Below, in pieces: positions 1 through 64,000 of a stretch of 64,000 nucleotides of DNA. Position 1 is the first letter of the stretch, and each line of letters opens with the position of its first letter. A program made the position numbers and the translations under genes. The notes beneath the pieces are model-generated. The model was not told where the DNA came from. It saw nothing but the letters and a program-made list of their open reading frames with translations, and did no database searches. Origin of the DNA: Dehalococcoidia bacterium (GTDB lineage Bacteria > Chloroflexota > Dehalococcoidia > Lucifugimonadales > SHYF01); the NCBI GenBank assembly GCA_965248595.1, contig CBDFJM010000005.1, positions 66,400 to 130,399 on the forward strand, read 5' to 3'.

Positions 1-11
1 GCATTCTGACA

Positions 12-1511
12 GTGTCTGGCAGACCTCCTACCTCCTTCGATGGGCAGCTACTGGCCAACTCCCCCGGCCATTCGGAGTGGATAGGAAAGATGATGAACAA
101 CCTGTTCATCAACTATGAGGGGACCACGTTGGAGTGCGAGATCTGCACGGAGTGGCACCTGGACAACGCAGGCAAGACCATGGTCTTCAACCTGATCCCG
201 GGGATAAAGTTCCACGACGGCAAGGAGATGGACTCCTCCGACGTCGCATACTCCCTGGATATGATAATGGGCAGGATAGATGGGTCGGTTTCCCAGCGCA
301 GCGGTGTCATCAAAGAGTTCATTGACTCCATGGAGACTCCTAGCAAATACGAGTTGCGCATCAACATGGCCCGACCTTCCTCGTTTGTGCCCAAGGTCCT
401 GGCCGTTGGCCCCAGCATGTTGTATCCGAATGGTACGACACGAGAAGAACTGAAGGCTGCTCCGAGAGGCTCAGGCCCCTTCCTCCTGGGAGAGGTGATT
501 CCGGGGGCTAGCTGGACGGTCGAGCGCAACCCCAACTATTTCAAGGCCGGCCAGCCATACCTGGATGGAGTGTTCATGGTCAGGCTAGCTGACACTGCCG
601 CCAGTATAGCCGCGTTCCTGACCCACAAGACGCATTGGATATCCAACAGCAGTGAACAGTATGAGAAATCTCTGGGAGACCTGGTGGCGGAAGGCAAAGT
701 AACCGAGGGCTTGAACAAGGGAGGCTGCGGGCCCCAGTTCCTGCATTTCAACCCCAACAAGCCGCCCTACGATGACCTCAACATAAGGAAAGCAGCCAAT
801 CTGGCCCTGGACAGGAAGGTGTTGGAGGAGTTCACGTATGGCCTCAAGTGGTCTGTGCCTCAGGTCCTGTTCGCGAACTCCAACGAGGAGTTCGGTACGC
901 CTGAAGACGATATCTGGGACAAAATACCGGGCTGGGGAACTGGAGCCAATAAAGAAGCAGAGCTTGATGAGGCCAGGAAGCTGGTAATCGACGCAGGCTT
1001 CCCCGACGGGTTGGAGGTGAGACACATGCAGAAGACACCTCTTACTTCAGCGAACAGAAGGGGAGGTGAAATCACCCAGGCGATGCTGAAGAAGGTAGGG
1101 ATCAACGTAACGTTCGACCTGGTTGATGCTCCCCAGCATGATATCAGAATTCAGAACAGGGACTTTCTGGCCCAGTGGTACCAGTTCTGCCTCGTAACTA
1201 GGGACGTGGACGAGATAGTGGGCCAGTACTGGATCACAGGCGCTGCGCGCAATCTCATAACCTACAGCAGCTCTGAGGTGGACTCCCTGTACCTAAAGAT
1301 GTCCGCGGAGCTGGACCCGACGAAACGTAAGGACCTGTTCCTACAGATCCAGGACATCATCGTTGTCCAGGACGTAGGCCATGCCCCGGCCTCGGGTGCA
1401 GATCGACCTGTCTACTGGTGGAAGGACCTGGGAGGGTTCTCCGCCAATGTCTTTAGTTACAACTGGTCCGCCGGACGCAAGCGAGCGGATCAGCTATGGC
1501 TGAAGCCGTAG
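12..1511 (+). CDS. ABC transporter substrate-binding protein, family 5 (DppA/OppA-like), N-terminus cut by window edge
   Basis: The frame is open back to base 3 and no signal peptide is visible, so the gene starts upstream of the window. About 500 aa of SBP_bac_5-like sequence, followed directly by DppB- and DppC-type permease genes. Confidence 0.75.
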   Translation: MSGRPPTSFDGQLLANSPGHSEWIGKMMNNLFINYEGTTLECEICTEWHLDNAGKTMVFNLIPGIKFHDGKEMDSSDVAYSLDMIMGRIDGSVSQRSGVIKEFIDSMETPSKYELRINMARPSSFVPKVLAVGPSMLYPNGTTREELKAAPRGSGPFLLGEVIPGASWTVERNPNYFKAGQPYLDGVFMVRLADTAASIAAFLTHKTHWISNSSEQYEKSLGDLVAEGKVTEGLNKGGCGPQFLHFNPNKPPYDDLNIRKAANLALDRKVLEEFTYGLKWSVPQVLFANSNEEFGTPEDDIWDKIPGWGTGANKEAELDEARKLVIDAGFPDGLEVRHMQKTPLTSANRRGGEITQAMLKKVGINVTFDLVDAPQHDIRIQNRDFLAQWYQFCLVTRDVDEIVGQYWITGAARNLITYSSSEVDSLYLKMSAELDPTKRKDLFLQIQDIIVVQDVGHAPASGADRPVYWWKDLGGFSANVFSYNWSAGRKRADQLWLKP

Positions 1512-1663
1512 CGGCTACCAAATAGGCATTGCAAAGCTGAGATTCCAGATTGTTGAAGGCCAGGGCTGGGCAAGCACTTTGCTCAGCCCTGGCAGGGCAA
1601 GGTTCATCCGGATTGTGGGCGGACTTCTTGCAATGAGTACGTTTGGGGAGAGGGATAGCTTCA

Positions 1664-2623
1664 ATGCGTAAGTACGTCGTGCGCAGGTTTGCGCTGTTCC
1701 CACCGACGATCCTAATCCTGTCGTTGGTGGTGTTTGGACTCATGCGTGTCCTCCCCGGGGACGTGGCCATGAGGCTCCTCAGCGGCGATGAAGGGCTCCC
1801 TAGCGTGTCCGGGCTCGGCTTGGAGCAACTCCGGGAGGCGATGGGACTGAACAGGCCGTTGCACATACAATACTTGACCTGGGTGTGGGACATAGCCAGA
1901 GGAGACTTTGGTGAGTCTTTGGTCTCTGGTGAGCCTATAGGTGACGGCGTGCTTCAGAGGCTCGCCATCACCGTCCAGCTGGCGCTGATGGCCAAGCTGC
2001 TGTCCATTTTTATCGGTGTGCCTCTAGGAATCATATCTGCAATAAAGCGCAATTCGGGGACAGACTACATCTCTCGATTCCTCGCCATCATTTTCCTGGC
2101 GGCGCCCAACTTCTGGCTTGCTATCATGTTCGTCCTGGCCGGAGCGCTCTGGTTCAACTGGTCCACGCCTCTGGGATATAACCTGTTATGGGAACACCCA
2201 AGGGAGAACTTGTTGCAGCTCATTTGGCCTGCCGTCATCCTGGCCCTGAGCGGTATGGCCACTCTGGCCAGGATGACCCGGTCCACCATGCTGGAGGTTC
2301 TGGGGGAGGACTACATCCGCACCGCCCGGTCCAAGGGGCTGTCGGAGCGGTCCGTCGTCATGCGCCATGCCTTTAAGAACGCACTTATCCCGATTGTGAC
2401 TCTGGCAGGTCTGTCCTTCGGTAATCTTCTCGGTGGCACGGTAATCCTGGAGGCCGTGTTCGGCATCCCTGGCATGGGTAGCTGGTTCATAGATTCCATT
2501 AGGCTCCAGGACTACACCGTTGTGCAGAGTATCGTGGTGATCTTCGGTGTTTTCTTCATGTTCATAAATCTGGTTGTAGACCTGATGTACGCGTGGCTGG
2601 ACCCCCGCATCAGCTATGGATAA
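1664..2623 (+). CDS. ABC transporter permease (DppB/OppB-like)
   Basis: ORF 1643..2623. I prefer ATG 1664 (MRKYVVRRFAL, a typical DppB N-terminus, purine-rich GGGGAGAGGG upstream). Hydrophobic multi-pass protein ending VDLMYAWLDPRI, the usual DppB C-terminal motif. Confidence 0.85.
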   Translation: MRKYVVRRFALFPPTILILSLVVFGLMRVLPGDVAMRLLSGDEGLPSVSGLGLEQLREAMGLNRPLHIQYLTWVWDIARGDFGESLVSGEPIGDGVLQRLAITVQLALMAKLLSIFIGVPLGIISAIKRNSGTDYISRFLAIIFLAAPNFWLAIMFVLAGALWFNWSTPLGYNLLWEHPRENLLQLIWPAVILALSGMATLARMTRSTMLEVLGEDYIRTARSKGLSERSVVMRHAFKNALIPIVTLAGLSFGNLLGGTVILEAVFGIPGMGSWFIDSIRLQDYTVVQSIVVIFGVFFMFINLVVDLMYAWLDPRISYG

Positions 2624-2741
2624 GCGTATTCTTAGAGCATAGAGAGGCTATCGTGAGTTCCTCGACAGTCCTTAGCCAGGTGGCGATTAGCCCAACCCTA
2701 AGCCGGAGACTGGGCGTAGCATTGCGTGGGACGGGCCGCCT

Positions 2742-3557
2742 GTGGCGCACTCAGACGGTTGGCATGGCAGGTGCCACGATTCTCCTGATCCTTCTGGCAA
2801 CTGCGGTGTTCGCGCCCTGATCAGCACACATGACCCCACCGAACTGTTTTATGAAAGCTTGCTGGAGGCTCCCAGTACCCGCCACTGGATGGGCACCGAC
2901 CAGTTGGCCAGGGACCAGTTCAGCAGGTTGGTATACGGTACGCGTATCTCTTTCATTGTGGCTTTCCTGGCCATCGGTATCGGGAAAACCGTTGGCTATA
3001 CCCTGGGCATAGTCAGCGCCTATTTGGGCGGGAAGTTCGACATGTTCGTCCAACGGTTCGTAGACGCCATGCTCGCCTTTCCGAACATTTTATTGGCGTT
3101 GACCATGGTGGCTGTGCTGGGGCCGGGCCTGGAGAAGGTCATTATAGCCATCGCCGTCACAACGTTCCCATCCGGTGTCCGGATAGCACGAGGGACGGTA
3201 CTATCCGTGAAACAGAATGTATACATTGACGCGGCCCGGGTCGTAGGGGCTTCCACAAATCGGATCATGTTCCGCCATATACTCCCCAACTCGTTAGCGC
3301 CTTTCCTCATCATTGCCTCTGTCTCTCTGGGCGGTGCTATCCTTGCTGAGGCCTCGTTGAGCTATCTTGGGCTTGGGGTGCCACCGCCCCATGCTTCCTG
3401 GGGACGCGCGCTTTCGGGCGGTGCCGTTGACTTCATGCTCACAGCGCCCTGGCTGATGATCGCCCCGGGCATTGCGATAACAGTCCTCGTACTGGCGTTC
3501 AACATGTTTGGCGATATGATGCGGGATATCTGGGACCCAAGGCTTCGCGGACGATGA
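2742..3557 (+). CDS. ABC transporter permease (DppC/OppC-like); first TM helix lies in another frame (apparent frameshift near 2812-2822)
   Basis: Contains HWMGTDQLARDQFSRLVYG and ends MMRDIWDPRLRGR, both classic DppC motifs. The expected N-terminal helix (GATILLILLATAVFAP) is in ORF 2593..2820, probable start GTG 2653 after GAGAGG. Confidence 0.8.
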   Translation: MAHSDGWHGRCHDSPDPSGNCGVRALISTHDPTELFYESLLEAPSTRHWMGTDQLARDQFSRLVYGTRISFIVAFLAIGIGKTVGYTLGIVSAYLGGKFDMFVQRFVDAMLAFPNILLALTMVAVLGPGLEKVIIAIAVTTFPSGVRIARGTVLSVKQNVYIDAARVVGASTNRIMFRHILPNSLAPFLIIASVSLGGAILAEASLSYLGLGVPPPHASWGRALSGGAVDFMLTAPWLMIAPGIAITVLVLAFNMFGDMMRDIWDPRLRGR

Positions 3558-3620
3558 CGGGCGGCCTTGTGGCCAAACCTTAGGTGCGTCGTCGGAGAAT
3601 GAACCGGACAAGGGGGCATC

Positions 3621-4856
3621 ATGGACTTCGTATATCAGTACACGGAGGAACAGGAGCGATTCAGAGAGGAAGTCCGGGCCTGGCTGGAAGCGAACATCTC
3701 ATCGGAAATGAGGGAACCGGTGGATCCGGCCGACCCTTCTGAGGAGATGTTTCAGTACTGGCGGCTGAAGAATCGTGAGCTGGGTGCAAAAGGGTGGCTC
3801 TTTCCCACATACCCCAAGGAGTACGGAGGTGGCGGGCTTACTGGTCAACACGAGACCATCCTAAATGAAGAGTTTAACCGAGCAGGGGTGTCACGAATTG
3901 GATCCACCGTGGTGCTGCCGTCGCTTCTGGTCTGGGGCACCGAGGAACAGAAGCAGAAGTTCCTCAAACCATTGCTGACCGGAGAGCGTATTGCCTGGCA
4001 GAAGTTCACAGAGCCACATTCAGGGGCCGACCTGGCCGGCTACGAGAGCAAGGCGGTCCGTGATGGCGACGAGTGGGTGTTGAACGGTTCGAGCGTATTC
4101 GCCGGCGGCCACGAGACGGACCAAAGCTGGTACTACGGCCCCATGGTAACTGACAAGGAAGCGCCCCGTCACCGGAACCTGGGGTACTTCATGATCCCTT
4201 ATCCCCATCCAGGTGTCGAGATCAGTTGGATGAACCTGGTCCACGGCCAGGACAAGTTCAACCGTAAGGTGTTCCTGTTTCTGAATGACGTGCGGCTACC
4301 TGCGGACCACCTAATTGGCGATGACCACAATGGATGGCAGGTGACAAACACTAGCCTGGAACAGGAACACGGCGGCCGTGGGAGAGCTACCTTCAGGGAC
4401 GATATCGTGGATTCGATAGTGGGCTACATGAAAGAGAGTAGAGCGGGAGGCAAACATCCAGGAGGAGACCCTGTTCTCCAGCAGGCGGTCATGGCCGCCT
4501 ACATTGATGCGCGAGTGGATGAGTTGATTGGCAAGCGGACGTACTGGATGTATACGAACAGGAAAGAGATGAGCTGGGAGGGACCAGGCAACGCGCTCTT
4601 TGGCAGGGAATACCGGCTGCGGAACGTGGGGAGAGCCCGGCAAGTGATGGGGATGCCTGCCCTTCTGGGTACCCATGACCCATTAACGCCTCATGGCGGT
4701 GTGCAGGAGGTGTTCCAGCGCACTAGCTTCGTAAGCCAGCACGGCGCCGGTAGCCTCAACATTGCCAAGGTGGTGCTGGCTAGGCGTATAGGCATCAGCC
4801 GCACCAAGGAGCGTCCGGCTCCCACGCCTGCTACGGCCACTCAGTACGCCGCGTAG
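3621..4856 (+). CDS. acyl-CoA dehydrogenase family protein
   Basis: 411 aa. N-terminus TEEQERFREEVRAWLEAN ... ELGAKGWLFPTYPKEYGGGGL is typical of ACAD N-terminal and middle domains. Confidence 0.8.
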   Translation: MDFVYQYTEEQERFREEVRAWLEANISSEMREPVDPADPSEEMFQYWRLKNRELGAKGWLFPTYPKEYGGGGLTGQHETILNEEFNRAGVSRIGSTVVLPSLLVWGTEEQKQKFLKPLLTGERIAWQKFTEPHSGADLAGYESKAVRDGDEWVLNGSSVFAGGHETDQSWYYGPMVTDKEAPRHRNLGYFMIPYPHPGVEISWMNLVHGQDKFNRKVFLFLNDVRLPADHLIGDDHNGWQVTNTSLEQEHGGRGRATFRDDIVDSIVGYMKESRAGGKHPGGDPVLQQAVMAAYIDARVDELIGKRTYWMYTNRKEMSWEGPGNALFGREYRLRNVGRARQVMGMPALLGTHDPLTPHGGVQEVFQRTSFVSQHGAGSLNIAKVVLARRIGISRTKERPAPTPATATQYAA

Positions 4857-4879
4857 TAGCGCAATAGGCCACTGTTTTT

Positions 4880-4907
4880 CGTACCGCCTCCGTATGGGGG
4901 CGGTACG
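4880..4907 (+). terminator. intrinsic-terminator-like hairpin after the acyl-CoA dehydrogenase gene
   Basis: CGTACCGCCTCC gtat GGGGGCGGTACG is a 12-bp stem with one G-U pair, followed by TTGTGTCT, 24 nt after the stop codon. Confidence 0.6.
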
Positions 4908-5052
4908 TTGTGTCTGCCGCCAGGCGGTGGTAGAGTACCCCATCTAGGGATGTGTTGCACCATATGCAGATATTAGCGGACGGTATGCGCCAAAGGTTCC
5001 CAGGGTCTAAAGATAGGCAGAGGAGATTTACTGGTAGTGAAGGAGGACAGGT

Positions 5053-5778
5053 ATGGCAAGTCAAGAGTCGTTGAAACAACGCATACGCAAAGGCGAGGTC
5101 ATCATAGGGGTGTCAGTGCCCATAAGTGCCGACCGGCAGCGGATGGAAGCCATCCTGAGCAAGGATAAGTACGACTACATTACTGTTGACAGCCAGCACT
5201 CAGCGTTCAACGAGGAGAGGCTGGTGGCAGTCTGCGCGATTGCAGAGGAGGTGGGCATACCGGTCCAGTTCCGCATTGAGCATACACGGCTGACTTATCT
5301 AATTGGCAACCTGCTCGACCTGGGCCCATGGGGCATAGAGGTGCCCCAGGTGGAGTTGGAGTCAACCGTGGACGAGGCGATCAATTACTTCTACTATCCC
5401 CAGTTTGGCATAAGGAGCAATGGCGGCGCCGCGCGGTATGGACTGAAAGGCCGTGAAGGACAATTTGAATATGCCGAATGGTGGAACAACACGGGAGTCC
5501 TAGAGATGCAGTTGGAGTCAGTCCAGGCTACGACCAACGCTCGAAAGCTTGCTAAGCCAGGGGTTGACCTCCTGTCATGGGGTCCCACAGACCTGGCCTT
5601 CAGCCTGTCCGGCAATCCGAATCACCCGTTCAAGACCATGGACGACTGCATACGCTATGTTCTGGAGCAGCTACAGGGCACCCAGGTCAAGGTGTCTTTG
5701 CGGAGCGGCACGCCAGACCAGCGCGATAAGTACACGAAGATGGGCGTTACGGTGTTACTGGAGCGAGCCCAGGCATAA
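5053..5778 (+). CDS. HpcH/HpaI aldolase / citrate-lyase-beta family protein
   Basis: GIPVQFRIEH...LLDLGPWGIEVPQVELESTVDEAINYFYYPQFGIRS matches the family pattern vR...LD.Ga.Gi.vP.V.s.e.a...YpP.G.R. GGAGGA lies upstream of the ATG. Confidence 0.65.
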   Translation: MASQESLKQRIRKGEVIIGVSVPISADRQRMEAILSKDKYDYITVDSQHSAFNEERLVAVCAIAEEVGIPVQFRIEHTRLTYLIGNLLDLGPWGIEVPQVELESTVDEAINYFYYPQFGIRSNGGAARYGLKGREGQFEYAEWWNNTGVLEMQLESVQATTNARKLAKPGVDLLSWGPTDLAFSLSGNPNHPFKTMDDCIRYVLEQLQGTQVKVSLRSGTPDQRDKYTKMGVTVLLERAQA

Positions 5779-6179
5779 GAAATCCGCGTTTGCAGCGACT
5801 GTGATAGACAGCGAAAGGAAGCTGATTAAGGCACTCGGCGCTACATGCCGGGTGATTAGCAGCCCTTTCGACCACCACCTCCGACTTTGTCGAGAGTCCT
5901 CGATGTAATCGGGACATCATCGGGCTGTTGCCAGGACGGGAGTAGAAGTTACATCCGGGGGATATCCCACCCCTCTGGATGTCCCTTTAGCAACAGCCTG
6001 TTGTAGGTCGTGACAAAACCAGCTAGCCCCCATTTCACTCTTTCAGACTTTGGCTAATTATCCATTTGCCAAAGCCTTGAATGTACCCTCGCGTTCTCCG
6101 CATAATGGGCCAGACCGCGCCGGCAGAGCAGAATCTACATTGTCTGTAGCGAGTGCCAGCGTGAGGAAGGGGCCTTAAT

Positions 6180-6557
6180 ATGAATCCGTCAGACCAGCTG
6201 CAACTCCTAATTGGCGAGCTTACAGCTTCTGTTCAGGCATTCCATGATAGGTTTGGCCTGGTGGGGCCATCCACCGGGGAAGAGCTCCTCAGCCGCATCC
6301 CAATTCAGGAAGAAGAGGTGCGCGAGCTGCACCAAGCCATCCTCAACGAGCCGCCGGACCATGTAGCCGCCGAGGCGGTGGACGTGCTCTACGTGGCCAT
6401 CGGCACGCTGCTTCGCCTGGACCCTGTTCTGGCCTCCGCTGCTCTGCGGGAGGTTATTCAGAAGAACGCCGCCAAGACCTGGGCAACCCACCATATCAAC
6501 TCTGCCGGCAAGGTGGTACGGCGAGCTTTGGAAAAGCCTGGTGAGACCGTACTGTAA
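6180..6557 (+). CDS. MazG-like nucleotide pyrophosphohydrolase (all-alpha NTP-PPase superfamily)
   Basis: 125 aa. The pattern EE..EL..A......AEAVDVLYV is typical of small MazG/HisE-like proteins. Family assignment is by eye only. Confidence 0.45.
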   Translation: MNPSDQLQLLIGELTASVQAFHDRFGLVGPSTGEELLSRIPIQEEEVRELHQAILNEPPDHVAAEAVDVLYVAIGTLLRLDPVLASAALREVIQKNAAKTWATHHINSAGKVVRRALEKPGETVL

Positions 6558-6668
6558 ACGGTGCGGCACCATGCGGCAGTTATCAAGACCACAAAAGCAA
6601 GCATGCGAACTTGAATGGTTACTGACCTTCAGGCTGCGGGGTACACCGCAGGGTGATACCATAAACCC

Positions 6669-7415
6669 ATGCCAACCATTCAAGTAGTCACGCTGGACCT
6701 GTGGCAGACCCTTATGGTAGACCGCCAGGAGTGGGGTAGGGAGCGGACACGCCTGCGCATCGGTGGCACAGTGGACGCGCTGCACGACGCAGGCGAGACA
6801 GCCACGGAAGCCCATGTACGAGAGGCGTACCGGGCTTGCTACCTGGCCTGCGAGGCGGTGCGCCAAGAAGGGCGGGACGTATCCTTTAAAGAGCAGGTGC
6901 AGATCTTCGTCCGCGGCATATCCGATGGCTTGCTGGAGCGCATCAGCCGTGACACCTTTGCGCGCATCCTCAACCGGTACGCAGATGCCTTCTTCGAGTC
7001 GCCCCCTGCCATGGTGGAAGGTGTGCCAGACATGCTCTCGGCCCTCAAGGACAAGGGGTACCGTCTCGGAATCATATCCAATACGGGCCAGACACCGGGA
7101 CGTCTCATTCGGGCTTACCTGGAGGACCTGGATATCATCCAGTTCTTTGACCACCTGACCTTCTCCGATGAAGTCAGGCTGTCAAAGCCAACGCCTGCTA
7201 TATTTCTGCACACGCTGGCCACCATGGGCTGTCTGGCTGAGCAGGTGGTCCACGTGGGCGACCACCTGCTCAACGATGTCTTAGGCGCTCATCAGGTGGG
7301 AATCGCCACGGTCTGGGTGAAGGGGTTCGACGCCAGCGCAGTGCAGGTGACGCCAGCCGTGACCATAGATAGCATCACCGATCTGCCAGGGGTGCTGGAT
7401 ACACTGGTAGCCTGA
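6669..7415 (+). CDS. HAD-superfamily hydrolase (subfamily IA-like)
   Basis: Motif I VTLDLWQTL (the second Asp is replaced, as in haloacid-dehalogenase-like members). Motif II IISNT. KP...HVGDHLLNDVLGA supplies motifs III/IV. Confidence 0.75.
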   Translation: MPTIQVVTLDLWQTLMVDRQEWGRERTRLRIGGTVDALHDAGETATEAHVREAYRACYLACEAVRQEGRDVSFKEQVQIFVRGISDGLLERISRDTFARILNRYADAFFESPPAMVEGVPDMLSALKDKGYRLGIISNTGQTPGRLIRAYLEDLDIIQFFDHLTFSDEVRLSKPTPAIFLHTLATMGCLAEQVVHVGDHLLNDVLGAHQVGIATVWVKGFDASAVQVTPAVTIDSITDLPGVLDTLVA

Positions 7416-7476
7416 AACCGCTGACATCCGGCCTCTGGGAAGTACAGGGGGGTGGAGCCCCATTGGCGGGGGCACT

Positions 7477-7558
7477 GGGGTCCGATGAGCATAGCCCATT
7501 AAGATCCGATAAATCGAGATTCCCGACGGAGTCGGAACTCTCGACACAATCGGAGGTG
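7477..7558. repeat. dispersed intergenic repeat (GGGGTCCGATGAGCnnAGCCCATTnAGA ... CTCTCGACAnAnTCGGAGGTG)
   Basis: The 28-nt block at 7477..7504 recurs at 18627..18654. The CTCTCGACA.A.TCGGA block at 7538..7557 recurs at 18655..18671, at 18577..18592, and inverted at 5881..5896. Short CCGA/TCGG mini-hairpins lie between the blocks. Confidence 0.7.
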
Positions 7559-7648
7559 TTCCCCAGATCTTTTATGCTCTACCCCCTTCCTGCGAGGAAG
7601 GGAGCCAGTGGGATGGTCGAAAGAGATTTGCGGTAACTTGCTAGAGGC

Positions 7649-8122
7649 TCAGACAGCGCTCAGGGTGACCAGCACGATGCCGAGCACCACCAGGCCCGCG
7701 CCTATCCAGATGCGTAGCGTCACCTTCTCCATCCGCTGGAGGAAGAGATGCGCCAGCGTCAGAGAGACCAGTGGGTTTGCGGCGGCAATTGGAGAGACTA
7801 CCACTAGCGGTGCCAGGCTAAGAGCGTAAAAGAGTGAAGCCACTCCGCACGAGGCCAGCAAGCCCGCCAGCGCTACGAAAAGGAAGTCGCGCTTGGGTGC
7901 ATGCCTGTCGCGGACCACGCCGCGCGCGGACAAAGCCCCAAGGATCACCAAGCCGGCCATAAGAGCAAACGTAGTGACCACTAGCGATGGAGCCTGTTCG
8001 GTCACCAGCTCGCGGGCCAGGAACTGGGCGGTGCCGTAGGACGTGGCGGCCATGACGGAGGCCAGTATCCCCAACAAGATTGGCCGCTGTCCCGTCCTGA
8101 TAGAGGTGATGAAGGCGCTCAT
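7649..8122 (-). CDS. EamA-domain (DMT superfamily) transporter, C-terminal-half-like single-domain protein
   Basis: 157 aa, hydrophobic, about 5 helices, one EamA domain. Lies 5 nt downstream of another single-EamA ORF in a different frame. Confidence 0.7.
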   Translation of the reverse strand: MSAFITSIRTGQRPILLGILASVMAATSYGTAQFLARELVTEQAPSLVVTTFALMAGLVILGALSARGVVRDRHAPKRDFLFVALAGLLASCGVASLFYALSLAPLVVVSPIAAANPLVSLTLAHLFLQRMEKVTLRIWIGAGLVVLGIVLVTLSAV

Positions 8123-8127
8123 GCCCC

Positions 8128-8559
8128 TTATCTCGCCCTTTCGCTCACTACAAGCATAACGCCGGCTACTATGGCGGCTATTCCCAGGGCTATGGTAAAC
8201 GTAATCGTCTCGTTCCCCAGAACCACACCCAGGGTCGCCGCCACCAGAGGCGCTCCGGCCAGGATAGGGGCCGTCCGGCTAACGCCCGCCAGTTGTACGC
8301 CTGTGAAGTTCAGCAGCCGGCCCAGGGGGTAGTTGATAAGACCTAGAAGAATTATCCAAGCGTATACAGTGGCTGGAAGAGCGAACATCTCGCTACCGTA
8401 TATGGCAAAAGTTATGATGCCAAACAGCGAACCACCTGAAGCCAAGGAGACCACAGTGCCTGTGGTGGAGCGCATGTGCCGGAGTCCCAGCCTGACAAAT
8501 ATGGCGGAAGTCCCCCATGAAGCGGCGGCCAGGAGTGCTAGCAGAATGGCTGGCAGCAA
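8128..8559 (-). CDS. EamA-domain (DMT superfamily) transporter, N-terminal-half-like single-domain protein
   Basis: 143 aa, hydrophobic, about 5 helices, one EamA domain. Canonical EamA proteins fuse two such domains in about 300 aa. Confidence 0.7.
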   Translation of the reverse strand: MLPAILLALLAAASWGTSAIFVRLGLRHMRSTTGTVVSLASGGSLFGIITFAIYGSEMFALPATVYAWIILLGLINYPLGRLLNFTGVQLAGVSRTAPILAGAPLVAATLGVVLGNETITFTIALGIAAIVAGVMLVVSERAR

Positions 8560-8560
8560 G

Positions 8561-9253
8561 CTATTTCACCGAGGCGATGACGGACTCGAAAAGGAGCCGG
8601 CCATCGGTTCCGCCCAGCAGTGGCTCGCAGCACCTTTCGGGATGCGGCATCATTCCCAGGACGTTTCGTTGTTCGTTGACCACGCCGGCGATGTTCTCCA
8701 CGGCCCCGTTGGGATTGGAATCCTGGGTAGCAGCCCCCGCTGAGTCACAGTACCGGAAGAGCACCTGCCCTCTCTGGTTCATCGCTTGAAGCGTGGATGA
8801 GTCCGCGTAATAGTTGCCCTCGCCGTGAGAGATGGGGATTCGTAGCACCTGCCCAGGGCGGCATGCCGAGGTAAATGGCGTCTCCTCGCTTTCTACCCTC
8901 AGGTGCGTCCACTGGCATCGAAACTGGAGGTGCTGGTTTCGCATCAGCGCGCCGGGCAGGAGTCCCGATTCGCACAGGATCTGGAAGCCGTTGCAGATAC
9001 CTATCACGGGTCCCCCGCGCTGTGCGAAATTCGCCACGGAGGCCATCACAGGGGAGAAGCGGGCCACGGCCCCTGTGCGCAGGTAGTCGCCGTAGGAGAA
9101 GCCTCCTGGCAGGATGATGCAGTCGTATGGAGATAGGTCGGTGTCCTTGTGCCACACATAGGCTGCATCTTGCCCCACCACATCGTTCACTACGTGGTAA
9201 CAGTCAGTGTCGCTCCATGTGCCCGGAAACACCACAATGCCGAAGCGCAACAC
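8561..9253 (-). CDS. purQ: phosphoribosylformylglycinamidine synthase subunit PurQ (glutaminase)
   Basis: [19 protein letters not shown]...[13 protein letters not shown]...GICNGFQIL...HGEGNY is a textbook PurQ sequence, including the Cys and His-Glu catalytic residues. Confidence 0.95.
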
Positions 9254-9319
9254 GCCTCCTTAGTCTTGTAGAGGACCCATGGTCCGCGTACCGGTGGGCA
9301 CTGTTTCCCTGGGGCAGCG

Positions 9320-9766
9320 CTAGCCGGTAAGGAGTTGGGCCACTATCTGGCTGACCTGAGAGCCATCGGCTCTGCCGCGGAGCTGGGGCATCAACTGTCC
9401 CATGACCTTGCCCACGTCCGATGGCCCTATGGCACCTACTTTGGCGATGGTATCTCGTGCTATCTGGGAGATCTCTTCCTGGCTTAGTTGGTGAGGCATG
9501 TACTGACGGATGATGGCCAGCTCAGCCTCCTCTTTCTCTACCAGGTCCAGGCGCTTTCCGCGCTGGAATTCGGTTATGCTCTCCTGATGCTGCCGGACCT
9601 GTGTGGCCAGGATCTTGAGGACTCCTGCATCATCGAGTTGTTTTTGGAGGGCTATCTCTTCGTTCTGGATGGCGGCACGGACCATGCGCAGTATGGTGCG
9701 CCGCAACTCATCCTTCTGCCGCATGGCATTCCGCAGGTCTTCTTGAAGGCGCTCCTGGAGAGGCAT
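9320..9766 (-). CDS. yqeY: GatB/YqeY domain-containing protein
   Basis: LQEDLRNAMRQKDELRRTILRMVRAAIQNEEI is the characteristic YqeY N-terminus. 148 aa. Sits directly downstream of rpsU, as in many bacteria. Confidence 0.9.
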   Translation of the reverse strand: MPLQERLQEDLRNAMRQKDELRRTILRMVRAAIQNEEIALQKQLDDAGVLKILATQVRQHQESITEFQRGKRLDLVEKEEAELAIIRQYMPHQLSQEEISQIARDTIAKVGAIGPSDVGKVMGQLMPQLRGRADGSQVSQIVAQLLTG

Positions 9767-9821
9767 ATCGCGAACTTCATCTCAATACCCTTCTCCCTTC
9801 AAGGGAAAGGGCAAAAAGGGG

Positions 9822-10001
9822 CTAGCGGCGCAAGCTCTTGCGCCGCTTTGCTGCCGCTTTCTTCTTGCGCCTGACGCTCGGTGATTCGAAGTGTTGCCGT
9901 CTGCGGACCTCTGACATGATGCCTTCCGCCTGTACCTTCTTGTTGAAGCGGCGCAACATGCTCTCGAAGGTTTCGCCATCGGCCAGTATTACACTAGACA
10001 A
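9822..10001 (-). CDS. rpsU: 30S ribosomal protein S21
   Basis: Not in the ORF track (59 codons, TTG start). My translation: (M)SSVILADGETFESMLRRFNKKVQAEGIMSEVRRRQHFESPSVRRKKKAAAKRRKSLRR*. AGGAGG lies 7 nt upstream of the TTG. Track ORF 9782..9979 is an out-of-frame shadow of this gene. Confidence 0.9.
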   Translation of the reverse strand: MSSVILADGETFESMLRRFNKKVQAEGIMSEVRRRQHFESPSVRRKKKAAAKRRKSLRR

Positions 10002-10072
10002 GCATTCCCCTCCTAATCTGAACGGGAAAGGTCAGGACATGTTCCTGGAAACGGAACGGCGTCCGATATGGA

Positions 10073-10101
10073 ATCATAAATCAGCGCATAAGTGGTGTCA
10101 A
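10073..10101 (-). promoter_or_regulatory. sigma70-like promoter for rpsU-yqeY
   Basis: On the minus strand: TTGACA (10101..10096), a 17-nt spacer, then TATGAT (10078..10073). About 70 nt upstream of the rpsU start. Confidence 0.55.
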
Positions 10102-10162
10102 GGTACGTGGCGGCCATGGGTGGTAGCTCAAGGTGACGCCGAAGCACGGATGTCGCAATGAC

Positions 10163-11218
10163 TCAGCTGGCGGTCGATTGAGCTTTGAGCCAGCCCTTGG
10201 TGTGAAGCACATTCCACGCGAGTTCGATTTGTTGCTTAGAGAAGAGACGCTTTCGATCACTCCATGCATACGTTCTGGTCACCACATCGTTAAGATTGGT
10301 GGCACCTTCCCTGGTAGCAATCCAGTGAACAGTCGCCAGCAGTTCAAGCCCGAATGGCGTTTCGAAGCCTTGCACTAGATCCGCCACACGATCGAAGCGA
10401 TCGCGAGTGAGACGATGACTTGCAAGTAATTGCTCTGCATCCTCCACAGCTCCTGGAACGAGCTCGATTTGCTTGTCAGGTGCATCACCACCGGCTCCGT
10501 ACCCAGCAATCAGATGTCCTTCGATGCGGGTCAACACTTGCCTGAGGTTTTCCGAATATGGGCCGTAGGTAGCTTTGACGTAGGCAAGTTTTAGCGGTTC
10601 GCCCGCCTCCTGCATGAAGTACATGAGCTTGTGCAACTCCAGTAGAGAGGCATATGGGTCCATCAGCCCTCCAAGGTATCGGTGGAGAAGTCCCACCAAG
10701 GCAGCTCGCCCAGGCGTCATTCGCGGAACCTCGGTGGACTTGGCCATCTCCTTAGGGTTCGGCGCTCCCAAAGGTTCGAAGACAATCGCCTTCAGATCCT
10801 GCACTTCGTCCAGAGCTCGAACAATGAGGGGTCGGACATCGTTCCAATCCAGTCCACCTAGCCCACTCGCCAGTGGCGGAATCGCGATCGAGCGAATTCG
10901 CAGGCGTTTGATCTCGGCCACCAATGCTGGCAGTCCGGCTTTGATGTCAGCTAGTCGACTCTTCCCGCGCCAATGCCGCTTGGTGGGGAAGTTGATGACA
11001 TAACGAGGATTAGTGAGGCGATGCGTCTCGAACACGAACATGCGTCCCGGTTGAACCTCACCTCGTTTGCAGGCAACTTCATACGCGTGGAAGTTGTCTG
11101 GGAACACGTTCCGGAATTGCAATGCGATACCGCGCCCCATGATGCCAACGCAATTCACAGTGTTGACCAATGCTTCGACATCAGCCGTAAGGATGTCCCC
11201 TTGCTTGAATTCGATCAT
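10163..11218 (-). CDS. darG: DarG antitoxin (macrodomain DNA ADP-ribosyl glycohydrolase with C-terminal DarT-binding domain)
   Basis: MIEFKQGDILTADVEALVNTVNCVGIMGRGIALQF is a canonical macrodomain N-terminus. It lies immediately downstream of a DarT gene. I prefer ATG 11218 (GAAGGGG upstream) over the track start at 11245. Confidence 0.9.
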   Translation of the reverse strand: MIEFKQGDILTADVEALVNTVNCVGIMGRGIALQFRNVFPDNFHAYEVACKRGEVQPGRMFVFETHRLTNPRYVINFPTKRHWRGKSRLADIKAGLPALVAEIKRLRIRSIAIPPLASGLGGLDWNDVRPLIVRALDEVQDLKAIVFEPLGAPNPKEMAKSTEVPRMTPGRAALVGLLHRYLGGLMDPYASLLELHKLMYFMQEAGEPLKLAYVKATYGPYSENLRQVLTRIEGHLIAGYGAGGDAPDKQIELVPGAVEDAEQLLASHRLTRDRFDRVADLVQGFETPFGLELLATVHWIATREGATNLNDVVTRTYAWSDRKRLFSKQQIELAWNVLHTKGWLKAQSTAS

Positions 11219-11232
11219 TGTGTGCCCCTTCG

Positions 11233-11880
11233 CTAGTAATACCAATCACGCATTAGCGCGAGTGCGGGCTTGTGGGAAGCTGACTCGATGGCTTTGCGTG
11301 CCGCGGCCTGAACCTCTCTTGAATAACTGCCAATTCGGGTCACCAGCGGCCAAGGGAAAGACGTGTGGACGAGGAACTCGGCTTGCTTAGCTTCTTTGAC
11401 ATCAGGAGCCTGGAAATCGGGATTCGCAATCGCTGCCCAATCGAGCCGGTCTAGTCCTGAGACGCTGCAGTCGAACTCAGTGTAATAGGCGCCTGCGTTG
11501 GAGAGACTAAAAGCCCAAGGGCGGTTTACGCTGTTCGCCCATGCAACCACAGAATGAAGGTTCGCCTCGAGATGGACAATCTCACCTTGGCCGCCTCTGA
11601 ATGCCAAATCTGGATGGTTGCCTCGATATATCAAGTACAACATGACTGAGCGGGGGCAGAAAAAGAAGGGCACATAGTCCCCAACACGGGTTCCGTGGTG
11701 ACACGGTACGGGAAGTGCGAGCCTGCGCTTCTTGATTTCCGACATACCGATGATCACGGAAGGCCCACCGCGACTGATCATGGTAGCGTCTGACATTAGG
11801 TCGCCATCACTAACGATTGACGGCAGGTTGTCAATATGAGTGATATGATAGAGCAAAGGCTGAGTGGGAGGTGGACTCAC
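11233..11880 (-). CDS. darT: DarT toxin (DUF4433 ssDNA thymidine ADP-ribosyltransferase)
   Basis: LLYHITHIDNLPSIV, DYVPFFFCPRSVMLY, KQAEFLVHTSFPW and the C-terminal MRDWYY match the conserved blocks of characterised DarT proteins, including the catalytic Glu in AEFLV. Confidence 0.92.
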   Translation of the reverse strand: MSPPPTQPLLYHITHIDNLPSIVSDGDLMSDATMISRGGPSVIIGMSEIKKRRLALPVPCHHGTRVGDYVPFFFCPRSVMLYLIYRGNHPDLAFRGGQGEIVHLEANLHSVVAWANSVNRPWAFSLSNAGAYYTEFDCSVSGLDRLDWAAIANPDFQAPDVKEAKQAEFLVHTSFPWPLVTRIGSYSREVQAAARKAIESASHKPALALMRDWYY

Positions 11881-11978
11881 GGCATCTTCTGCTCTGGAGG
11901 AAACGACTATCTAGCTGGAGGCTCACAGTTACTATCGCGCGAGCACAAGTCATAGCTCGACCAACCCCAACTTGCGTT

Positions 11979-12008
11979 AGTATACGACGTTAGTTTTGGT
12001 TCTGGCAA
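11979..12008 (-). promoter_or_regulatory. candidate promoter for darTG
   Basis: On the minus strand: TTGCCA (12008..12003), an 18-nt spacer, then TATACT (11984..11979). About 100 nt upstream of the darT start. Confidence 0.35.
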
Positions 12009-12124
12009 TGGGGAACATCCAGACCGAATTCACGGAATATGCAACGTGCACTGGCGTTCGCTATTATCTCAATCAACTCAATTTAGGACACTAAGGGCAA
12101 AGCGGCTTTGCTGACCTCTGTGCA

Positions 12125-12706
12125 TCAAGATTGTCCGGCCTGCAGCAATAGGTAGTTTCTGGCCTCCACGGAGGCTGGGTGCAGAAGGCTTCCACTCTTC
12201 AGCAGCAGGGCAATCTCCCTGGTCAGGTAGTCTGCTGCTGCGGTTTCCAGGCTTTCTTTAGCTGTCTCTGCCAGCCCCATGAGCCAGGGGGACCTCCTTG
12301 CTTTCACGGGTTCCAGCTTATCCGCCAGGAACACCACAAGGCCAACATTTCCCATGCCTGGGCAAGCGGTGGAATGCCACTGGATGGCCTCCAGCACCTC
12401 CACGTCGGTGATGATGCCGAGATGCCGCAGCCTTTGCGCCGCCAGAGGGCCGTGCAGCAAAATAGGCACCTGTTCCTCCACGGGATGCACGTCATGGCCA
12501 GTGGCGCGGGCCTGTTCCAGTAGTTCACGGTCGGGGGTGGCGCGGAGCAGGTCATGACCCAGGGCGGCGAGTTCCACCTTTCGGGAGTCTACGTTGTGCC
12601 TGGATGCCAGCTCCAGCGCCATATCTCGTGTCCGGTGCAGATGGTCTTGGAGGCCGGCAGGCAGGACCTGGATCAGGCCTTGCAGCCGGGAAAGCGCATC
12701 ATCCAT
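12125..12706 (-). CDS. yqeK: HD-domain protein YqeK (bis(5'-nucleosyl)-tetraphosphatase-like)
   Basis: HLHRTRDMALELA...LGHDLLR...LHGPLAA...IQWHSTA...FLADKLEP matches the YqeK HD family. I prefer the start at MDDALSRL (12706), which avoids overlapping the HIT gene. Confidence 0.75.
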   Translation of the reverse strand: MDDALSRLQGLIQVLPAGLQDHLHRTRDMALELASRHNVDSRKVELAALGHDLLRATPDRELLEQARATGHDVHPVEEQVPILLHGPLAAQRLRHLGIITDVEVLEAIQWHSTACPGMGNVGLVVFLADKLEPVKARRSPWLMGLAETAKESLETAAADYLTREIALLLKSGSLLHPASVEARNYLLLQAGQS

Positions 12707-12716
12707 GGATGGCGTG

Positions 12717-13058
12717 CTAGCCCAGGGCGGGCAGCAGCTTCCCTCCCAGCACATGGAGGTGCAGATGGTCAACGTGCTGGCCGGCATTGCGGCCCTGGTT
12801 AATGACCAGTCGAAATCCAGTGCGCGTTGCCCCTTCGAGGCGCGCCATCTCCTGGGCGGTACTAAACAGATGCCCCACCAGGGACTCCTGGTCGGGTGCG
12901 AGACCGGCCAGGGAGGTAACGTGCTGGTTTGGAATCACCAGCAGATGAGTGGGGGCTGACGGATTTATGTCTCGGATTACGAAACACCGGTCATCTTGGA
13001 ACAGTATCTGGGCTGGAGTTTGTCTTTTGCCTATGCTACAAAAAATGCAACCGGCCAT
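12717..13058 (-). CDS. HIT-family (histidine triad) nucleotide hydrolase
   Basis: CIFCSI...PSAPTHLLVIPNQH...HVDHLHLHVLGG carries the HxHxHxx triad. The start is probably MAGCIFC. Confidence 0.9.
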   Translation of the reverse strand: MAGCIFCSIGKRQTPAQILFQDDRCFVIRDINPSAPTHLLVIPNQHVTSLAGLAPDQESLVGHLFSTAQEMARLEGATRTGFRLVINQGRNAGQHVDHLHLHVLGGKLLPALG

Positions 13059-13187
13059 TGCTGTGCTGTCCTTTCGTTGCATGGCACCAAGTGGCTACGA
13101 GTCCATTGCCACGGCCTCAACTCTGGTGGTTCGGCGTCATGGAAGCGGTTTGCAGACCCCGCCACGCCAAGGGCGTCGTGGATGGCT

Positions 13188-13424
13188 TTACCTGCCAACT
13201 GCTAGGCAGGTGATGGTGCGCTGGATGCCGCCGATGGTGTGGATGTGGCTCGTGACCAGGCTACCGACGGAATTTAGGTCTGGCGCTTCCAGCACCGCTA
13301 TGATGTCATAGGGCCCTGTCACCACGTCCACGGACGTAATGCTCTCAATGCCCCGCAGGGCGGCAATCACTTCGCGACTCTTTCCCACGGCGGTCTCAAT
13401 CAGGATGAAAGCCTTGGTTGCCAC
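13188..13424 (-). CDS. Lrp/AsnC ligand-binding (RAM) domain-only protein
   Basis: 78 aa. KAFILIETAVGKSREVIAALRGIESITSVDVVTGPYDIIAVLEA is the typical AsnC_trans_reg domain pattern without an HTH. Confidence 0.6.
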   Translation of the reverse strand: MATKAFILIETAVGKSREVIAALRGIESITSVDVVTGPYDIIAVLEAPDLNSVGSLVTSHIHTIGGIQRTITCLAVGR

Positions 13425-13638
13425 TCCACACCTCCTTAGCTTGTTTCCTGTCCATCGTTAGCGACTGGCTAAGCTGGGCGTCCCGCTGGCTCATTCTAGT
13501 TTAGCTGTTGAAGACCTGTCAATTTCAGGAATGGGCACCCTTGCCGCATGTTGAAAATGCACCACCAATGTGCTAGCGTAGCTTGGTGAAATTCTTCACG
13601 GTGTCTTGTGCCTCGCTATCCTACCTAAAGGATGGAGA

Positions 13639-14085
13639 ATGCTAGCCCTTACCAACCGACTGATATTCGAAACAACGCGGGCGCCTGAGTTCATTGACAT
13701 AACTGAAAGAGTGGTGGAGTTTGTCGGCGGCACGGGCATCAAGAACGGCGTTGTGGTGGTATTCTCCAAGCACACCACGGCCGCTATCAAGATCAACGAG
13801 AACGAACCATTGTTGCTCCAAGACATGGAGCGGTTCCTGGAGCGACTGGCCTCCCGGAACGGTGACTACCAGCATAACGACTTCACCCTGCGCACCGTCA
13901 ACATGACGGACGACGAGTGCCCCAACGGGCACGCTCATTGCCAGCATCTGCTCATGAGCACCAGCGAGACCATCCCAATAGTGGATGGGGAGTTGCAACT
14001 GGGTCGCTGGCAGAGCGTGTTTCTGGTCGAGTTGGACATGCCGCGGGCCAGGGAGGTGGTCCTCCAGGTCCTGGGGGAGTATTAA
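13639..14085 (+). CDS. yjbQ: YjbQ/UPF0047 family protein (secondary thiamine-phosphate synthase)
   Basis: FIDITERV...NGVVVVFSKHTTAAIKINENEPLLLQD...NGHAHCQHLLMSTSETIPIVDGELQLGRWQSVFLVELD is characteristic. ATG 13639 follows GGATGGAG. Confidence 0.85.
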   Translation: MLALTNRLIFETTRAPEFIDITERVVEFVGGTGIKNGVVVVFSKHTTAAIKINENEPLLLQDMERFLERLASRNGDYQHNDFTLRTVNMTDDECPNGHAHCQHLLMSTSETIPIVDGELQLGRWQSVFLVELDMPRAREVVLQVLGEY

Positions 14086-14141
14086 CTGCTTGGCCTCTCG
14101 GCCCTTTGCTGGTTGGATCAATTCAAGAATGGCACACCACG

Positions 14142-14197
14142 TTGACGCGTAGTGCCCTGGGTGGTAGACTAATTGTTGACTAACTTGGTCAACAATT
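14142..14197 (+). promoter_or_regulatory. candidate suf promoter (TTGACG-17-TAGACT) abutting a perfect 10-bp inverted repeat (operator-like)
   Basis: TTGACG at 14142..14147 and TAGACT at 14165..14170. Palindrome AATTGTTGAC taacttg GTCAACAATT at 14171..14197. About 210 nt upstream of sufB. Confidence 0.45.
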
Positions 14198-14407
14198 ACT
14201 GTTCGGTATTTACCGCTCAAAAACGCCTGGCTTTAGCACTTCCATGCTCAGAGTTTGTGAAGAAACCACGGACTCGGCATACAATGGGGCTGTGTACCAG
14301 ATTGCCACGGACGGAGCCACCCTCGCAATGACAACCTCCTCACAAGCTCTAAAGGTTGGCCGAAAAGGTTACTAGCTTTGAAGGAGACAGGCCTGCAAAA
14401 GGAGAGC

Positions 14408-15865
14408 ATGACTACCACCAACAGGGAAGTTAAAGAGGTAGCCAGCCAAGCATATCAGTACGGATGGGTCACACCCATCGAGTCTGATACAGCACCCCGT
14501 GGACTGAACGAGGATACCATCCGGTGGATCTCCGCCAAGAAGAACGAGCCTGAGTTTTTACTGGAGTGGCGACTCAAGGCGTACCGCCATTTCATGACCC
14601 TTCTCCAAAAAGAGCAGTTGCCGGGGTGGGCCAACGTCCACTACCCCTCCATAGATTTCCAGGACATCATCTACTACTCCGCGCCCAAGACCAGGGAGAA
14701 GCTCAACAGCCTGGACGAGGTGGACCCGGAGCTACTGAATGCGTACGAGAAGCTGGGTATCCCTCTGGGAGAGCAGAAGAGAATGGCAGGCGTCGCGGTG
14801 GATGCCATCTTTGATAGCGTGTCCATTGCCACTACCTTCAAAGAGGAGCTGGGCAAGCACGGTGTCATCTTCTGCTCCTTCTCCGAGGCGGTGCAGAACC
14901 ACCCGGAGCTGGTCCAGAAATACCTGGGCTCCGTTGTGCCGTACACCGATAACTTCTATGCGGCCCTGAACGCCGCAGTCTTCTCCGATGGCTCTTTCTG
15001 TTACGTTCCCAAGGGGGTGCACTGCCCATTGGAGCTGACCACCTACTTCCGTATAAATGCCCAAGGCTCCGGCCAGTTCGAGCGGACACTGATCGTTGCG
15101 GACGAGGGCAGCTATGTAAGCTATTTGGAGGGGTGCAGCGCGCCCATGCGGGACGAGAACCAGCTCCACGCCGCCGTGGTGGAGTTAGTTACCTTGGACA
15201 ACGCCGAGATCAAGTACTCCACCATCCAGAACTGGTATCCAGGCGATGAAGAGGGCAAGGGCGGCATCTTCAACTTCGTAACCAAGCGCGGCAAATGCTC
15301 GGGGCGTAACTCGAAGATATCCTGGACCCAGGTTGAGACAGGCGCGGCCATCACCTGGAAGTATCCCAGCGTTATACTTCAGGGCGACAACTCAGTGGGC
15401 GAGTTCTACTCGGTTGCGCTGACCAAGGGATACCAGCAGGCCGACACCGGCAGCAAGATGACCCATATAGGCAAGAACACCCGCAGCACAATAATCGCCA
15501 AGACTATTTCCGCCGGCCACGGCAACGGCACGTATCGAGGCCTGGTCAAGGTGATGCCCAGGGCCACCAACTCCTGGAACTTCACTCAGTGCGACTCGCT
15601 GCTGCTGGGCAACAGTTGCGGCGCTCACACCGCGCCATACGTGGAGGTTCGCAACAACTCCTCGCACCTGGAGCACGAGGCGTTCACCTCCAAGGTGAGC
15701 GAGGAGCAGCTCTTCTACAGCAACCAGCGGGGGATCTCCTTGGAGGAGGCCCACCGGCTCATCATCAACGGCTTTTGCAAAGAGGTGTTCAAACAGCTGC
15801 CGTTTGAGTTCGCGGTGGAGGCTACCAGGCTCCTGGAGATGAACCTGGAAGGGACTGTGGGGTAG
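14408..15865 (+). CDS. sufB: Fe-S cluster assembly protein SufB
   Basis: Full-length SufB-like sequence (...[13 protein letters not shown]...IQNWYPG...). ATG 14408 with AAGGAGAG upstream is preferred over the TTG at 14378. Confidence 0.95.
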
Positions 15866-15874
15866 ATAGTAGCT

Positions 15875-16642
15875 ATGCTAGAAGTAACCGATCTCCACGC
15901 CTCGATAGGAGGCGTGGAGATATTGAAGGGTATCAATCTCCGGGTAAACGCTGGAGAGGTCCACGCCATCATGGGGCCCAACGGGTCTGGCAAGAGCACC
16001 CTGGCCTACGTGCTGGCCGGGCATTCTTCTTACAAGGCTACATCTGGTCGTGCGTTCTTCGAAGGGAAGGACCTGCTGACCATGCTGCCTGAAAACAGGG
16101 CCAGGGCGGGCCTTTTCCTTTCATTCCAGCACCCCACCGAGGTGCCAGGGGTGCGGTTGGACGAGTTCATGCGCGCAGGATTCAACGCCGTCCGCAAGAG
16201 CCGTGGTGTGCCGGAGATGGGAGTGCTTGACTTCAACAAACATCTCGCCGGCAAGCTGGGCATCGTGGGGATGGACGCCGCATTCACTAGGCGCTACGTT
16301 AATGAAGGGTTCTCCGGCGGCGAGAAGAAGCGCGGAGAGATACTTCAGATGGCTATCCTGGATCCCAGGCTGGCTATTCTGGACGAGACGGACTCGGGCC
16401 TGGATGTGGATGCTCTCCGCGAGGTTGCCCTGGGAATAAACCAGCTTAGGCGCGCTGACAATGCCATCCTTCTGATCACTCACTACCAGCGCATTCTTAA
16501 CTACGTCGTGCCGGATGTAATCCACGTGCTCATCAATGGCCGCATCGTGAAGTCCGGCGGCAAAGAGATGGCTCTGGAGATAGAAACCGAAGGCTACGAC
16601 AAGTACGAGGATACGGCCAAGGCCCTGAGCGAAGGCTCTTAA
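15875..16642 (+). CDS. sufC: Fe-S cluster assembly ATPase SufC
   Basis: Walker A GPNGSGKST, the signature FSGGEKKR and Walker B LAILDETDSGLD. Lies between sufB and sufD. Confidence 0.95.
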   Translation: MLEVTDLHASIGGVEILKGINLRVNAGEVHAIMGPNGSGKSTLAYVLAGHSSYKATSGRAFFEGKDLLTMLPENRARAGLFLSFQHPTEVPGVRLDEFMRAGFNAVRKSRGVPEMGVLDFNKHLAGKLGIVGMDAAFTRRYVNEGFSGGEKKRGEILQMAILDPRLAILDETDSGLDVDALREVALGINQLRRADNAILLITHYQRILNYVVPDVIHVLINGRIVKSGGKEMALEIETEGYDKYEDTAKALSEGS

Positions 16643-16656
16643 AGGCTTCCACAGGT

Positions 16657-18012
16657 ATGACCCAGCAACACCAGATTCAGCAAGAGAACTATCTTGCAGA
16701 CTTTCGTTCCTTCCAGAAGAACGGCGCCGCAGGAGACCCGGGGTGGGTTCACCAGCTTCGTGAAGCTGCCATGGCCCGTTTCAACGTTCTGGGGTTCCCT
16801 GTTGCCCGGCGTGGCAACGAGGAGTGGAAGTACACGGATATTCGCCCCATAGCCAGGACCCATTTCCAGCCAGTCCATGCTTCTGCTCCGCTTGTATTGA
16901 CGCTCCAGCAGATGGACAGGCTCACCTTCGGCAAGCCTGAATGGAGCAGGATCGTCTTTGTGGATGGGGTGTACAGCCAGGAGCTGTCCCGCCTGACCTC
17001 TCTGCCTGCGGGAGTGAGTGTGGTTAGGCTTGCTGAGGCCATGGTCACGCGGGAGGCGCTGGTAAAGCAACATGTGGCCCGCTACGCCCCGTATGAAAGC
17101 GACGCCTTCACGGCGCTGAACACGGCCTTTGTCCACGATGGCGCATTGGTGCAGATAGGTGATGGGGCCGTAGCGGATGAGCCGGTGCATCTCCTGTTTC
17201 TATCCACAGGCCGCCAGCAGGACACAGTCACGTACCCACGGGTGCTTATACTCACAGGCAAGGACAGCAAGGCTACTGTCATTGAGAGCTACAGTGCTCT
17301 GGATGAAGGCCAGTCCTTCACCAACGCCGTTACCGAGGTGCGGATGGGGTCTGGCTCCATACTAGAGTACTACAAGGTGCAGATGCAGAGCCACCAGACC
17401 TTTCACGTTTCCAACACCAATGTATCCAACTCCAACGGAGCCTCCTTCTCCTCGGTCAACCTGGACCTTGGAGGTGGGCTGGTCAGGAACAACCTCAACG
17501 TCCTCATGGGCGAGGAGGGATGTTCCTGCACACTCAACGGCCTGTACCTGCTCAATGGAACGCAGCATGTGGACAATCAGGTTATCATTGACCACACCAG
17601 CTCCTATACCACGACTAACGAGCTGTACAAGGGGATTCTGGATGGAAAATCGCACTCCGTGTTCCATGGCAGTATCATAGTGCGCGAGGGAATTCAGAAG
17701 GTGAATGCTAATCAGGTTGACAAAAACTTGCTCCTTTCTGACCAGGCGGAGGCGGACACCAAGCCAGCCTTTTGGATATATTCCGACGACGTGAAATGCG
17801 GCCACGGTGCTGCCTGCGGGCAGATGGACGAGAGTGCGCTGTTCTACCTGAAGAGCCGGGGCATGGACGACAATCTCGCTCGCCGCGTGCTGACGCGGGC
17901 TTTCGCGACTCAGATTATAGACAGCATTGACAACGAAGCCTTGCGTGTTGCGGTGGACCAGATAGTCCAGGGCAAGATTAAAGAATGGTTGGAGGCCGGC
18001 GAAAGCCGTTGA
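16657..18012 (+). CDS. sufD: Fe-S cluster assembly protein SufD
   Basis: 451 aa with a SufB/SufD beta-helix C-terminal region (...DTKPAFWIYSDDVKCGHGAACG...LFYLKSRG...). Position in the operon supports the call. Confidence 0.9.
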   Translation: MTQQHQIQQENYLADFRSFQKNGAAGDPGWVHQLREAAMARFNVLGFPVARRGNEEWKYTDIRPIARTHFQPVHASAPLVLTLQQMDRLTFGKPEWSRIVFVDGVYSQELSRLTSLPAGVSVVRLAEAMVTREALVKQHVARYAPYESDAFTALNTAFVHDGALVQIGDGAVADEPVHLLFLSTGRQQDTVTYPRVLILTGKDSKATVIESYSALDEGQSFTNAVTEVRMGSGSILEYYKVQMQSHQTFHVSNTNVSNSNGASFSSVNLDLGGGLVRNNLNVLMGEEGCSCTLNGLYLLNGTQHVDNQVIIDHTSSYTTTNELYKGILDGKSHSVFHGSIIVREGIQKVNANQVDKNLLLSDQAEADTKPAFWIYSDDVKCGHGAACGQMDESALFYLKSRGMDDNLARRVLTRAFATQIIDSIDNEALRVAVDQIVQGKIKEWLEAGESR

Positions 18013-18019
18013 CGGAGCT

Positions 18020-18514
18020 ATGGCAATACAACCGCCCGGTGGAAAAGCTGGCGGCATTGATGATCTCTACCAGGACATCCTGGTGGAGCACTATAAGCGC
18101 CCGCGGCATTACAAGCTTCTGGAAGACCCCGAACTAATGTCGGAAGGGTTCAATCCCTTCTGTGGCGACCGGGTGATTTTCACGGCTCGACTGGATGACA
18201 CTGGACGTATCAGCGGCGTTGGGTTCACCGGACAGGGATGCGCCATCAGCCAGGCCTCAGCGTCCATGATGACGGATGTTCTTCAGGGTCTGACCCTGGA
18301 GGAGGTCGGGGATGTGGTAGGCCGGTTCAGGGCCATGATGCAGGGCAAAGAGTTGAGTGACACGGAAAAGGATGCCATGAAAGACCTGGTAGTCCTGGAG
18401 GGGGTCAAGCAATTCCCCGTTCGGATCAAGTGCGCCCTGCTGGCCTGGAGCACCCTGCAAGATGCCTTGACGGAGTACAGCAAGAGTCGAAATAAAATGG
18501 AGGCCTCGACGTAG
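18020..18514 (+). CDS. sufU: SUF-system sulfur-transfer scaffold SufU (NifU/IscU-like)
   Basis: YQDILVEHYKRPRH...NPFCGDRV...GQGCAISQASASMMT...VRIKCALLAW contains the three conserved Cys residues of SufU. Confidence 0.9.
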   Translation: MAIQPPGGKAGGIDDLYQDILVEHYKRPRHYKLLEDPELMSEGFNPFCGDRVIFTARLDDTGRISGVGFTGQGCAISQASASMMTDVLQGLTLEEVGDVVGRFRAMMQGKELSDTEKDAMKDLVVLEGVKQFPVRIKCALLAWSTLQDALTEYSKSRNKMEAST

Positions 18515-18568
18515 CAGGCTGTGGACAAGGGGAGTCCAGAGGGGGAAGCCCCGGAGCTCCGATCAAAG

Positions 18569-18671
18569 GTCGAGAGTCTCGACGAAGTCGGACCTGCCCT
18601 GAGCGAAACCGAAGGGATGGGGGTTTGGGGTCCGATGAGCGAAGCCCATTGAGACTCTCGACAAAGTCGGA
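18569..18671. repeat. dispersed repeat element in the sufU-sufS spacer
   Basis: Palindrome GTCGAGAgTCTCGAC at 18569..18583. Direct repeats TCTCGAC(G/A)AAGTCGGA at 18577..18592 and 18656..18671. The 28-nt block 18627..18654 is shared with 7477..7504. Confidence 0.7.
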
Positions 18672-18685
18672 AGGGATGGTCGCCT

Positions 18686-19927
18686 ATGTTTGACCCAAAG
18701 CTCATCCGAAAAGACTTCCCCATTCTCTCCCGTGAGGTCAACGGGAACCCCCTGGTCTATCTGGACAACGCCGCCACCTCCCAAAAACCTCGGCAAGTTA
18801 TCCAGGCGCTGGTGGAGTGCTACGAGCAGTACAACTCCAATGTCCACCGTGGCGTCCACACCATGAGCATGGAGGCCACAGACAGGTACGAGTCGGCTCG
18901 CCAGAAGGTGGCGGACCTCATCCACGCTCCCTCAGTGGAGGGTGTGATATTTGTCCGGAACACCACCGAGGCTATCAACCTGGTAGCCAACACCTGGGCA
19001 ACGCAAAACCTGCGCCCAGGGGACGAGATGGTTGTCACGGAGATGGAGCACCACAGCAATCTGGTGCCGTGGCAGAAGGTAACCGCCGAGGCTGGCGCTA
19101 CCCTGCGCTTCCTGCCCGTGACTCCCGACGGCACCCTGGACCTCACAGCTCTGGACACTGTAATCAACGAGCGGACCAGGCTGGTATCGGTAGTCCACGT
19201 TTCCAACTTCCTGGGCACAATCAATCCGGTCAAGGCGATTGGCAGGCGTGCCCACCAGGTGGGGGCGCGTTTCATGGTGGATGGTGCCCAGAGTGTGCCG
19301 CACATGCCTGTGGACGTGACGGACATGGACTGCGACTTCTTAGCCTTCTCTGGCCACAAGATGATGGCCCCTCCTGGCATCGGTGTGCTATATGTGAAGC
19401 CGTCGGTGCTGGAGGATATGGACCCGTTCCTTCGCGGTGGCGAGATGGTGCGGGAGGTGTGGTATGACCATGCCACCTGGAACGATCTTCCAATGCGGTT
19501 CGAGGCGGGCACGCCCAACTTCGCCGATGCCATTGCCTTGGGCGTGGCGGTGGACTACATGCAGGCCTTGGGCATGGACAATGTACGGCGACACGAGATT
19601 GAGATTGCCGACTATGCGATGAAGGCGCTGGGAAAGGTGGAAGCGATAACCATATTGGGCCCTACGGACCCACGGCTCCGGGGTGGGTTGGTGGCTTTCA
19701 CCACGGATGTCCATCCCCACGACCTGGGAACGCTCCTGGACCAGGAGGGCATAGCCATTCGCACGGGGCATCACTGTGTCATGCCAATGCACACGAAGCT
19801 GGGGCTGGCGGCGACGGCCAGGGCCAGCTTCTACGTGTACAACACAAACGACGAGGTGGATATGCTGGTGCATGGCCTGAAGAAGGCCCTGGCCTATTTC
19901 GGCTCCAACGCTCGGCGGACCACGTAA
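18686..19927 (+). CDS. sufS: cysteine desulfurase SufS (class V aminotransferase)
   Basis: IRKDFPIL...YLDNAATSQKP...VHRGVH...FSGHKM (PLP lysine)...RTGHHC is a canonical group II cysteine desulfurase. Confidence 0.95.
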   Translation: MFDPKLIRKDFPILSREVNGNPLVYLDNAATSQKPRQVIQALVECYEQYNSNVHRGVHTMSMEATDRYESARQKVADLIHAPSVEGVIFVRNTTEAINLVANTWATQNLRPGDEMVVTEMEHHSNLVPWQKVTAEAGATLRFLPVTPDGTLDLTALDTVINERTRLVSVVHVSNFLGTINPVKAIGRRAHQVGARFMVDGAQSVPHMPVDVTDMDCDFLAFSGHKMMAPPGIGVLYVKPSVLEDMDPFLRGGEMVREVWYDHATWNDLPMRFEAGTPNFADAIALGVAVDYMQALGMDNVRRHEIEIADYAMKALGKVEAITILGPTDPRLRGGLVAFTTDVHPHDLGTLLDQEGIAIRTGHHCVMPMHTKLGLAATARASFYVYNTNDEVDMLVHGLKKALAYFGSNARRTT

Positions 19928-19943
19928 CTACCCCAGACGACGA

Positions 19944-20106
19944 TACCTGTGGCGGCCAACACCTCCTTCAGCTTGGCAACTATTGGCTTATGTGCCCCCA
20001 GATCCCACATCAAACGTGTGTGGTCTGTACCGGCGTCCCGGATGGAGCGCCGAAACCAGGCTTGGTCTTCGAACTCGGCCAGGCGGAGTGCTTTCATCAG
20101 ACCCAT
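19944..20106 (-). pseudogene. 5' remnant of a second methyltransferase paralogue (only about 54 N-terminal codons retained)
   Basis: LRLAEFEDQAWFRRSIRDAGTDHTRLMWDLGAHKPIVAKLKEVLAATG parallels the N-terminus of the upstream methyltransferase (FEFEDLDWFPKSIRDAGTDYLRLMW/EAGAYKPIVPRLRDALAKTG). Similarity stops before the SAM-binding GxGxG motif, 17 nt from the sufS stop. Confidence 0.6.
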
Positions 20107-20199
20107 GTTTCATTCCTCACGGAGAGCCTCCGTGCCCCCCCATTCGGGCGGCCCTATACATCGCCGGTCATCATGGCAAGGAACCTTTCCCCGCTTTAG

Positions 20200-21912
20200 C
20201 CCGAATCCACCGAAGGAGGGCGTCGGGTCAGTGTCCTGAAGCGGCAAGAGGGTGCTCCTGTGAATCTGGGATAATGGTTTTGAAACAGCAAAGCCGACCC
20301 CAGAACAAGGAGCACCCAATAGATGCTACCACGCAACCATCCCGATCGCATCCAAATCGCGTTTGACGACCACCGCCTCGTGGCCAATGCTGGGCTGCTG
20401 CTCCCGGTGACCCTAGCCCAGCACCTGGGCCTGCGTGAAGTCGTCGACAGCCACGTCGACCTGGGAGACGCGCCGGGGCGGGCGAACCCGGGAGACAAGC
20501 TGCTGAGCCTGGTGGCCTCGGCGCTGGCTGGGGGCGACTTCATTGACGACGCCGACGTGTTGCGTACCGGCGGGACAGCTGGCGCCATCGGCTGCGTAGT
20601 CAAGGCGCCATCCACCCTGGGAACTTTCCTGCGCAGCTTCCGGTGGGGCCACGTCCGCCAGTTGGATCGGGTGAGCCGGGAGCTGCTGTCCCGGGCCTGG
20701 GCCGCTGGTGCGGGACCCGGTGAAGGGCCGTTGACCATCGACCTAGACTCCACCATGTGCGAGACCTACGGACTGGCCAAGGAGGGGGCGCGTCACCATG
20801 GTTACACTGGCCAGCGGGGCTATCACCCGCTGCTGGCCATCGCCGCCGGCACCGGCGACGTGCTGATGTCTCGGCTTCGCGAGGGCCGGGCCAACACCGT
20901 TCGTGGCGCCGCCCACTTCCTGCGGGAGACCGTGGGCCGGGTGCGCCATGCTGGGGCTACAGGACAACTCACGGTGCGGGCCGACAGCGGCTTCTATGCC
21001 CACGCCCTGGTCGTCGTCTGCCGCGAGATGGATGTCCGCTTCTCCATCACCATCCGCCAACACGCCCGCCTCAGGGAGTTGATTGAGGCGATTCCCGAGG
21101 AGGACTGGACGCCCGTCCCCTACTGGATGGACGGCGGCGCCGACGTGGCCGAGACCACCTACACTCCCTTCCAGGGTGAGCCCGAAGCCGCCCCAGTGCG
21201 GCTCATCGTGCGGCGGGTGAAGCCCACGCCCGGTTCCCAACTGGCCCTCTTCGCCAGCTACAGCTATCACGGCTTCATCACCGACCGGGACGGGGAAACC
21301 TTGGAACTGGAGGCCGACCATCGCCGCCACGCCGAGATCGAGAATGCCATCCGAGACCTCAAACACGGCGTCGGCCTCAATCATTTCCCCTCGGGCCGCT
21401 TCCCCGCCAACGGCGCCTGGCTGGCCGTTCAGGTGCTGGCCCATAACCTGGCCCGCTGGACTGCGCGCATCGGTCTGGGCGAGGGGGTGGTGACCACCAG
21501 GACCCTCCGGCGGCGCTTCTTCTCCCTGGCCGGACGGCTCACCCGCTCGGCCCGCCGCCTCACTTTGCATCTGCCACAGGGCTGGCCTTGGGAAACCCAG
21601 TTCACTCGCGCCCTGGCTCGATTGCGAGCCCTGCCATTGCCTGCCTGACGGCACCGACGGCGCCTGACACGTCCACCAGACTACTCAACCACCCCACAGA
21701 GTCGCACCGGCCCGGTCCGCGATTGTCTTCCCTTGCATGCTGTCCCGCCGACCCCGCCCCAGCGCCGCTGCCCAGGACCGCCATCGGCGCCACCAACTCC
21801 AACCAAAGGCCGCCACCGGCCCCATTTATCGGAATCGAGCGCGGACCGTCGCGTCCCACGGCCCTCACCCCTTGTTCCAACCCCAAGGCCGCTCCGCATC
21901 GGTGGATTCGGG
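20200..21912 (+). mobile_element. IS1380-family insertion sequence, apparently intact, with 5-bp target-site duplication TTTAG
   Basis: Terminal inverted repeats CCCGAATCCACCGA (20200..20213) and TCGGTGGATTCGGG (21899..21912). Flanking direct repeats TTTAG at 20195..20199 and 21913..21917. One transposase ORF. By eye, clearly more GC-rich than the flanks. Confidence 0.85.
20323..21648 (+). CDS. IS1380-family DDE transposase
   Basis: 441 aa. IAFDDHRLVANAGLLL..., TIDLDST, YHPLL..., and ADHRRHAEIENAIRDLK with a C-terminal ...RLTLHLPQGWPW are typical of IS1380 transposases. Confidence 0.85.
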   Translation: MLPRNHPDRIQIAFDDHRLVANAGLLLPVTLAQHLGLREVVDSHVDLGDAPGRANPGDKLLSLVASALAGGDFIDDADVLRTGGTAGAIGCVVKAPSTLGTFLRSFRWGHVRQLDRVSRELLSRAWAAGAGPGEGPLTIDLDSTMCETYGLAKEGARHHGYTGQRGYHPLLAIAAGTGDVLMSRLREGRANTVRGAAHFLRETVGRVRHAGATGQLTVRADSGFYAHALVVVCREMDVRFSITIRQHARLRELIEAIPEEDWTPVPYWMDGGADVAETTYTPFQGEPEAAPVRLIVRRVKPTPGSQLALFASYSYHGFITDRDGETLELEADHRRHAEIENAIRDLKHGVGLNHFPSGRFPANGAWLAVQVLAHNLARWTARIGLGEGVVTTRTLRRRFFSLAGRLTRSARRLTLHLPQGWPWETQFTRALARLRALPLPA

Positions 21913-22682
21913 TTTAGGAGCAGGATAGCCGATAAGATAGGTGATGGAGCGAGGGAAACGCTCGCTTCCCATCTCCCAAACGTAGTCGTTGGCGGGCAAG
22001 CTCGCCACTATCTCCCGGAGCTCGCGCAGGGAGTACAGCCGAAGACCCGATACCAACCCATCCCATGCCACGAACAACGGAACCATGGGGATGAGGTAGG
22101 TCCAGAGCAACTGGCTCCAGTGGAAGGGCCGCACGAAGGGCGCTACCAGCAGATGGCTCAGCGGGTTGCCCAGGAGCAGGAATGACTTGGGGGGAGGAGT
22201 CATCGCCGTCATGTCGAAAACTCCGATGGGGCAATGCTGGTCCACAGCATCCTGGAGGATGCGGCGGACCAGCTCAGGCCGGAAGTGGTGCAACGAGGCA
22301 AACATAGTCCTGAAGCCGGCAAGATGAGACGGAACGGCCGTGGCATCCACCGGCTCCTCCACATAGTCGACTCCGCCGTCAGTGCGCCCACGGGCGTAAT
22401 TGAACGCGGCCAGGTTGGGGAATTTGTCGCTGAGAGTCATGCGGACGCGGATGCCTGATTTGACTAGCTCTTCGTATATGGCAACAACGGGACCGCCTCC
22501 TCCAGAGCCAAGGTCTAGGACCTCGCTGCTACCTGTTTTTGCCAGGGCATCGCGGAGCCTTGGGACGATGGGCTTGTAGGCCCCGGCCTCCACATGAGGC
22601 GGAGGTAATCCGTCCCCGCATCGCGGATAGACTTCGGGAACCAGTCCAGGTCTTCAAACTCAAAGAGGTGTATTCTTGCCAT
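21865..22682 (-). pseudogene. class I SAM-dependent methyltransferase, frameshifted near 22588-22592 and with its 3' end displaced by the IS1380 insertion
   Basis: Main ORF 21865..22593 carries VLDLGSGGGGP. The true N-terminus MARIHLFEFEDLDWFPKSIRDAGTDYLRLMW starts at ATG 22682 in another frame. The last residues (PESTDAERPWGWNKG) are read from the IS end. The original tail AGKGSLP* lies at 20171..20194. Confidence 0.7.
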
Positions 22683-22713
22683 TGAAAATTCCCCTCAGCC
22701 GCCGATTCTGATT

Positions 22714-22918
22714 GATCCCGGTAAACTAAACGTGTACCGTGGCATCCTGCCGCGTCCCCCGCACCAGCAGTGGCGTTTCCCGTTGCCACCACGGCGGGGA
22801 CGCCGTACTCCCTGGCGATGATGGCAGAGTGGGAGAGGACGCCGACGGTGTCAGTGACCAGGACACCAATGCTAGGTATATCAACGAACACCTCATGGGT
22901 CTTAAGCGCCGTGTTCAC
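22714..22918 (-). pseudogene. fragment resembling the PEP-utilising-enzyme mobile (phosphohistidine) domain
   Basis: IGVLVTDTVGVLSHSAIIAREYGVPAVVATGNAT matches the swivelling-domain motif G.vtd.GG..SHaAI.ARE.GIPaV.G. No upstream ATP-grasp/PPDK_N part is present, and the ORF runs on out of frame into the methyltransferase gene. Confidence 0.4.
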
Positions 22919-23921
22919 CGAGGAAGGCGTAGTAGGAGATGAAGGGTATCAATCTCTTGCTGCGTACATCGACAAACCCGGCAGCCTTGAGCTTACCAAG
23001 CAGCCCGTTGACTTCTGGGAGCACCCCCATGCCTTCCGTCATCGCGCACTCCAAGTCTAGGGCCAGCATGCCAGGGTCTCCACCCTGGCATGCTGTGGTA
23101 ATCAGCAGGCGACCGCCGGACTTCAGCAGACCACCCAGCCTCTGGAGCAGGTCGACACGTGCGTCAACCGGAAAGTAGTAGATGTTGTTGTGCAGGGTGA
23201 TGATGTCGAACTGCTCGCTGCTTTGGTAATCCAGGACTGAGCGCGCTTCGACACTCACTCGATGCTCCAGTCCCCAGTCTCTAATATTCCGCTGTGCCAT
23301 CTCTGCGACCTCGGCGTCAAGCTCCAGACCCAGCGCAGTAAGCGTGGGGTTAAGCTGACACGCCAGACGAATGTATATACCACTGCCGCACCCTATCTCC
23401 AGAAGACGGACATCCCTCTCCCTCGGCACGGCCTCTTCCACCGCCTCCGAAACGAACGGTTCCAGAGTACGCGATCCTCTGGCGATCAGTGGTGCATCAA
23501 TCATTGCAAAGGGGAAGAGACGGCCTTCACGCAGTATCTCCGGGGTCCGCCTTACGTACTGATACTGAAGCCCTACTATCTCTTGAAGAAGCGCAAGGAT
23601 TGCGTCGTTGGCGGGAGACTGCAACTGCCGCGACAGTCGGCCCGCAATACGATATCCATGGCCGTCGCGAGCGAGCTCCCCAATGCTCACACCCAGGTCA
23701 AGCCAGATCCTCAGTCCTTCGTGGTTTTCCTTGATGCCGAGAGCGACGGCGATCGATTCTATGCTGGCGGCACCATCTCCAATGGCTTGGTAGACCCCCT
23801 GCTCGTAAGCGGTGGTTACGAAGGATAGGCGATAGAAGACACGGGCATCGCGCATGATGCCCATGAGCAGCCTAGCCTGTGGCCAGCTAGAAAGGAGTGT
23901 CCGCAGAGTCTTGAGCTTCAT
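22902..23921 (-). CDS. O-methyltransferase-like class I SAM-dependent methyltransferase with N-terminal winged-helix/dimerisation region
   Basis: 339 aa with LLEIGCGSGIY (motif I), LGLELD and ITLHNNIYYF. The N-terminal 150 aa resemble the dimerisation/HTH region of small-molecule OMTs. Confidence 0.7.
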   Translation of the reverse strand: MKLKTLRTLLSSWPQARLLMGIMRDARVFYRLSFVTTAYEQGVYQAIGDGAASIESIAVALGIKENHEGLRIWLDLGVSIGELARDGHGYRIAGRLSRQLQSPANDAILALLQEIVGLQYQYVRRTPEILREGRLFPFAMIDAPLIARGSRTLEPFVSEAVEEAVPRERDVRLLEIGCGSGIYIRLACQLNPTLTALGLELDAEVAEMAQRNIRDWGLEHRVSVEARSVLDYQSSEQFDIITLHNNIYYFPVDARVDLLQRLGGLLKSGGRLLITTACQGGDPGMLALDLECAMTEGMGVLPEVNGLLGKLKAAGFVDVRSKRLIPFISYYAFLGEHGA

Positions 23922-23953
23922 AGTTCTTGTTCGTAATTCTAGCCATTATGATC

Positions 23954-24298
23954 CTACCACACGCGTTCCACGCGCCAGCAGCCCGCCCTTCTGACTCCTA
24001 GTGCCGCGACCAGCAGCGCCAGCACAGGCCCGATAATGGTCCAGGAGAAACATATGCCGAATATCGTGGCTCCCCCGACCTGGCACGCGGCGCCGAGTCC
24101 GGGCTTGCGCCTGCCCAGCCAGAGGCTTGTTATGACCAAAGGGCCCGCTAAGAAGACCAGCGTGCCAATAGAATATCTCGCGATATCCCCACCTATATCA
24201 AGTTGCTCCAGCCCCAGAAGGATCAGCACGCCACCCGCCATACTCAGGGCAGCCAGCAGCAGTGCGGCCCCCACAAAAACCAAAGATGAATAGTTCAC
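23954..24298 (-). CDS. small integral membrane protein, function unknown
   Basis: 114 aa made of three or four strongly hydrophobic segments. No recognisable motif. Confidence 0.5.
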   Translation of the reverse strand: MNYSSLVFVGAALLLAALSMAGGVLILLGLEQLDIGGDIARYSIGTLVFLAGPLVITSLWLGRRKPGLGAACQVGGATIFGICFSWTIIGPVLALLVAALGVRRAGCWRVERVW

Positions 24299-24354
24299 GG
24301 TAGCTTCCTTTCATTCCTTCCATTCATATGCCACGCGCCCTTGCGCGCCACCGG

Positions 24355-24777
24355 CTACTTGGCGATGACCAAGGCACCAGGTGCCAGGTCGGTCTTGATA
24401 ATCACGAGGTTGTGTCCCGACTCGCCCTTGTTCGTCGTCTGGAACGTGATAGAGCCTGCGGTTAGGGACGAGACCTGGGGCCTGACGAACCATTCGCCCA
24501 GTTCAACGCTGACAGTCGTAGGCGAGGGGCTATCTGTCTGGATAACCTGCAATGGGGCGTACATTCCCCCATCGTAATGCCCGGAAATGTTACAGATGAG
24601 CACGTAGCTACCAGGCGAGAGGTCAAATGTGGCGCTGGCCAACCGGCCGGGGCCCAGGTCTCGCTCTTCGATCTTGCCAACCAAAGTGCCTGTGGCCGTC
24701 TCGTCTACATAACTACCGCCGCAGGCAGCCAGAAGCAAAGTCAGGGCCATAATTGAGGCAATTATCAGATTCTTCAT
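24355..24777 (-). CDS. cupredoxin-like lipoprotein with reversed order of copper-site segments
   Basis: Lipobox LLLAAC-GG. The Cys-x4-His-x4-Met segment (CNISGHYDGGM) precedes the upstream-His strand segment (ITFQTTNKGESGHNLVI). AAGGAG lies upstream. Confidence 0.6.
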   Translation of the reverse strand: MKNLIIASIMALTLLLAACGGSYVDETATGTLVGKIEERDLGPGRLASATFDLSPGSYVLICNISGHYDGGMYAPLQVIQTDSPSPTTVSVELGEWFVRPQVSSLTAGSITFQTTNKGESGHNLVIIKTDLAPGALVIAK

Positions 24778-24831
24778 GGTTTACTCCTTCACCAAGCTTA
24801 TGTTCCGGAAGGCCGGAGAGAAATCTGTTCT

Positions 24832-25227
24832 CTACCAACTACCCAAACTCCGTCGGCGTGTAGCAATGCCTGGACGATCCAATCCGGCACGTCGTCGGAG
24901 CAGGGTCACAAGTACCACGACAAGGACAACCTCGATGGCCTTGTCCACATACGCTAGGGGGCTATGGATGCCAGCCGCCGCCCATAGAACGAGAAGCAAG
25001 ATCACATAGCCGGCACCGATTCGCAGCCACAAGCGTGGCATTACGCCCATTGCGATCAGTACCACACCGACGAAATAGGGAACGGCCATGCCGATAAAAG
25101 GAATTGCGATCTCTACGTTTCCGTTTAACAGGCCGTCAACGCCAATATACCCGTGAATCGCACCTGTTGTGGCGGCCAACACCAAAGCCAGGCCAAGCAT
25201 TCCCCTAAAGGACCTCGATCTATTCAT
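24832..25227 (-). CDS. small integral membrane protein, function unknown
   Basis: 131 aa, four hydrophobic segments. Shares an identical 17-nt initiation region (AAGGAGTAAACCATGAA) with the cupredoxin gene. Confidence 0.5.
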   Translation of the reverse strand: MNRSRSFRGMLGLALVLAATTGAIHGYIGVDGLLNGNVEIAIPFIGMAVPYFVGVVLIAMGVMPRLWLRIGAGYVILLLVLWAAAGIHSPLAYVDKAIEVVLVVVLVTLLRRRAGLDRPGIATRRRSLGSW

Positions 25228-25400
25228 GGTTTACTCCTTTTGTTGTTCCTTCAGTTCTCTAATCCGGCCTTGGACCAAGGCACTAGCCCGGGAGCGTACT
25301 TGTATTCCTAGGGCCTGTCCCACTCCTTAATGGCTGGCGCTTGCAGTCTCACACAATGCCGCCATTGTGACATGGGGCCACCACCCCAACGCCGGTAAGC

Positions 25401-25437
25401 AAATAGGCCCACGGGCCGGTTGGGCCCATGGGCCTAT
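25401..25437 (-). terminator. hairpin downstream of the response-regulator gene
   Basis: AATAGGCCCAcGGGCC ggtt GGGCCCAtGGGCCTATT is a 16-bp stem. The single mismatch becomes a G-U pair in the minus-strand transcript. Followed on the minus strand by ATTTGCTT. Confidence 0.5.
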
Positions 25438-25505
25438 TACTACTACTGCCGCAGCTATTTACACTTGGACCGATAAGCCGTACTTGTACGGCGCCTTAGC
25501 TGCGT

Positions 25506-26093
25506 TCACTCGGGCGACATAGAGACAAGCCCTTTCCTCAGGGCTAACAGGACGGCTTGGGTCCTGTCATTCACCTGGAGCTTCGAGAAGATGTTGGCGA
25601 CGTGGTTCTTCACTGTCTTTTCGCTGATTACCAGCTTCCCGGCTATCTCCTTATTGCTAAGACCGTCGGCGGCCAGTTGAAGCACCTGAAGCTCCCTAGT
25701 CGTAAGCTCTTCGTAGAGCAGCCCCGGTTGCTGGCGTCGAGGGTCTGTACCAAAGTGCTCCATTACCTTCTTGGCGATGATTGGGCACAGGATGACTTCC
25801 CCACGATAGGCCGCCTCTATGGCCCTTCGCAACTCTTCCGGCTCAGCCTCTTTGAGCACATACCCACGGGCACCTGCCCGCATCCCGGAGAACACCGACT
25901 CATAGTCGTCGAACATAGTGACCAGGATGACGCCAATATGGGGATTTGCCTGGAGGATGTGGCCCGTCGCCTCAATGTCATTTAGCACCGGCATCTTGAT
26001 GTCCATCAGTATGACGCCTGGGACCAGCTCTCTGGCCTGATTCACAGCTTCCTCACCGCTGGCCGCCTCTCCCACCACCTCAAAGCCTTGCAT
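25506..26093 (-). CDS. NarL/LuxR-family response regulator; receiver N-terminus lies upstream of the first ATG, behind an in-frame TGA
   Basis: Receiver residues VILMDIKMP (acceptor Asp), LVTMF and GYVLKEA, plus a C-terminal LuxR HTH (LTTRELQVLQLAADGLSNKEIAGKLVISEKTVKNHV). The beta1/acidic pocket RNLVLLADDHTLFRKGIRNLLEQ is encoded in frame at 26163..26094. Confidence 0.8.
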   Translation of the reverse strand: MQGFEVVGEAASGEEAVNQARELVPGVILMDIKMPVLNDIEATGHILQANPHIGVILVTMFDDYESVFSGMRAGARGYVLKEAEPEELRRAIEAAYRGEVILCPIIAKKVMEHFGTDPRRQQPGLLYEELTTRELQVLQLAADGLSNKEIAGKLVISEKTVKNHVANIFSKLQVNDRTQAVLLALRKGLVSMSPE

Positions 26094-26187
26094 CTGCTCC
26101 AGCAGGTTGCGTATGCCTTTACGAAAGAGGGTGTGATCATCCGCTAACAGAACGAGGTTACGTCAATAGGTGTGTCCGCCTGACTGG

Positions 26188-27439
26188 TTACACACTTTTT
26201 GAAGATACCTCAACAGAACTTGAATAGGCTCCAACTTCCACCTCCACGGAAGGGATGTACATGATTACCTGGCAACCACTTCCGGGACTGGTTTGTACCG
26301 AGAATGCCCCACCCAGAAGTTCCGCCCTTTCCTGCATATTTACGAGACCGTGGCCACTTTCTACGGTGCCAGAGTTAGCCTTGCGGCGGTCAAAGCCCCT
26401 TCCATCGTCCTTAATCCTCAGCTCCACGCCAGCATCCACGACCTGGAGGCTTACGTTCACCTGGTTCGCCATTGCGTGCTTCTGGATGTTGGTCAGACAC
26501 TCTTGGACTACTCGAAACACGGTGACCTCGGTAAGGGTAGCCAGAGCAACGTCTCCCGCCATGTCGAAGGAGACCTGTATCCCAGTTTGCTGGCTAAACC
26601 GTTCTACCTGCTGTTTGATGGCCCCTGTAAAACCTAGCTGGTCCAAGGCCATGGGTCTTAGATCATAGATGAGCTCCCGAATGTCCTGTATGTGCCCTTT
26701 CAGGCCATTGGCGATCTCCCCTAACTGCGCTTCACACCGTTCTGGATCAGTACGTATGATGTACTGGCACGTCCTGAGGTTGTTGCCGATTGAGGCAAGA
26801 GAGGGACCCAGGCCATCGTGTAGCTCCCTGGAAATGCGGCGGCGCTCCTCTTCTTGCGCCAGGGTTACATGGGTGAATCGCTCTTGCATCGCACGGACGC
26901 GCTCCTCGGCCAAGATTGCCTCTTGGAGCTTTGACAGATCCTCTGCCGTCTCGTTGATGCTATCGGCCAACTCTCCCAACTCATCCTCATTTTCTACTTT
27001 CACACTCTCCGAGAAATCTCCAGCGGCCATCCTTTGCATGCCGCGTCTCATTACGTGCACTGGGTCTATCACCAACCAGGCCATCGCCGCGCCTATGGTC
27101 ACGGCAGCAAGGACGCCGAGCACATCTAGGAAGGGTATTAGCTCGAAAAAGAAGCTATGATTGGTGTCTTCCAGCTCGTTTACTGCTCGAAAGACCGCAT
27201 GAGGCTGGGATGGCCCCAACTCCTGGATGTCGTGAAGCTCGTCGTGCATGAAATTCATTGCTTGCACGTGGATGAGAGTGACGATAAGGAACAGTCCGGC
27301 TATTACGGTGATGGCTACCGCTAGCTTCCATCGTATGCTGTAGCCAAGGCGGGCGATTGTCCGAGATAGGGGCTTGGTGGAGTACCGTAGGACCACGTAA
27401 ATAAGCCCCAGCAGGAGAATTACAGCCACTGGTCCGAAG
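26188..27439 (-). pseudogene. HisKA_3-type sensor histidine kinase (NarX/DegS-like), 5' end severed by IS256 insertion
   Basis: HAMP-like region, H-box RISRELHDGLGPSL and HATPase_c (DDGRGF...GHGLVNMQERA). The first approximately 25 codons of track ORF 26188..27516 are read-through from the IS256 end. Confidence 0.8.
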
Positions 27440-28805
27440 TAGAGTCCCAGGAAGTGGTGTAACAAGAGTAGAGGGTCTGGATGAAGAGAGACCACCACGT
27501 CATCCTTAGCGGGCAAAGACGAGCCTGAGAAAGGAGGACAACGGTGGTCAAGGAAAGGATGGACCTGCTTGAGCTAATGCGCAAGAGGGGAGTCGACGGT
27601 GACGTGGACTTTCTACGAGAGGCACTGAGAGTGCTGGTCGAGGAGATCATGGAGGCTGATGTGTCATTGAGGACCGGCGCTGGGTATGGAGAACGCAACC
27701 CTGAGCGGGTGACCCAGCGCAACGGGTACCGGTCTCGAGCATGGGACACTCGCGTAGGGACCATGGAGTTGCAGATACCCAAGCTGAGGGAGGGGAGCTA
27801 CTTTCCGAGCCTGCTGGAGCCACGGCGTCGCAGCGAGCGAGCTCTGCTGGCGGTGATCCAGCAGGCGTATGTGGAGGGTGTATCGACGAGGCGAGTGGAT
27901 GATCTGGTCAAGGCTCTTTGGTGCGAGGGTATCTCAAAGAGCCAAGTGTCGCGTATCTGCCAGGAGCTGGACGGGGTGGTGGAGAGCTTCCTGGGTCGGC
28001 CGCTGGACGGCGGATCATATCCCTACCTGTGGCTGGACGCACTAACCCAGAAGGTCAGAGAGGCCGGTAGGATAGTCAACGTCAGCGTGGTGGTGGCGAC
28101 GGCGGTCAATAGCGAGGGCAAGCGTGAGATCGTTGGGATGGACGTGGGTACCAGTGAAGACGGCGCCTTCTGGTTAGCCTTCCTGCGCTCACTGGTCGCC
28201 AGGGGCCTCGGCGGGGTGGAACTGGTGGTATCGGACGCTCATCAGGGACTCAGGGATGCCATCGCAACTGTCTTCGGTGGGGCCAGTTGGCAGCGGTGCC
28301 GCACCCACTTCATGACCAACCTGCTCACTCGGGTCCCCAGGAGCGCTCAGCCCTGGGTGGCCACCATGGTACGCACCATCTACCAGCAGCCGTCCCCTCA
28401 GGAGGTGCATGCCCAACTCGAGCGGGTGATTGCTCAGCTCCAGGACCCGTTCCCACAGGTCGCCTCTCGACTGGACGAGGCTGGACCCGACGTCCTGGCC
28501 TTCTCCAGCTTCCCACTCGCCCACTGGAAGAAGGTCTGGTCCAACAACCCCCTGGAGCGTCTCAACAAGGAGATACGGCGCCGCACCGATGTGGTGGGCA
28601 TCTTCCCTAACCGCCCAGCTGTCCGTCGCCTGGTCGGCGCCGTCCTAGCTGAGCAGCACGACGAGTGGGCCGTCGGCCGTCGATACATGACACAGGAGGT
28701 AACCACCTCCAACGAAGCTCTACCCAGAGCCGAACTCGCAGAGGCAGCGGCCTAGACGATATCAACAGGATGACGTACTCTTACACCACTCTATGGGACG
28801 TGACC
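27438..28805 (+). mobile_element. IS256-family insertion sequence with 9-bp target duplication CTGGTCCGA (identity extends to 11 bp)
   Basis: Direct repeats at 27429..27439 and 28806..28816. Imperfect terminal inverted repeats share GTCCCA...AGTGGTGTAA...GAGTA. A single transposase ORF lies between them. Confidence 0.8.
27544..28755 (+). CDS. IS256-family (Mutator-type) transposase
   Basis: ERNPERVTQRNGYRSRAWDTRVGTMELQIPKLREGSYFPSLLEPRRR, YLWLDA, VVSDAHQGLRDAI and NNPLERLNKEIRRRT are hallmark IS256 transposase blocks. GTG start after AGGAGG. Confidence 0.92.
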   Translation: MVKERMDLLELMRKRGVDGDVDFLREALRVLVEEIMEADVSLRTGAGYGERNPERVTQRNGYRSRAWDTRVGTMELQIPKLREGSYFPSLLEPRRRSERALLAVIQQAYVEGVSTRRVDDLVKALWCEGISKSQVSRICQELDGVVESFLGRPLDGGSYPYLWLDALTQKVREAGRIVNVSVVVATAVNSEGKREIVGMDVGTSEDGAFWLAFLRSLVARGLGGVELVVSDAHQGLRDAIATVFGGASWQRCRTHFMTNLLTRVPRSAQPWVATMVRTIYQQPSPQEVHAQLERVIAQLQDPFPQVASRLDEAGPDVLAFSSFPLAHWKKVWSNNPLERLNKEIRRRTDVVGIFPNRPAVRRLVGAVLAEQHDEWAVGRRYMTQEVTTSNEALPRAELAEAAA

Positions 28806-28917
28806 CTGGTCCGAAGCCAGACAATAGTAGCGTCGCTACAGCTACACTCAGGCCAGAAAGCAAGATCAGGTGTTTGAGGCCTACTGTTATTCTACGATTC
28901 CTGAATGCGACTTCCAT
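28806..28917 (-). pseudogene. displaced 5' fragment (about 36 codons) of the IS256-interrupted histidine kinase
   Basis: ATG 28917 opens MEVAFRNRRITVGLKHLILLSGLSVAVATLLLSGFG. After removing the IS and one repeat copy, this joins in frame to PVAVILLLGLIYVVLRYSTKPL of the kinase ORF. Confidence 0.7.
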
Positions 28918-29130
28918 GTTGCTCACCCTACCCTTCACGTGGTTGCAAATGCATGTATGGAGATGGATTAAGAGCCAGTTGCGGAATATAGTCTTTCATA
29001 ATCCTCCGATCACCGACAAAAGGATTATAGACTTTGTAGTCATAAGATTCATGTAATTGCGCTAAAGCTGTGGCAGAGAGGGCTTTTTGCTTCCGTATCA
29101 GTCATTGCCACAGATCCGTTCTGGTGTTAA

Positions 29131-29156
29131 GGGGCGGGGCACCTTCGCCCCGCCCC
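29131..29156 (-). terminator. GC-rich hairpin after the small secreted-peptide gene
   Basis: GGGGCGGGGC accttc GCCCCGCCCC is a perfect 10-bp stem about 35 nt past the stop codon. It has no strong U-tract. Confidence 0.45.
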
Positions 29157-29189
29157 ACTTTGCGACTCGTACTGTACTCCAGACTTCTA

Positions 29190-29381
29190 TTAGCACGTGC
29201 CGGGTTCAACCGCACCAGAGGCGGCAGCCGCGGTGTTCTGACCATGATGGGCCTTCAATTGTAGATTGGCCAAGTCCTGGCAGCCGGTCCCAGTGGTTAC
29301 GTGGGTATGCGCGAAAGCGGCCGTGGTTATCGATAGCGCAAGAAGCAGAGCCATCATCGAAGCAATAATCAACTTTTTCAT
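29190..29381 (-). CDS. small secreted His/Cys-containing peptide (63-aa precursor)
   Basis: Strong SD GGAGGTGA. Signal peptide MKKLIIASMMALLLALSITTAAFA. Predicted mature peptide HTHVTTGTGCQDLANLQLKAHHGQNTAAAASGAVEPGTC. Confidence 0.55.
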   Translation of the reverse strand: MKKLIIASMMALLLALSITTAAFAHTHVTTGTGCQDLANLQLKAHHGQNTAAAASGAVEPGTC

Positions 29382-30028
29382 CGTTCACCTCCGTAATTTG
29401 TCTTACATAGTCCTATTGAAAAAGAACCCTCTCGTTTTCCTCGATTTCACCCCCTTTCTTTTCTCTTAGCAAGGTTAGCCTTATGCAAATTACTTTTCGC
29501 CATGTATCCACAAATCGAGTAACCGCTTCATCGCTGAAGACTCCCCTCGCTGGTAATGGAAAAAGTCTAGAGCAGCAAGCGTCGGTTGGAATGAGTCCAT
29601 GGGCCCATTCTGGGTAGGCAAAAAGCCCCAGGGGGCTGGACAGAGTTATAGGCCCAACATGTCTAGGCTTGTGTCAGGATTCAGGGCATCCTGCCAGTGA
29701 GCCCGCAGGCTTGGCAGAAGGTCATGGACGCCGTCGCTCACAGAGGCCGTGGAAGGATTCGAAGGTGGCTTCTATGACATGGTGGAGGCCAAGGAGAGGA
29801 TCGCCGAGCATCAGGCAAGATCGCCATGGCGCAGAAGGAGGCAGGAAGCTGCAGGTGGATGCAGGGTCTCCAGCGCCGAGTACACAGATGACCTGGAGTC
29901 GTTGAGGGACCTCTTACGGGGTTGGCGGGTGTGGAAAAGCTCTGTTTGCTCCACCATCGTGGATTTGAGCCAAGCATCAGGCAATGCCAGAAGGTACTGG
30001 AGCTTGCGTGGAGCCACGGACGCCCCCA

Positions 30029-31636
30029 TTACTCTTGCGTCACCCTCAGCCGCGCCCAGTGAAAGTACTCCGCGGCGGCGAAGTTTGGCGCAAACCCTTC
30101 AACTCGCTCCTGCCAGGCCCATAGCCTGGTCCCCGTCATAGGCATGAACATGATGGCCCTTTCAAGGACGTACCGCTGAATATCCAGTATGATCTCGCCT
30201 CTGCCCTGCTCCGCAACCGACTGCGCTTCGATCATCCCGTCCAGCTCTCCGTCTGCGTAGCCTGTGACGGACCACCTGCCCCGGCTGTGTAGCAAGCCAA
30301 GAAGAAAGGCGTTGGGCGTGTGGACTGGCGGCATAGGGCCCAAGAAGGCCTGAAACTCTCTCCCATCCCACACATCCTCGGCATAGACGCGTGGGTTGAC
30401 CTCCTTAACCGTGGCCTGAAACCCCGCGGCCCGAAGCATCCGGAGGTACTCCTGGCCCAGGGCCAGGTGCCGGTCTCCGAAGTCGGCCACCGTCATGGTG
30501 AAGGCCACCGGGGGCTGATCTCCCGCCCTGGACAATCGCTCATCTACCTGGCCTGGGTTTCCCAGATACCTCTGCATCTCATCCCCGGGCAGTAGCCAGT
30601 CCGTGGACGCCACGGGTATACCCACGGCTATATTGTCCTGGCCTTGGGACACGACCTCCAGGGCGCTCCACGGCTCTACGGCATGAAAGAGAGCCTGCCG
30701 CACCTCCAACCGATCAAAGGGTGGTACGGTGGTCTTCAGCGCCAGGAGCACCCCAGTGCCTGGTTGCTGAAACTCTCCGCGGGGGATCTTGGCACCAAGG
30801 CTTTGAAGCTGTGCCCAGCCATCAGCATCAACTGGTGTCATGTCTATACGGCCGATAAGGAGGTTGGCCAGGCGGGTGGATTGGTCTGGGATGGGCAATA
30901 TACTTAATCGTTGGAGTGCAGGGAGTCCAGGCTCGTAGTAACGGGGGTTCGCCTCCAACGCCAGTCCTTCCCCACCATTTTCCTTAATGACCCACGGGCC
31001 TGTGCCAATAGTTGGGCCTTGTCTCAGATGACCGTTGACGGCTACAGCTTCTGAGGCCACCACCTTGCTCTGGCCGTTGGCCAGGGCCAACAGGAAGTCG
31101 GCGTCCGGATACCTCAGGCGGATGGTCACAGTCAGCGTGTCGGTAGCCTCGATAGAGGCTACTCCTTGCAGCAGAGCGGCCCCAGGCCACCCGGGGGTGC
31201 GCATGCGGTCCAAGCTGAAGACCACATCCTGAGCGGTGAGCGCCCGCCCGTTCGCAGGAGGTATGTCCTGCCAGCGTACTCCCTGACGCAGGTGGAACAC
31301 GTAGGTCAGCGGGTTGGGGTGTTCCCATTGGCTGCACAGGTCACACTCCACCGCCATGCTGGGAAGCGTCACGGTAGGCCCAGAGCGCAGGCGTAGCAGC
31401 CGGCTGTAGACTATGCCTGGCCCCAGAGAGAGAAGCGCCTCTGAGACCTCCTGGTGAACATCCAGGTGAGGCGCTGCCACTGGCGAGGCGATGACCGCGC
31501 TGCTCTGGTAGGCATTGCCTGGCGGGGTGGGAGTGGATGTGGGGGATGGGGTGGGTGCCGGCGAAGTACATGCTACCAGACCCATAAGTGCCCCAGCGGC
31601 CAGGGATGGGAGGAGAGATGCCGTGTATCTTGACAA
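30029..31636 (-). CDS. ABC transporter substrate-binding lipoprotein, family 5 (orphan)
   Basis: Lipobox LVAC followed by a Pro/Thr/Ser linker. About 500 aa of SBP_bac_5-like sequence. No permease genes are adjacent. Confidence 0.75.
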   Translation of the reverse strand: MSRYTASLLPSLAAGALMGLVACTSPAPTPSPTSTPTPPGNAYQSSAVIASPVAAPHLDVHQEVSEALLSLGPGIVYSRLLRLRSGPTVTLPSMAVECDLCSQWEHPNPLTYVFHLRQGVRWQDIPPANGRALTAQDVVFSLDRMRTPGWPGAALLQGVASIEATDTLTVTIRLRYPDADFLLALANGQSKVVASEAVAVNGHLRQGPTIGTGPWVIKENGGEGLALEANPRYYEPGLPALQRLSILPIPDQSTRLANLLIGRIDMTPVDADGWAQLQSLGAKIPRGEFQQPGTGVLLALKTTVPPFDRLEVRQALFHAVEPWSALEVVSQGQDNIAVGIPVASTDWLLPGDEMQRYLGNPGQVDERLSRAGDQPPVAFTMTVADFGDRHLALGQEYLRMLRAAGFQATVKEVNPRVYAEDVWDGREFQAFLGPMPPVHTPNAFLLGLLHSRGRWSVTGYADGELDGMIEAQSVAEQGRGEIILDIQRYVLERAIMFMPMTGTRLWAWQERVEGFAPNFAAAEYFHWARLRVTQE

Positions 31637-31665
31637 CGTGTAAAACGAGATGCGAGTCCTGGACG

Positions 31666-32664
31666 TCAGACTAGGCTGTTGCTACTCGGGTCCACCGGGA
31701 CAATGGGGTCTTTTCGGCCAAACATCTTGATGCCTTCTCTGGGGAGCACCATTCCGGCGATGAGGATAGAGGGGGCGAACATAATCACGTGCATTATCAG
31801 GGCGAAGACCAGGGCAGGCTCTCCCTGAACGTCGAAGAGGCCCAGTGTGTATACCACGGCGGCCTCGAAGGTGATGGCCCCGCCGGGCAACGAAGGCACG
31901 GCTGATACGAAGAAGATGCTCCCCATGAACAGCACTACTACGGCAGCGATGTCCACGTCTATGTTCAACCCCCTGGCGATGATCCATCCGCTCAGGCCTA
32001 CCAGGCCCCAGTGTCCCACGGTTCCCAGGAAAGAAAGGGCCAACCGCAATGGAGCATCTCCCAGAGTCTTGGCCGCCAGTACAGCCTTTCGTAGGAACGC
32101 TATTCTGCGGACGCCAGGTATGGCGTTCATCCCCTGGGCTATGAAAAGGAATACCAGAAGGCTCACACCTCCCAAGATAACAGCCGCAACCAGTTGTATG
32201 CTGAATCCACGCAACTCTGGCACCAGGACCACGCTCAATGCCAGCAGCGCCGCAGTAGCAAAGACGTCCATGAGGTGCTCCATGGCCAGCGTGGCCAGGG
32301 CAGTGGCAGCGCTTACCCCTTCTCTACGGCTGACCAGCGCCAGTTGCAACGGCTCGCTGACGATGCGAAGAGGCGATACGTTGTTTAGTCCAATGCCTGC
32401 GTTCTGGATGAGGAACAACCTGGCGTAGCTCACTCGGTCCCGTGCGAAAAGTATGTGCCACCGCCAGGCCCGCAGTCCTATGCCCAGAAGGAAAACACCT
32501 AGAGCCAGGATGAACAACGGAGGGGGAAACGCCAAGATGTTGTCGGCGAGCTCGGCCCAGTGCAAGCCACGGACCATAAGCCATCCCAGCAGGACACTCA
32601 GCCATGCTCCTGCTACGATCTGTAAGGTGGCCCACGTTTTCCTGGATATGGCGGTGGTTTTCAT
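31666..32664 (-). CDS. lysylphosphatidylglycerol-synthase-TM-region (UPF0104, flippase-like) family membrane protein
   Basis: Multi-pass protein with the family N-terminus ...LGIGLRAWRWHILF.... I prefer the start MKTTAISRK at 32664 over the track start at 32769. Confidence 0.6.
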   Translation of the reverse strand: MKTTAISRKTWATLQIVAGAWLSVLLGWLMVRGLHWAELADNILAFPPPLFILALGVFLLGIGLRAWRWHILFARDRVSYARLFLIQNAGIGLNNVSPLRIVSEPLQLALVSRREGVSAATALATLAMEHLMDVFATAALLALSVVLVPELRGFSIQLVAAVILGGVSLLVFLFIAQGMNAIPGVRRIAFLRKAVLAAKTLGDAPLRLALSFLGTVGHWGLVGLSGWIIARGLNIDVDIAAVVVLFMGSIFFVSAVPSLPGGAITFEAAVVYTLGLFDVQGEPALVFALIMHVIMFAPSILIAGMVLPREGIKMFGRKDPIVPVDPSSNSLV

Positions 32665-32907
32665 GATTTCAGGACTGGTTGCATTCGTGCAGCCAGGCAA
32701 GCGGTGTCTAAAGTTGCTCGGCGGTTGTTGCGCAAAATCGTCCGCCTGGCTACGAATTTGGACACACATCTCATTATAGCAGTAGATACAACCCAGAATG
32801 CTATATGATGGGGGCTATTGCTTCCGAGTGGTGACAGTATACGAACGGGGTTCGAGGTGGGGAGGGGGTGGGTACGACATGTCATTCTGAGAGCTTGTGA
32901 GGGGATT

Positions 32908-32945
32908 GTCACTCTGAGTCCCGATAAATTGGGACTCAGAGTGAC
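32908..32945. repeat. perfect 15-bp-stem hairpin belonging to the GTCAYTCTGAG repeat family
   Basis: GTCACTCTGAGTCCC gataaatt GGGACTCAGAGTGAC, preceded by a partial unit GTCATTCTGAGA at 32881..32892. Lies downstream of the HTH gene. Confidence 0.65.
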
Positions 32946-33017
32946 ATGGATAGTCGCACCTGTTCTGGCGGCATAACCGACTTGTGGATACTACGCTTTC
33001 ATTCGCCTAGAATCCAC

Positions 33018-33233
33018 CTATGCGCCGGATGTGAAACTGACGCCAGCCTTCAACAGACGCTCCACGTCGGACCGCAGGAAACGCCTGTCACGGCGAGGTC
33101 CCACCCGCCATGCCTGGATCAGCCCTTGGCCCTCCCACCGCCTCACAGTGTTGGTGTGGATGTGCAACAGTGCGGCGGCATCCCCCACCGTAAGCAGCGA
33201 CGGTTCCACGCGTCTCTCTACTATAGTCGCCAT
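33018..33233 (-). CDS. MerR/excisionase-type helix-turn-helix DNA-binding protein
   Basis: LLTVGDAAALLHIHTNTVRRWEGQGLIQAWRVGPRRDRRF is the HTH_17/MerR-like motif. ATG 33233 follows GGAAGGAG. Confidence 0.65.
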   Translation of the reverse strand: MATIVERRVEPSLLTVGDAAALLHIHTNTVRRWEGQGLIQAWRVGPRRDRRFLRSDVERLLKAGVSFTSGA

Positions 33234-33498
33234 GTTTCTGCTCCTTCCTTTCGGCTGACTTACCTTCATCTCACTAGACTTCCTGCACAACAACATCATC
33301 GGGCATGGCGTCAGAAGTGTGTATCGCCCGTTAGATGGGTTGCCTGGTGAGATAAGTAAGTCACCTGTGAGTCCAATATGGATGATCGTCGGCTCATCCT
33401 GGCTACCCGATCGAGTGACCAGTTGCCTAACCGTGGAAGGTTTCGCTAGGAACCCAGGGCCTTTCTCCGCTCTCTACATCCCTCGAATCCCCACGTCT

Positions 33499-36087
33499 CT
33501 ACCTAGGACGGAAGTCCACGGTGAATGTAGTGTCCCTGGCCAGGTCCACATCTAGCCGCACCCAAGCATCCTTCTGGGCCGTGGCGGCTGGAGAGGTCCG
33601 AACCAATGTTGCACCATCGGGCAACCGCACGAAGACAGTCACGGGTTCCACAGGCGTCCCTGGTTGCTTCTGGACCAAGAGGCGGTACTGGAACACGCCG
33701 CCTCCAATGTTGCGCAGCATATTCTCTGGTAGGCGGTATGACAGCGGAAGCGTAACGCTGGTCTGAGGCTCCGCCACCAGGTATCCGCCTATCTCTGTTA
33801 GGCCAGCCTGTCCGCCCCGGGGTGAACTGATAACAGAGAGAGAATCGGCAGGCTCATACCCCCAGATCAGCCACTCCGATCCCTCGTGCAGGGGGATAGG
33901 AGGCGGCTGAATGTCCTGGGCCACCACCGGGATGAACACCCGCAGGTAGTCCCAAAAGCAGCCTAACGGCATGACCAGGGCCTGGCGACAGTCCGGGTCA
34001 GGCTCCACGCCTTTGTGACGGTACTCTATCAGCAGCTTTGAGTCTATCGGCTGCCCCACCGCCAGCGTCACCTGGTACTGCACCCGGCGCTCCACTATTG
34101 AGCGGGCGTGGCCAGGCAGAGAGCTGTCCACTATCAGTAGATAGTCATGGTCCACCTGCCGGAGTGCTCCATTCCAGCCTTGCTCCCACAACAGGTCCGC
34201 AGCTTGAGGGTTAAAGACGTGGAGCAGCACGTCCTTGCTCCTTAGCCGCTCCAGCAGGACCCGCACCATTCCCTCCCGGGTATTCGTAGGCGTGGGAGAC
34301 AGAAGATGGCCTATCACTGACTGAAAGAGGTCTTCATCAAAGCACCGCTTAGGCTTTTCGGATACGTGCCGCGGCAGGCAAGGGTACGGCAGCTCCCCCT
34401 CCACATATCGCCTTGCCAGGCTCCGGCCTATGAGGTCGGGCAGTTCTGGGACTCGTACACCGCCCAGGGCATCTACCAGGTCTAGCACCACCCCTTTGGT
34501 AGTTGCAACAACCCCGTCAACTCGTATGCCCTGTGCCCTCTCGTACAGGTCAGCCAGTTGAGCCGCGGAGGCTGGAAAGTGGGGATTCCAGTTGGCATCT
34601 CGGAATAGCAGCTTTGATATCCACAGGTACTTGTAGATGGCTTCGGGCGGTGGAGGATTTGTATCGTAGGGAGGAGCATCCACCTTGGTGCTGTCCAGGT
34701 ATCTCAGGTTCACTAGCTCCCCTCGCTCCAATGTCATCTCCACCACCACACCTATAAATCCGCCCGTGGCACGGATCTCGTCATCGTTCTGCCCAATCAA
34801 TAGATACTTCTTGGTGCCGCTGTCATCATAGCCAAGGAAGAATGTCAGGAAATCAACCGCCTGGACGCCTGTGGCTATAAGGGCCTCCTCTCTTTGGAGA
34901 GGCAGGCCTGGCGTTCCCATGACAGTGCCCAGCAGCGCCAATAGGCCGCTACCTGCCGCCTCCTGGGAGGCGACCAGGGTGTTTACCTGGGCCAGCTCCT
35001 GTTGGACCCCCTGGAGGGCCTGGCTTATCTGGGGCAACTGCTCCCCCAGAATCACTGCCGCCTCATGACTTAGAAGGCCCTTTGTGAATGACACCTCGGC
35101 CACGTAGGCCATGCGGCCCAGCGCGTCGCCCATGTCCGCCAGCAGCACGCTCACCTGGATCGCCGCATCCACTGCCTCGGCCACCTGAACATCGCTACCC
35201 TCCACGGCGCTTTTGACCACCACCAGGTCCCTTTGCAACTGCCTTGCCCGCTCCCGTAAGTTCCCGAACACCGCCTCTAGCTCTCCGGGACGCTCAAACA
35301 GCACCGTTGGGTCGTTCAATGTATCGCGCAAGGTCCCCACCGTGTTTCTAATGTCCAACACCTCACCCACCAACTGGGGGGTATCTCTGGCCACCACCAC
35401 CGCCAGTTCCACAAGAGGGATGTAGCGGTCCATCTGCTCCAGGGAGGAGTCAACCTTGCCTCCCAGTCCTGGTGGACCCGCCAGCCTTGCCCGTAGCGCC
35501 CGCGCCGCAGCCAGATCTCTCTGCGCCTCCTCGAACAGTGGCCTGGCGGTTTCCAGGTTCTGCTTGATGGATTCGATGTCTACTGGCCCGGGGCCGGCAT
35601 CCAGGGCGTGCACCGCCGGAGCGTAACCCTGAAGGACCAGGCGGGTCCCACGAGTGAACCGTTCAGCCATCTCCAGCACCATTCTGCCATCTCTTACCCT
35701 GGAACCCAACCCAGGGACCCATCCGGCTGCCTGGAGCACGCCGGACCTCTGGCGAAGTCTCCCCAGATCATCCTCCACATCGTTAAGCCGTTGGATAAGA
35801 TCGGCGTACCCTTCTGTGGTGGTCAGATTCCGCGCTCCAGGCCCCTGGACGGAAGCGAGTATCTCGGATACGTCCTGGTCCAAAGACCGCACCGTGGCGA
35901 TAGTGGCGGCAAGGAATATCGCCAGCACCAACGCAAGGGCCGTGGCCAGCACCCCGCTCCAGAACCACCAGGGACGTCTTTTGGCAAAGGCGGTAACTGT
36001 GCGCCAGCCTTTGGCCAGCCATTCTGCAACACGTTTAAGGTTGCTGTGATTCCCAGCTTCCGGTATCATCAAATCGTCTCCGGACAC
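33499..36087 (-). CDS. DUF4012 domain-containing membrane-anchored protein
   Basis: N-terminal TM segment (WWFWSGVLATALALVLAIFLAATIA), a long coiled region, then LLIGQNDDEIRATGGFIG, which matches the N.E.RATGG core I associate with DUF4012. Confidence 0.6.
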   Translation of the reverse strand: MSGDDLMIPEAGNHSNLKRVAEWLAKGWRTVTAFAKRRPWWFWSGVLATALALVLAIFLAATIATVRSLDQDVSEILASVQGPGARNLTTTEGYADLIQRLNDVEDDLGRLRQRSGVLQAAGWVPGLGSRVRDGRMVLEMAERFTRGTRLVLQGYAPAVHALDAGPGPVDIESIKQNLETARPLFEEAQRDLAAARALRARLAGPPGLGGKVDSSLEQMDRYIPLVELAVVVARDTPQLVGEVLDIRNTVGTLRDTLNDPTVLFERPGELEAVFGNLRERARQLQRDLVVVKSAVEGSDVQVAEAVDAAIQVSVLLADMGDALGRMAYVAEVSFTKGLLSHEAAVILGEQLPQISQALQGVQQELAQVNTLVASQEAAGSGLLALLGTVMGTPGLPLQREEALIATGVQAVDFLTFFLGYDDSGTKKYLLIGQNDDEIRATGGFIGVVVEMTLERGELVNLRYLDSTKVDAPPYDTNPPPPEAIYKYLWISKLLFRDANWNPHFPASAAQLADLYERAQGIRVDGVVATTKGVVLDLVDALGGVRVPELPDLIGRSLARRYVEGELPYPCLPRHVSEKPKRCFDEDLFQSVIGHLLSPTPTNTREGMVRVLLERLRSKDVLLHVFNPQAADLLWEQGWNGALRQVDHDYLLIVDSSLPGHARSIVERRVQYQVTLAVGQPIDSKLLIEYRHKGVEPDPDCRQALVMPLGCFWDYLRVFIPVVAQDIQPPPIPLHEGSEWLIWGYEPADSLSVISSPRGGQAGLTEIGGYLVAEPQTSVTLPLSYRLPENMLRNIGGGVFQYRLLVQKQPGTPVEPVTVFVRLPDGATLVRTSPAATAQKDAWVRLDVDLARDTTFTVDFRPR

Positions 36088-36132
36088 TCCGGGAAGGAGG
36101 CTCTAACCGGTGATCTACCGCAGGACGTGGGC

Positions 36133-36822
36133 ATGAGAATCTGGCGCGTTGGAGCCCTGATAGCCTGGCCAGCCATCCTGGTGTTGCTGGCCTTGTTCAT
36201 GACTCTTTTTGTCCCTGGCGCCGCGGTAGCCCAAGTCCCCTGGCCCACACCTCCCCCCGCTCCATTGGGGTCCATTCCCGTGGTTGTCCCTGCCTCAGAG
36301 ATCATCCCTGTGCCCGCGCCCGCCGGCCCGGGCAGCATTGCACTAACGGTGGACCCCATCTTCGCAGGCACGGTGCCCCGCATTCCACCCCGGCCCTCCG
36401 CCATCTTTGCCACGGCTGAGGGTGACGCGCAAGAGAGGATCACCGTATACGTGGACGCTGGTGCCATTGATAGGACTCTTCAGTTCACCTACGAGCCATT
36501 GCTGGCGGGCCAGGTGCCTTCGGTAGACAGGTCACGCCATATCCAGCGGGCGTTTCGACTGCAAACATACGACACCACAGGCACTGTAGTGGAGAGCGTC
36601 TTCAGGTATCCCTTACGCATTACCCTCACCTTGTCCGAGGAAGAGATGGCAGCCGCCGGCAACGATCCTGCCCGTGACTACCTGGCCTGGTATGACCCTG
36701 AGCGGAAGAGTTGGCGTCCTCTGGTTACCACATACCGCTTCACAGACAGTACCCTTCTGGTGCGTATTCTGCAACCTGGCCTCTTCGCCCTCATTGCCGA
36801 GCCTTCGCCGGTCTCCTCATAG
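36133..36822 (+). CDS. secreted hypothetical protein
   Basis: Only the part of ORF 35608..36822 from MRIWRVGALIAWPAILVLLALFMTLFVPGAAVA (a signal peptide) onward is credible. The upstream part is antisense to the DUF4012 gene. Confidence 0.5.
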   Translation: MRIWRVGALIAWPAILVLLALFMTLFVPGAAVAQVPWPTPPPAPLGSIPVVVPASEIIPVPAPAGPGSIALTVDPIFAGTVPRIPPRPSAIFATAEGDAQERITVYVDAGAIDRTLQFTYEPLLAGQVPSVDRSRHIQRAFRLQTYDTTGTVVESVFRYPLRITLTLSEEEMAAAGNDPARDYLAWYDPERKSWRPLVTTYRFTDSTLLVRILQPGLFALIAEPSPVSS

Positions 36823-36870
36823 CCTGTCCCAAGCAGCTTTGCACAAAAAGTCTCTTGGATAGCGAAAAAT

Positions 36871-36961
36871 GTCACACTGAGCAAAACGAAGGGTCTGGGG
36901 TGGTGGGGCTTTTCTGGTGCTCACAACCCCACCCCAGATTCTTCGCTTCGCTCAGAATGAC
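36871..36961. repeat. 91-bp palindromic repeat element between convergent genes
   Basis: The outer arms GTCACACTGAGCAAAACGAAGGGTC and GATTCTTCGCTTCGCTCAGAATGAC are imperfect reverse complements. Inner stem is TCTGGGGTGG ... CCACCCCAGA. The right arm is the exact reverse complement of 43973..43997. Confidence 0.75.
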
Positions 36962-36992
36962 ATCCCGTGTAAAGTTCCCAAGGTGAGATGCC

Positions 36993-39900
36993 CTATCCCG
37001 GCGTGCCATTCTTACCCCTTCTGCGGTACAACCAGTAGGGCACAACCACAATGACCGCCAGCGCTCCGCTCACCACCAACGGAATCCAGGGACTCACTCG
37101 TCGCTCCGTAGCTATGTCTCCAGGAGTGGCTCTAGTTGCTGGTGTCTGCCCTGGCGTGGCACCAGTCGCTGGTGTACCCTGCGCAGCGGCCCCCACGGCG
37201 AACCGCGTTTCTGTCCCGCTAATGTTGAGCGTATAGCTCCCCTGAGGCCGGCCCTTGAGCGGCAAGGAGACCTGCAGAGTGGTCTGAGAGTCTACATGAA
37301 CCGTTTCCTGGGCCTCCTGAACCCCGTCAACTTCTAACTGTATGGTGAACTCTCCTTCCTGCTGGCCAAGGTTGGATAACAGGAACGAGATGAGAAGCGG
37401 TTCCTGAGGCGCTGCCGGCTGAGGCAACACCTCCAGTCGGGAGATATCCCAGGACGCTGGGGATTGCCTACGAGTTACCAGAAACTCTCCCTTGAGCACG
37501 TCGGAAATGGCGTCCGCCGATACTCCTTGCCTCACCTCGACCTGATACAGCCCCGGCGTGTCCCTGGTGAAAACTACCCTTTCTTGTGTCTTCCCTCTAC
37601 CATCCAAAGTCACCTCTTGCTGGGCCACCGGTTCGCCGTTCACCAGCACAGCAATCACCCCAGAAGCGGAGGTGAAGGCCCGGTTACGAATGGTTATAGT
37701 GGCTACAACCTCCTCTCCCCCAGCCACTGTGGGTGGTCCTACCACCAGGCTCTCCAGCACCAGGTCTGACCTAAGCACGGACGATATCACAGCAAAGGGC
37801 TGGCGCAACCCGCCTGCCTCCACTGTGAAGACACCCTCCCCCTGGGGTTGAAGTAGGAACATTGCTGGAAGGGTGGTTAGGCCGTCCACGGTGATCTCTC
37901 TCGTCGCCACCTCGCGCTGTTCCACGAACAACCTGGCCAGGTACATTCCCTCTATCTCTCCTGTGTTCTTGACAACGAGAGTTACCGTCACTGGATTCCC
38001 AGGCTCCACAGTAGAAGGCTCCACCCTCAAGTCTATTGCCTGGATGGAAGCGGGGGTAGGCTCCCTGGCCACTACGAACTCCCCACGGGCGTTGAGCAGG
38101 GCCACCTGGTAAGTCCCTTCCCTCTGTCCAACCAGTTGGAAAGTGACCTCTGTGGTCTCGCCAGAGGACAGGGCCAGCCACTGCTGGTCCGTGGGAACGC
38201 TATTCACCAGAAGGAGTGCCTGGGAGACTACAGACCGAGGGCCTACGTTGCTCACAGTGGCCTTCAGCTCCACCGGCTGACCGGGAGCAGTTTGTTGGGG
38301 AGCGACGCCCAACTGAGAGACTTGCGCATGACCTAATACGTCCAGTATCCCCGCTTGCAGCTTGACCTCACTTCCTCCCACAGCCAGGGAGTAGGCTCCC
38401 GGCGTCCGAACCGTTAGGTAGAAAACCGCGGCCATTGAGCCATCTTCCAGCACCTGAACCCGCTCCACCGCCACGGGCTCGTTGTTGACTAACAACACGG
38501 CGTTGCTGAGTAGAGACTCGCCTGGGGCCGCATCCGCCACGGCCCTCACCTCCATCGGGACGCCTACCACCGCCACGGGTGCTGCCATGGCAACATTCCG
38601 TATCTTCGGAGGCGCTCCATTGGCTAGCCACACCAGGGCAAAAGTACCCTCCCCCTGCGACACCTTCGCCTTTAGCATCGTTTGGGAGCCAGCGGGAACG
38701 GTCTCGCTGACGGGCGATAGCTCCACGTCACCCGTTGCCCTAACCAGGGCAACTTCCAATGTCCCGGACCCTACCGATGGCAGCCATGAGGAGGGCACAC
38801 CAAAGGACACCGTGGCAAGGCCATCCTGTCCTCCAGGACTCTGGAACGGGGCCTCCAACGTGGCCGATGCTATTACTTGGACCAATGTTTTGGCCTTCCT
38901 CCGCGCCTCTAACTCCACTGCGGCCATGGCTTCCGCTCCTGGGCGAAGGCCCGGAGTAAGACGCACGGGCACGTCCAGTATCAAGCCAACTATGGGAAAC
39001 TCAATGCCGAAGGAGACAAGGTCCACCACTGCCGCTGAAGAAGGTATCTGCAAGATGGTGTCTGGCACCACCAGCATCAGCTTGCCAGAGGTCAGCTTCA
39101 CACCTGCTACATCGCCAGAGACAAGGCTGGTGGTGACCACCAGGCGGGCCACCTCTTTATATGCTGGGTTGCGCAGGGGGATGGCAACCACTCCTCCTTC
39201 ATAGACAACCCCTGAGACCGAGTCTCTGAAATAGTCCAGGGTCTTCCCAGGAGGAAGCGCCGCTGGCAGAGTGACCACCATGCTGTCGGATGTGGCAAGC
39301 AAGCTAACCGCATCCCGGGTGATGGCGAGCTGGTTTCCGTCCTTGTCCGCAGCGCTGGAGGTAGGCAGGGAGATGCCTATGGAGGGAGGGATGTGCAAGT
39401 CAAAGGCGGGAGACACCACAATGATGGAACCAGGGACATCTCCTATCAGCACTGTATGGCTCCCAGGAGCGTTGTGCACTGTTTCGAAGGAGACCGTACT
39501 GGTCTGCCCCACCCCCAAGAGGTCACTGCGTATGTCCACTACCACGCCGTCAATGGCCAGGGGGATCTGGTACATGCCCAGGGCAGAGCCTGCATTCTCT
39601 ACCGTCGCTCGCACCAATATGGACTCGCCCGGCACCGCAACCTGTGGGTCTAAGTACAGGTCCCGGACAACAAACTGGGGTGATAAGACCTGGAAGGTGA
39701 CTGCCTGGGAACCCACCCGTGCCACATGCGCCCCAGGCTCAGAGCGCACCACGGTGAACCTGACTGTCTGACTGGCCCCCGCCGGCAGCCCCACGAGCCG
39801 CTCCTCCTCCGTTAGGTCGTCTACCCGCAAAACGACCTCGAACTCGGCCTCCTGGTCCGAAGGGTTGTGCACAGTGGCCTCTACCCGCACAGGCTCGCCT

Positions 39901-40130
39901 GGACTGGTAACAGAAGGAGCTACGGAAAGGCTCTCCACCTCCAAAGATGGCAGAAACGAATCCGCATCCGCCTGCCCCAAGAACAGCAGAGCGACGCTCC
40001 ACATTCCCAGGACCAGCAGCGCCGTTCCCCGGCGCCATATCTGGCACCTTGTGGCATTGCTAGGGTTGGATGGTATCAATCTCTCACCTTCCCGTTCATC
40101 CTTGTCCCCTCTTCCGGGTCCAACCTCCAA
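36993..40130 (-). CDS. large cell-surface protein with about seven CARDB-like Ig-fold repeats, N-terminal TM segment and C-terminal TM anchor
   Basis: Recurring units of about 90 aa of the form V.P..v.pG.pV.v.atV.N.G...g...v.L.vdg. A Pro/Thr-rich linker is followed by PLVVSGALAVIVVVPYWLYRRRGK at the C-terminus. Confidence 0.7.
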   Translation of the reverse strand: MEVGPGRGDKDEREGERLIPSNPSNATRCQIWRRGTALLVLGMWSVALLFLGQADADSFLPSLEVESLSVAPSVTSPGEPVRVEATVHNPSDQEAEFEVVLRVDDLTEEERLVGLPAGASQTVRFTVVRSEPGAHVARVGSQAVTFQVLSPQFVVRDLYLDPQVAVPGESILVRATVENAGSALGMYQIPLAIDGVVVDIRSDLLGVGQTSTVSFETVHNAPGSHTVLIGDVPGSIIVVSPAFDLHIPPSIGISLPTSSAADKDGNQLAITRDAVSLLATSDSMVVTLPAALPPGKTLDYFRDSVSGVVYEGGVVAIPLRNPAYKEVARLVVTTSLVSGDVAGVKLTSGKLMLVVPDTILQIPSSAAVVDLVSFGIEFPIVGLILDVPVRLTPGLRPGAEAMAAVELEARRKAKTLVQVIASATLEAPFQSPGGQDGLATVSFGVPSSWLPSVGSGTLEVALVRATGDVELSPVSETVPAGSQTMLKAKVSQGEGTFALVWLANGAPPKIRNVAMAAPVAVVGVPMEVRAVADAAPGESLLSNAVLLVNNEPVAVERVQVLEDGSMAAVFYLTVRTPGAYSLAVGGSEVKLQAGILDVLGHAQVSQLGVAPQQTAPGQPVELKATVSNVGPRSVVSQALLLVNSVPTDQQWLALSSGETTEVTFQLVGQREGTYQVALLNARGEFVVAREPTPASIQAIDLRVEPSTVEPGNPVTVTLVVKNTGEIEGMYLARLFVEQREVATREITVDGLTTLPAMFLLQPQGEGVFTVEAGGLRQPFAVISSVLRSDLVLESLVVGPPTVAGGEEVVATITIRNRAFTSASGVIAVLVNGEPVAQQEVTLDGRGKTQERVVFTRDTPGLYQVEVRQGVSADAISDVLKGEFLVTRRQSPASWDISRLEVLPQPAAPQEPLLISFLLSNLGQQEGEFTIQLEVDGVQEAQETVHVDSQTTLQVSLPLKGRPQGSYTLNISGTETRFAVGAAAQGTPATGATPGQTPATRATPGDIATERRVSPWIPLVVSGALAVIVVVPYWLYRRRGKNGTPG

Positions 40131-40632
40131 AAGGATGACTCACACGCCGGTCCACCACTATCTTCACCACGTACCAGGCGAAGGCCAGGCCGAGTGTCAC
40201 ACCTACGCTGTCCACCACCACGTCCATAGCAGAAGCATACCTTCCTGGCACAAAAGACTGGTGATACTCGTCCAGGACACCGTACAGCACCCCCAGGCCC
40301 GCAGTGAGGAAAGCCCAGCGGGCCTGGGGCGTCGGACCAGCCACCCAGCTGGCCAGCGCAACCATAGCTAGCGTTCCCAGAACTCCGTACAAAAACAGGT
40401 GGCCGGCCACATCCCGCAGCTTCCCCAGCCAGGCTAATCCCCCCAGTTGCTTAGGCAGTTCTGGTGGAGTCAGGGAGGAGAGGTAGAAGATAAGCCCCAT
40501 CCAGGCTAGCAGGGAGGCCGCCGCTGCCAGCCGCCCTATCCACCGCAAGAGCCGCATGCGTGCATGTCGCATGGTTGCACCACTATTCTTGCCCACGGCT
40601 GGAACCTCACCTCCTGCGCCGGGCTTTATCAC
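40096..40632 (-). CDS. VanZ-like family membrane protein
   Basis: HLFLYGVLGTL...LYGVLDEYHQSFVPGRYASAMDVVVDSVG is the VanZ signature. Its start overlaps the upstream stop (ATGA). Confidence 0.75.
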   Translation of the reverse strand: MIKPGAGGEVPAVGKNSGATMRHARMRLLRWIGRLAAAASLLAWMGLIFYLSSLTPPELPKQLGGLAWLGKLRDVAGHLFLYGVLGTLAMVALASWVAGPTPQARWAFLTAGLGVLYGVLDEYHQSFVPGRYASAMDVVVDSVGVTLGLAFAWYVVKIVVDRRVSHPFGGWTRKRGQG

Positions 40633-42275
40633 CTGCCACCGCCCTTCAGCAGCCTTGGCCTTACCGTGACCACAATGGCGTCTATGTACTGCCCTGGCGT
40701 TTCACCGGCAATGAACAGGCCCCTGGAATCAATGGTGCCCGCTCGCTCATCCTCCAAGCGCCACGTAGCAGTTACGTCAAAAAGTCGAACCCCATTTGTA
40801 TCGTAGGCCAGATAGGTAAACTGGACCACCTGTTTGGGAGAGACCACCACCTGCTGGGGCACCACCTGCACGCGGGCCAACGGCCCCAGGATGATCACCT
40901 TGGCTGACGCGGCCAGCCTGGCCTGGCTTTCACCTTCCCCCTGGGTCGCCTCCGCCGTGACGGCGTCCTCATATATGCCTGGGTTGCCTACGGCGGTGAC
41001 CACCCCTTTGGGAGTCACCTGGACCACCTCCGAGTTGGATGACCAACTCAGCGACGCGGTGGGGAGAAGCTGGCCTGCGCGAGTTAGCGCCGTAGCGCCG
41101 AGGCGGATGGATTCCCCTGGCCGCAGCCATACCACCTCCTGGGTCAGGAGGACCCGTGTAACCAGTTGAGGGTTCGTTACAGGTGCCAGCACCGTTACAG
41201 TGGCCGAGACCATTAGGACTACCGTGGCCTCCCCTTCGGTGGGTGTCACGGTGACCTCTACCAGGCTGGGGTATGTGCCTGGAGTTTGCCCGGCGTGGAA
41301 CCGCCCCTGGTCATCCAGTTCCCCTGCTGTTGGGTCTTGCAGCGTCCACTTGGTCTCTACGTTCTTGAACAGGTTGCCCCTCTGGTCCAGCACCAGAGCG
41401 CGGAAGGCTATGGTGTCGCCAGGACGCAGGGTCACAGCCTGGGGATAAAGACTTAGCTTGGAAGGCACCCCTACTACAGCCACCTCTATCACTGTGACGG
41501 AGACGGTAGCTGTGACGCTCTGGGTTGGGTCCTCTTTCTTGTGGGCAACCACACGCACGGCAGCAGGGAAGATGCCCAGCTGCGTGCCACTGGTAAACTG
41601 CCCGCCCAGCTCCACGCGGCCTGCCCGGGCATCGAGCATCTCCCAGGAGAGGCTTACCCCAGGAATTGGGACTCCATCCCGGTCCACTGCCAGGGCAACC
41701 AACGGCACCTGGCTCTGACGTTCCACCTGTAGCTCTGACGGTAGCACTTGGACACGGCTGATGTCCTGCTCCGAAAGAGGCCGGATTATGGACACGGAGG
41801 CCAGCCCCTGGAGTTCGACCAGCCTCCCATCCACTTCCTGGGAAACGGTCACCTCTACGGCTTGATTGTAGACACCGCGCTGGAAACCAGCGCGGAACAC
41901 GCCGGTCCTGGTGACGGCTCCAGCCTGGAGGTCCAGCATCCGCCAGCGACTCTCCACCTCCTGCGGTGGCACAGCGCTGCCCTGGCTGTCATAGCCAACG
42001 GCGGAGAACACAGCGGTCTCACCGGCGGGCAGGATCATGTGACTGGGAATAACAACTACCCGGCTCAACCGGCGCTGGCTTACCTCCCCAACCGTCAGAG
42101 AGGCAAATGCCACCACCTGTTCGGCGGCAGAGACAGCTCCCCCAGACTTGGGTGTGGGGGTTGCGTCAGGCTGCTGGGAACCGCGAGGGGTACAGCCAGC
42201 TGCCAGAAGCACAAACGATAATATGGCAGGGAGAAAGGAACGCCAGAGACGGCGGCTCCTGGTTTCAGATAACAT
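40629..42275 (-). CDS. lipoprotein with tandem bacterial Ig-like (Big_2-type) domains
   Basis: Lipobox LLAAGC. Five to six repeats of about 85 aa of the form V.V.P..v.l.pGe...f.A.a.D..G......v.W.....aG.vd..G.f.AG..pG.Y. Confidence 0.65.
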   Translation of the reverse strand: MLSETRSRRLWRSFLPAILSFVLLAAGCTPRGSQQPDATPTPKSGGAVSAAEQVVAFASLTVGEVSQRRLSRVVVIPSHMILPAGETAVFSAVGYDSQGSAVPPQEVESRWRMLDLQAGAVTRTGVFRAGFQRGVYNQAVEVTVSQEVDGRLVELQGLASVSIIRPLSEQDISRVQVLPSELQVERQSQVPLVALAVDRDGVPIPGVSLSWEMLDARAGRVELGGQFTSGTQLGIFPAAVRVVAHKKEDPTQSVTATVSVTVIEVAVVGVPSKLSLYPQAVTLRPGDTIAFRALVLDQRGNLFKNVETKWTLQDPTAGELDDQGRFHAGQTPGTYPSLVEVTVTPTEGEATVVLMVSATVTVLAPVTNPQLVTRVLLTQEVVWLRPGESIRLGATALTRAGQLLPTASLSWSSNSEVVQVTPKGVVTAVGNPGIYEDAVTAEATQGEGESQARLAASAKVIILGPLARVQVVPQQVVVSPKQVVQFTYLAYDTNGVRLFDVTATWRLEDERAGTIDSRGLFIAGETPGQYIDAIVVTVRPRLLKGGGR

Positions 42276-42277
42276 GC

Positions 42278-44008
42278 CTATCTTTTTCGCACCCGCTCAT
42301 AGACTGTCACCTCGCCCCAGTCTGCCGCCTTGAAAAACAGCTCCGGGTGCTCCTCTAGCGCAATGCGGAACTTGTCCGGTGACTCCCCGGCGAAATAGTC
42401 CTGTACCGCCAAATACCGCCCCCCCAGCTCCTCCAGGAGCTGGTAAGCTTGGGGGATATCCACTTTTCCACTCCACATCATCATACGCAAGGCACGCACG
42501 GTGCGCCAGTTCCTGGCACCTTCATCATGCCAGCCGTCCACCACCTCCCGTCGCAAGTAGTAGGGCAAAAGGAAGTCATCCCAGTGCCAAAACCCTACGC
42601 CTAGTACCTTGCCCTGATACTTCTCCTCGCCAAACCAGTCCAACGCCTGCTGTGTCGCAGGAGTCACCTGGTAGGGACGAAACAGCCGCTGCGACGCCAC
42701 CGCTCCATCCCACAGCGCCTGGCCTAGGACGAGTGCCACCAGCAGCCCGCTCACAGCTCCCGGGAGCCACGCTGGTGGCTGGCGCAGGCGCGACAAAGCA
42801 ACCAGGGCGGTACCGGCGCTGGCCAGAAATGGCACACCCACCACAGCGATTACCGGGGCCATGTACAACTGGAACCTGGCCACGTCCACACCGTCGAAAG
42901 GCCGTACCCGTAACAACGGGTTGACCTGCTCTCCAAGGCTGAACGCCACCAGCACCACCAGCAGAATGGCGTAAGGCGTGACGCGAGACGGCACAAGGAA
43001 CGACTGTACAACGCCTCCAATGGCCATGGCAATAAGGCCCAAGCCCAGATAGTTGGGATAGGCGTATAAGCCGATAAGGTCCCTCTGGGTTATGGCCCCA
43101 AAGTATTGGGTTAGTGGAAAGCTCCACAGACCGGGGGTCTCGCGCTGAAACCCTGCTTGGATCAGATTAATCGCCCAGGGCACCACCCACCATGCAACTG
43201 TGGCCACTGTGGCCAGGCCGAAGCCCGCCGTGACCCGGTACAGGTGTCGCTGGGGAACGGAATGCCCTATGTAGCAAAAGAGGAACCATCCTGGCAAACC
43301 CAGGGCAAAGGCGAAGGCGGTCATGTGGTGCGCCAGCACGGATAGCCCTAATGCCACTCCGCCCAGAGTGGCCCAGCGGACGCGCCCGCCGGAATAGGCT
43401 CGCTCCAGGAGCGCCAGGGCCACCAGCGCCAAAGGCAGGGCAACCACCGAGCTGAACCATCCCCACAGGCCAACAGCCACCATCATGGGATACGCCAGCA
43501 CCGTCAGAACAGCAGCCAGGGCCGACCAGGAGCGGGCGTTTCCCAACTGCCTGGTCAGGAGGTAGGTTGCCATCCCAGTACCAACGTATGCCCCCAGCAG
43601 CACTGTTTTGTAGACAAACACAAAACCTGCTCCTGGCACGGCAGCCAGAACTCCTACCAGGCTGTAGCTCAACGGCGGATACGTGGTAAACGGACGAAAA
43701 CCTCCGTACCAGTAGGGGTCCACCCATCCGCCAGCGCCCTGGAGCGTCTCGCGGGTAAACCAGCTCAGGTGCAGGAACGTTGGAGTATCTACCCCTGGAG
43801 GGAAACCTGGAAGCAAGAGGTGGCGCGCCGCCACCAGCCCCACCGCTGTCACAGCCACTGCTACCAGCCCGTCCACGAAGAGCGGGTTTCTGAATATCCC
43901 TGTCCTCCACCCTTCTACGCTAGACCGGCCGAGGCGCAGAAAGAGTCTGCTGACAGGCCATAGCTTTCCTCTGTCATTCTGAGCGAAGCGAAGAATCTTG
44001 TCTGTCAT
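42278..44008 (-). CDS. polytopic membrane protein, GT-C-fold glycosyltransferase candidate
   Basis: About 12 hydrophobic helices, an early loop PGFPPGVDTPTF and a soluble C-terminal domain of about 150 aa. First gene of a tightly packed four-gene unit. The annotated N-terminus MTDKILRFAQNDR is a translated repeat element, so the true start is uncertain. Confidence 0.4.
   Translation of the reverse strand: MTDKILRFAQNDRGKLWPVSRLFLRLGRSSVEGWRTGIFRNPLFVDGLVAVAVTAVGLVAARHLLLPGFPPGVDTPTFLHLSWFTRETLQGAGGWVDPYWYGGFRPFTTYPPLSYSLVGVLAAVPGAGFVFVYKTVLLGAYVGTGMATYLLTRQLGNARSWSALAAVLTVLAYPMMVAVGLWGWFSSVVALPLALVALALLERAYSGGRVRWATLGGVALGLSVLAHHMTAFAFALGLPGWFLFCYIGHSVPQRHLYRVTAGFGLATVATVAWWVVPWAINLIQAGFQRETPGLWSFPLTQYFGAITQRDLIGLYAYPNYLGLGLIAMAIGGVVQSFLVPSRVTPYAILLVVLVAFSLGEQVNPLLRVRPFDGVDVARFQLYMAPVIAVVGVPFLASAGTALVALSRLRQPPAWLPGAVSGLLVALVLGQALWDGAVASQRLFRPYQVTPATQQALDWFGEEKYQGKVLGVGFWHWDDFLLPYYLRREVVDGWHDEGARNWRTVRALRMMMWSGKVDIPQAYQLLEELGGRYLAVQDYFAGESPDKFRIALEEHPELFFKAADWGEVTVYERVRKR
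43973..43997. repeat. solo copy of the GTCATTCTGAGCGAAGCGAAGAATC repeat
   Basis: Exact reverse complement of 36937..36961. Related units lie at 36871..36895 and 32881..32892. Confidence 0.75.
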
Positions 44009-44150
44009 AGGGATTCGCGTTGTTGCATTAACTGTGCTGTGCGGAGGACAGCCTACAAGATTCCTCGACGTCCTCCCGATAAGCCGGGATCCGGACTACG
44101 CAAAATTATATGAATTGAGCTAGGTGTTACGGGGTGTATCGTCACAGCGG

Positions 44151-44924
44151 CTAACGTCCCAGGCGCGGGAAGAACCTTCGACGGGCTGGCCTGGACTCCG
44201 GAAGTGTTACAGGTGCCCCAGCGATGACAGCCGATGGATTGGTCACGGCTATGCAGTGGGCGGCCTCCTTTCCCACCAGTCGCTCCACGGCAGCTACGGC
44301 ATCCATCATCACCGGCGGGCGGTTCTTGCTAGCTGTATGGCCATCGGAAGCCAGAAGGTGTACCAGGTTGTTCCTTAGTAGATGTTCAACGCTGCGCTGG
44401 GCCTCCTTCCCAAAATGGCCCAGGACGCTTCCCCCCGTGATCTGGCTTAACACACCCCGCGCCATCAGCCCGGCCAGCAGATCTGGCCGCTCCTGGATGT
44501 TTGCCTGGCGTTCGGGGTGGGCCAAGACCGGTGTGAAGCCCAGAAGTTGAAGCTGAAACAACGCGTCATCGGTGTGGGCAGGGTACTGGAGAAAGTCAAT
44601 CTCCGCCAACAAATACCTGGACCCGTTCAGACCCACGCCGGTGCCTTTTTGAACCTCCTGCAATAGTTCCATGGACAGCAGGTACTCCACGCCCATGAGC
44701 ACATTCATCTCAATGGCCTGGGTTCGCAGCTCCTGGTTGAAGGTCGAAATCCGCTGCTCCAAAGCGTCCTTGCCACCCTGGGCGGCAACTCGTGCCGCAT
44801 GAGGCGTGGCCACTATACCCCTAATGCCATCGGCAACGGCCATACGGGCCATAGCCATCGACTCCTCCATCATTTCGGGGCCATCGTCTATGCCTGGCAG
44901 TATGTGGCAATGGACATCGTACAT
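44151..44924 (-). CDS. CpsB/YwqE-type PHP-domain protein-tyrosine phosphatase
   Basis: MYDVHCHILPGIDDGP...IVATPH...LAHPER matches the metal-binding motifs of the CpsB family. Confidence 0.85.
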   Translation of the reverse strand: MYDVHCHILPGIDDGPEMMEESMAMARMAVADGIRGIVATPHAARVAAQGGKDALEQRISTFNQELRTQAIEMNVLMGVEYLLSMELLQEVQKGTGVGLNGSRYLLAEIDFLQYPAHTDDALFQLQLLGFTPVLAHPERQANIQERPDLLAGLMARGVLSQITGGSVLGHFGKEAQRSVEHLLRNNLVHLLASDGHTASKNRPPVMMDAVAAVERLVGKEAAHCIAVTNPSAVIAGAPVTLPESRPARRRFFPRLGR

Positions 44925-45279
44925 GGCTATGACTTCATACTCTACCATATCGCATATCTGCCACGCTTGTTGAGGCCACGGTCCCTGAAATCAGCCCCAC
45001 GATGTCTTGTGATAGAATGCGCGGCGTACTACCGGTGGGAACGAGCCCCGTTGTGGGATTCCCGCTCATACGGTTCCACGGGTCCGACTCTGTTGAGTGC
45101 CGACCAAGTCGAGCATGCACGATGAAATCGGCACTCTCCACTAAGTCGGAGGTCACCACGAACGGGAAAGAGCGTAGTCCGTTCGCCCTGATTATCCCGA
45201 AGGGCGGCCCATTGATAGTCACATTTCTTTGAGGACGGGACACTAGAACACCACACGCTCACACAAAGCGAGGAGGCCC

Positions 45280-46071
45280 ATGTTTAGACGATTGGCACGA
45301 CGTCCCCACATAGGGGTCGTGGAGTTCCACGGCACCCTGGGCGCTGGCATCCGGGCCAACACCTACTACCAGATATTGGACCGGCTGGAGAGGAGCGCCC
45401 GCATAGGATGCGTGGTTCTGGACATAGACTCTCCGGGTGGGTCCGTGTCGGCCTCCGAGGCGCTGTACCTGAAGGTAGTACGCCTTCGGCAGAAGAAACC
45501 CGTGGTCGCTTTCATACGGGGCACGGGCGCATCTGGGGCATACTTGGTGGCGTGCGCTGCCTCCCGCATCGTGGCCCAGCCCGGCGCCATAGTGGGGTCC
45601 ATCGGCGTTATCTCTCTCAGGCCAGTGTTGTGGGAGCTCATGCAGCGCCTGGGAGTCAGCGTGTCGGTGAGCAAGAGCGGCCCACTCAAGGATATGGGAG
45701 CGTTCTACCGTCCTGCCAGTCCAGAGGAAGAAGTGAAGGTGCAGAGCCTAGTTGACGACCTGTTCCAGGACATGGTGGAGCGTGTGGCGGAGTCGCGGCA
45801 CATGGAGCTGTCCCAGGTACGTGGCGTAGCCACTGGAGAGGTGTATGCCGCACGAAAGGCCAAGGGTTTGGGCCTGGTGGACGAGCTAGGGGATTTTGAT
45901 GGCGCGCTGGATGCCGCGGCATCCCTGGCCAACATACCGCGACGGGTAAGCTACGTTCGGCCACCACGCCCAGCACGGGTACGGCTGGTCGAACGGTTTG
46001 TGGGATGGGCCATGGAGTCGGTTGAAGATGAGGCTGGAACAGTGCTATCGCGCCGACTGTGGTACATGTAG
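45280..46071 (+). CDS. sppA: signal peptide peptidase SppA (36K type, S49 family)
   Basis: VVLDIDSPGGSVSASEAL...GASGAYLVACAA...GSIGV...K(S)GP.KD are typical S49 motifs with the Ser/Lys dyad. Confidence 0.85.
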   Translation: MFRRLARRPHIGVVEFHGTLGAGIRANTYYQILDRLERSARIGCVVLDIDSPGGSVSASEALYLKVVRLRQKKPVVAFIRGTGASGAYLVACAASRIVAQPGAIVGSIGVISLRPVLWELMQRLGVSVSVSKSGPLKDMGAFYRPASPEEEVKVQSLVDDLFQDMVERVAESRHMELSQVRGVATGEVYAARKAKGLGLVDELGDFDGALDAAASLANIPRRVSYVRPPRPARVRLVERFVGWAMESVEDEAGTVLSRRLWYM

Positions 46072-46246
46072 AGGTCACACATTTGCAAGCGCGTCATCCC
46101 GCCGCTCATTCCCTTCCATTCGGATACGCACAGGGTAAACTACACTCATGGTGAGCGGTTATGTATCCAGTCCTCCGACTTAAGTCATGGGTTTCAAGGC
46201 TGCCGCTCATGTAGGCTGAAGTGCAGGAGGGCATCTTGGGATAGAT

Positions 46247-47647
46247 TCACGTCTCTTTAACGGCAGCAACCAGTTCAGTGGCCATCTTTTTGGCGTCGCC
46301 AAAAAGCATCAGGGTATTGTCGGCAGCAAAGAGAGGGTTCGGGATCCCAGCGAACCCAGGGCTAAGGCTACGCTTGACTACTACCACGGAGCGGGCCTGG
46401 TCCACGTTGAGGATGGGCATCCCTGCAATGGGAATGGACGGGTCTGCCTTGCGTGCCATTGGATTGACCACATCGTTGGCTCCAATGACCAGCACCACGT
46501 CCGTTTGCCTGAAAGTGGGGTTGATCTCGTCCATCTCTATTAGCTTGTCATATGGAACATTTGCCTCCGCCAGCAGCACGTTCATGTGCCCTGGCATTCG
46601 CCCCGCCACGGGGTGGATGGCGTACTCCACTTCCGTACCTCTGGATTCCAGAATGTTGGCCAATTCCTGCACAGCGTATTGGGCCTGGGCAACGGCCATC
46701 CCATACCCTGGGACTATGACCACTCGCCGTGCCCCATCCATCAGCATGGCCACCTCCTCCGCGGAGGCCGACTTCACGCGCCCGGCGTATGTCTCTTCGC
46801 CCTCGGCGGCGGTGGCCACCTTCGCGCCAACGCCGGCAAACATAACGTTGGCCAAAGAACGGTTCATAGCTTTGGACATTATGGCAGTAAGTATGAATCC
46901 GGCGGCACCAACCAGCGAGCCGGCAATAATGAGCACACTGTTGTTGAGGACCCATCCGTGGCCCGCCGCCGCCAGCCCGGAGTAGGCATTAAGAAGGGAT
47001 ATGACCACGGGCATATCGGCCCCGCCGATAGGTAAGACCAGCATGATACCAAGAACAGCAGCCACCGCCACCAAAATCCAGAAGGGCAATGATACTGATT
47101 GGTCTGCCACAAGCCACGCACTCAGCCCAAGGCAAACAAGCGCTAGCAGCGCGTTTATGACATGCCGCCCGGGCAGGATCACCGGCCGCTCTGTCATTAG
47201 CCCCTGGAGCTTGGCAAAGGCCACCACGCTGCCAGTCATGGCAATGCCGCCAATAATGCCCGCAGCCGCGGCAGAGACAGTGAACTGGTACGATACAGCC
47301 TCTACCCCTGCTCCCCTGAGAGACTCCTCTAAGGCAGCACCGACAGCCAGGGCCGAAGCGCCACCACCAAGGCCGTTCAGGATGGCCACCATTTGCGGCA
47401 TGGCGTTCATGGATACCCTGTACGCCATGATAGCTCCCACCAGGCTCCCCACCACCAGGCCAGCAACGATAACCTGAAAGCTGACTATGCGCTGGTCCAG
47501 CAGGGTCACCACCACGGCTACCAGCATGCCCGTGGCCGACAGGATATTGCCCCGTACCGCTGTCTTGGCACGCGACATGTCCCGCAGGCCAAGTATGAAC
47601 AAGACCGCGGCGACCAAGTAGAACAGTTTGATTAGGTCATCAGACAT
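46247..47647 (-). CDS. pntB: NAD(P) transhydrogenase subunit beta
   Basis: 466 aa. Membrane domain plus C-terminal dIII (...VIVPGYGMAVAQAQ...HPVAGRMPGHMNVLLAEA...VIGANDVVNP). Confidence 0.95.
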   Translation of the reverse strand: MSDDLIKLFYLVAAVLFILGLRDMSRAKTAVRGNILSATGMLVAVVVTLLDQRIVSFQVIVAGLVVGSLVGAIMAYRVSMNAMPQMVAILNGLGGGASALAVGAALEESLRGAGVEAVSYQFTVSAAAAGIIGGIAMTGSVVAFAKLQGLMTERPVILPGRHVINALLALVCLGLSAWLVADQSVSLPFWILVAVAAVLGIMLVLPIGGADMPVVISLLNAYSGLAAAGHGWVLNNSVLIIAGSLVGAAGFILTAIMSKAMNRSLANVMFAGVGAKVATAAEGEETYAGRVKSASAEEVAMLMDGARRVVIVPGYGMAVAQAQYAVQELANILESRGTEVEYAIHPVAGRMPGHMNVLLAEANVPYDKLIEMDEINPTFRQTDVVLVIGANDVVNPMARKADPSIPIAGMPILNVDQARSVVVVKRSLSPGFAGIPNPLFAADNTLMLFGDAKKMATELVAAVKET

Positions 47648-47659
47648 GTGATACTCCGG

Positions 47660-47941
47660 TCACTTTTTCCCGTGGAACATCCCCAACATTCGGTGCGTCA
47701 CCAGGAAGCCGCCCACAACGTTTATGGTAGCCATGGTTACGGCTGTGAACCCCAAGATGGTGGTAAGGGTAGTCAGCTGCAGGCCCGATGTCACCAATGT
47801 CCCCACCAGGGTTATCCCAGAGATGGCATTCGCTCCAGACATAAGAGGCGTATGCAAGAGAGGCGGCACCTTGGAAATCAGCTCAAAGCCCACAAAGAGG
47901 GCCAGCACAAAGATGGTCAGGGACGCCACTAGGACTTCCAT
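47660..47941 (-). CDS. pntAB: NAD(P) transhydrogenase subunit alpha part 2 (membrane)
   Basis: 93-aa three-helix protein (...PLMSGANAISGI...) between pntAA and pntB. Its start overlaps the pntAA stop. Confidence 0.9.
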   Translation of the reverse strand: MEVLVASLTIFVLALFVGFELISKVPPLLHTPLMSGANAISGITLVGTLVTSGLQLTTLTTILGFTAVTMATINVVGGFLVTHRMLGMFHGKK

Positions 47942-49131
47942 CAGGAGACGCTCCTTTCGCCTTCGGACTGCACGGGTGCAGCCAGGCCTAGCAACTCCCG
48001 CACGCGGGGATTGACTACCTCTCCCTGGTGGGTGAGCAAAGACTCACTCAGAATCGGATCCGCTAGATCGATTTGGAGTTCCCCACCTTTTACCAGGGTC
48101 TGAAGAAAAGCGCTCACGTTCCGGGCATACATCTGGCTGGCGTGGTAAGGCACCGTGGAGGGAAGGTTGGCCGGCCCCATAATAGTGACATCGTGGGTCT
48201 CCACCGTCTCCCCCTGTCGGGTCAACTCGCAGTTGCCGCCGCTCTCGGCTGCCAGGTCTACGATGACCGAGCCGGACCGCATCCCACGTACCATCTCCTC
48301 AGTGACCAGCATGGGAGCCTTGCCGCCCGGCACAGCGGCGGTGGTGATGACCACGTCGCTTTCAGCCACCACGCGGGCCAGCACCTCCCGTTGGCGCTGG
48401 TAGAATTCCTCCCCCATAGCCCGCGCGTATCCGCCGGCCCCTTCGGCTCCCTGGGTCTCCAGCCCCGTCTCCACGAACTTGGCCCCCAGGCTTTCCACCT
48501 GCTCCTTGACCACTGGCCGCACGTCATACGCCTGCACGACCGCACCCAGGCGGCGGGCAGTGGCAATGGCTTGAAGCCCAGCTACACCTGCTCCCATCAC
48601 AAAGAGCCTGGTCGGAGCGATGGTCCCGGCAGCGGTGATCATCATGGGAAATAGCTTTGGCAAAGCCGCCGCGGCCAGAAGAACAGCCTTGTATCCTGAC
48701 ACCGTGGCCATGGCACTCAGAGCGTCCATGGGCTGGGCACGGCTGATGCGGGGGAGCAGCTCCAGAGCAAAGGCGGTAACGCCCTTTGCTGCAAGCTCCG
48801 TCACAGCCTGGGGTTCCCCAAGAGGATTCAATAACCCAAGCAATACCTGCCCGGTCCTAAGGTTCTCCACTTGGGAACGGCCAGCTTCGGGGGCGGTAGA
48901 AGGCCCATGAACCTGGGCCAGGATATCGGCGTCTGAGAAGAGGTGGCCCCGGCTCTGGGCCACACTTGCGCCCTGCTCCAAGTAGGAGGCATCGGGAAAA
49001 CCTGCTTTTTCGCCCGCTCCTGCCTCTACGTGGACCTCCAGCCCCGCCTTGACCAGAGCAGCCACTACCCCAGGCACCAGGGCGACTCGCCGCTCCCCCG
49101 GGTAGCTTTCTACAGGCACGCCTAGAATCAT
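47941..49131 (-). CDS. pntAA: NAD(P) transhydrogenase subunit alpha part 1 (dI, NAD(H)-binding)
   Basis: Alanine-dehydrogenase/PNT fold with VMGAGVAGLQAIATARRLGA (Rossmann motif). Confidence 0.95.
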   Translation of the reverse strand: MILGVPVESYPGERRVALVPGVVAALVKAGLEVHVEAGAGEKAGFPDASYLEQGASVAQSRGHLFSDADILAQVHGPSTAPEAGRSQVENLRTGQVLLGLLNPLGEPQAVTELAAKGVTAFALELLPRISRAQPMDALSAMATVSGYKAVLLAAAALPKLFPMMITAAGTIAPTRLFVMGAGVAGLQAIATARRLGAVVQAYDVRPVVKEQVESLGAKFVETGLETQGAEGAGGYARAMGEEFYQRQREVLARVVAESDVVITTAAVPGGKAPMLVTEEMVRGMRSGSVIVDLAAESGGNCELTRQGETVETHDVTIMGPANLPSTVPYHASQMYARNVSAFLQTLVKGGELQIDLADPILSESLLTHQGEVVNPRVRELLGLAAPVQSEGERSVS

Positions 49132-49365
49132 TTGAACCTCATTCGCACGTTGTGCAGACTACGCCACGAGGGAGTATTGTACAACTGTTTGGCATTGCTG
49201 CATACTCAGTTTTAGGTATTTGCCCTTACGCGAGCGCCGGGCACGCAGTTCTCCCGAAAGGCATCAGCACAGCTTGAGCTTTCCTGCACTCGACTTTCTG
49301 TCACAGCGTATGCCCAAGCTAGTACGTTGTATCCTACCGTCACCAAGAAACACAGGAGGCCACGT

Positions 49366-49809
49366 ATGAACCTTTCTCTCATAGCCATGGCTATCATCAC
49401 AGTCGCCGTGGGAATAGGCATCGCTCTACAGGCCGCCGTCAACGCCGCCTTGGCTCGCCACGTGGGAACCATCGAAGCCACGTTGGTATCCGTAACTATC
49501 ACCTGGCTCTTCGTGGCAACACTTCTATTCACGGGGTTGCGACGAGGCAGCCTTGGCCAGGTCCTCTCTGTACCACCTTATCTTCTAATAGGCGGCTTCC
49601 TTGGGGCTGCTATACTCATCACGGCCATCACCGTAGTGCCACGGCTGGGAGCAGGTGGCCTCATCGCCGCCTTCGTGGTGGGGCAGCTTATCGGCTCGCT
49701 GGTACTGGACCATTTCGGAGCCTTCGGCCTGCGTCAAATACCAGTGACACCTGGCCGCCTGGTGGGAGCAGCTCTCCTGCTGGCGGGGATGCGCCTGATC
49801 GTCCGGTGA
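49366..49809 (+). CDS. DMT-superfamily membrane protein (DUF606/YdcZ-like)
   Basis: About 147 aa, five helices. GIALQAAVNAAL...GQL..S...DHFG is typical of DUF606. ATG 49366 follows AGGAGG. Confidence 0.65.
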   Translation: MNLSLIAMAIITVAVGIGIALQAAVNAALARHVGTIEATLVSVTITWLFVATLLFTGLRRGSLGQVLSVPPYLLIGGFLGAAILITAITVVPRLGAGGLIAAFVVGQLIGSLVLDHFGAFGLRQIPVTPGRLVGAALLLAGMRLIVR

Positions 49810-49848
49810 CGTATCTCAGGCAGGGGCACAGGAGAGATTGCTCAAAAG

Positions 49849-50247
49849 CTACATGGCCGCCAGGCCAGCCTTGGCCACATCCTCGTCCTGCTGAGATGTG
49901 GCTCCGCTAACACCCACAGCCCCGACATTCTGGCCATCCTCTGTTATCGGCATAGCCCCCTGCCCGAACACCACGCGGCCCTGGTTCATCTGGATTATGC
50001 TCTGGAAGACGGGGCTTCCGGCCCGCTCCGCCAGAACGCCGCTGGGCTGGCCGAAAAAGGCGGAGGCAAGGGCCTTTCCCTGCGATATGGCCACGGTGGT
50101 GAAACGCGCACCGTTCATGCGCGCAAAGGCTATCAAGTCACCTCTGGCGTCTACCACAGCGATGCAAACATTGACGCCTAGGGCCTCGGCGCTCTTGCGG
50201 CCAGCGGCGATGATCTTCTCGGCCTGTTCCAGGGTTACTGGCATCAT
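49849..50247 (-). CDS. GlcG/HbpS-like heme-binding protein (DUF336)
   Basis: CIAVVDARGDLIAFARMNGA...ISQGKA...GAVGVSG is the family signature. ATG 50247 follows AGGAGGA. Confidence 0.8.
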   Translation of the reverse strand: MMPVTLEQAEKIIAAGRKSAEALGVNVCIAVVDARGDLIAFARMNGARFTTVAISQGKALASAFFGQPSGVLAERAGSPVFQSIIQMNQGRVVFGQGAMPITEDGQNVGAVGVSGATSQQDEDVAKAGLAAM

Positions 50248-50358
50248 GATCCTCCTGACTTTGCTTATATTGGTATGATGCCAAGTGGTCCCTGGCATTA
50301 GCGGCGCATAGAAAAGAGGGCGATCTCTGAAAGACCGCCCTCTTCTGTAGCCATTCGC

Positions 50359-50835
50359 TCAGGAGCGCCTGGTTCTGGCCGGTGCCGCGGGAGCCTTCTT
50401 AAGCCGGTCCTTCTCCAGTGCCGGCCGCCACTTGGGCAGGCTAATCTCCGGCGTAATGTCCTCGAACACCACCTCTACCGGCATGTTGTTGTAGATGGTG
50501 TGCGGATCGCACTGTACAATGTTGGTGGTCATCCGGCAGTCGCTCTGCTCTGCCAGGGCAATCAGTGCCACCGCATACGGGATCTCCTCATCGAAGCCGG
50601 GAACGTTGCTCTGGTGGATAATAATCCAGCTATAGATCGTACCTTTGCCGCTGAGCTTGACCCACTCATGGTCCCACGAGTTGCATTTGTAGCATATCGG
50701 CCCCGGATTCCACCGGTAACTGTGGCATTCAGAGCACCGCTGGATCCGCAACTCGTGTTGCTTGCTTGCATCCCAGAAGGGCTTACTATCGGCGTCGGGT
50801 ACAGGGATGGGCTTACGGTATTGCGTAGTGGTCAT
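50359..50835 (-). CDS. Zn-ribbon/OB-fold protein (DUF35 family)
   Basis: FWDASKQHELRIQRCSECHSYRWNPGPICYKCNS (a four-Cys ribbon) followed by an OB-fold segment. Lies directly downstream of two thiolase-like genes. Confidence 0.85.
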   Translation of the reverse strand: MTTTQYRKPIPVPDADSKPFWDASKQHELRIQRCSECHSYRWNPGPICYKCNSWDHEWVKLSGKGTIYSWIIIHQSNVPGFDEEIPYAVALIALAEQSDCRMTTNIVQCDPHTIYNNMPVEVVFEDITPEISLPKWRPALEKDRLKKAPAAPARTRRS

Positions 50836-50845
50836 GCTTTATCCC

Positions 50846-52018
50846 TTACCCTTTCCTTAGAATAAGTGCAGCGCCGTGGGGTCCGCCCTGGCCTGTGGTC
50901 AGGACTAGCTCCGCATTTTTCACCTGGCGCTCCGCTGGCAACTCGTGCCGTAGCTGGCGTGCCCCTTCAATAACGTGTCCCAGTCCCTGCCTATACGCCT
51001 CGGAGAGGTTGCCTCCATGGGTATTGACCGGGAGCTCGCCGCCTAGCCTGATGCGGTGTCCACCCTCCACAAATGGTCCACCCTCGCCCTTGTCCACAAA
51101 ACCGAAGTCTTCCAACTGGATGAGGGTAATGGAGGTAAAGCAGTCGTACAGTTCCGCGGCGTCAATGTCCTTGGGTGTTACACCCGCCATCTCGAAGACC
51201 CGGGGGGCCGTGTACTTGCCGTACAGCTCCGTCAGGTCCGGCCACATATCCCCATGTGCTGACATGGGGCCTGTGCCCGCTGCCGCTCCCAAAATGTGTA
51301 CTGGCCTGTGCTTCAGCGACTTGGCCCGCTCAGCAGTGGTAATTATCAAAGCGCAACCCTGGTCGGTATCCAGGCAGCAGTCCAGCAGATGGAAGGGCTC
51401 CACCACCCAACGGGATGTCTGGTGGTCTTCCAGGGTAATGGGCGATGGCATCTGGGAGAGAGGGTTCAGGGATGCATGATACCTGGCGGCGACGGCTATC
51501 CAGCCAAGCTGCTCGCTGGTGGTGCCGTACTTCTCCATGTGCGTCCTGGCCTTCATGGCGAAGCCCTGAGGCGGCGTGGCCATTCCATACAGGCTACCCC
51601 CTGCGGCTCCACGAACCTTGGGAGGCCCATCGGCGCCGGCAAATCTTCCCATCCCGCCAATTCGGGTGCCGGAGCGACCGTTCTGGGCCCTGTACAGCAC
51701 CGCATAGTTACATACTCCCGCGTTCACCATGGCAGCTGCGGTCAGGACGGCAGTATTGGAGGCGAACCCTCCGCCGGAGTAAACTCCGCTCCACTTGAGT
51801 TCAGGGATGCCCAGAGCGCTGGCCACCTGGTGTGGAGTGACCGAATCGGGCCCGTTGTTGGTGGCAATGCCGTCAATGTCCTTGGAGTTCAACCCGGCGT
51901 CCTCGATGGCCTCCTTGACGGCCCTGGTTGCCAGCGTCAACACACTTACGCCGGACTGTTTCATGCCCGGAGTGGCCCCAATTCCCACAATTGCAATCTT
52001 GTCTCGAAAGTCTCGCAT
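50846..52018 (-). CDS. thiolase-superfamily protein (SCP-x/Ltp-like), apparently lacking the thiolase catalytic Cys and His
   Basis: KIAIVGIG...; GGGFASNT sits where the C(A/G)SG nucleophile motif is expected; GGNLSEAYRQGLG sits where GG..s.GHP.GAtG is expected. ATG 52018 follows AAGGAG. These alignments were done by eye. Confidence 0.7.
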   Translation of the reverse strand: MRDFRDKIAIVGIGATPGMKQSGVSVLTLATRAVKEAIEDAGLNSKDIDGIATNNGPDSVTPHQVASALGIPELKWSGVYSGGGFASNTAVLTAAAMVNAGVCNYAVLYRAQNGRSGTRIGGMGRFAGADGPPKVRGAAGGSLYGMATPPQGFAMKARTHMEKYGTTSEQLGWIAVAARYHASLNPLSQMPSPITLEDHQTSRWVVEPFHLLDCCLDTDQGCALIITTAERAKSLKHRPVHILGAAAGTGPMSAHGDMWPDLTELYGKYTAPRVFEMAGVTPKDIDAAELYDCFTSITLIQLEDFGFVDKGEGGPFVEGGHRIRLGGELPVNTHGGNLSEAYRQGLGHVIEGARQLRHELPAERQVKNAELVLTTGQGGPHGAALILRKG

Positions 52019-52082
52019 GATCCCGCTCCTTTCCCCCATGGGGTATGTACCAAGTGCCAAGAACCCTCTACAGAATAGGCTT

Positions 52083-53243
52083 TCAGCGACGCAAAATCAA
52101 TGCGCTTCCCCGGTCGAACTCATGGCTGGTGCATATGGCGACCTCAGCGTTCTTCACCTGGCGAGGACCAGCCTGTCCTCGCAACTGGATAACGGCCTCC
52201 ACCACTTGCGCCAGCCCCTCCATCTCTCCCTCCGCCAGCGATCCACCGTTGGTGTTCACCGGGAGCTTGCCTCCCAACTCGATGGCGCCGCTTTTCACGA
52301 AATCGCCGGCTTCGCCCTCCTTGCAGAAGCCGAAATCTTCCAACTGAGGAAGGACCATCCATGAGAATGGGTCGTGCAACTCCGCCACATCCACATCCTT
52401 GGGGCCTATGCCAGCCTGCTCATACAGTCGGGCACCCAGCCGCTTGCTGAAGCACTCGCCTAGCTCCGAACTCATGTAGCCCAGACTGGGTTTGTCCGTG
52501 TTGCCGCTCTGCGCCGCCATAATGTATATTGGAGGATGGCGCAGGTCTTTGGCCCTCTCCACGCTGGTCACTATCACGGCGCAGGCCCCCACGGCCTCCA
52601 CGAAGCAGTCCAGCGACCGTAGCGGGTCGGCTACCAGAGGAGAGGCAAGATAGTCGTTCAGGGAAACATGGGTCCGTAGAAGCGCCCGGTCATTCAAGGT
52701 GGCGTTGTTGCGGGCCGCCATGACCACTCGCCCGAAATCCTCTTGTTGGGTCCCATAATTGATCATGCGCCGCCGGGCCATCATCGCGGACCGGTGGGTC
52801 CCTGCATTCATACCGTAGGGCTGACCGTACTGGCGCTCCTCCCATAAAGCATCGGAGTCAAGGCCTTGCAGACCTATCATAGGGTTGTGGTTGGCCCACC
52901 GGTTTACCACGTGGAAGACAATGGCGTAGTCGCCCAGGTTCTGCATCGTCGCTGCAGCTGCCATGCCGATAAGCTCGTCGGCGACATAGGAACCTCCTGG
53001 AGTGCCATCCCAGTTCCAATAGAGTTGCTCCAGCCCCAGGATAGTCTCCAGGAGACCCTGGTTGGGCGTGTCTCCCCGGGTGTAGCTGGCGACGCTATGT
53101 ATCTGCTTTGTCTTGAGGCCGGCGTCTTGAATGGCGTTCAACGCCGCTTCTGCCGCAAGGTTCAGGTTGCTTATCCCTGCCGACTGGGTGAACTTGGTGT
53201 AGCCTATGCCCACGATGGCTGCCTGATCTGTGAAAGTGCTCAT
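52083..53243 (-). CDS. thiolase-superfamily protein (SCP-x/Ltp-like), second paralogue, also lacking canonical catalytic residues
   Basis: QAAIVGIGYT...; GGSYVADE at the expected nucleophile position; GGSLAEGEMEGLA at the GHP position. By-eye alignment. Confidence 0.7.
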   Translation of the reverse strand: MSTFTDQAAIVGIGYTKFTQSAGISNLNLAAEAALNAIQDAGLKTKQIHSVASYTRGDTPNQGLLETILGLEQLYWNWDGTPGGSYVADELIGMAAAATMQNLGDYAIVFHVVNRWANHNPMIGLQGLDSDALWEERQYGQPYGMNAGTHRSAMMARRRMINYGTQQEDFGRVVMAARNNATLNDRALLRTHVSLNDYLASPLVADPLRSLDCFVEAVGACAVIVTSVERAKDLRHPPIYIMAAQSGNTDKPSLGYMSSELGECFSKRLGARLYEQAGIGPKDVDVAELHDPFSWMVLPQLEDFGFCKEGEAGDFVKSGAIELGGKLPVNTNGGSLAEGEMEGLAQVVEAVIQLRGQAGPRQVKNAEVAICTSHEFDRGSALILRR

Positions 53244-53357
53244 AGTTTGTATTACAACCGTTTACCTGTATTTTGCCCGCATTTTACATCCCATTTTGCG
53301 GCCCTGCAAACCCCTTTGCATCTCGCTATTCAAAGCGGATAAGGTTCCGAACAGCCG

Positions 53358-54296
53358 CTAGAATATGGCCACCGGGTTCAAAGGAGACCCCGTGGCGTTT
53401 TTCCACCGTAGTGGCGATGTGACGAACAGGAACTCCCACCTGTTTTCCCGAGCGCACACCTCGGCCAGGCTCTCGTAGCTGCCCGAATCTATTATCCATA
53501 GCCCCATGGCGCAGATTCCCACGGCGTGGACCGGCAGCGGAAAGAGCAGGTCGGTGTCGAATCCGGTGGGAGCCACGTCGGTGGCGGCGTCGGCTCCAAT
53601 AAGGGCCACCTGCCGCTCGTGAACCCATGGTAGACTGGCGGCGGCCAACCCCGGGCGGCCAGGCAACGGCGGCGGTCCTTCCACCTCCCGCTGCTTTGGC
53701 CAGCCTGTCCGGTACAGCAGGGCATCGCCGGGTTGCACCTTCACCCCCTGTGCCTTCTCCGCGGCCTCCAGGTCCTCCGGATAGATCCCATCTCCCGGTC
53801 CCATCCACTGAACACCCCTGAGCCTGGCGATGTCCAACAGAACACCCCGGGTGACAATGCCGTCTTCCAGCACCTGAACGCCGCCCTTGGATGCCTTCTC
53901 TCTTGCGTTCACCAGGCTGGCGTCCAGTCCGTTGTAGGACTTTCGGTTCCAAAAGATGTGGGAGAAGGTGTCAATATGGGTGATGTGGTAGCCGTGGAAA
54001 GCAAGTCCAATAAAATCACTAGCTCCACCCATGCCCTTCTCAGGAGCCTCAGTGCCGGTGCCCATCATAAAATGAAGCGGGTTGTTAGCAACATCCTGGG
54101 CGTTCTCCGGGTACAGCATTCTGGAGCAGCTTACGGTTATCCCCTTTTGCACCAGCTTGGCGGCGGCTATCCGCGTCTCCGGCGTGACATAGTTCATCGT
54201 TCCCAGCTCATCGTCGGGCCCCCAACGTCCCCAATTGCTCAGGGAGTCCATATACTTATTCACTTCTTGGGCCGAGGGGTTGGACTTGGTGGTCAT
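53358..54296 (-). CDS. cyclase-family metal-dependent hydrolase (kynurenine-formamidase-like)
   Basis: FHGYHITHIDTFSHIF resembles the H.G.H.D.P.H metal motif of PF04199. 312 aa. Confidence 0.65.
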   Translation of the reverse strand: MTTKSNPSAQEVNKYMDSLSNWGRWGPDDELGTMNYVTPETRIAAAKLVQKGITVSCSRMLYPENAQDVANNPLHFMMGTGTEAPEKGMGGASDFIGLAFHGYHITHIDTFSHIFWNRKSYNGLDASLVNAREKASKGGVQVLEDGIVTRGVLLDIARLRGVQWMGPGDGIYPEDLEAAEKAQGVKVQPGDALLYRTGWPKQREVEGPPPLPGRPGLAAASLPWVHERQVALIGADAATDVAPTGFDTDLLFPLPVHAVGICAMGLWIIDSGSYESLAEVCARENRWEFLFVTSPLRWKNATGSPLNPVAIF

Positions 54297-54495
54297 GGCT
54301 ACCTCCTTAACGAAGTTCTACAAAATCCTGCGATTGCAAGGGTCGTATGGATAGGCCAAGGTACCCTCCATTCCCTGACCACGCATGAGTTTATAACAGG
54401 CCCAAAGGGCAGTCAATAAGGCTGCTGGATACGTTCTGTTTGCTTGTAGGTGGTTGTGGCTAAACCTGGCACTAAAGTACCCGGTTTAGGTTCAG

Positions 54496-54525
54496 CCAGC
54501 CCCCCTACTAAAGTCGGGGGGCTGG
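54496..54525. repeat. hairpin in the divergent intergenic region, loop related to the AAAGTCGG repeat family
   Basis: CCAGCCCCCC tactaaagtc GGGGGGCTGG is a perfect 10-bp stem. Confidence 0.5.
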
Positions 54526-54565
54526 ACGCCCAGTAGAAGCAAACAGTGCCTCTTCTATCAGAGTC

Positions 54566-54594
54566 TTGACAACAAGGCTTTGTCGTTGTAACTT
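54566..54594 (+). promoter_or_regulatory. weak candidate promoter for the hot-dog gene array
   Basis: TTGACA (54566..54571), a 17-nt spacer, then TAACTT (54589..54594). The spacer contains ACAAggctTTGT. Confidence 0.3.
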
Positions 54595-54753
54595 GCCGCT
54601 ATCACCACTACGGCCGCAGCCCGCCTTGCATTGAACCCATAGCGGACAGGTGGCACGTCTTTTGCGGCAGCCAACCGCCAGATCCTTTTGGGGCACCGCC
54701 CCTCTAACTTAACTCGCTCTGCTGCCAAATATAACCTGTGAAGGAAGGAACCC

Positions 54754-55368
54754 ATGACCACCAGCGAGAATCAACCAGTCGCACCATCGCCCAGGGGAGA
54801 CTCCCAATACACCTGGGAGGACACCATCGCCGCCATCGGTCAGGACCTCGCCAGCGGTGAGGAGCACGTAGCCGACGAGGTGATAGACTCTACGGCCGTG
54901 GAGCGCTTCTGCGAGCCTTGGGAAATAGGCAACCCTCTCCACTGGGATAAAGAGGTTGCCAAACAGGCCGGCTACCGGGACATAGTAGTGCCCTGGAGCG
55001 CCATCAAGCAGACCTTCGCCTACATGGGGGCTTGGAGGCCTGGGGACGCCACCCGATTTCCTACCACTATGCATAAGGATGCCACGGCGCGGCTTGGCAG
55101 CTTCTCGCCCACTGGCAGACCCGTCCCAAAACCACCCACGTCCACAGGGATTGTCACCGACATAGATATCGAGTTCTTTGAGCCAGTGTGCGTGGGAGAC
55201 AGCATTAGCGTCAAGGGCAATAAACTGGTCAACGTCAGGCCCAGGACGACACGCATAGGCGAAGGTGCCTTCATGAACCGCGAAAGCGAGTTCTATAATC
55301 AGCGTGGAGAGCTGGTAGCACGAGCTAATTCGGGAGGCTTCTCTTACAATCCGACAAGAAAAGACTAG
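54754..55368 (+). CDS. MaoC_dehydratase_N-type hot-dog protein, array copy 1 (most divergent)
   Basis: 204 aa. WEIGNPLHWDKEVAKQAGY matches the degenerate hydratase motif of the N-terminal-half MaoC family. Conserved blocks EFFEPVCVGD and TRIGEGAFMNRESEFYNQRGELVAR. GAAGGAAGGA lies upstream. Confidence 0.8.
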   Translation: MTTSENQPVAPSPRGDSQYTWEDTIAAIGQDLASGEEHVADEVIDSTAVERFCEPWEIGNPLHWDKEVAKQAGYRDIVVPWSAIKQTFAYMGAWRPGDATRFPTTMHKDATARLGSFSPTGRPVPKPPTSTGIVTDIDIEFFEPVCVGDSISVKGNKLVNVRPRTTRIGEGAFMNRESEFYNQRGELVARANSGGFSYNPTRKD

Positions 55369-55407
55369 GGCTAGAATCAAGCTACGCCAGGAGCAAAAGG
55401 AGGAAGG

Positions 55408-56022
55408 ATGACGCAGGACAGGCCAGCCATGGCGCAACGCGGGGATGCCAGATACACCTGGGATGATACCATCGCCGCCATAGGCCAGGACTTCTCTGGT
55501 GGCAAGGACCGCATAGCCCAGGAGACCATAGAAGCCACTTCCGTGGCCAGGTACTGCGAGGTTTGGGAAATAGGCAACCCGGTCTACTGGTACGAAGACG
55601 CGGCAAAGCAGGCTGGCTACCGAGGAGTGGTGGCTCCCTGGAGCAGCATCCAGCAGACCTTTACCTATAACTCTTTCTGGCGCCCTGGACAACCCTCGCG
55701 TTTTCCTGTGGGCACCGACATAAATGCCATGACCTCCAACGCCACACCACTTGGCGAAGAGGAACAAAGCGTCCCCACGCCGCCTACCACCCAGGGAATA
55801 GTAACCGACATACAAATCGAGTTCTTCGAACCTGTCTGCGTGGGCGACAAGATCATTACCCGAGGCAGCAAGCTGGTCAGCGTCAGGGTAAGGGAAACCC
55901 GCATCGGATATGGCGCATTCATGAACAGGGAGACCGAGTTCTACAACCAGAGCAACCAGCTTGTGGCACGAATGAATCGTGGGGGCTTCTCCTACAACGC
56001 GGGAGCGAAGGCCCCCAACTAG
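55408..56022 (+). CDS. MaoC_dehydratase_N-type hot-dog protein, array copy 2
   Basis: 204 aa, WEIGNPVYWYEDAAKQAGY, about three-quarters identical to copy 3 by hand alignment. AAGGAGGAAGG lies upstream. Confidence 0.8.
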   Translation: MTQDRPAMAQRGDARYTWDDTIAAIGQDFSGGKDRIAQETIEATSVARYCEVWEIGNPVYWYEDAAKQAGYRGVVAPWSSIQQTFTYNSFWRPGQPSRFPVGTDINAMTSNATPLGEEEQSVPTPPTTQGIVTDIQIEFFEPVCVGDKIITRGSKLVSVRVRETRIGYGAFMNRETEFYNQSNQLVARMNRGGFSYNAGAKAPN

Positions 56023-56088
56023 GGTGGTCCCGCAGAAAGAAGCTAGCTGGAATGGCCCATAGAGTGGGAGTATCTGGAGAGGGGTTAA

Positions 56089-56703
56089 ATGACACAGGAT
56101 AAGCCAGCCTTCACACAGCGCGGGGACGCCAGGTACACCTGGGATGATACCATCGCCGCCATAGGCAAGGACTTCTCTGGCGGCAAGGACCACGTAGCCC
56201 AGGAGACCATAGAAGCCACTTCCGTGTCCCGGTACTGTGAGGTGTGGGAAATGGGCAACCCCATCTACTGGTACGACGACTCGGCAAAGCAGGCTGGCTA
56301 CAGCGGAGTGGTGGTACCCTGGAGTAGCACTTACCAGACATTCACAAATAACTCCTTCTGGAGGCCCGGCCAGCCAAGCCGCTTCCCTGTCGGCACCGAC
56401 AAGAACCTTGCCACGGCCACAGCCGCACCACGTGAAGATGCAGAAGAGCCAGTGCCCATGCCCATAACTACTCAGGGCGTTGTCACTGACATACAACTCG
56501 AGTTCTTCGAACCACTAATAGTGGGCGACAAGCTTACCGCAAAGGGTAGCAAGCTAGCCAACGTCAGGGTCAGGGAAACCCGCATCGGCTATGGCGCGTT
56601 CATGAACCGGGAGACCGAATTCTACAACCAGCGTGGACAACTGGTGGCGCGAATAAATCGCGGAAGTTTTACCTACACCCCCGGGACGAAGGCCCCCAAC
56701 TAG
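56089..56703 (+). CDS. MaoC_dehydratase_N-type hot-dog protein, array copy 3
   Basis: 204 aa, WEMGNPIYWYDDSAKQAGY. Same block structure as the other copies. Confidence 0.8.
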   Translation: MTQDKPAFTQRGDARYTWDDTIAAIGKDFSGGKDHVAQETIEATSVSRYCEVWEMGNPIYWYDDSAKQAGYSGVVVPWSSTYQTFTNNSFWRPGQPSRFPVGTDKNLATATAAPREDAEEPVPMPITTQGVVTDIQLEFFEPLIVGDKLTAKGSKLANVRVRETRIGYGAFMNRETEFYNQRGQLVARINRGSFTYTPGTKAPN

Positions 56704-56773
56704 GATAGTCCCGCGGGCAGAGGAAGCTGACGACAAAGGCCAATTGAAATAGCGTAGCGGAAAGGATCAGATA

Positions 56774-57388
56774 ATGACACAGGAAAGACCGGCATCCACA
56801 CGAAGCGGCGACAACAAATACACCTGGGATGACACCATCGCCGCCATAGGCAAGGACTTCTCAGGCGGTAGAATAAAGGTGGCTTCGGAAACCATCGAGC
56901 CTAGCGCCTTAAGCCGGTATTGTGAGGTCTGGGAGATAGGCAATCCCATCTATTGGTACAAAGACGTGGCACAGCAGGCCGGCTACAAGGGCGTAGTGGC
57001 TCCCTGGAGCAGTATCCAGCAGACATTTACGTATAACTCCTTCTGGCGGCCCGGCCAGCCAACGCGCTTTCCTGTCGACACACATAAAGATGCCGCCACG
57101 TCCAACGCCACCATGCCGGATGAACGAGAAGAGCCTCTGCCCAAACCACCAACCAGTACAGGCATAGTCACGGACATACAGATTGAATTCTTTGAGCCTG
57201 TGTGCATTGGCGACAGCCTTACCGCAAAGGGCAGCAAGCTGGTCAACGTTAGAGTTCGGGAGACCCGCATCGGCTATGGCGCTTTCATGAACAGGGAAAA
57301 TGAGATCTTTAATCAACGTGGCGAGTTGGTGGCTCGGATGAACCGCGGAGGCTTTTCCTACAACCCAGGCGAGAAAGCCCCCAAATAA
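56774..57388 (+). CDS. MaoC_dehydratase_N-type hot-dog protein, array copy 4
   Basis: 204 aa, WEIGNPIYWYKDVAQQAGY. Same block structure as the other copies. Confidence 0.8.
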   Translation: MTQERPASTRSGDNKYTWDDTIAAIGKDFSGGRIKVASETIEPSALSRYCEVWEIGNPIYWYKDVAQQAGYKGVVAPWSSIQQTFTYNSFWRPGQPTRFPVDTHKDAATSNATMPDEREEPLPKPPTSTGIVTDIQIEFFEPVCIGDSLTAKGSKLVNVRVRETRIGYGAFMNRENEIFNQRGELVARMNRGGFSYNPGEKAPK

Positions 57389-57462
57389 TCAAGGTGGCTT
57401 AGCAGGAAGAACAAGCTGACCACAACGGCGATTAGAATCGAATCAGCAGGAAGGAGGTAAGA

Positions 57463-58062
57463 GTGACCCAAGAGAAACCAGCATTAATGCGCCGTGGGGA
57501 CCCCAAATACACCTGGGATGACACCATCGCCGCCATTGGCAAGGACTTCTCCGGCGGCAAGAAACGGGTGGCCCAGGAAACCATTGACACCACCGCAGTG
57601 AACAGGTATTGCGAGGTCTGGGAAATCGGCAACCCCATCTACTGGCATGGAGATGCAGCCAAGCAGGCCGGCTACAAGGGCGTGGTAGTCCCCTGGAGCT
57701 CCATCAAACAGACCTTCACATCTCGGGGGTTCTGGCGGCCTGGAGATCCCTCCCGCTTTCCGGCGGGCATTGATGTGAATGCCATGGCGGCCGGCGCTTT
57801 TGACGAGGACGAATCCGGGGAAGAGGTGCCCATGCCACCCATCACCCAGGTCATTGTGACGGACGTGCAGATCGAGTTCTTCGAACCTGCATGCGTTGGC
57901 GACAAGCTGACCACCCAGGGGAACAGGCTGGCAAACGTTAGGCCAAGGAAGACGCGCATCGGCGTCGGGGCCTTCATAAACAATGAGAGCGAGATACACA
58001 ATCAGCGAGGTGAGCTGGTTGCACGGGTCAACCAGGGCATATACTCTTACAACCCTGAGTAG
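57463..58062 (+). CDS. MaoC_dehydratase_N-type hot-dog protein, array copy 5
   Basis: 199 aa, GTG start after GGAAGGAGG, WEIGNPIYWHGDAAKQAGY. Same block structure as the other copies. Confidence 0.8.
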   Translation: MTQEKPALMRRGDPKYTWDDTIAAIGKDFSGGKKRVAQETIDTTAVNRYCEVWEIGNPIYWHGDAAKQAGYKGVVVPWSSIKQTFTSRGFWRPGDPSRFPAGIDVNAMAAGAFDEDESGEEVPMPPITQVIVTDVQIEFFEPACVGDKLTTQGNRLANVRPRKTRIGVGAFINNESEIHNQRGELVARVNQGIYSYNPE

Positions 58063-58144
58063 CGGTCACCACTACAAAGGTCTATACTCTAGATTCCAGC
58101 AACAACAGGAACCAAGGAAACGAAGCTAAGTTAAGGAGGCGCAC

Positions 58145-58639
58145 ATGGCAACTAGCAATAGGACCGAGACACCGCAGGTTTATTGGGAGGACGTAAAAGA
58201 GGGAGATGAAATACCCGGGGTTGACTTCAACCTCACCGTCCAGCGTATGGTCATGTCGGCTGGGTCCAACCGGGACTTTGCCACCATCCACCACAACTCC
58301 ACTATGGGCAAGGCCGCCGGCTCCCCGGACATGTTCCTGAACAACGTCTCCTGCCTTCAATTGTGGGAGCGCGTGATTTCCGACTGGACTGGAGTTTACG
58401 GAAGGGTAAAGAAGGTCTCCTTCCGCATCACCCACTTCCATGCTGCTGGCGATATCGTGAAGACGCACGGTAAAGTCATCAAGACGTGGCAGGAGAACGG
58501 CCTCAACCTCGTCGAGCTAGAGCTGGTGAGCGAGACGCCCCGAATGCCGGGTATGACCGGTACAGCGGTCATAGCGCTACCCTCCAAGGCCAATCCCACT
58601 GCTACACCACGCTGGGACGCTCAAGGCGTCGCCGTCTAA
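58145..58639 (+). CDS. MaoC-like (R)-specific enoyl-CoA hydratase/dehydratase, putative catalytic subunit
   Basis: 164 aa hot-dog protein. AGSNRDFATIHHNSTMGKAAG keeps an Asp-x4-His dyad at the hydratase-2 motif position. AAGGAGG lies upstream. Confidence 0.75.
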   Translation: MATSNRTETPQVYWEDVKEGDEIPGVDFNLTVQRMVMSAGSNRDFATIHHNSTMGKAAGSPDMFLNNVSCLQLWERVISDWTGVYGRVKKVSFRITHFHAAGDIVKTHGKVIKTWQENGLNLVELELVSETPRMPGMTGTAVIALPSKANPTATPRWDAQGVAV

Positions 58640-58986
58640 GCAACGCAGCAAATAGCAGGCCAACCTGACCGGATACCGCGTTGGAACCCGGGACAGGTTG
58701 GCTTGCGTCCCGGCTTACACTTCGCTAACCCCACACAAACAAGTTGCTAAAGCTCTGTGGCACGCTAGCCCGTCCAGCCAGCAGGTCTCGTTAGCAGGCA
58801 AGGAAACGAACACAGAGGCGTTGAAAACCAGTATACTGAAGAGTATAGGCAGTCCCGCAGTGAGGTGCTGGCCCCTCGCATAGGCCTCAGCCGCACCAGG
58901 GAGCGAGCAGCCCCCACTCCCATGACAACGGGGAGCCAGGGTGCTCACCAGTAGATCAAAAGAGGTAGGGATTTACCCCACAGAAT

Positions 58987-59403
58987 ATGACAGCAAGGAA
59001 TATCGAAGGAACAACCAACCCCAGGCGACTGATCAGCTTTGACATAGACGGGACAATGGAGTTCGGCGACCCTCCAGGAATAGTGACTGCTCAATGGGTG
59101 AAGCTCGCCAAAGAGCAAGGGACCCTGGTGGGCAGCGCCTCAGACCGCCCTCTGGCCGAACAACGGAGAGTGTGGGCCCAGACAGGCATAGAGTTAGACT
59201 TCGTAATCCTCAAACATTGGATGCTGGAGCTAAGGACAACCTTCCAAGCGGACGAGTACTGGCACGTCGGCGACGGCCAGATGGACGAGCTCTTCGCCCG
59301 GCAGGCAGGGTTTACGTTCTTCATTGCCAACACCTTTCCCCAGGACGTGCTTACCCACGTCAACGAACAGAACGGCTCTGGGCCATCGGTGCCAGAAGCC
59401 TAG
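58987..59403 (+). CDS. small HAD-superfamily phosphatase-like protein
   Basis: LISFDIDGTM (DxDxT motif), GSASDR and HVGDGQMD. 138 aa. Confidence 0.6.
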   Translation: MTARNIEGTTNPRRLISFDIDGTMEFGDPPGIVTAQWVKLAKEQGTLVGSASDRPLAEQRRVWAQTGIELDFVILKHWMLELRTTFQADEYWHVGDGQMDELFARQAGFTFFIANTFPQDVLTHVNEQNGSGPSVPEA

Positions 59404-59456
59404 ACGGCCCGCTCCCTTGCGGGGTGGGAGGAGTGCATAGGCCCGTGTAGCCGTTT

Positions 59457-60161
59457 CTACCACCACTGCTCCGTCCTGATGCGGGTGGGGTCTACTCCCA
59501 AACCAGCCAGCGCGTCTGAGATATCCTCCAGCATGAGATTTGGCCCGCATAGATAGAAGAGCGCCTCTTCCCCCGGCATACACTCCTTCAGCATAGCCCG
59601 GTCAATCCGCCCGCCACGGCCTTGCCAGGGCTCACTGTGGGGCTGTGTCACAGTAAAGACGCACCGTATACGCGGATTGCGGTCAGCCATCTCTCTCAAT
59701 GCCTGGAAGAACAACATTTCCGATGGGGCCTTGGAGCTGTAGAGAAGGGTGGCCTCTACATCGGGGTGCGCCTCGTCCACGTACCTTAGAATGCTCATGA
59801 GTGGGGTTATGCCAATCCCCCCGGCAATGAGCACCAGCCTACTGCCCATATCCCTCTCGTAGTAGAAGTCCCCGGACCCGCCTTCGATAACGAAGGAGTC
59901 CCCTTCTCTTGCCCGCTCATGCAGGTAGACCGATGGCACACCGAACGATATCTTTTTCACGGCTATCTCAATGCTGCCCCGCTGAACAGGAGAGGATGTG
60001 ATGGAGAACCCACCGACCTGCATAGACCCGCCAGTGTCTATGTAGAAGTCTATCCACTGACCCGGCAGGAAGGAGAAGTCAGCACCCCCCAGGTCCAGCA
60101 GAAAGGTCTTGACCGATGGGGTTTCCTGAACGATTCTGGCGATAGTGGCGCGTATTTTCAT
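59457..60161 (-). CDS. ferredoxin-NADP reductase-type FAD/NAD(P)-binding oxidoreductase
   Basis: GQWIDF...GGFSITSSP (RxYS-like FAD motif) and LVLIAGGIGITPLMSIL (NAD(P) motif). C-terminal ...LCGP.... Confidence 0.75.
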   Translation of the reverse strand: MKIRATIARIVQETPSVKTFLLDLGGADFSFLPGQWIDFYIDTGGSMQVGGFSITSSPVQRGSIEIAVKKISFGVPSVYLHERAREGDSFVIEGGSGDFYYERDMGSRLVLIAGGIGITPLMSILRYVDEAHPDVEATLLYSSKAPSEMLFFQALREMADRNPRIRCVFTVTQPHSEPWQGRGGRIDRAMLKECMPGEEALFYLCGPNLMLEDISDALAGLGVDPTRIRTEQWW

Positions 60162-60275
60162 AATCGAAACTAAAATGTGGGCGATTGCCCCGCCGTAGCG
60201 AGATTCGTTGGTATGGTCGCGCTATCGGCTCGCTACTCAGGCGGGATAGAGTATGGGCACGGCATTTTGGGAGGG

Positions 60276-61154
60276 CTAAGAAACCCGTTTTGCTTTCTCG
60301 ACCAACAGAAGAATACCAGCCACGCACGTCGTGAGTACGAATTCGGCATCTGACGCTTCTATTTTGGGCTTCCCAGCAACCATTGCGTGGCCCGCCCCCG
60401 AAGCATCTCCCCTATAGCTTTCTACCTTCAGGAGCGCGTCTCTCAAGGTCGAATGGACCGCAGACCTAAATGGCTCCGCAGTGAGAATCTTTTGCAAAGA
60501 TGCGTTTGGGTCTTTTACTAGGGTTCTTCCCGTCCCTTCCAAAGCACCGACCGCATCCTTTACGGAGTTTTCAACATCTGGCACGAGACGTTCATCTAGT
60601 GCGCGCAGTGCTTTCGTTAGTTGGGCTCTTGGCTCTTCAAACCCCTCCGCATGAAGAACCTCTAGCCCCTTTTCAATAATCTCGGCGACAGGCTCTGGCC
60701 TGCGCCGTTGAATCTCATTGCCAACAAGAACCCATTGGAGACCGTGTTCTAGAAATAGCTCGTTGACATTATATTCAAAGTCGTCCCTGGCTGAGGGAAG
60801 TGTCTCAGAGATGACCTCGGAGACAGCCCAAACGATGTCAAAGAAAACATTCCAGGGGCACTCGGCTAAGATTCTATCAAGTTCATCGTAAATCTCGAAG
60901 GGGAATTCGCTAGTGACGTCTGAGTACCGGTACCCGCGTTGCACGGACGGGCGTGTGAATAAGTGTTGGTACACCGTTCGTGGGAGCATGCTTTCATTGT
61001 ATCTGCCGTGGCTCAGCGTAGAAGCGTTGGCAGCTATATTGTTTACAATTGCGACTAGACCTGTCCTTACCTCTGTAGGAACCACATCAAGTTCCATTTC
61101 TGCAGGTCGTGGTGCAGCGCCAAATCGCTCCGTGAAACCATCTTTTCTCAGCAT
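60276..61154 (-). CDS. AbiJ-N-terminal-domain / HEPN-like (Abi_C-type) protein, putative abortive-infection module
   Basis: GFTERFGAAP...VRTGL resembles the FSeR.Gy.P start of AbiJ_NTD proteins. The central NELFLEHGLQWVLVGNEI and C-terminal VKDAVGALEGTG...SYRGDASGAGHAM...SDAEFVLTTCVAGILLL follow the SIKESISAVE...GIRHa...dA.f.l..c pattern. More AT-rich than the neighbours by eye. Confidence 0.5.
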   Translation of the reverse strand: MLRKDGFTERFGAAPRPAEMELDVVPTEVRTGLVAIVNNIAANASTLSHGRYNESMLPRTVYQHLFTRPSVQRGYRYSDVTSEFPFEIYDELDRILAECPWNVFFDIVWAVSEVISETLPSARDDFEYNVNELFLEHGLQWVLVGNEIQRRRPEPVAEIIEKGLEVLHAEGFEEPRAQLTKALRALDERLVPDVENSVKDAVGALEGTGRTLVKDPNASLQKILTAEPFRSAVHSTLRDALLKVESYRGDASGAGHAMVAGKPKIEASDAEFVLTTCVAGILLLVEKAKRVS

Positions 61155-61160
61155 GACTCC

Positions 61161-61232
61161 CTAAAACTGCCTCAAAAAACGGACGTCTTTGGCGTAGAAC
61201 AGGCGGATGTCTTCGATGCCGTACTTCAGCAT
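61161..61232 (-). pseudogene. orphan duplicate of the last 23 codons plus stop of pheS
   Basis: Encodes MLKYGIEDIRLFYAKDVRFLRQF*, against MLKYGIEDIRLFYANDVRFLRQF* at the real pheS end (62392..62463). 10 of 72 nt differ, 9 of them synonymous. The first 20 nt are identical. Confidence 0.85.
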
Positions 61233-61396
61233 TGACTTACACGTAGCTGCGTAGCTAGGACATGGGTACTTTTACGGAGCCTCCGCAAGGGATGTCTGCA
61301 AAGCAGCATTATAGCCGCTGCTGCGAGTTTAATCAGCAGGGGGGGATGATGGCGAAAGGTAGCGAGTAGAAACTCTGGAGCAACCCCTTGCCTCCC

Positions 61397-62379
61397 CTAC
61401 AGCTCGTACCGCGTGCCCACGCTGTTCTGGATGAAGGCGTCTGGGAGGATAGCCGCCAGGTTGTGGACGGCGCGCCAACCGGTGCAATGGGCAGGCACGA
61501 TGAACTGCGGTGCCACCTCTACCAGGGCCTCGCAAGTCTCAGGGATTATGGCTTCGAAGGCGGCGCCACTCAGGTGGAACCCGCCAACTATAGCGTACAC
61601 CTGGTCTACCCCGGTAACCTTCCTAGCGTAGCGCACGATGTTGATGATGCCCGCGTGGCCACACCCAGTTAGCACCACCAGGCCCTTGCCCTGGACGCTT
61701 ATCACCAACGCCTGGTCGTCCAGGATGAGAGGGTCCGGCTGCCAGCTTCCGTCGCGAAAGGCCTGATGCACAGGGAACCCCCGCTCAAACTCCGTGGTCC
61801 TGTCCACCGCTCCAGTCACCAGAATGGAGTTGTCCAGCAGGAAGGAAGGCTGCTTCTCTTCGATGATCTCGAAGCCGGCTCCAAGGAGGGCCGACTTGCT
61901 GGTGGAAGGCAACTCAAAGGGCTCGCGGCCCGGGATGGCGATGCGGCGGCGGCTCCAGAACTCCGGGTGGATGGTCACCGGCAAGTTGGCGCGGCCGAGG
62001 GTGCGCACCAGCCCATCCATGCCTACCGTGTGATCGAAATGGCCGTGGCTCAGGACTATGGCCTCGATGTCCTTGGGCGACAGGCTCAGCCGCCGCATGT
62101 TCTCAGACACGCCGTCTGGAGTCACGCCGGCGTCGAAAAGGAGGCGATGTTCTTTGCCGTCCTTGGTGACGCTGACGAGCGCGGAGAAGCCGTGCTCCGC
62201 CAGCAGCGTGTCGGGGACTTTGCCACCCGCCATGAATTTGGATGGTCTGCTTGGTACTCCAGAGCCGACCAAGCTGGGGCGCTTGGCTGGCCCTGGTCCT
62301 GGAGCAGCATGTCGGAGACGTTATCGACAAGTGTGGTAATTACCAAGGAGTCAACAGGCTTGAGGGGGACAATAGGCAA
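61397..62379 (-). pseudogene. MBL-fold metallo-hydrolase (COG1237-like), frameshifted near 62235-62290
   Basis: Main ORF 61397..62272 has LLAEHGFSALV and VLSHGHFDH. The expected N-terminal strand PLKPVDSLVITTLVDNVSD is in ORF 62122..62379, in a different frame. Confidence 0.7.
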
Positions 62380-62391
62380 GTGGGTATCCCC

Positions 62392-63450
62392 CTAGAACTG
62401 CCTCAGGAATCGCACGTCGTTGGCATAGAAGAGGCGTATGTCCTCGATGCCGTACTTCAGCATGGCGATGCGCTCCACCCCAATGCCAAAGGCGAAGCCT
62501 GTGTACACCGATGGGTCGTAGCCCACACCTTCCAGAACTCGAGGGTGCACCATGCCCGCGCCCATGATCTCTATCCAGCCGGTGTCCTTGCAGATGCGAC
62601 ACCCCTGTCCGTTGCAGGCGAAACAGTCTATGGCCATTTCCGCGCCTGGTTCCACGAAGGGGAAGAAGTCACACCTGAACCGCACCTTGCGGTCAACGCC
62701 AAACATGCGCCTGGCAAACTCGTAAAGCGTGCCCTTCATGTCGGCGAATGTAATGTGCTCGTCCACGGCCAGCCCCTCCACCTGGGTGAAATGCCACTCG
62801 TGGGTAGCATCGCTGGCCTCGTACCTATATACCCTGCCGGGGACTACTATTCGCACTGGCGGCTTCGTTTGCTCCATCACGCGGGCCTGCATGGGCGAAG
62901 TGTGCGTGCGTAACAGCATCCGGCGCCGCTGGGGAGTGGGGTCCGTCCAGTCCACCCACAACGTATCCCACATGTCCCTGGCCGGGTGGTCTCTGGGTAT
63001 ATTCAGGGCGTCGAAGTTGTAGTGTTCCCACTCCACCTCCGGCCCATCCAGCACGTCGAAGCCCATGGAGACGAAGGCTGCGCATATCTCCCGCACCATC
63101 TGCGTTGTAGGATGCAGCCCGCCTCTCGCCACCGGACGTCCTGGAAGGGTGACGTCTATACGGCCCTCTTGTAGAAGACGAGATGTCTCCTGATCTTTCA
63201 GGGCCTGCTGTCGTTGCTCAAGGAGTTGCTCCAGTTGCGCTTTGGCCCGGTTGGCCTCAGCCCCCACGCGACGCCGCTCCTCCAGGCCAAGGGAGGCCAG
63301 GTTACGGAGCAGGAGGGTCAGGCGTCCGTGGCGGCCCAGGTAGCTGACGCGCCACGACTCCAACGCCTCCGCGGTTGAGGAGCGCTCCAACTCGATCCTG
63401 GCGTCTCGCAGGACGCCTTCCAGGTCTCCTTGCGGCGGTTGTTCTGCCAT
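62392..63450 (-). CDS. pheS: phenylalanine--tRNA ligase alpha subunit
   Basis: Full-length PheS with HPARDMWDT, LLRTHTSP, FRCDFFPFVEPG and GFAFGIGVERIAMLKYGI. Confidence 0.95.
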   Translation of the reverse strand: MAEQPPQGDLEGVLRDARIELERSSTAEALESWRVSYLGRHGRLTLLLRNLASLGLEERRRVGAEANRAKAQLEQLLEQRQQALKDQETSRLLQEGRIDVTLPGRPVARGGLHPTTQMVREICAAFVSMGFDVLDGPEVEWEHYNFDALNIPRDHPARDMWDTLWVDWTDPTPQRRRMLLRTHTSPMQARVMEQTKPPVRIVVPGRVYRYEASDATHEWHFTQVEGLAVDEHITFADMKGTLYEFARRMFGVDRKVRFRCDFFPFVEPGAEMAIDCFACNGQGCRICKDTGWIEIMGAGMVHPRVLEGVGYDPSVYTGFAFGIGVERIAMLKYGIEDIRLFYANDVRFLRQF

Positions 63451-63487
63451 GCTTTACTCGTGCCCCAATAAGTAGTGAATGGCTAGC

Positions 63488-63516
63488 ATTGTAGCTATGG
63501 TGGGGGAATGGGTCAA
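63488..63516 (-). promoter_or_regulatory. sigma70-like promoter for pheS
   Basis: On the minus strand: TTGACC (63516..63511), a 17-nt spacer, then TACAAT (63493..63488). About 40 nt upstream of the start codon. Confidence 0.5.
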
Positions 63517-63543
63517 GGGAGCGCGGAGCGTGGCTTCCTCCGA

Positions 63544-63573
63544 TTGACGCTACCGCTCCGTAGCTGATAGATT
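63544..63573 (+). promoter_or_regulatory. candidate promoter of the FBP aldolase/phosphatase remnant
   Basis: TTGACG (63544..63549), an 18-nt spacer, then TAGATT (63568..63573). AAAGGAGG lies before ATG 63607. Confidence 0.4.
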
Positions 63574-63606
63574 AGCTCCGACACATAAGAGTAAAGGAGG
63601 GGCATC

Positions 63607-63908
63607 ATGAAGATCACGCTATCTATTCTCAAGGCAGACGTGGGGTCCATCGGAGGGCACACCTTGCCATCCGCCCGGCCATCGCTCAGAGGTATGGGCT
63701 GTATGGCAACCCGGCCTGGGACGTGGTGCGCACCAAGGCACAGGAGAAGGCTCTAATCATGCGGGAGCAGGGATGGTCGGGCGCGGCCATGCTTCCCTAC
63801 CACGAGCTGGAGTACAGTGGGTTCCGTGATACGGTGGAGGGCTTAATGAAGCAGTTCGCCGTGCGGAACGGGCACACGGCGGCTGCCACGCCCAGCAAAG
63901 CTCGCTAG
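63607..63908 (+). pseudogene. class V fructose-1,6-bisphosphate aldolase/phosphatase remnant with a large internal deletion
   Basis: The N-terminus MKITLSILKADVGSIGGH is joined, in a different frame, directly to a C-terminal part YGLYGNPAWDVVRTKAQEKALIMREQGWSGAAMLPYHELEYSGF. Full-length enzymes are about 360-400 aa. Confidence 0.7.
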
Positions 63909-63921
63909 GGGACGCTGGCTG

Positions 63922-64000
63922 TTAACCGGCGTGGCGGAGGTCCGACTCCTGCATGGTGAGTACCTTTATGCCAATACGGTTTTCGACCGAACCACTTTCG
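63922..64000 (-). CDS. 3' end of an unidentified minus-strand gene (partial)
   Basis: The frame is open from the window edge to TAA (63924..63922): ...ESGSVENRIGIKVLTMQESDLRHAG*. No family is recognisable from 26 codons. Confidence 0.3.
   Translation of the reverse strand, partial: ESGSVENRIGIKVLTMQESDLRHAG

Follow-up and report, generated by a model that had tools for sequence, protein, structure and literature searches.

Gene content and organisation of the locus

The window, i.e. the whole 64-kb stretch of DNA that was analysed, comes from an uncultured groundwater Dehalococcoidia bacterium. Six consecutive genes lie on its forward strand: five related genes, A1 (54754..55368), A2 (55408..56022), A3 (56089..56703), A4 (56774..57388) and A5 (57463..58062), and a sixth gene, B (58145..58639). 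All six open reading frames were found exactly where an earlier note on this DNA had placed them, with products of 204 aa (A1 to A4), 199 aa (A5, which has a GTG start) and 164 aa (B). The start-to-start distance is 654-689 bp, the spacers measure 39-82 bp, and a GGAGG-like motif is located 5' of every start, as expected from the note's claim that each copy has its own Shine-Dalgarno sequence. No terminator-like site was found on the + strand inside the A1-B block. A1-A5 and B are probably co-transcribed, so there would be no separate control of the individual isoforms.

When the A proteins were searched against PF13452, all five matched (E = 7e-15 to 2e-12; A1 3.8e-13, A2 4.2e-14, A3 2.1e-13, A4 1.5e-12, A5 7.3e-15), and all five carry the reported MaoC_dehydratase_N-type motif W-E-[IM]-G-N-P-x-[YH]-W. 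Amino acid identity among the copies is 55-76 % overall. A2-A5 share 66-76 % identity, which is slightly lower than the three-quarters estimated by hand, and A1 is indeed the divergent copy (55-61 % identity to the others). Alignment also confirmed that the position of the catalytic Asp is occupied by Ile in all five copies; Asp is absent there throughout the wider A family. The His position is Tyr in A2-A5 and His in A1, as noted earlier; however, this His is not kept in A1 orthologues and therefore carries no weight. A1 is described here as a ChsH2-N/HadA-like non-catalytic hot-dog subunit, and A2 to A5 as non-catalytic pocket subunits.

B is the sole catalytic hot-dog subunit of the array and is annotated as ChsH1/HadB-like. 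Its Asp44 and His49 lie in RDFATIHHN with the D-x4-H spacing, and RDFxxxHHN is present in 80 of the 91 B homologues. The B family profile matches ChsH1 (4WNB_B/4W78_B) at 2e-11, with RDFxxxHH common to both, and HadB at 7e-6. The NCBIfam HadB model hits B at 3.7e-7, which is under its cut-off; the HadA, HadB and HadC models reach 22-30 bits here against cut-offs of 180-232. The kinship of B with MaoC, ChsH1 and HadB is based on this sub-cut-off match together with the ChsH1 profile match, as B reached no Pfam model, PF01575 included. The Asp-x4-His dyad reported for this MaoC-type gene was recovered.

Divergent operon

A second operon, absent from the earlier note, runs in the opposite direction on the reverse strand. 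Its first gene is separated from A1 by an intergenic region of 457 bp (54297..54753), presumably the promoter/regulatory region of both operons, in which sigma-70-like matches were observed at chance level only. This first gene encodes a putative cyclase-family protein (53358..54296; PF04199, E = 2e-17). It is missing from this position in L001, the corresponding locus of a second, independent MAG, and is therefore probably not a core part of the system. The last gene, which is found at the same position in L001, encodes an HbpS-like/GlcG-family protein (49849..50298; PF03928, E = 1.7e-34).

Between them lie two thiolase-fold genes and a stand-alone DUF35 gene, and the best PDB matches of all three products belong to the same structure. 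Thl1 (50846..52060, 404 aa; TcLtp2 6OK1_A, 2e-75) is a putative retro-aldolase of the Ltp2/Sal type. It has no nucleophile Cys, and in the alignment with the SCP2-thiolase 6HSJ the thiolase 'NNCS' aligns with 'SGGG' of Thl1. When the catalytic residues described for Ltp2/Sal aldolases (PMC12329534) were used for reading the sequences, Thl1 was found to keep the Tyr base plus the Cys/Tyr acid positions, with a YDCF motif and a Tyr at the position of TcLtp2 Tyr344. In the case of its Ltp2-like paralogue Thl2 (52083..53243, 386 aa; 6OK1_A, 2e-62; 92 % identical to the L001 orthologue), alignment with 6OK1_A revealed neither the nucleophile Cys nor the aldolase catalytic residues: HDPF replaces YDHF/YDCY, and Glu is found at the Tyr344 position. 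The DUF35 protein (50359..50835; zinc ribbon and OB fold, PF01796 and PF12172; 93 % identical to its L001 orthologue) matches ChsH2(DUF35) 6OK1_B best (1e-25) and 9MYR_B as well, and presumably docks the Ltp2-like proteins.

Roughly a dozen further loci, spread over several phyla, likewise have A-B genes in the vicinity of a Thl/DUF35 pair. The arrays in three loci (L081, L082 and L084) adjoin acyl-CoA dehydrogenases rather than Ltp2-like genes, so coupling to an aldolase is not universal. No steroid-ring catabolic genes were found within the 64-kb window.

Predicted folds and pairing of A and B

The A profile matches the ChsH2 chains of 4W78/4WNB. An AF2 model of A2 (pLDDT 82) contains a central helix of only 7 residues (78-84) and a loop of 44 residues (85-128), and when it was searched with Foldseek the five best matches were ChsH2 chains (4W78/4WNB on top), followed by HadA. 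The short-helix/long-loop fold thus appears, in the model, to be remodelled as in ChsH2 and HadD. For B, a canonical central helix of 16 residues (approximately 67-82) is predicted, its position being read from the B half of the P0059 fusion model, which was modelled with confidence. Judged by sequence and predicted fold, A is similar to the non-catalytic N-domain of ChsH2, and B to catalytic ChsH1.

A and B are fused, end to end across both proteins, in 50 of the 80 related loci, and nearly all the loci without a fusion have adjoining A and B genes. Because of these fusions A and B are considered to work as a pair, and physical pairing of the two would be expected at this locus too. The A-B fusion model itself has a pTM of 0.48, with low confidence for the A half and for the domain packing. 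No A-DUF35 fusion was seen among the related loci.

Arrays in related genomes and selection on the copies

When the copy number was surveyed in related genomes, the same 5:1 array was observed in L001, together with arrays of 4:1 in L081, 3:1 in L082, at least 3:1 in L084 and at least 4:1 in L092. In every array, a B gene follows immediately after the last A gene; outside this subclade A and B occur 1:1 or as a fusion. A1 clades with L001_A1 and L084_A1, apart from the other copies. A3 is 88 % identical to L001_A4, the best L001 match of A4 is just 70 % identical, and A5 groups with L084_A3, its best L001 match being 66-67 % identical. The low dS of the 5' half of A3 against A2 (0.29-0.34) suggests partial gene conversion between the two.

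Thl1, Thl2 and the DUF35 protein share 91-93 % identity between the window and L001, and B shares 83 %, whereas the best A-A matches reach 66-88 %; the A copies therefore diverge faster than all neighbouring genes, mostly in the pocket loop. dN/dS among the A copies is 0.08-0.27 at dS of 0.8-2.8, which is near saturation, and nowhere exceeds 1. The copies are thus under purifying selection. Non-synonymous divergence peaks at loop residues 97-124 (dN/dS 0.18-0.67 versus 0.07-0.15 in the sheet), and this may reflect weaker constraint on the loop instead of adaptive diversification.

An assembly artefact, in which one or two real copies were expanded or joined as a chimera, is hardly credible. 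Logan unitigs do break in conserved stretches between the copies, and coverage is low (3-6x). However, the array is covered by Logan contigs from three runs of a single sample, in which neither a difference nor an alternative joint was seen, five copies are present in the independent MAG, and arrays of 3-4 copies occur in other assemblies. The copies, at 62-78 % nucleotide identity (0.42-0.63 at third codon positions), are too unlike for assembler confusion, and the near-saturated synonymous sites and low dN/dS likewise speak against an artefact. The array is selected, not accidental.

Proposed function

With a divergent Ltp2-like/DUF35 operon beside the A-B array, we concluded that the locus is a split ChsH1/ChsH2/Ltp2-type hydratase-aldolase system with an amplified pocket subunit. 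The best reading, which we hold to be on balance probable, is that the A copies pair alternatively with B and confer different specificities; five A copies would probably give one enzyme core several substrate specificities. The system would act as an (R)-specific enoyl-CoA hydratase/retro-aldolase with several copies of the subunit that forms the pocket. Each A would be a catalytically dead hot dog with a large acyl-binding pocket, created by the 7-residue helix together with the loop of 44 residues, and an A-B heterodimer, probably within an a2b2 tetramer, would form one active site from B's active-site housing and A's pocket. As the six genes are probably co-transcribed, B would be shared among five alternative A partners, giving up to five isoenzymes. 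Their pockets would vary mainly in the loop behind the hot-dog helix, and with them the bulky or branched enoyl-CoA accepted. The 3-hydroxyacyl-CoA products may be cleaved by the divergently encoded Thl1, docked by the stand-alone DUF35 protein and possibly paired with the degenerate Thl2, and this retro-aldol cleavage would pull the unfavourable hydration equilibrium forward.

The earlier proposal of one catalytic subunit served by several non-catalytic partners is consistent with the dyad split, the A and B folds, the 50 fusions, the 3-5 A genes per B, and the purifying selection on copies that vary most in the loop behind the helix, and in this respect it holds up as a probable reading. The idea extends a known principle and is not a new one, since HadB is an established case of a catalytic subunit that has more than one partner (HadA, HadC and HadD).

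Alternative explanations

The copies could instead form a functionally redundant birth-and-death array, whose copy number drifts by unequal crossing-over and whose loop differences have no effect on specificity. We consider this rather unlikely, even though copy number differs between relatives (3, 4, 5 and at least 4), the window and L001 lack clean 1:1 orthology (L001 A3/A4 being a recent duplicate at 86 %), dN/dS is never above 1, variation is greatest in a loop of low pLDDT, and A2/A3 show signs of partial gene conversion. Redundant copies normally decay or homogenise, whereas these are intact at a dN/dS of 0.08-0.27 with near-saturated synonymous sites; the A1-type lineage is kept in three genomes, and in the Had and ChsH systems the substrate crevice is set by the very loop that varies here. 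Had the amplification served dosage, the copies would be nearly identical and B would be expected among the amplified genes. One large fixed hetero-oligomer of five A proteins and B, possibly with Thl1, Thl2 and the DUF35 protein, would fit the apparent co-transcription of the six genes and the scaffolding of multi-enzyme complexes by DUF35 proteins. It is unlikely, however, as close relatives have 3, 4 or 5 A per B with 1:1 or fusion elsewhere, each known relative is an a2b2 tetramer containing a single A type, and at a 5:1 gene ratio four of the A proteins would have no catalytic subunit to pair with in any 1:1 interface.

We regard it as improbable that A acts independently of the adjoining B, whether with other B-like partners, as an acyl-CoA-binding or scaffold protein for Ltp2-like/DUF35 proteins, or with another hot-dog activity such as that of a thioesterase. 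A and B are fused or adjacent in the overwhelming majority of cases, the A block directly abuts B in every array, A-DUF35 fusions are lacking among the related loci, and the A copies have no recognisable catalytic dyad. On the other side, solitary A genes without an adjoining B occur (L083, L088/L089), and hadD is likewise unlinked to hadB. The sister MAG encodes two further A-B systems, one a 1:1 pair and one a fusion (L010, L013), so the A copies might have B partners beyond the adjoining one. An anabolic role, as an ACP-independent fatty-acid-synthase-like complex of the kind found in Sulfolobus with A copies tuning chain length, is very improbable. An archaeal thiolase-fold/DUF35/MaoC assembly does act in synthesis (bioRxiv 10.1101/2024.07.05.601840), and chain length in FAS-II is tuned by HadA/C/D. 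However, Thl1 and Thl2 both lack the nucleophilic Cys needed for Claisen condensation and match the aldolase Ltp2 best, the cluster has no ketoreductase or enoyl reductase gene, and related arrays adjoin acyl-CoA dehydrogenases, which are catabolic.

Comparison with known systems

Of the two analogies drawn in the earlier note, ChsH1/ChsH2 is the closest system and HadAB the less close one. The steroid side-chain hydratase-aldolase ChsH1-ChsH2(-Ltp2) of Mycobacterium tuberculosis and Thermomonospora curvata (4W78, 4WNB, 6OK1) provides the best matches in sequence and fold for A, B, Thl1, Thl2 and the DUF35 protein. Both systems combine a small catalytic RDFxxxHH hot dog with a larger non-catalytic PF13452 subunit, and an Ltp2-type aldolase of the thiolase fold, which lacks the nucleophile Cys, with a DUF35 partner. 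ChsH2 and A both have Tyr in place of the His, and in both the central helix is shortened and the loop extended, although A is only ~19 % identical to ChsH2 and has Ile where ChsH2 has Asp. Here, in contrast, five pocket subunits take the place of the single one, DUF35 has a gene of its own rather than being joined to the pocket subunit, two Ltp2 paralogues are present of which one is catalytically degenerate, Thl1 has YDCF (Sal/SLP-like) instead of YDHF, and the host is a member of the Dehalococcoidia with no steroid-catabolic context.

The bile-acid side-chain hydratase-aldolase CtShy-CtSal of Comamonas testosteroni (9MYR) similarly couples a MaoC hydratase to a DUF35-docked thiolase-fold aldolase, and the YDCY motif of CtSal (Tyr base, Cys acid) resembles YDCF of Thl1. 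Shy is a homodimer in which both active sites are functional and no inert partner is needed (PMC11321319), whereas the hydratase here would be heteromeric. Fused double hot-dog MaoC dehydratases (e.g. MSMEG_6754, 4V12/5I7N) agree with A and B in their two domains and in the order of these. In these and in the related A-B fusions, which make up most related Dehalococcoidia loci, the N-terminal half is non-catalytic and the C-terminal half catalytic. Fusion fixes a 1:1 ratio, while in the lineage of the window the halves are split and one of them can thus be amplified.

The mechanistic precedent is found in HadAB/HadBC/HadBD, the mycobacterial FAS-II (3R)-hydroxyacyl-ACP dehydratases (4RLJ, 5ZY8, 8PWZ), whose HadA chains rank second, behind ChsH2, among the fold matches of A. 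HadB assembles into heterotetramers with any one of three non-catalytic partners, which determine the size of the substrate, its own structure being unchanged with all of them (PMC10949391), and the hot-dog helix with the loop behind it defines the substrate crevice in HadA/C/D and ChsH2 (PMC10949391, PMC11321319). The Had enzymes act on ACP-bound substrates in biosynthesis, whereas the cluster described here looks catabolic and would act on CoA esters; they also have three partners outside any single tandem array, with hadD unlinked, against five in tandem. As HadB already pairs with HadA, HadC and HadD, the five-pocket array with one core would represent an expanded version of a principle known from mycobacteria.

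The six-gene array

The ORF listing confirmed the five consecutive genes of 199-204 aa followed by a 164-aa gene that the earlier note had described. The non-catalytic A genes were found at 54754-55368 (A1), 55408-56022 (A2), 56089-56703 (A3) and 56774-57388 (A4), coding for 204 aa each, and at 57463-58062 (A5, 199 aa). The catalytic gene B (164 aa) follows at 58145-58639. All six genes are on the + strand and are separated by spacers of 39-82 bp. Amino acid identities of 55-76 % and a GGAGG-like motif upstream of every array start agree with the description of the copies as paralogues with their own Shine-Dalgarno sequences. A2-A5 had been estimated as roughly three-quarters identical; the measured range of 66-76 % is slightly lower, and the greater divergence of A1 was borne out (55-61 % identity with A2-A5). 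HMM searches with PF13452 and PF01575 had also been proposed. PF13452 (FAS1_DH_region / MaoC N-terminal type) was matched by A1-A5 with E-values of 7e-15 to 2e-12, and no model was matched by B in the Pfam search, PF01575 included.

The A copies share 62-78 % nucleotide identity, with 0.42-0.63 identity at third codon positions vs 0.71-0.86 at positions 1 and 2. Since dS is 0.8-2.8 and dN/dS 0.08-0.27 (Nei-Gojobori), the copies are old duplicates under purifying selection. An assembly artefact was rejected and is of negligible probability: besides this degree of divergence, the array was tiled by Logan contigs from three runs of one sample with zero differences and no alternative joints (at a depth of only 3-6x), and the independently assembled MAG contig L001 contains a 5:1 array as well, next to the same neighbouring genes.

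An antisense ORF of 595 aa (54709-56496, -) runs across copies 1-3, with shorter similar ones opposite copies 4-5. Rather than being a gene, it most likely reflects the repetition of GC-rich coding sequence.

Similarity of A and B to known hydratases

The best match of the B-family profile was ChsH1 (4WNB_B/4W78_B; 2e-11), the catalytic small chain in the ChsH1-ChsH2 hydratase of M. tuberculosis, followed by HadB (7e-6). B (NRDFATIHHN) and ChsH1 (TRDFQDVHHD) have an atypical dyad motif in common. In NCBIfam, B was only distantly HadB-like (3.7e-7; 30 bits vs a cut-off of 203), and the A copies, at 22-29 bits vs 180, missed the HadA/HadC equivalog cut-offs. The profile of the five A copies matched the N-terminal chains of ChsH2, with EIGNPIY of A aligned to GDRNPIY of ChsH2.

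The motif WE[IM]GNPx[YH]W is present in A1-A5 with the substitutions reported in the earlier note. The dyad Asp position is Ile in all five copies, and the His position is Tyr in A2-A5 and His in A1. The Asp/His dyad is thus found only in the small chain, as the ChsH1-ChsH2 type requires. In that enzyme ChsH1 bears the dyad and ChsH2 has Tyr for His and a remodelled pocket, and each heterodimer has a single active site, to which ChsH1 contributes the housing and ChsH2 the pocket (PMC11321319). Residual catalysis by the His of A1 was considered and rejected because it has no Asp partner and is missing from A1-type orthologues.

The AF2 model of A2 (pLDDT 82, pTM 0.73) predicted a seven-residue central helix (78-84) followed by an irregular loop of 44 residues (85-128), as well as four long strands. 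When this model was compared with the PDB using Foldseek, the five top matches were ChsH2 chains, followed by HadA chains. P0059, a natural A-B fusion protein, was modelled from a block alignment of A and B homologues; the model (pTM 0.48) is confident in its B half only. That half has a canonical 16-residue central helix (pLDDT ~90) aligning to B residues 67-82. The predicted structures therefore combine a short helix and extended loop in A with a long helix in B, as in ChsH1-ChsH2. The A copies stop at ~200 aa without a DUF35 domain, and none of the fetched loci contained an A/B-DUF35 fusion.

A subclade of B homologues in L003-L014 (Burkholderiales and some Dehalococcoidia MAGs) has RNFxxxHHN, with Asn in place of the presumed catalytic Asp. 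The HHN triplet is invariant across the B family, this subclade included. These homologues would be either inactive or of a chemistry unlike that of the canonical hydratase-2 dyad.

Association of A and B

When 80 loci were fetched from species-representative genomes using B as the anchor, 50 of them contained a single ORF with A as the N-terminal and B as the C-terminal part, both covered nearly end to end. The A and B genes were adjacent in almost all of the others. This is classical Rosetta-stone evidence that points to A and B as a functional unit. The A:B gene ratio is 5:1 in the window and 3-5:1 in relatives.

No terminator-like site was found on the + strand within the A1-B block, and the six genes are therefore probably co-transcribed, although the evidence is weak. 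Otherwise, promoter and terminator matches were at chance level. Among the runs carrying the locus, none was clearly labelled as RNA.

Solitary A genes occur in L083 and L088. Upstream of the L088 copy, an ORF of 146 aa was considered as a cryptic B and was rejected as it showed no similarity. The MAG to which L001 belongs has, in addition to its 5:1 array, an A-B pair at 1:1 and a fusion of A with B at other loci (L010 and L013), so several versions of the A-B hydratase coexist in that genome.

The divergent operon

A second operon, which the earlier note overlooked, is transcribed divergently from the A array. It consists, on the - strand, of a cyclase-family gene (53358-54296), the thiolase-fold genes Thl2 (52083-53243) and Thl1 (50846-52060), a stand-alone DUF35 gene (50359-50835) and an HbpS-like gene (49849-50298). 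The top PDB match of both Thl1 (2e-75) and Thl2 (2e-62) was 6OK1_A, the Ltp2 steroid side-chain aldolase of T. curvata (TcLtp2), and that of the DUF35 protein was the DUF35 part of ChsH2 (6OK1_B; 1e-25).

The nucleophilic Cys is missing in Thl1, which has SGGG (Gly at the Cys position) where the SCP2 thiolase 6HSJ has NNCS, and in Thl2, where GGSYVAD is aligned to GGGA--ACG of TcLtp2. The catalytic set of the aldolases consists of a Tyr base in YD[HC][FY] and an acid, either Tyr344 (TcLtp2) or Cys304 (CtSal) (PMC12329534). Thl1 keeps the Tyr base in YDCF and a Tyr at the Tyr344 position; Thl2 has neither catalytic residue (HDPF, and Glu at the Tyr344 position). The DUF35 gene lies immediately downstream of Thl1, so that the DUF35 partner of an Ltp2/Sal-type retro-aldolase is present by gene content. 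About twelve further loci, belonging to several phyla, likewise have Thl/DUF35 pairs near A-B genes. On the likeness of A and B to the two hydratase chains, together with the Ltp2-like Thl genes and DUF35, we assign the locus to the ChsH1/ChsH2/Ltp2 type of hydratase-aldolase system.

Despite the loss of both catalytic positions, Thl2 (52083-53243) shows 92 % conservation between the window and L001 (4834-5994 there), and it shares only 40 % identity with Thl1. Thl2 may serve Thl1 as an inert subunit, in a parallel to the hydratase, where a catalytic chain is paired with a non-catalytic one. Within the cyclase gene, 312 nt (53444-53757) are skipped by one low-depth Logan contig (run X1), so the sample may contain a related strain or a variant with a deletion.

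Arrays in related genomes

The survey of copy number that had been suggested for this locus found the 5:1 array again in L001 and ratios of 3-5:1 in the close subclade. L081 has 4:1 and L082 has 3:1, and in the loci which reach a contig end the ratio is at least 4:1 (L092), at least 3:1 (L084/L094) or at least 2:1 (L091). Multi-A arrays were restricted to this subclade, where B is at least ~73 % identical to that of the window, and all more distant relatives have A:B of 1:1 or fused genes. A metagenome scan with B gave 19 loci, mostly short, and multi-A arrays were confirmed there. In two loci the whole pair is amplified: L016 has (A-B)x2 (9352-11538) and L086 has (A-B)x3 (7536-11083) beside two crotonase-family genes.

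In the neighbour-joining tree, an A1-type lineage (A1 of the window, L001 and L084) was set apart from the A2-A5 clade, and the array copies of L081 and L082 formed a separate clade. When the window was compared with L001, the A copies could not be paired as clean 1:1 orthologues, and two copies within L001 are recent duplicates of each other (86 %). No other part of the locus evolves as fast or is as dynamic as the A array: the best A-A matches reach only 66-88 % identity vs 83 % for B and 91-93 % for Thl1, Thl2 and DUF35.

Among the A copies, dN/dS was 0.07-0.15 in the beta-sheet and 0.06-0.30 in the helices housing the active site. Non-synonymous divergence peaked in the loop at residues 97-124 (dN/dS 0.18-0.67), and dN/dS nowhere exceeded 1. 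In HadA, HadC and HadD, the length of the hot-dog helix and the alpha3-beta2 loop after it govern the opening of the substrate crevice, and HadB keeps one structure whichever of the three it is paired with (PMC10949391). In ChsH2, too, the end of the pocket is set by the region of the post-helix loop (PMC11321319). Between A2 and A3, dS was 0.29-0.34 over the first ~77 codons only (55408-55640 vs 56089-56320) and ~1 or saturated elsewhere. Because the low dS is restricted in this way, the pattern suggests a partial gene conversion of the N-terminal/housing half which spared the loop/sheet half.

Other features of the window

A 138-aa ORF without a Pfam match (58987-59403, +) is directly downstream of B. 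It is followed by a ferredoxin-reductase-like FAD/NAD-binding protein (59457-60161, -); the synteny with L084 is conserved, since a gene 60 % identical to it lies near the array there. Two genes downstream of the array, a protein with AbiJ N-terminal domain 4 (60276-61154, -; PF18863, 5.6e-10) is a possible abortive-infection/defence gene. At 10163-11880 (-), DarT (PF14487, 6.6e-57) overlaps a downstream Macro-domain gene (360 aa) by 13 nt, a predicted toxin-antitoxin pair of the DarT/DarG ADP-ribosyltransferase type. Transposases are found at 20323-21648 (+; DDE_Tnp_1_4), within a high-GC block at 20-22 kb (0.66 vs ~0.58 elsewhere), and at 27544-28755 (+; Mutator family).

At a distance of 50 kb, 3621-4856 (+) codes for an acyl-CoA dehydrogenase with 62-64 % identity to the dehydrogenases that flank the L081 and L084 arrays. 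It is followed by an HpcH/HpaI (CitE-like) lyase gene, with which it forms a block at 3621-5778 (+), and is preceded by an Opp-type ABC transporter. This block may belong to the pathway of the array, displaced by 50 kb.

Proposed mechanism and alternatives

The likeliest mechanism, to which we give somewhat better than even chances, is an alternative A-B pairing that yields several isoenzymes, with cleavage by Thl1/DUF35. B would supply the only catalytic dyad and each A a different large pocket, and from the six genes, which are probably co-transcribed, B would be distributed among the five A partners. The resulting isoenzymes would act on bulky or branched enoyl-CoAs, and Thl1/DUF35 would then cleave the hydroxyacyl-CoAs formed, with Thl2 possibly taking part as its inert partner. 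In characterised hydratase-aldolase systems, such cleavage draws the unfavourable hydration equilibrium forward (PMC11321319). As DUF35 is separated from the pocket subunit, we infer that one aldolase module may be able to serve all isoforms. No steroid-ring catabolic genes were found within the 64-kb window.

A redundant birth-and-death array of A copies, which would make the locus an ordinary lineage-specific paralogue expansion, is unlikely in view of their long retention under purifying selection. A single fixed hetero-oligomer containing all five A proteins is disfavoured by the variation in A copy number, and we regard it as improbable. Action of the A proteins independently of the adjacent B, to be set against the fusions and adjacency of the two genes, appears slightly less probable still. 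Both a thiolase and an archaeal FAS-like reading of the divergent operon were rejected since Thl1 and Thl2 are without the nucleophile Cys. The same absence disfavours an anabolic thiolase/DUF35/MaoC complex of archaeal type, which is very improbable. ACP, KAS and reductase genes were not found among the neighbours of the array (Ltp2-like, DUF35, cyclase and HbpS-like genes).

Beyond alternative A-B pairing, we tentatively put forward a modular toolkit in groundwater Dehalococcoidia, a proposal that we rate as possible but rather doubtful. Here the hydratase halves and DUF35 would be un-fused, and B and the aldolase would be common to a fast-evolving birth-and-death array of 3-5 pocket subunits, each admitting a different bulky/beta-branched enoyl-CoA (steroid-, hopanoid- or terpenoid-like alicyclic). 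Such a toolkit, if real, would amount to a combinatorial-specificity system of natural origin, and would be the first machinery for steroid-type C-C side-chain cleavage outside Actinomycetota and Proteobacteria.

Should the five A-B pairs differ in specificity, the array would be a compact natural case of specificity evolving via pocket-subunit swap round a constant catalytic subunit. Its genes could also serve as ready components when cascades of (R)-hydratase and retro-aldolase are engineered for bulky acyl-CoAs, e.g. for steroid synthon production, and the array would indicate an unrecognised side-chain cleavage of recalcitrant alicyclic/branched organic acids in abundant uncultured subsurface Dehalococcoidia.

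Comparison with known systems

The locus shares with ChsH1-ChsH2 two unlike hot-dog chains, a large one of PF13452 type and a small one of MaoC type, side by side. However, ChsH2 has a C-terminal DUF35 docking domain, whereas here DUF35 is a separate gene in the divergent operon. In contrast to ChsH1/ChsH2/Ltp2, the locus has two copies of the aldolase, one of them degenerate, and five of the pocket subunit. Unlike HadAB/BC/BD, the array has no FAS-II/ACP context, and its NCBIfam scores are far under the HadA, HadB and HadC cut-offs.

The earlier note was right about the gene ratio of five to one catalytic subunit. That a single catalytic hot-dog subunit can have several pocket partners is already established in principle, namely for HadB (PMC10949391), which the note cited. 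An earlier description of such arrays was not found in the searchable literature, whose coverage is incomplete. HadB has three unlinked partners and the array described here is tandem with a fast turnover; differing specificities would extend the HadA/C/D principle from the one arrangement to the other. New are the number of partners (up to five), their tandem and rapidly turning-over arrangement, the type of enzyme (a CoA-ester hydratase of the ChsH type, coupled to an aldolase that is Ltp2-like and has its DUF35 free-standing) and the hosts, uncultured Dehalococcoidia.
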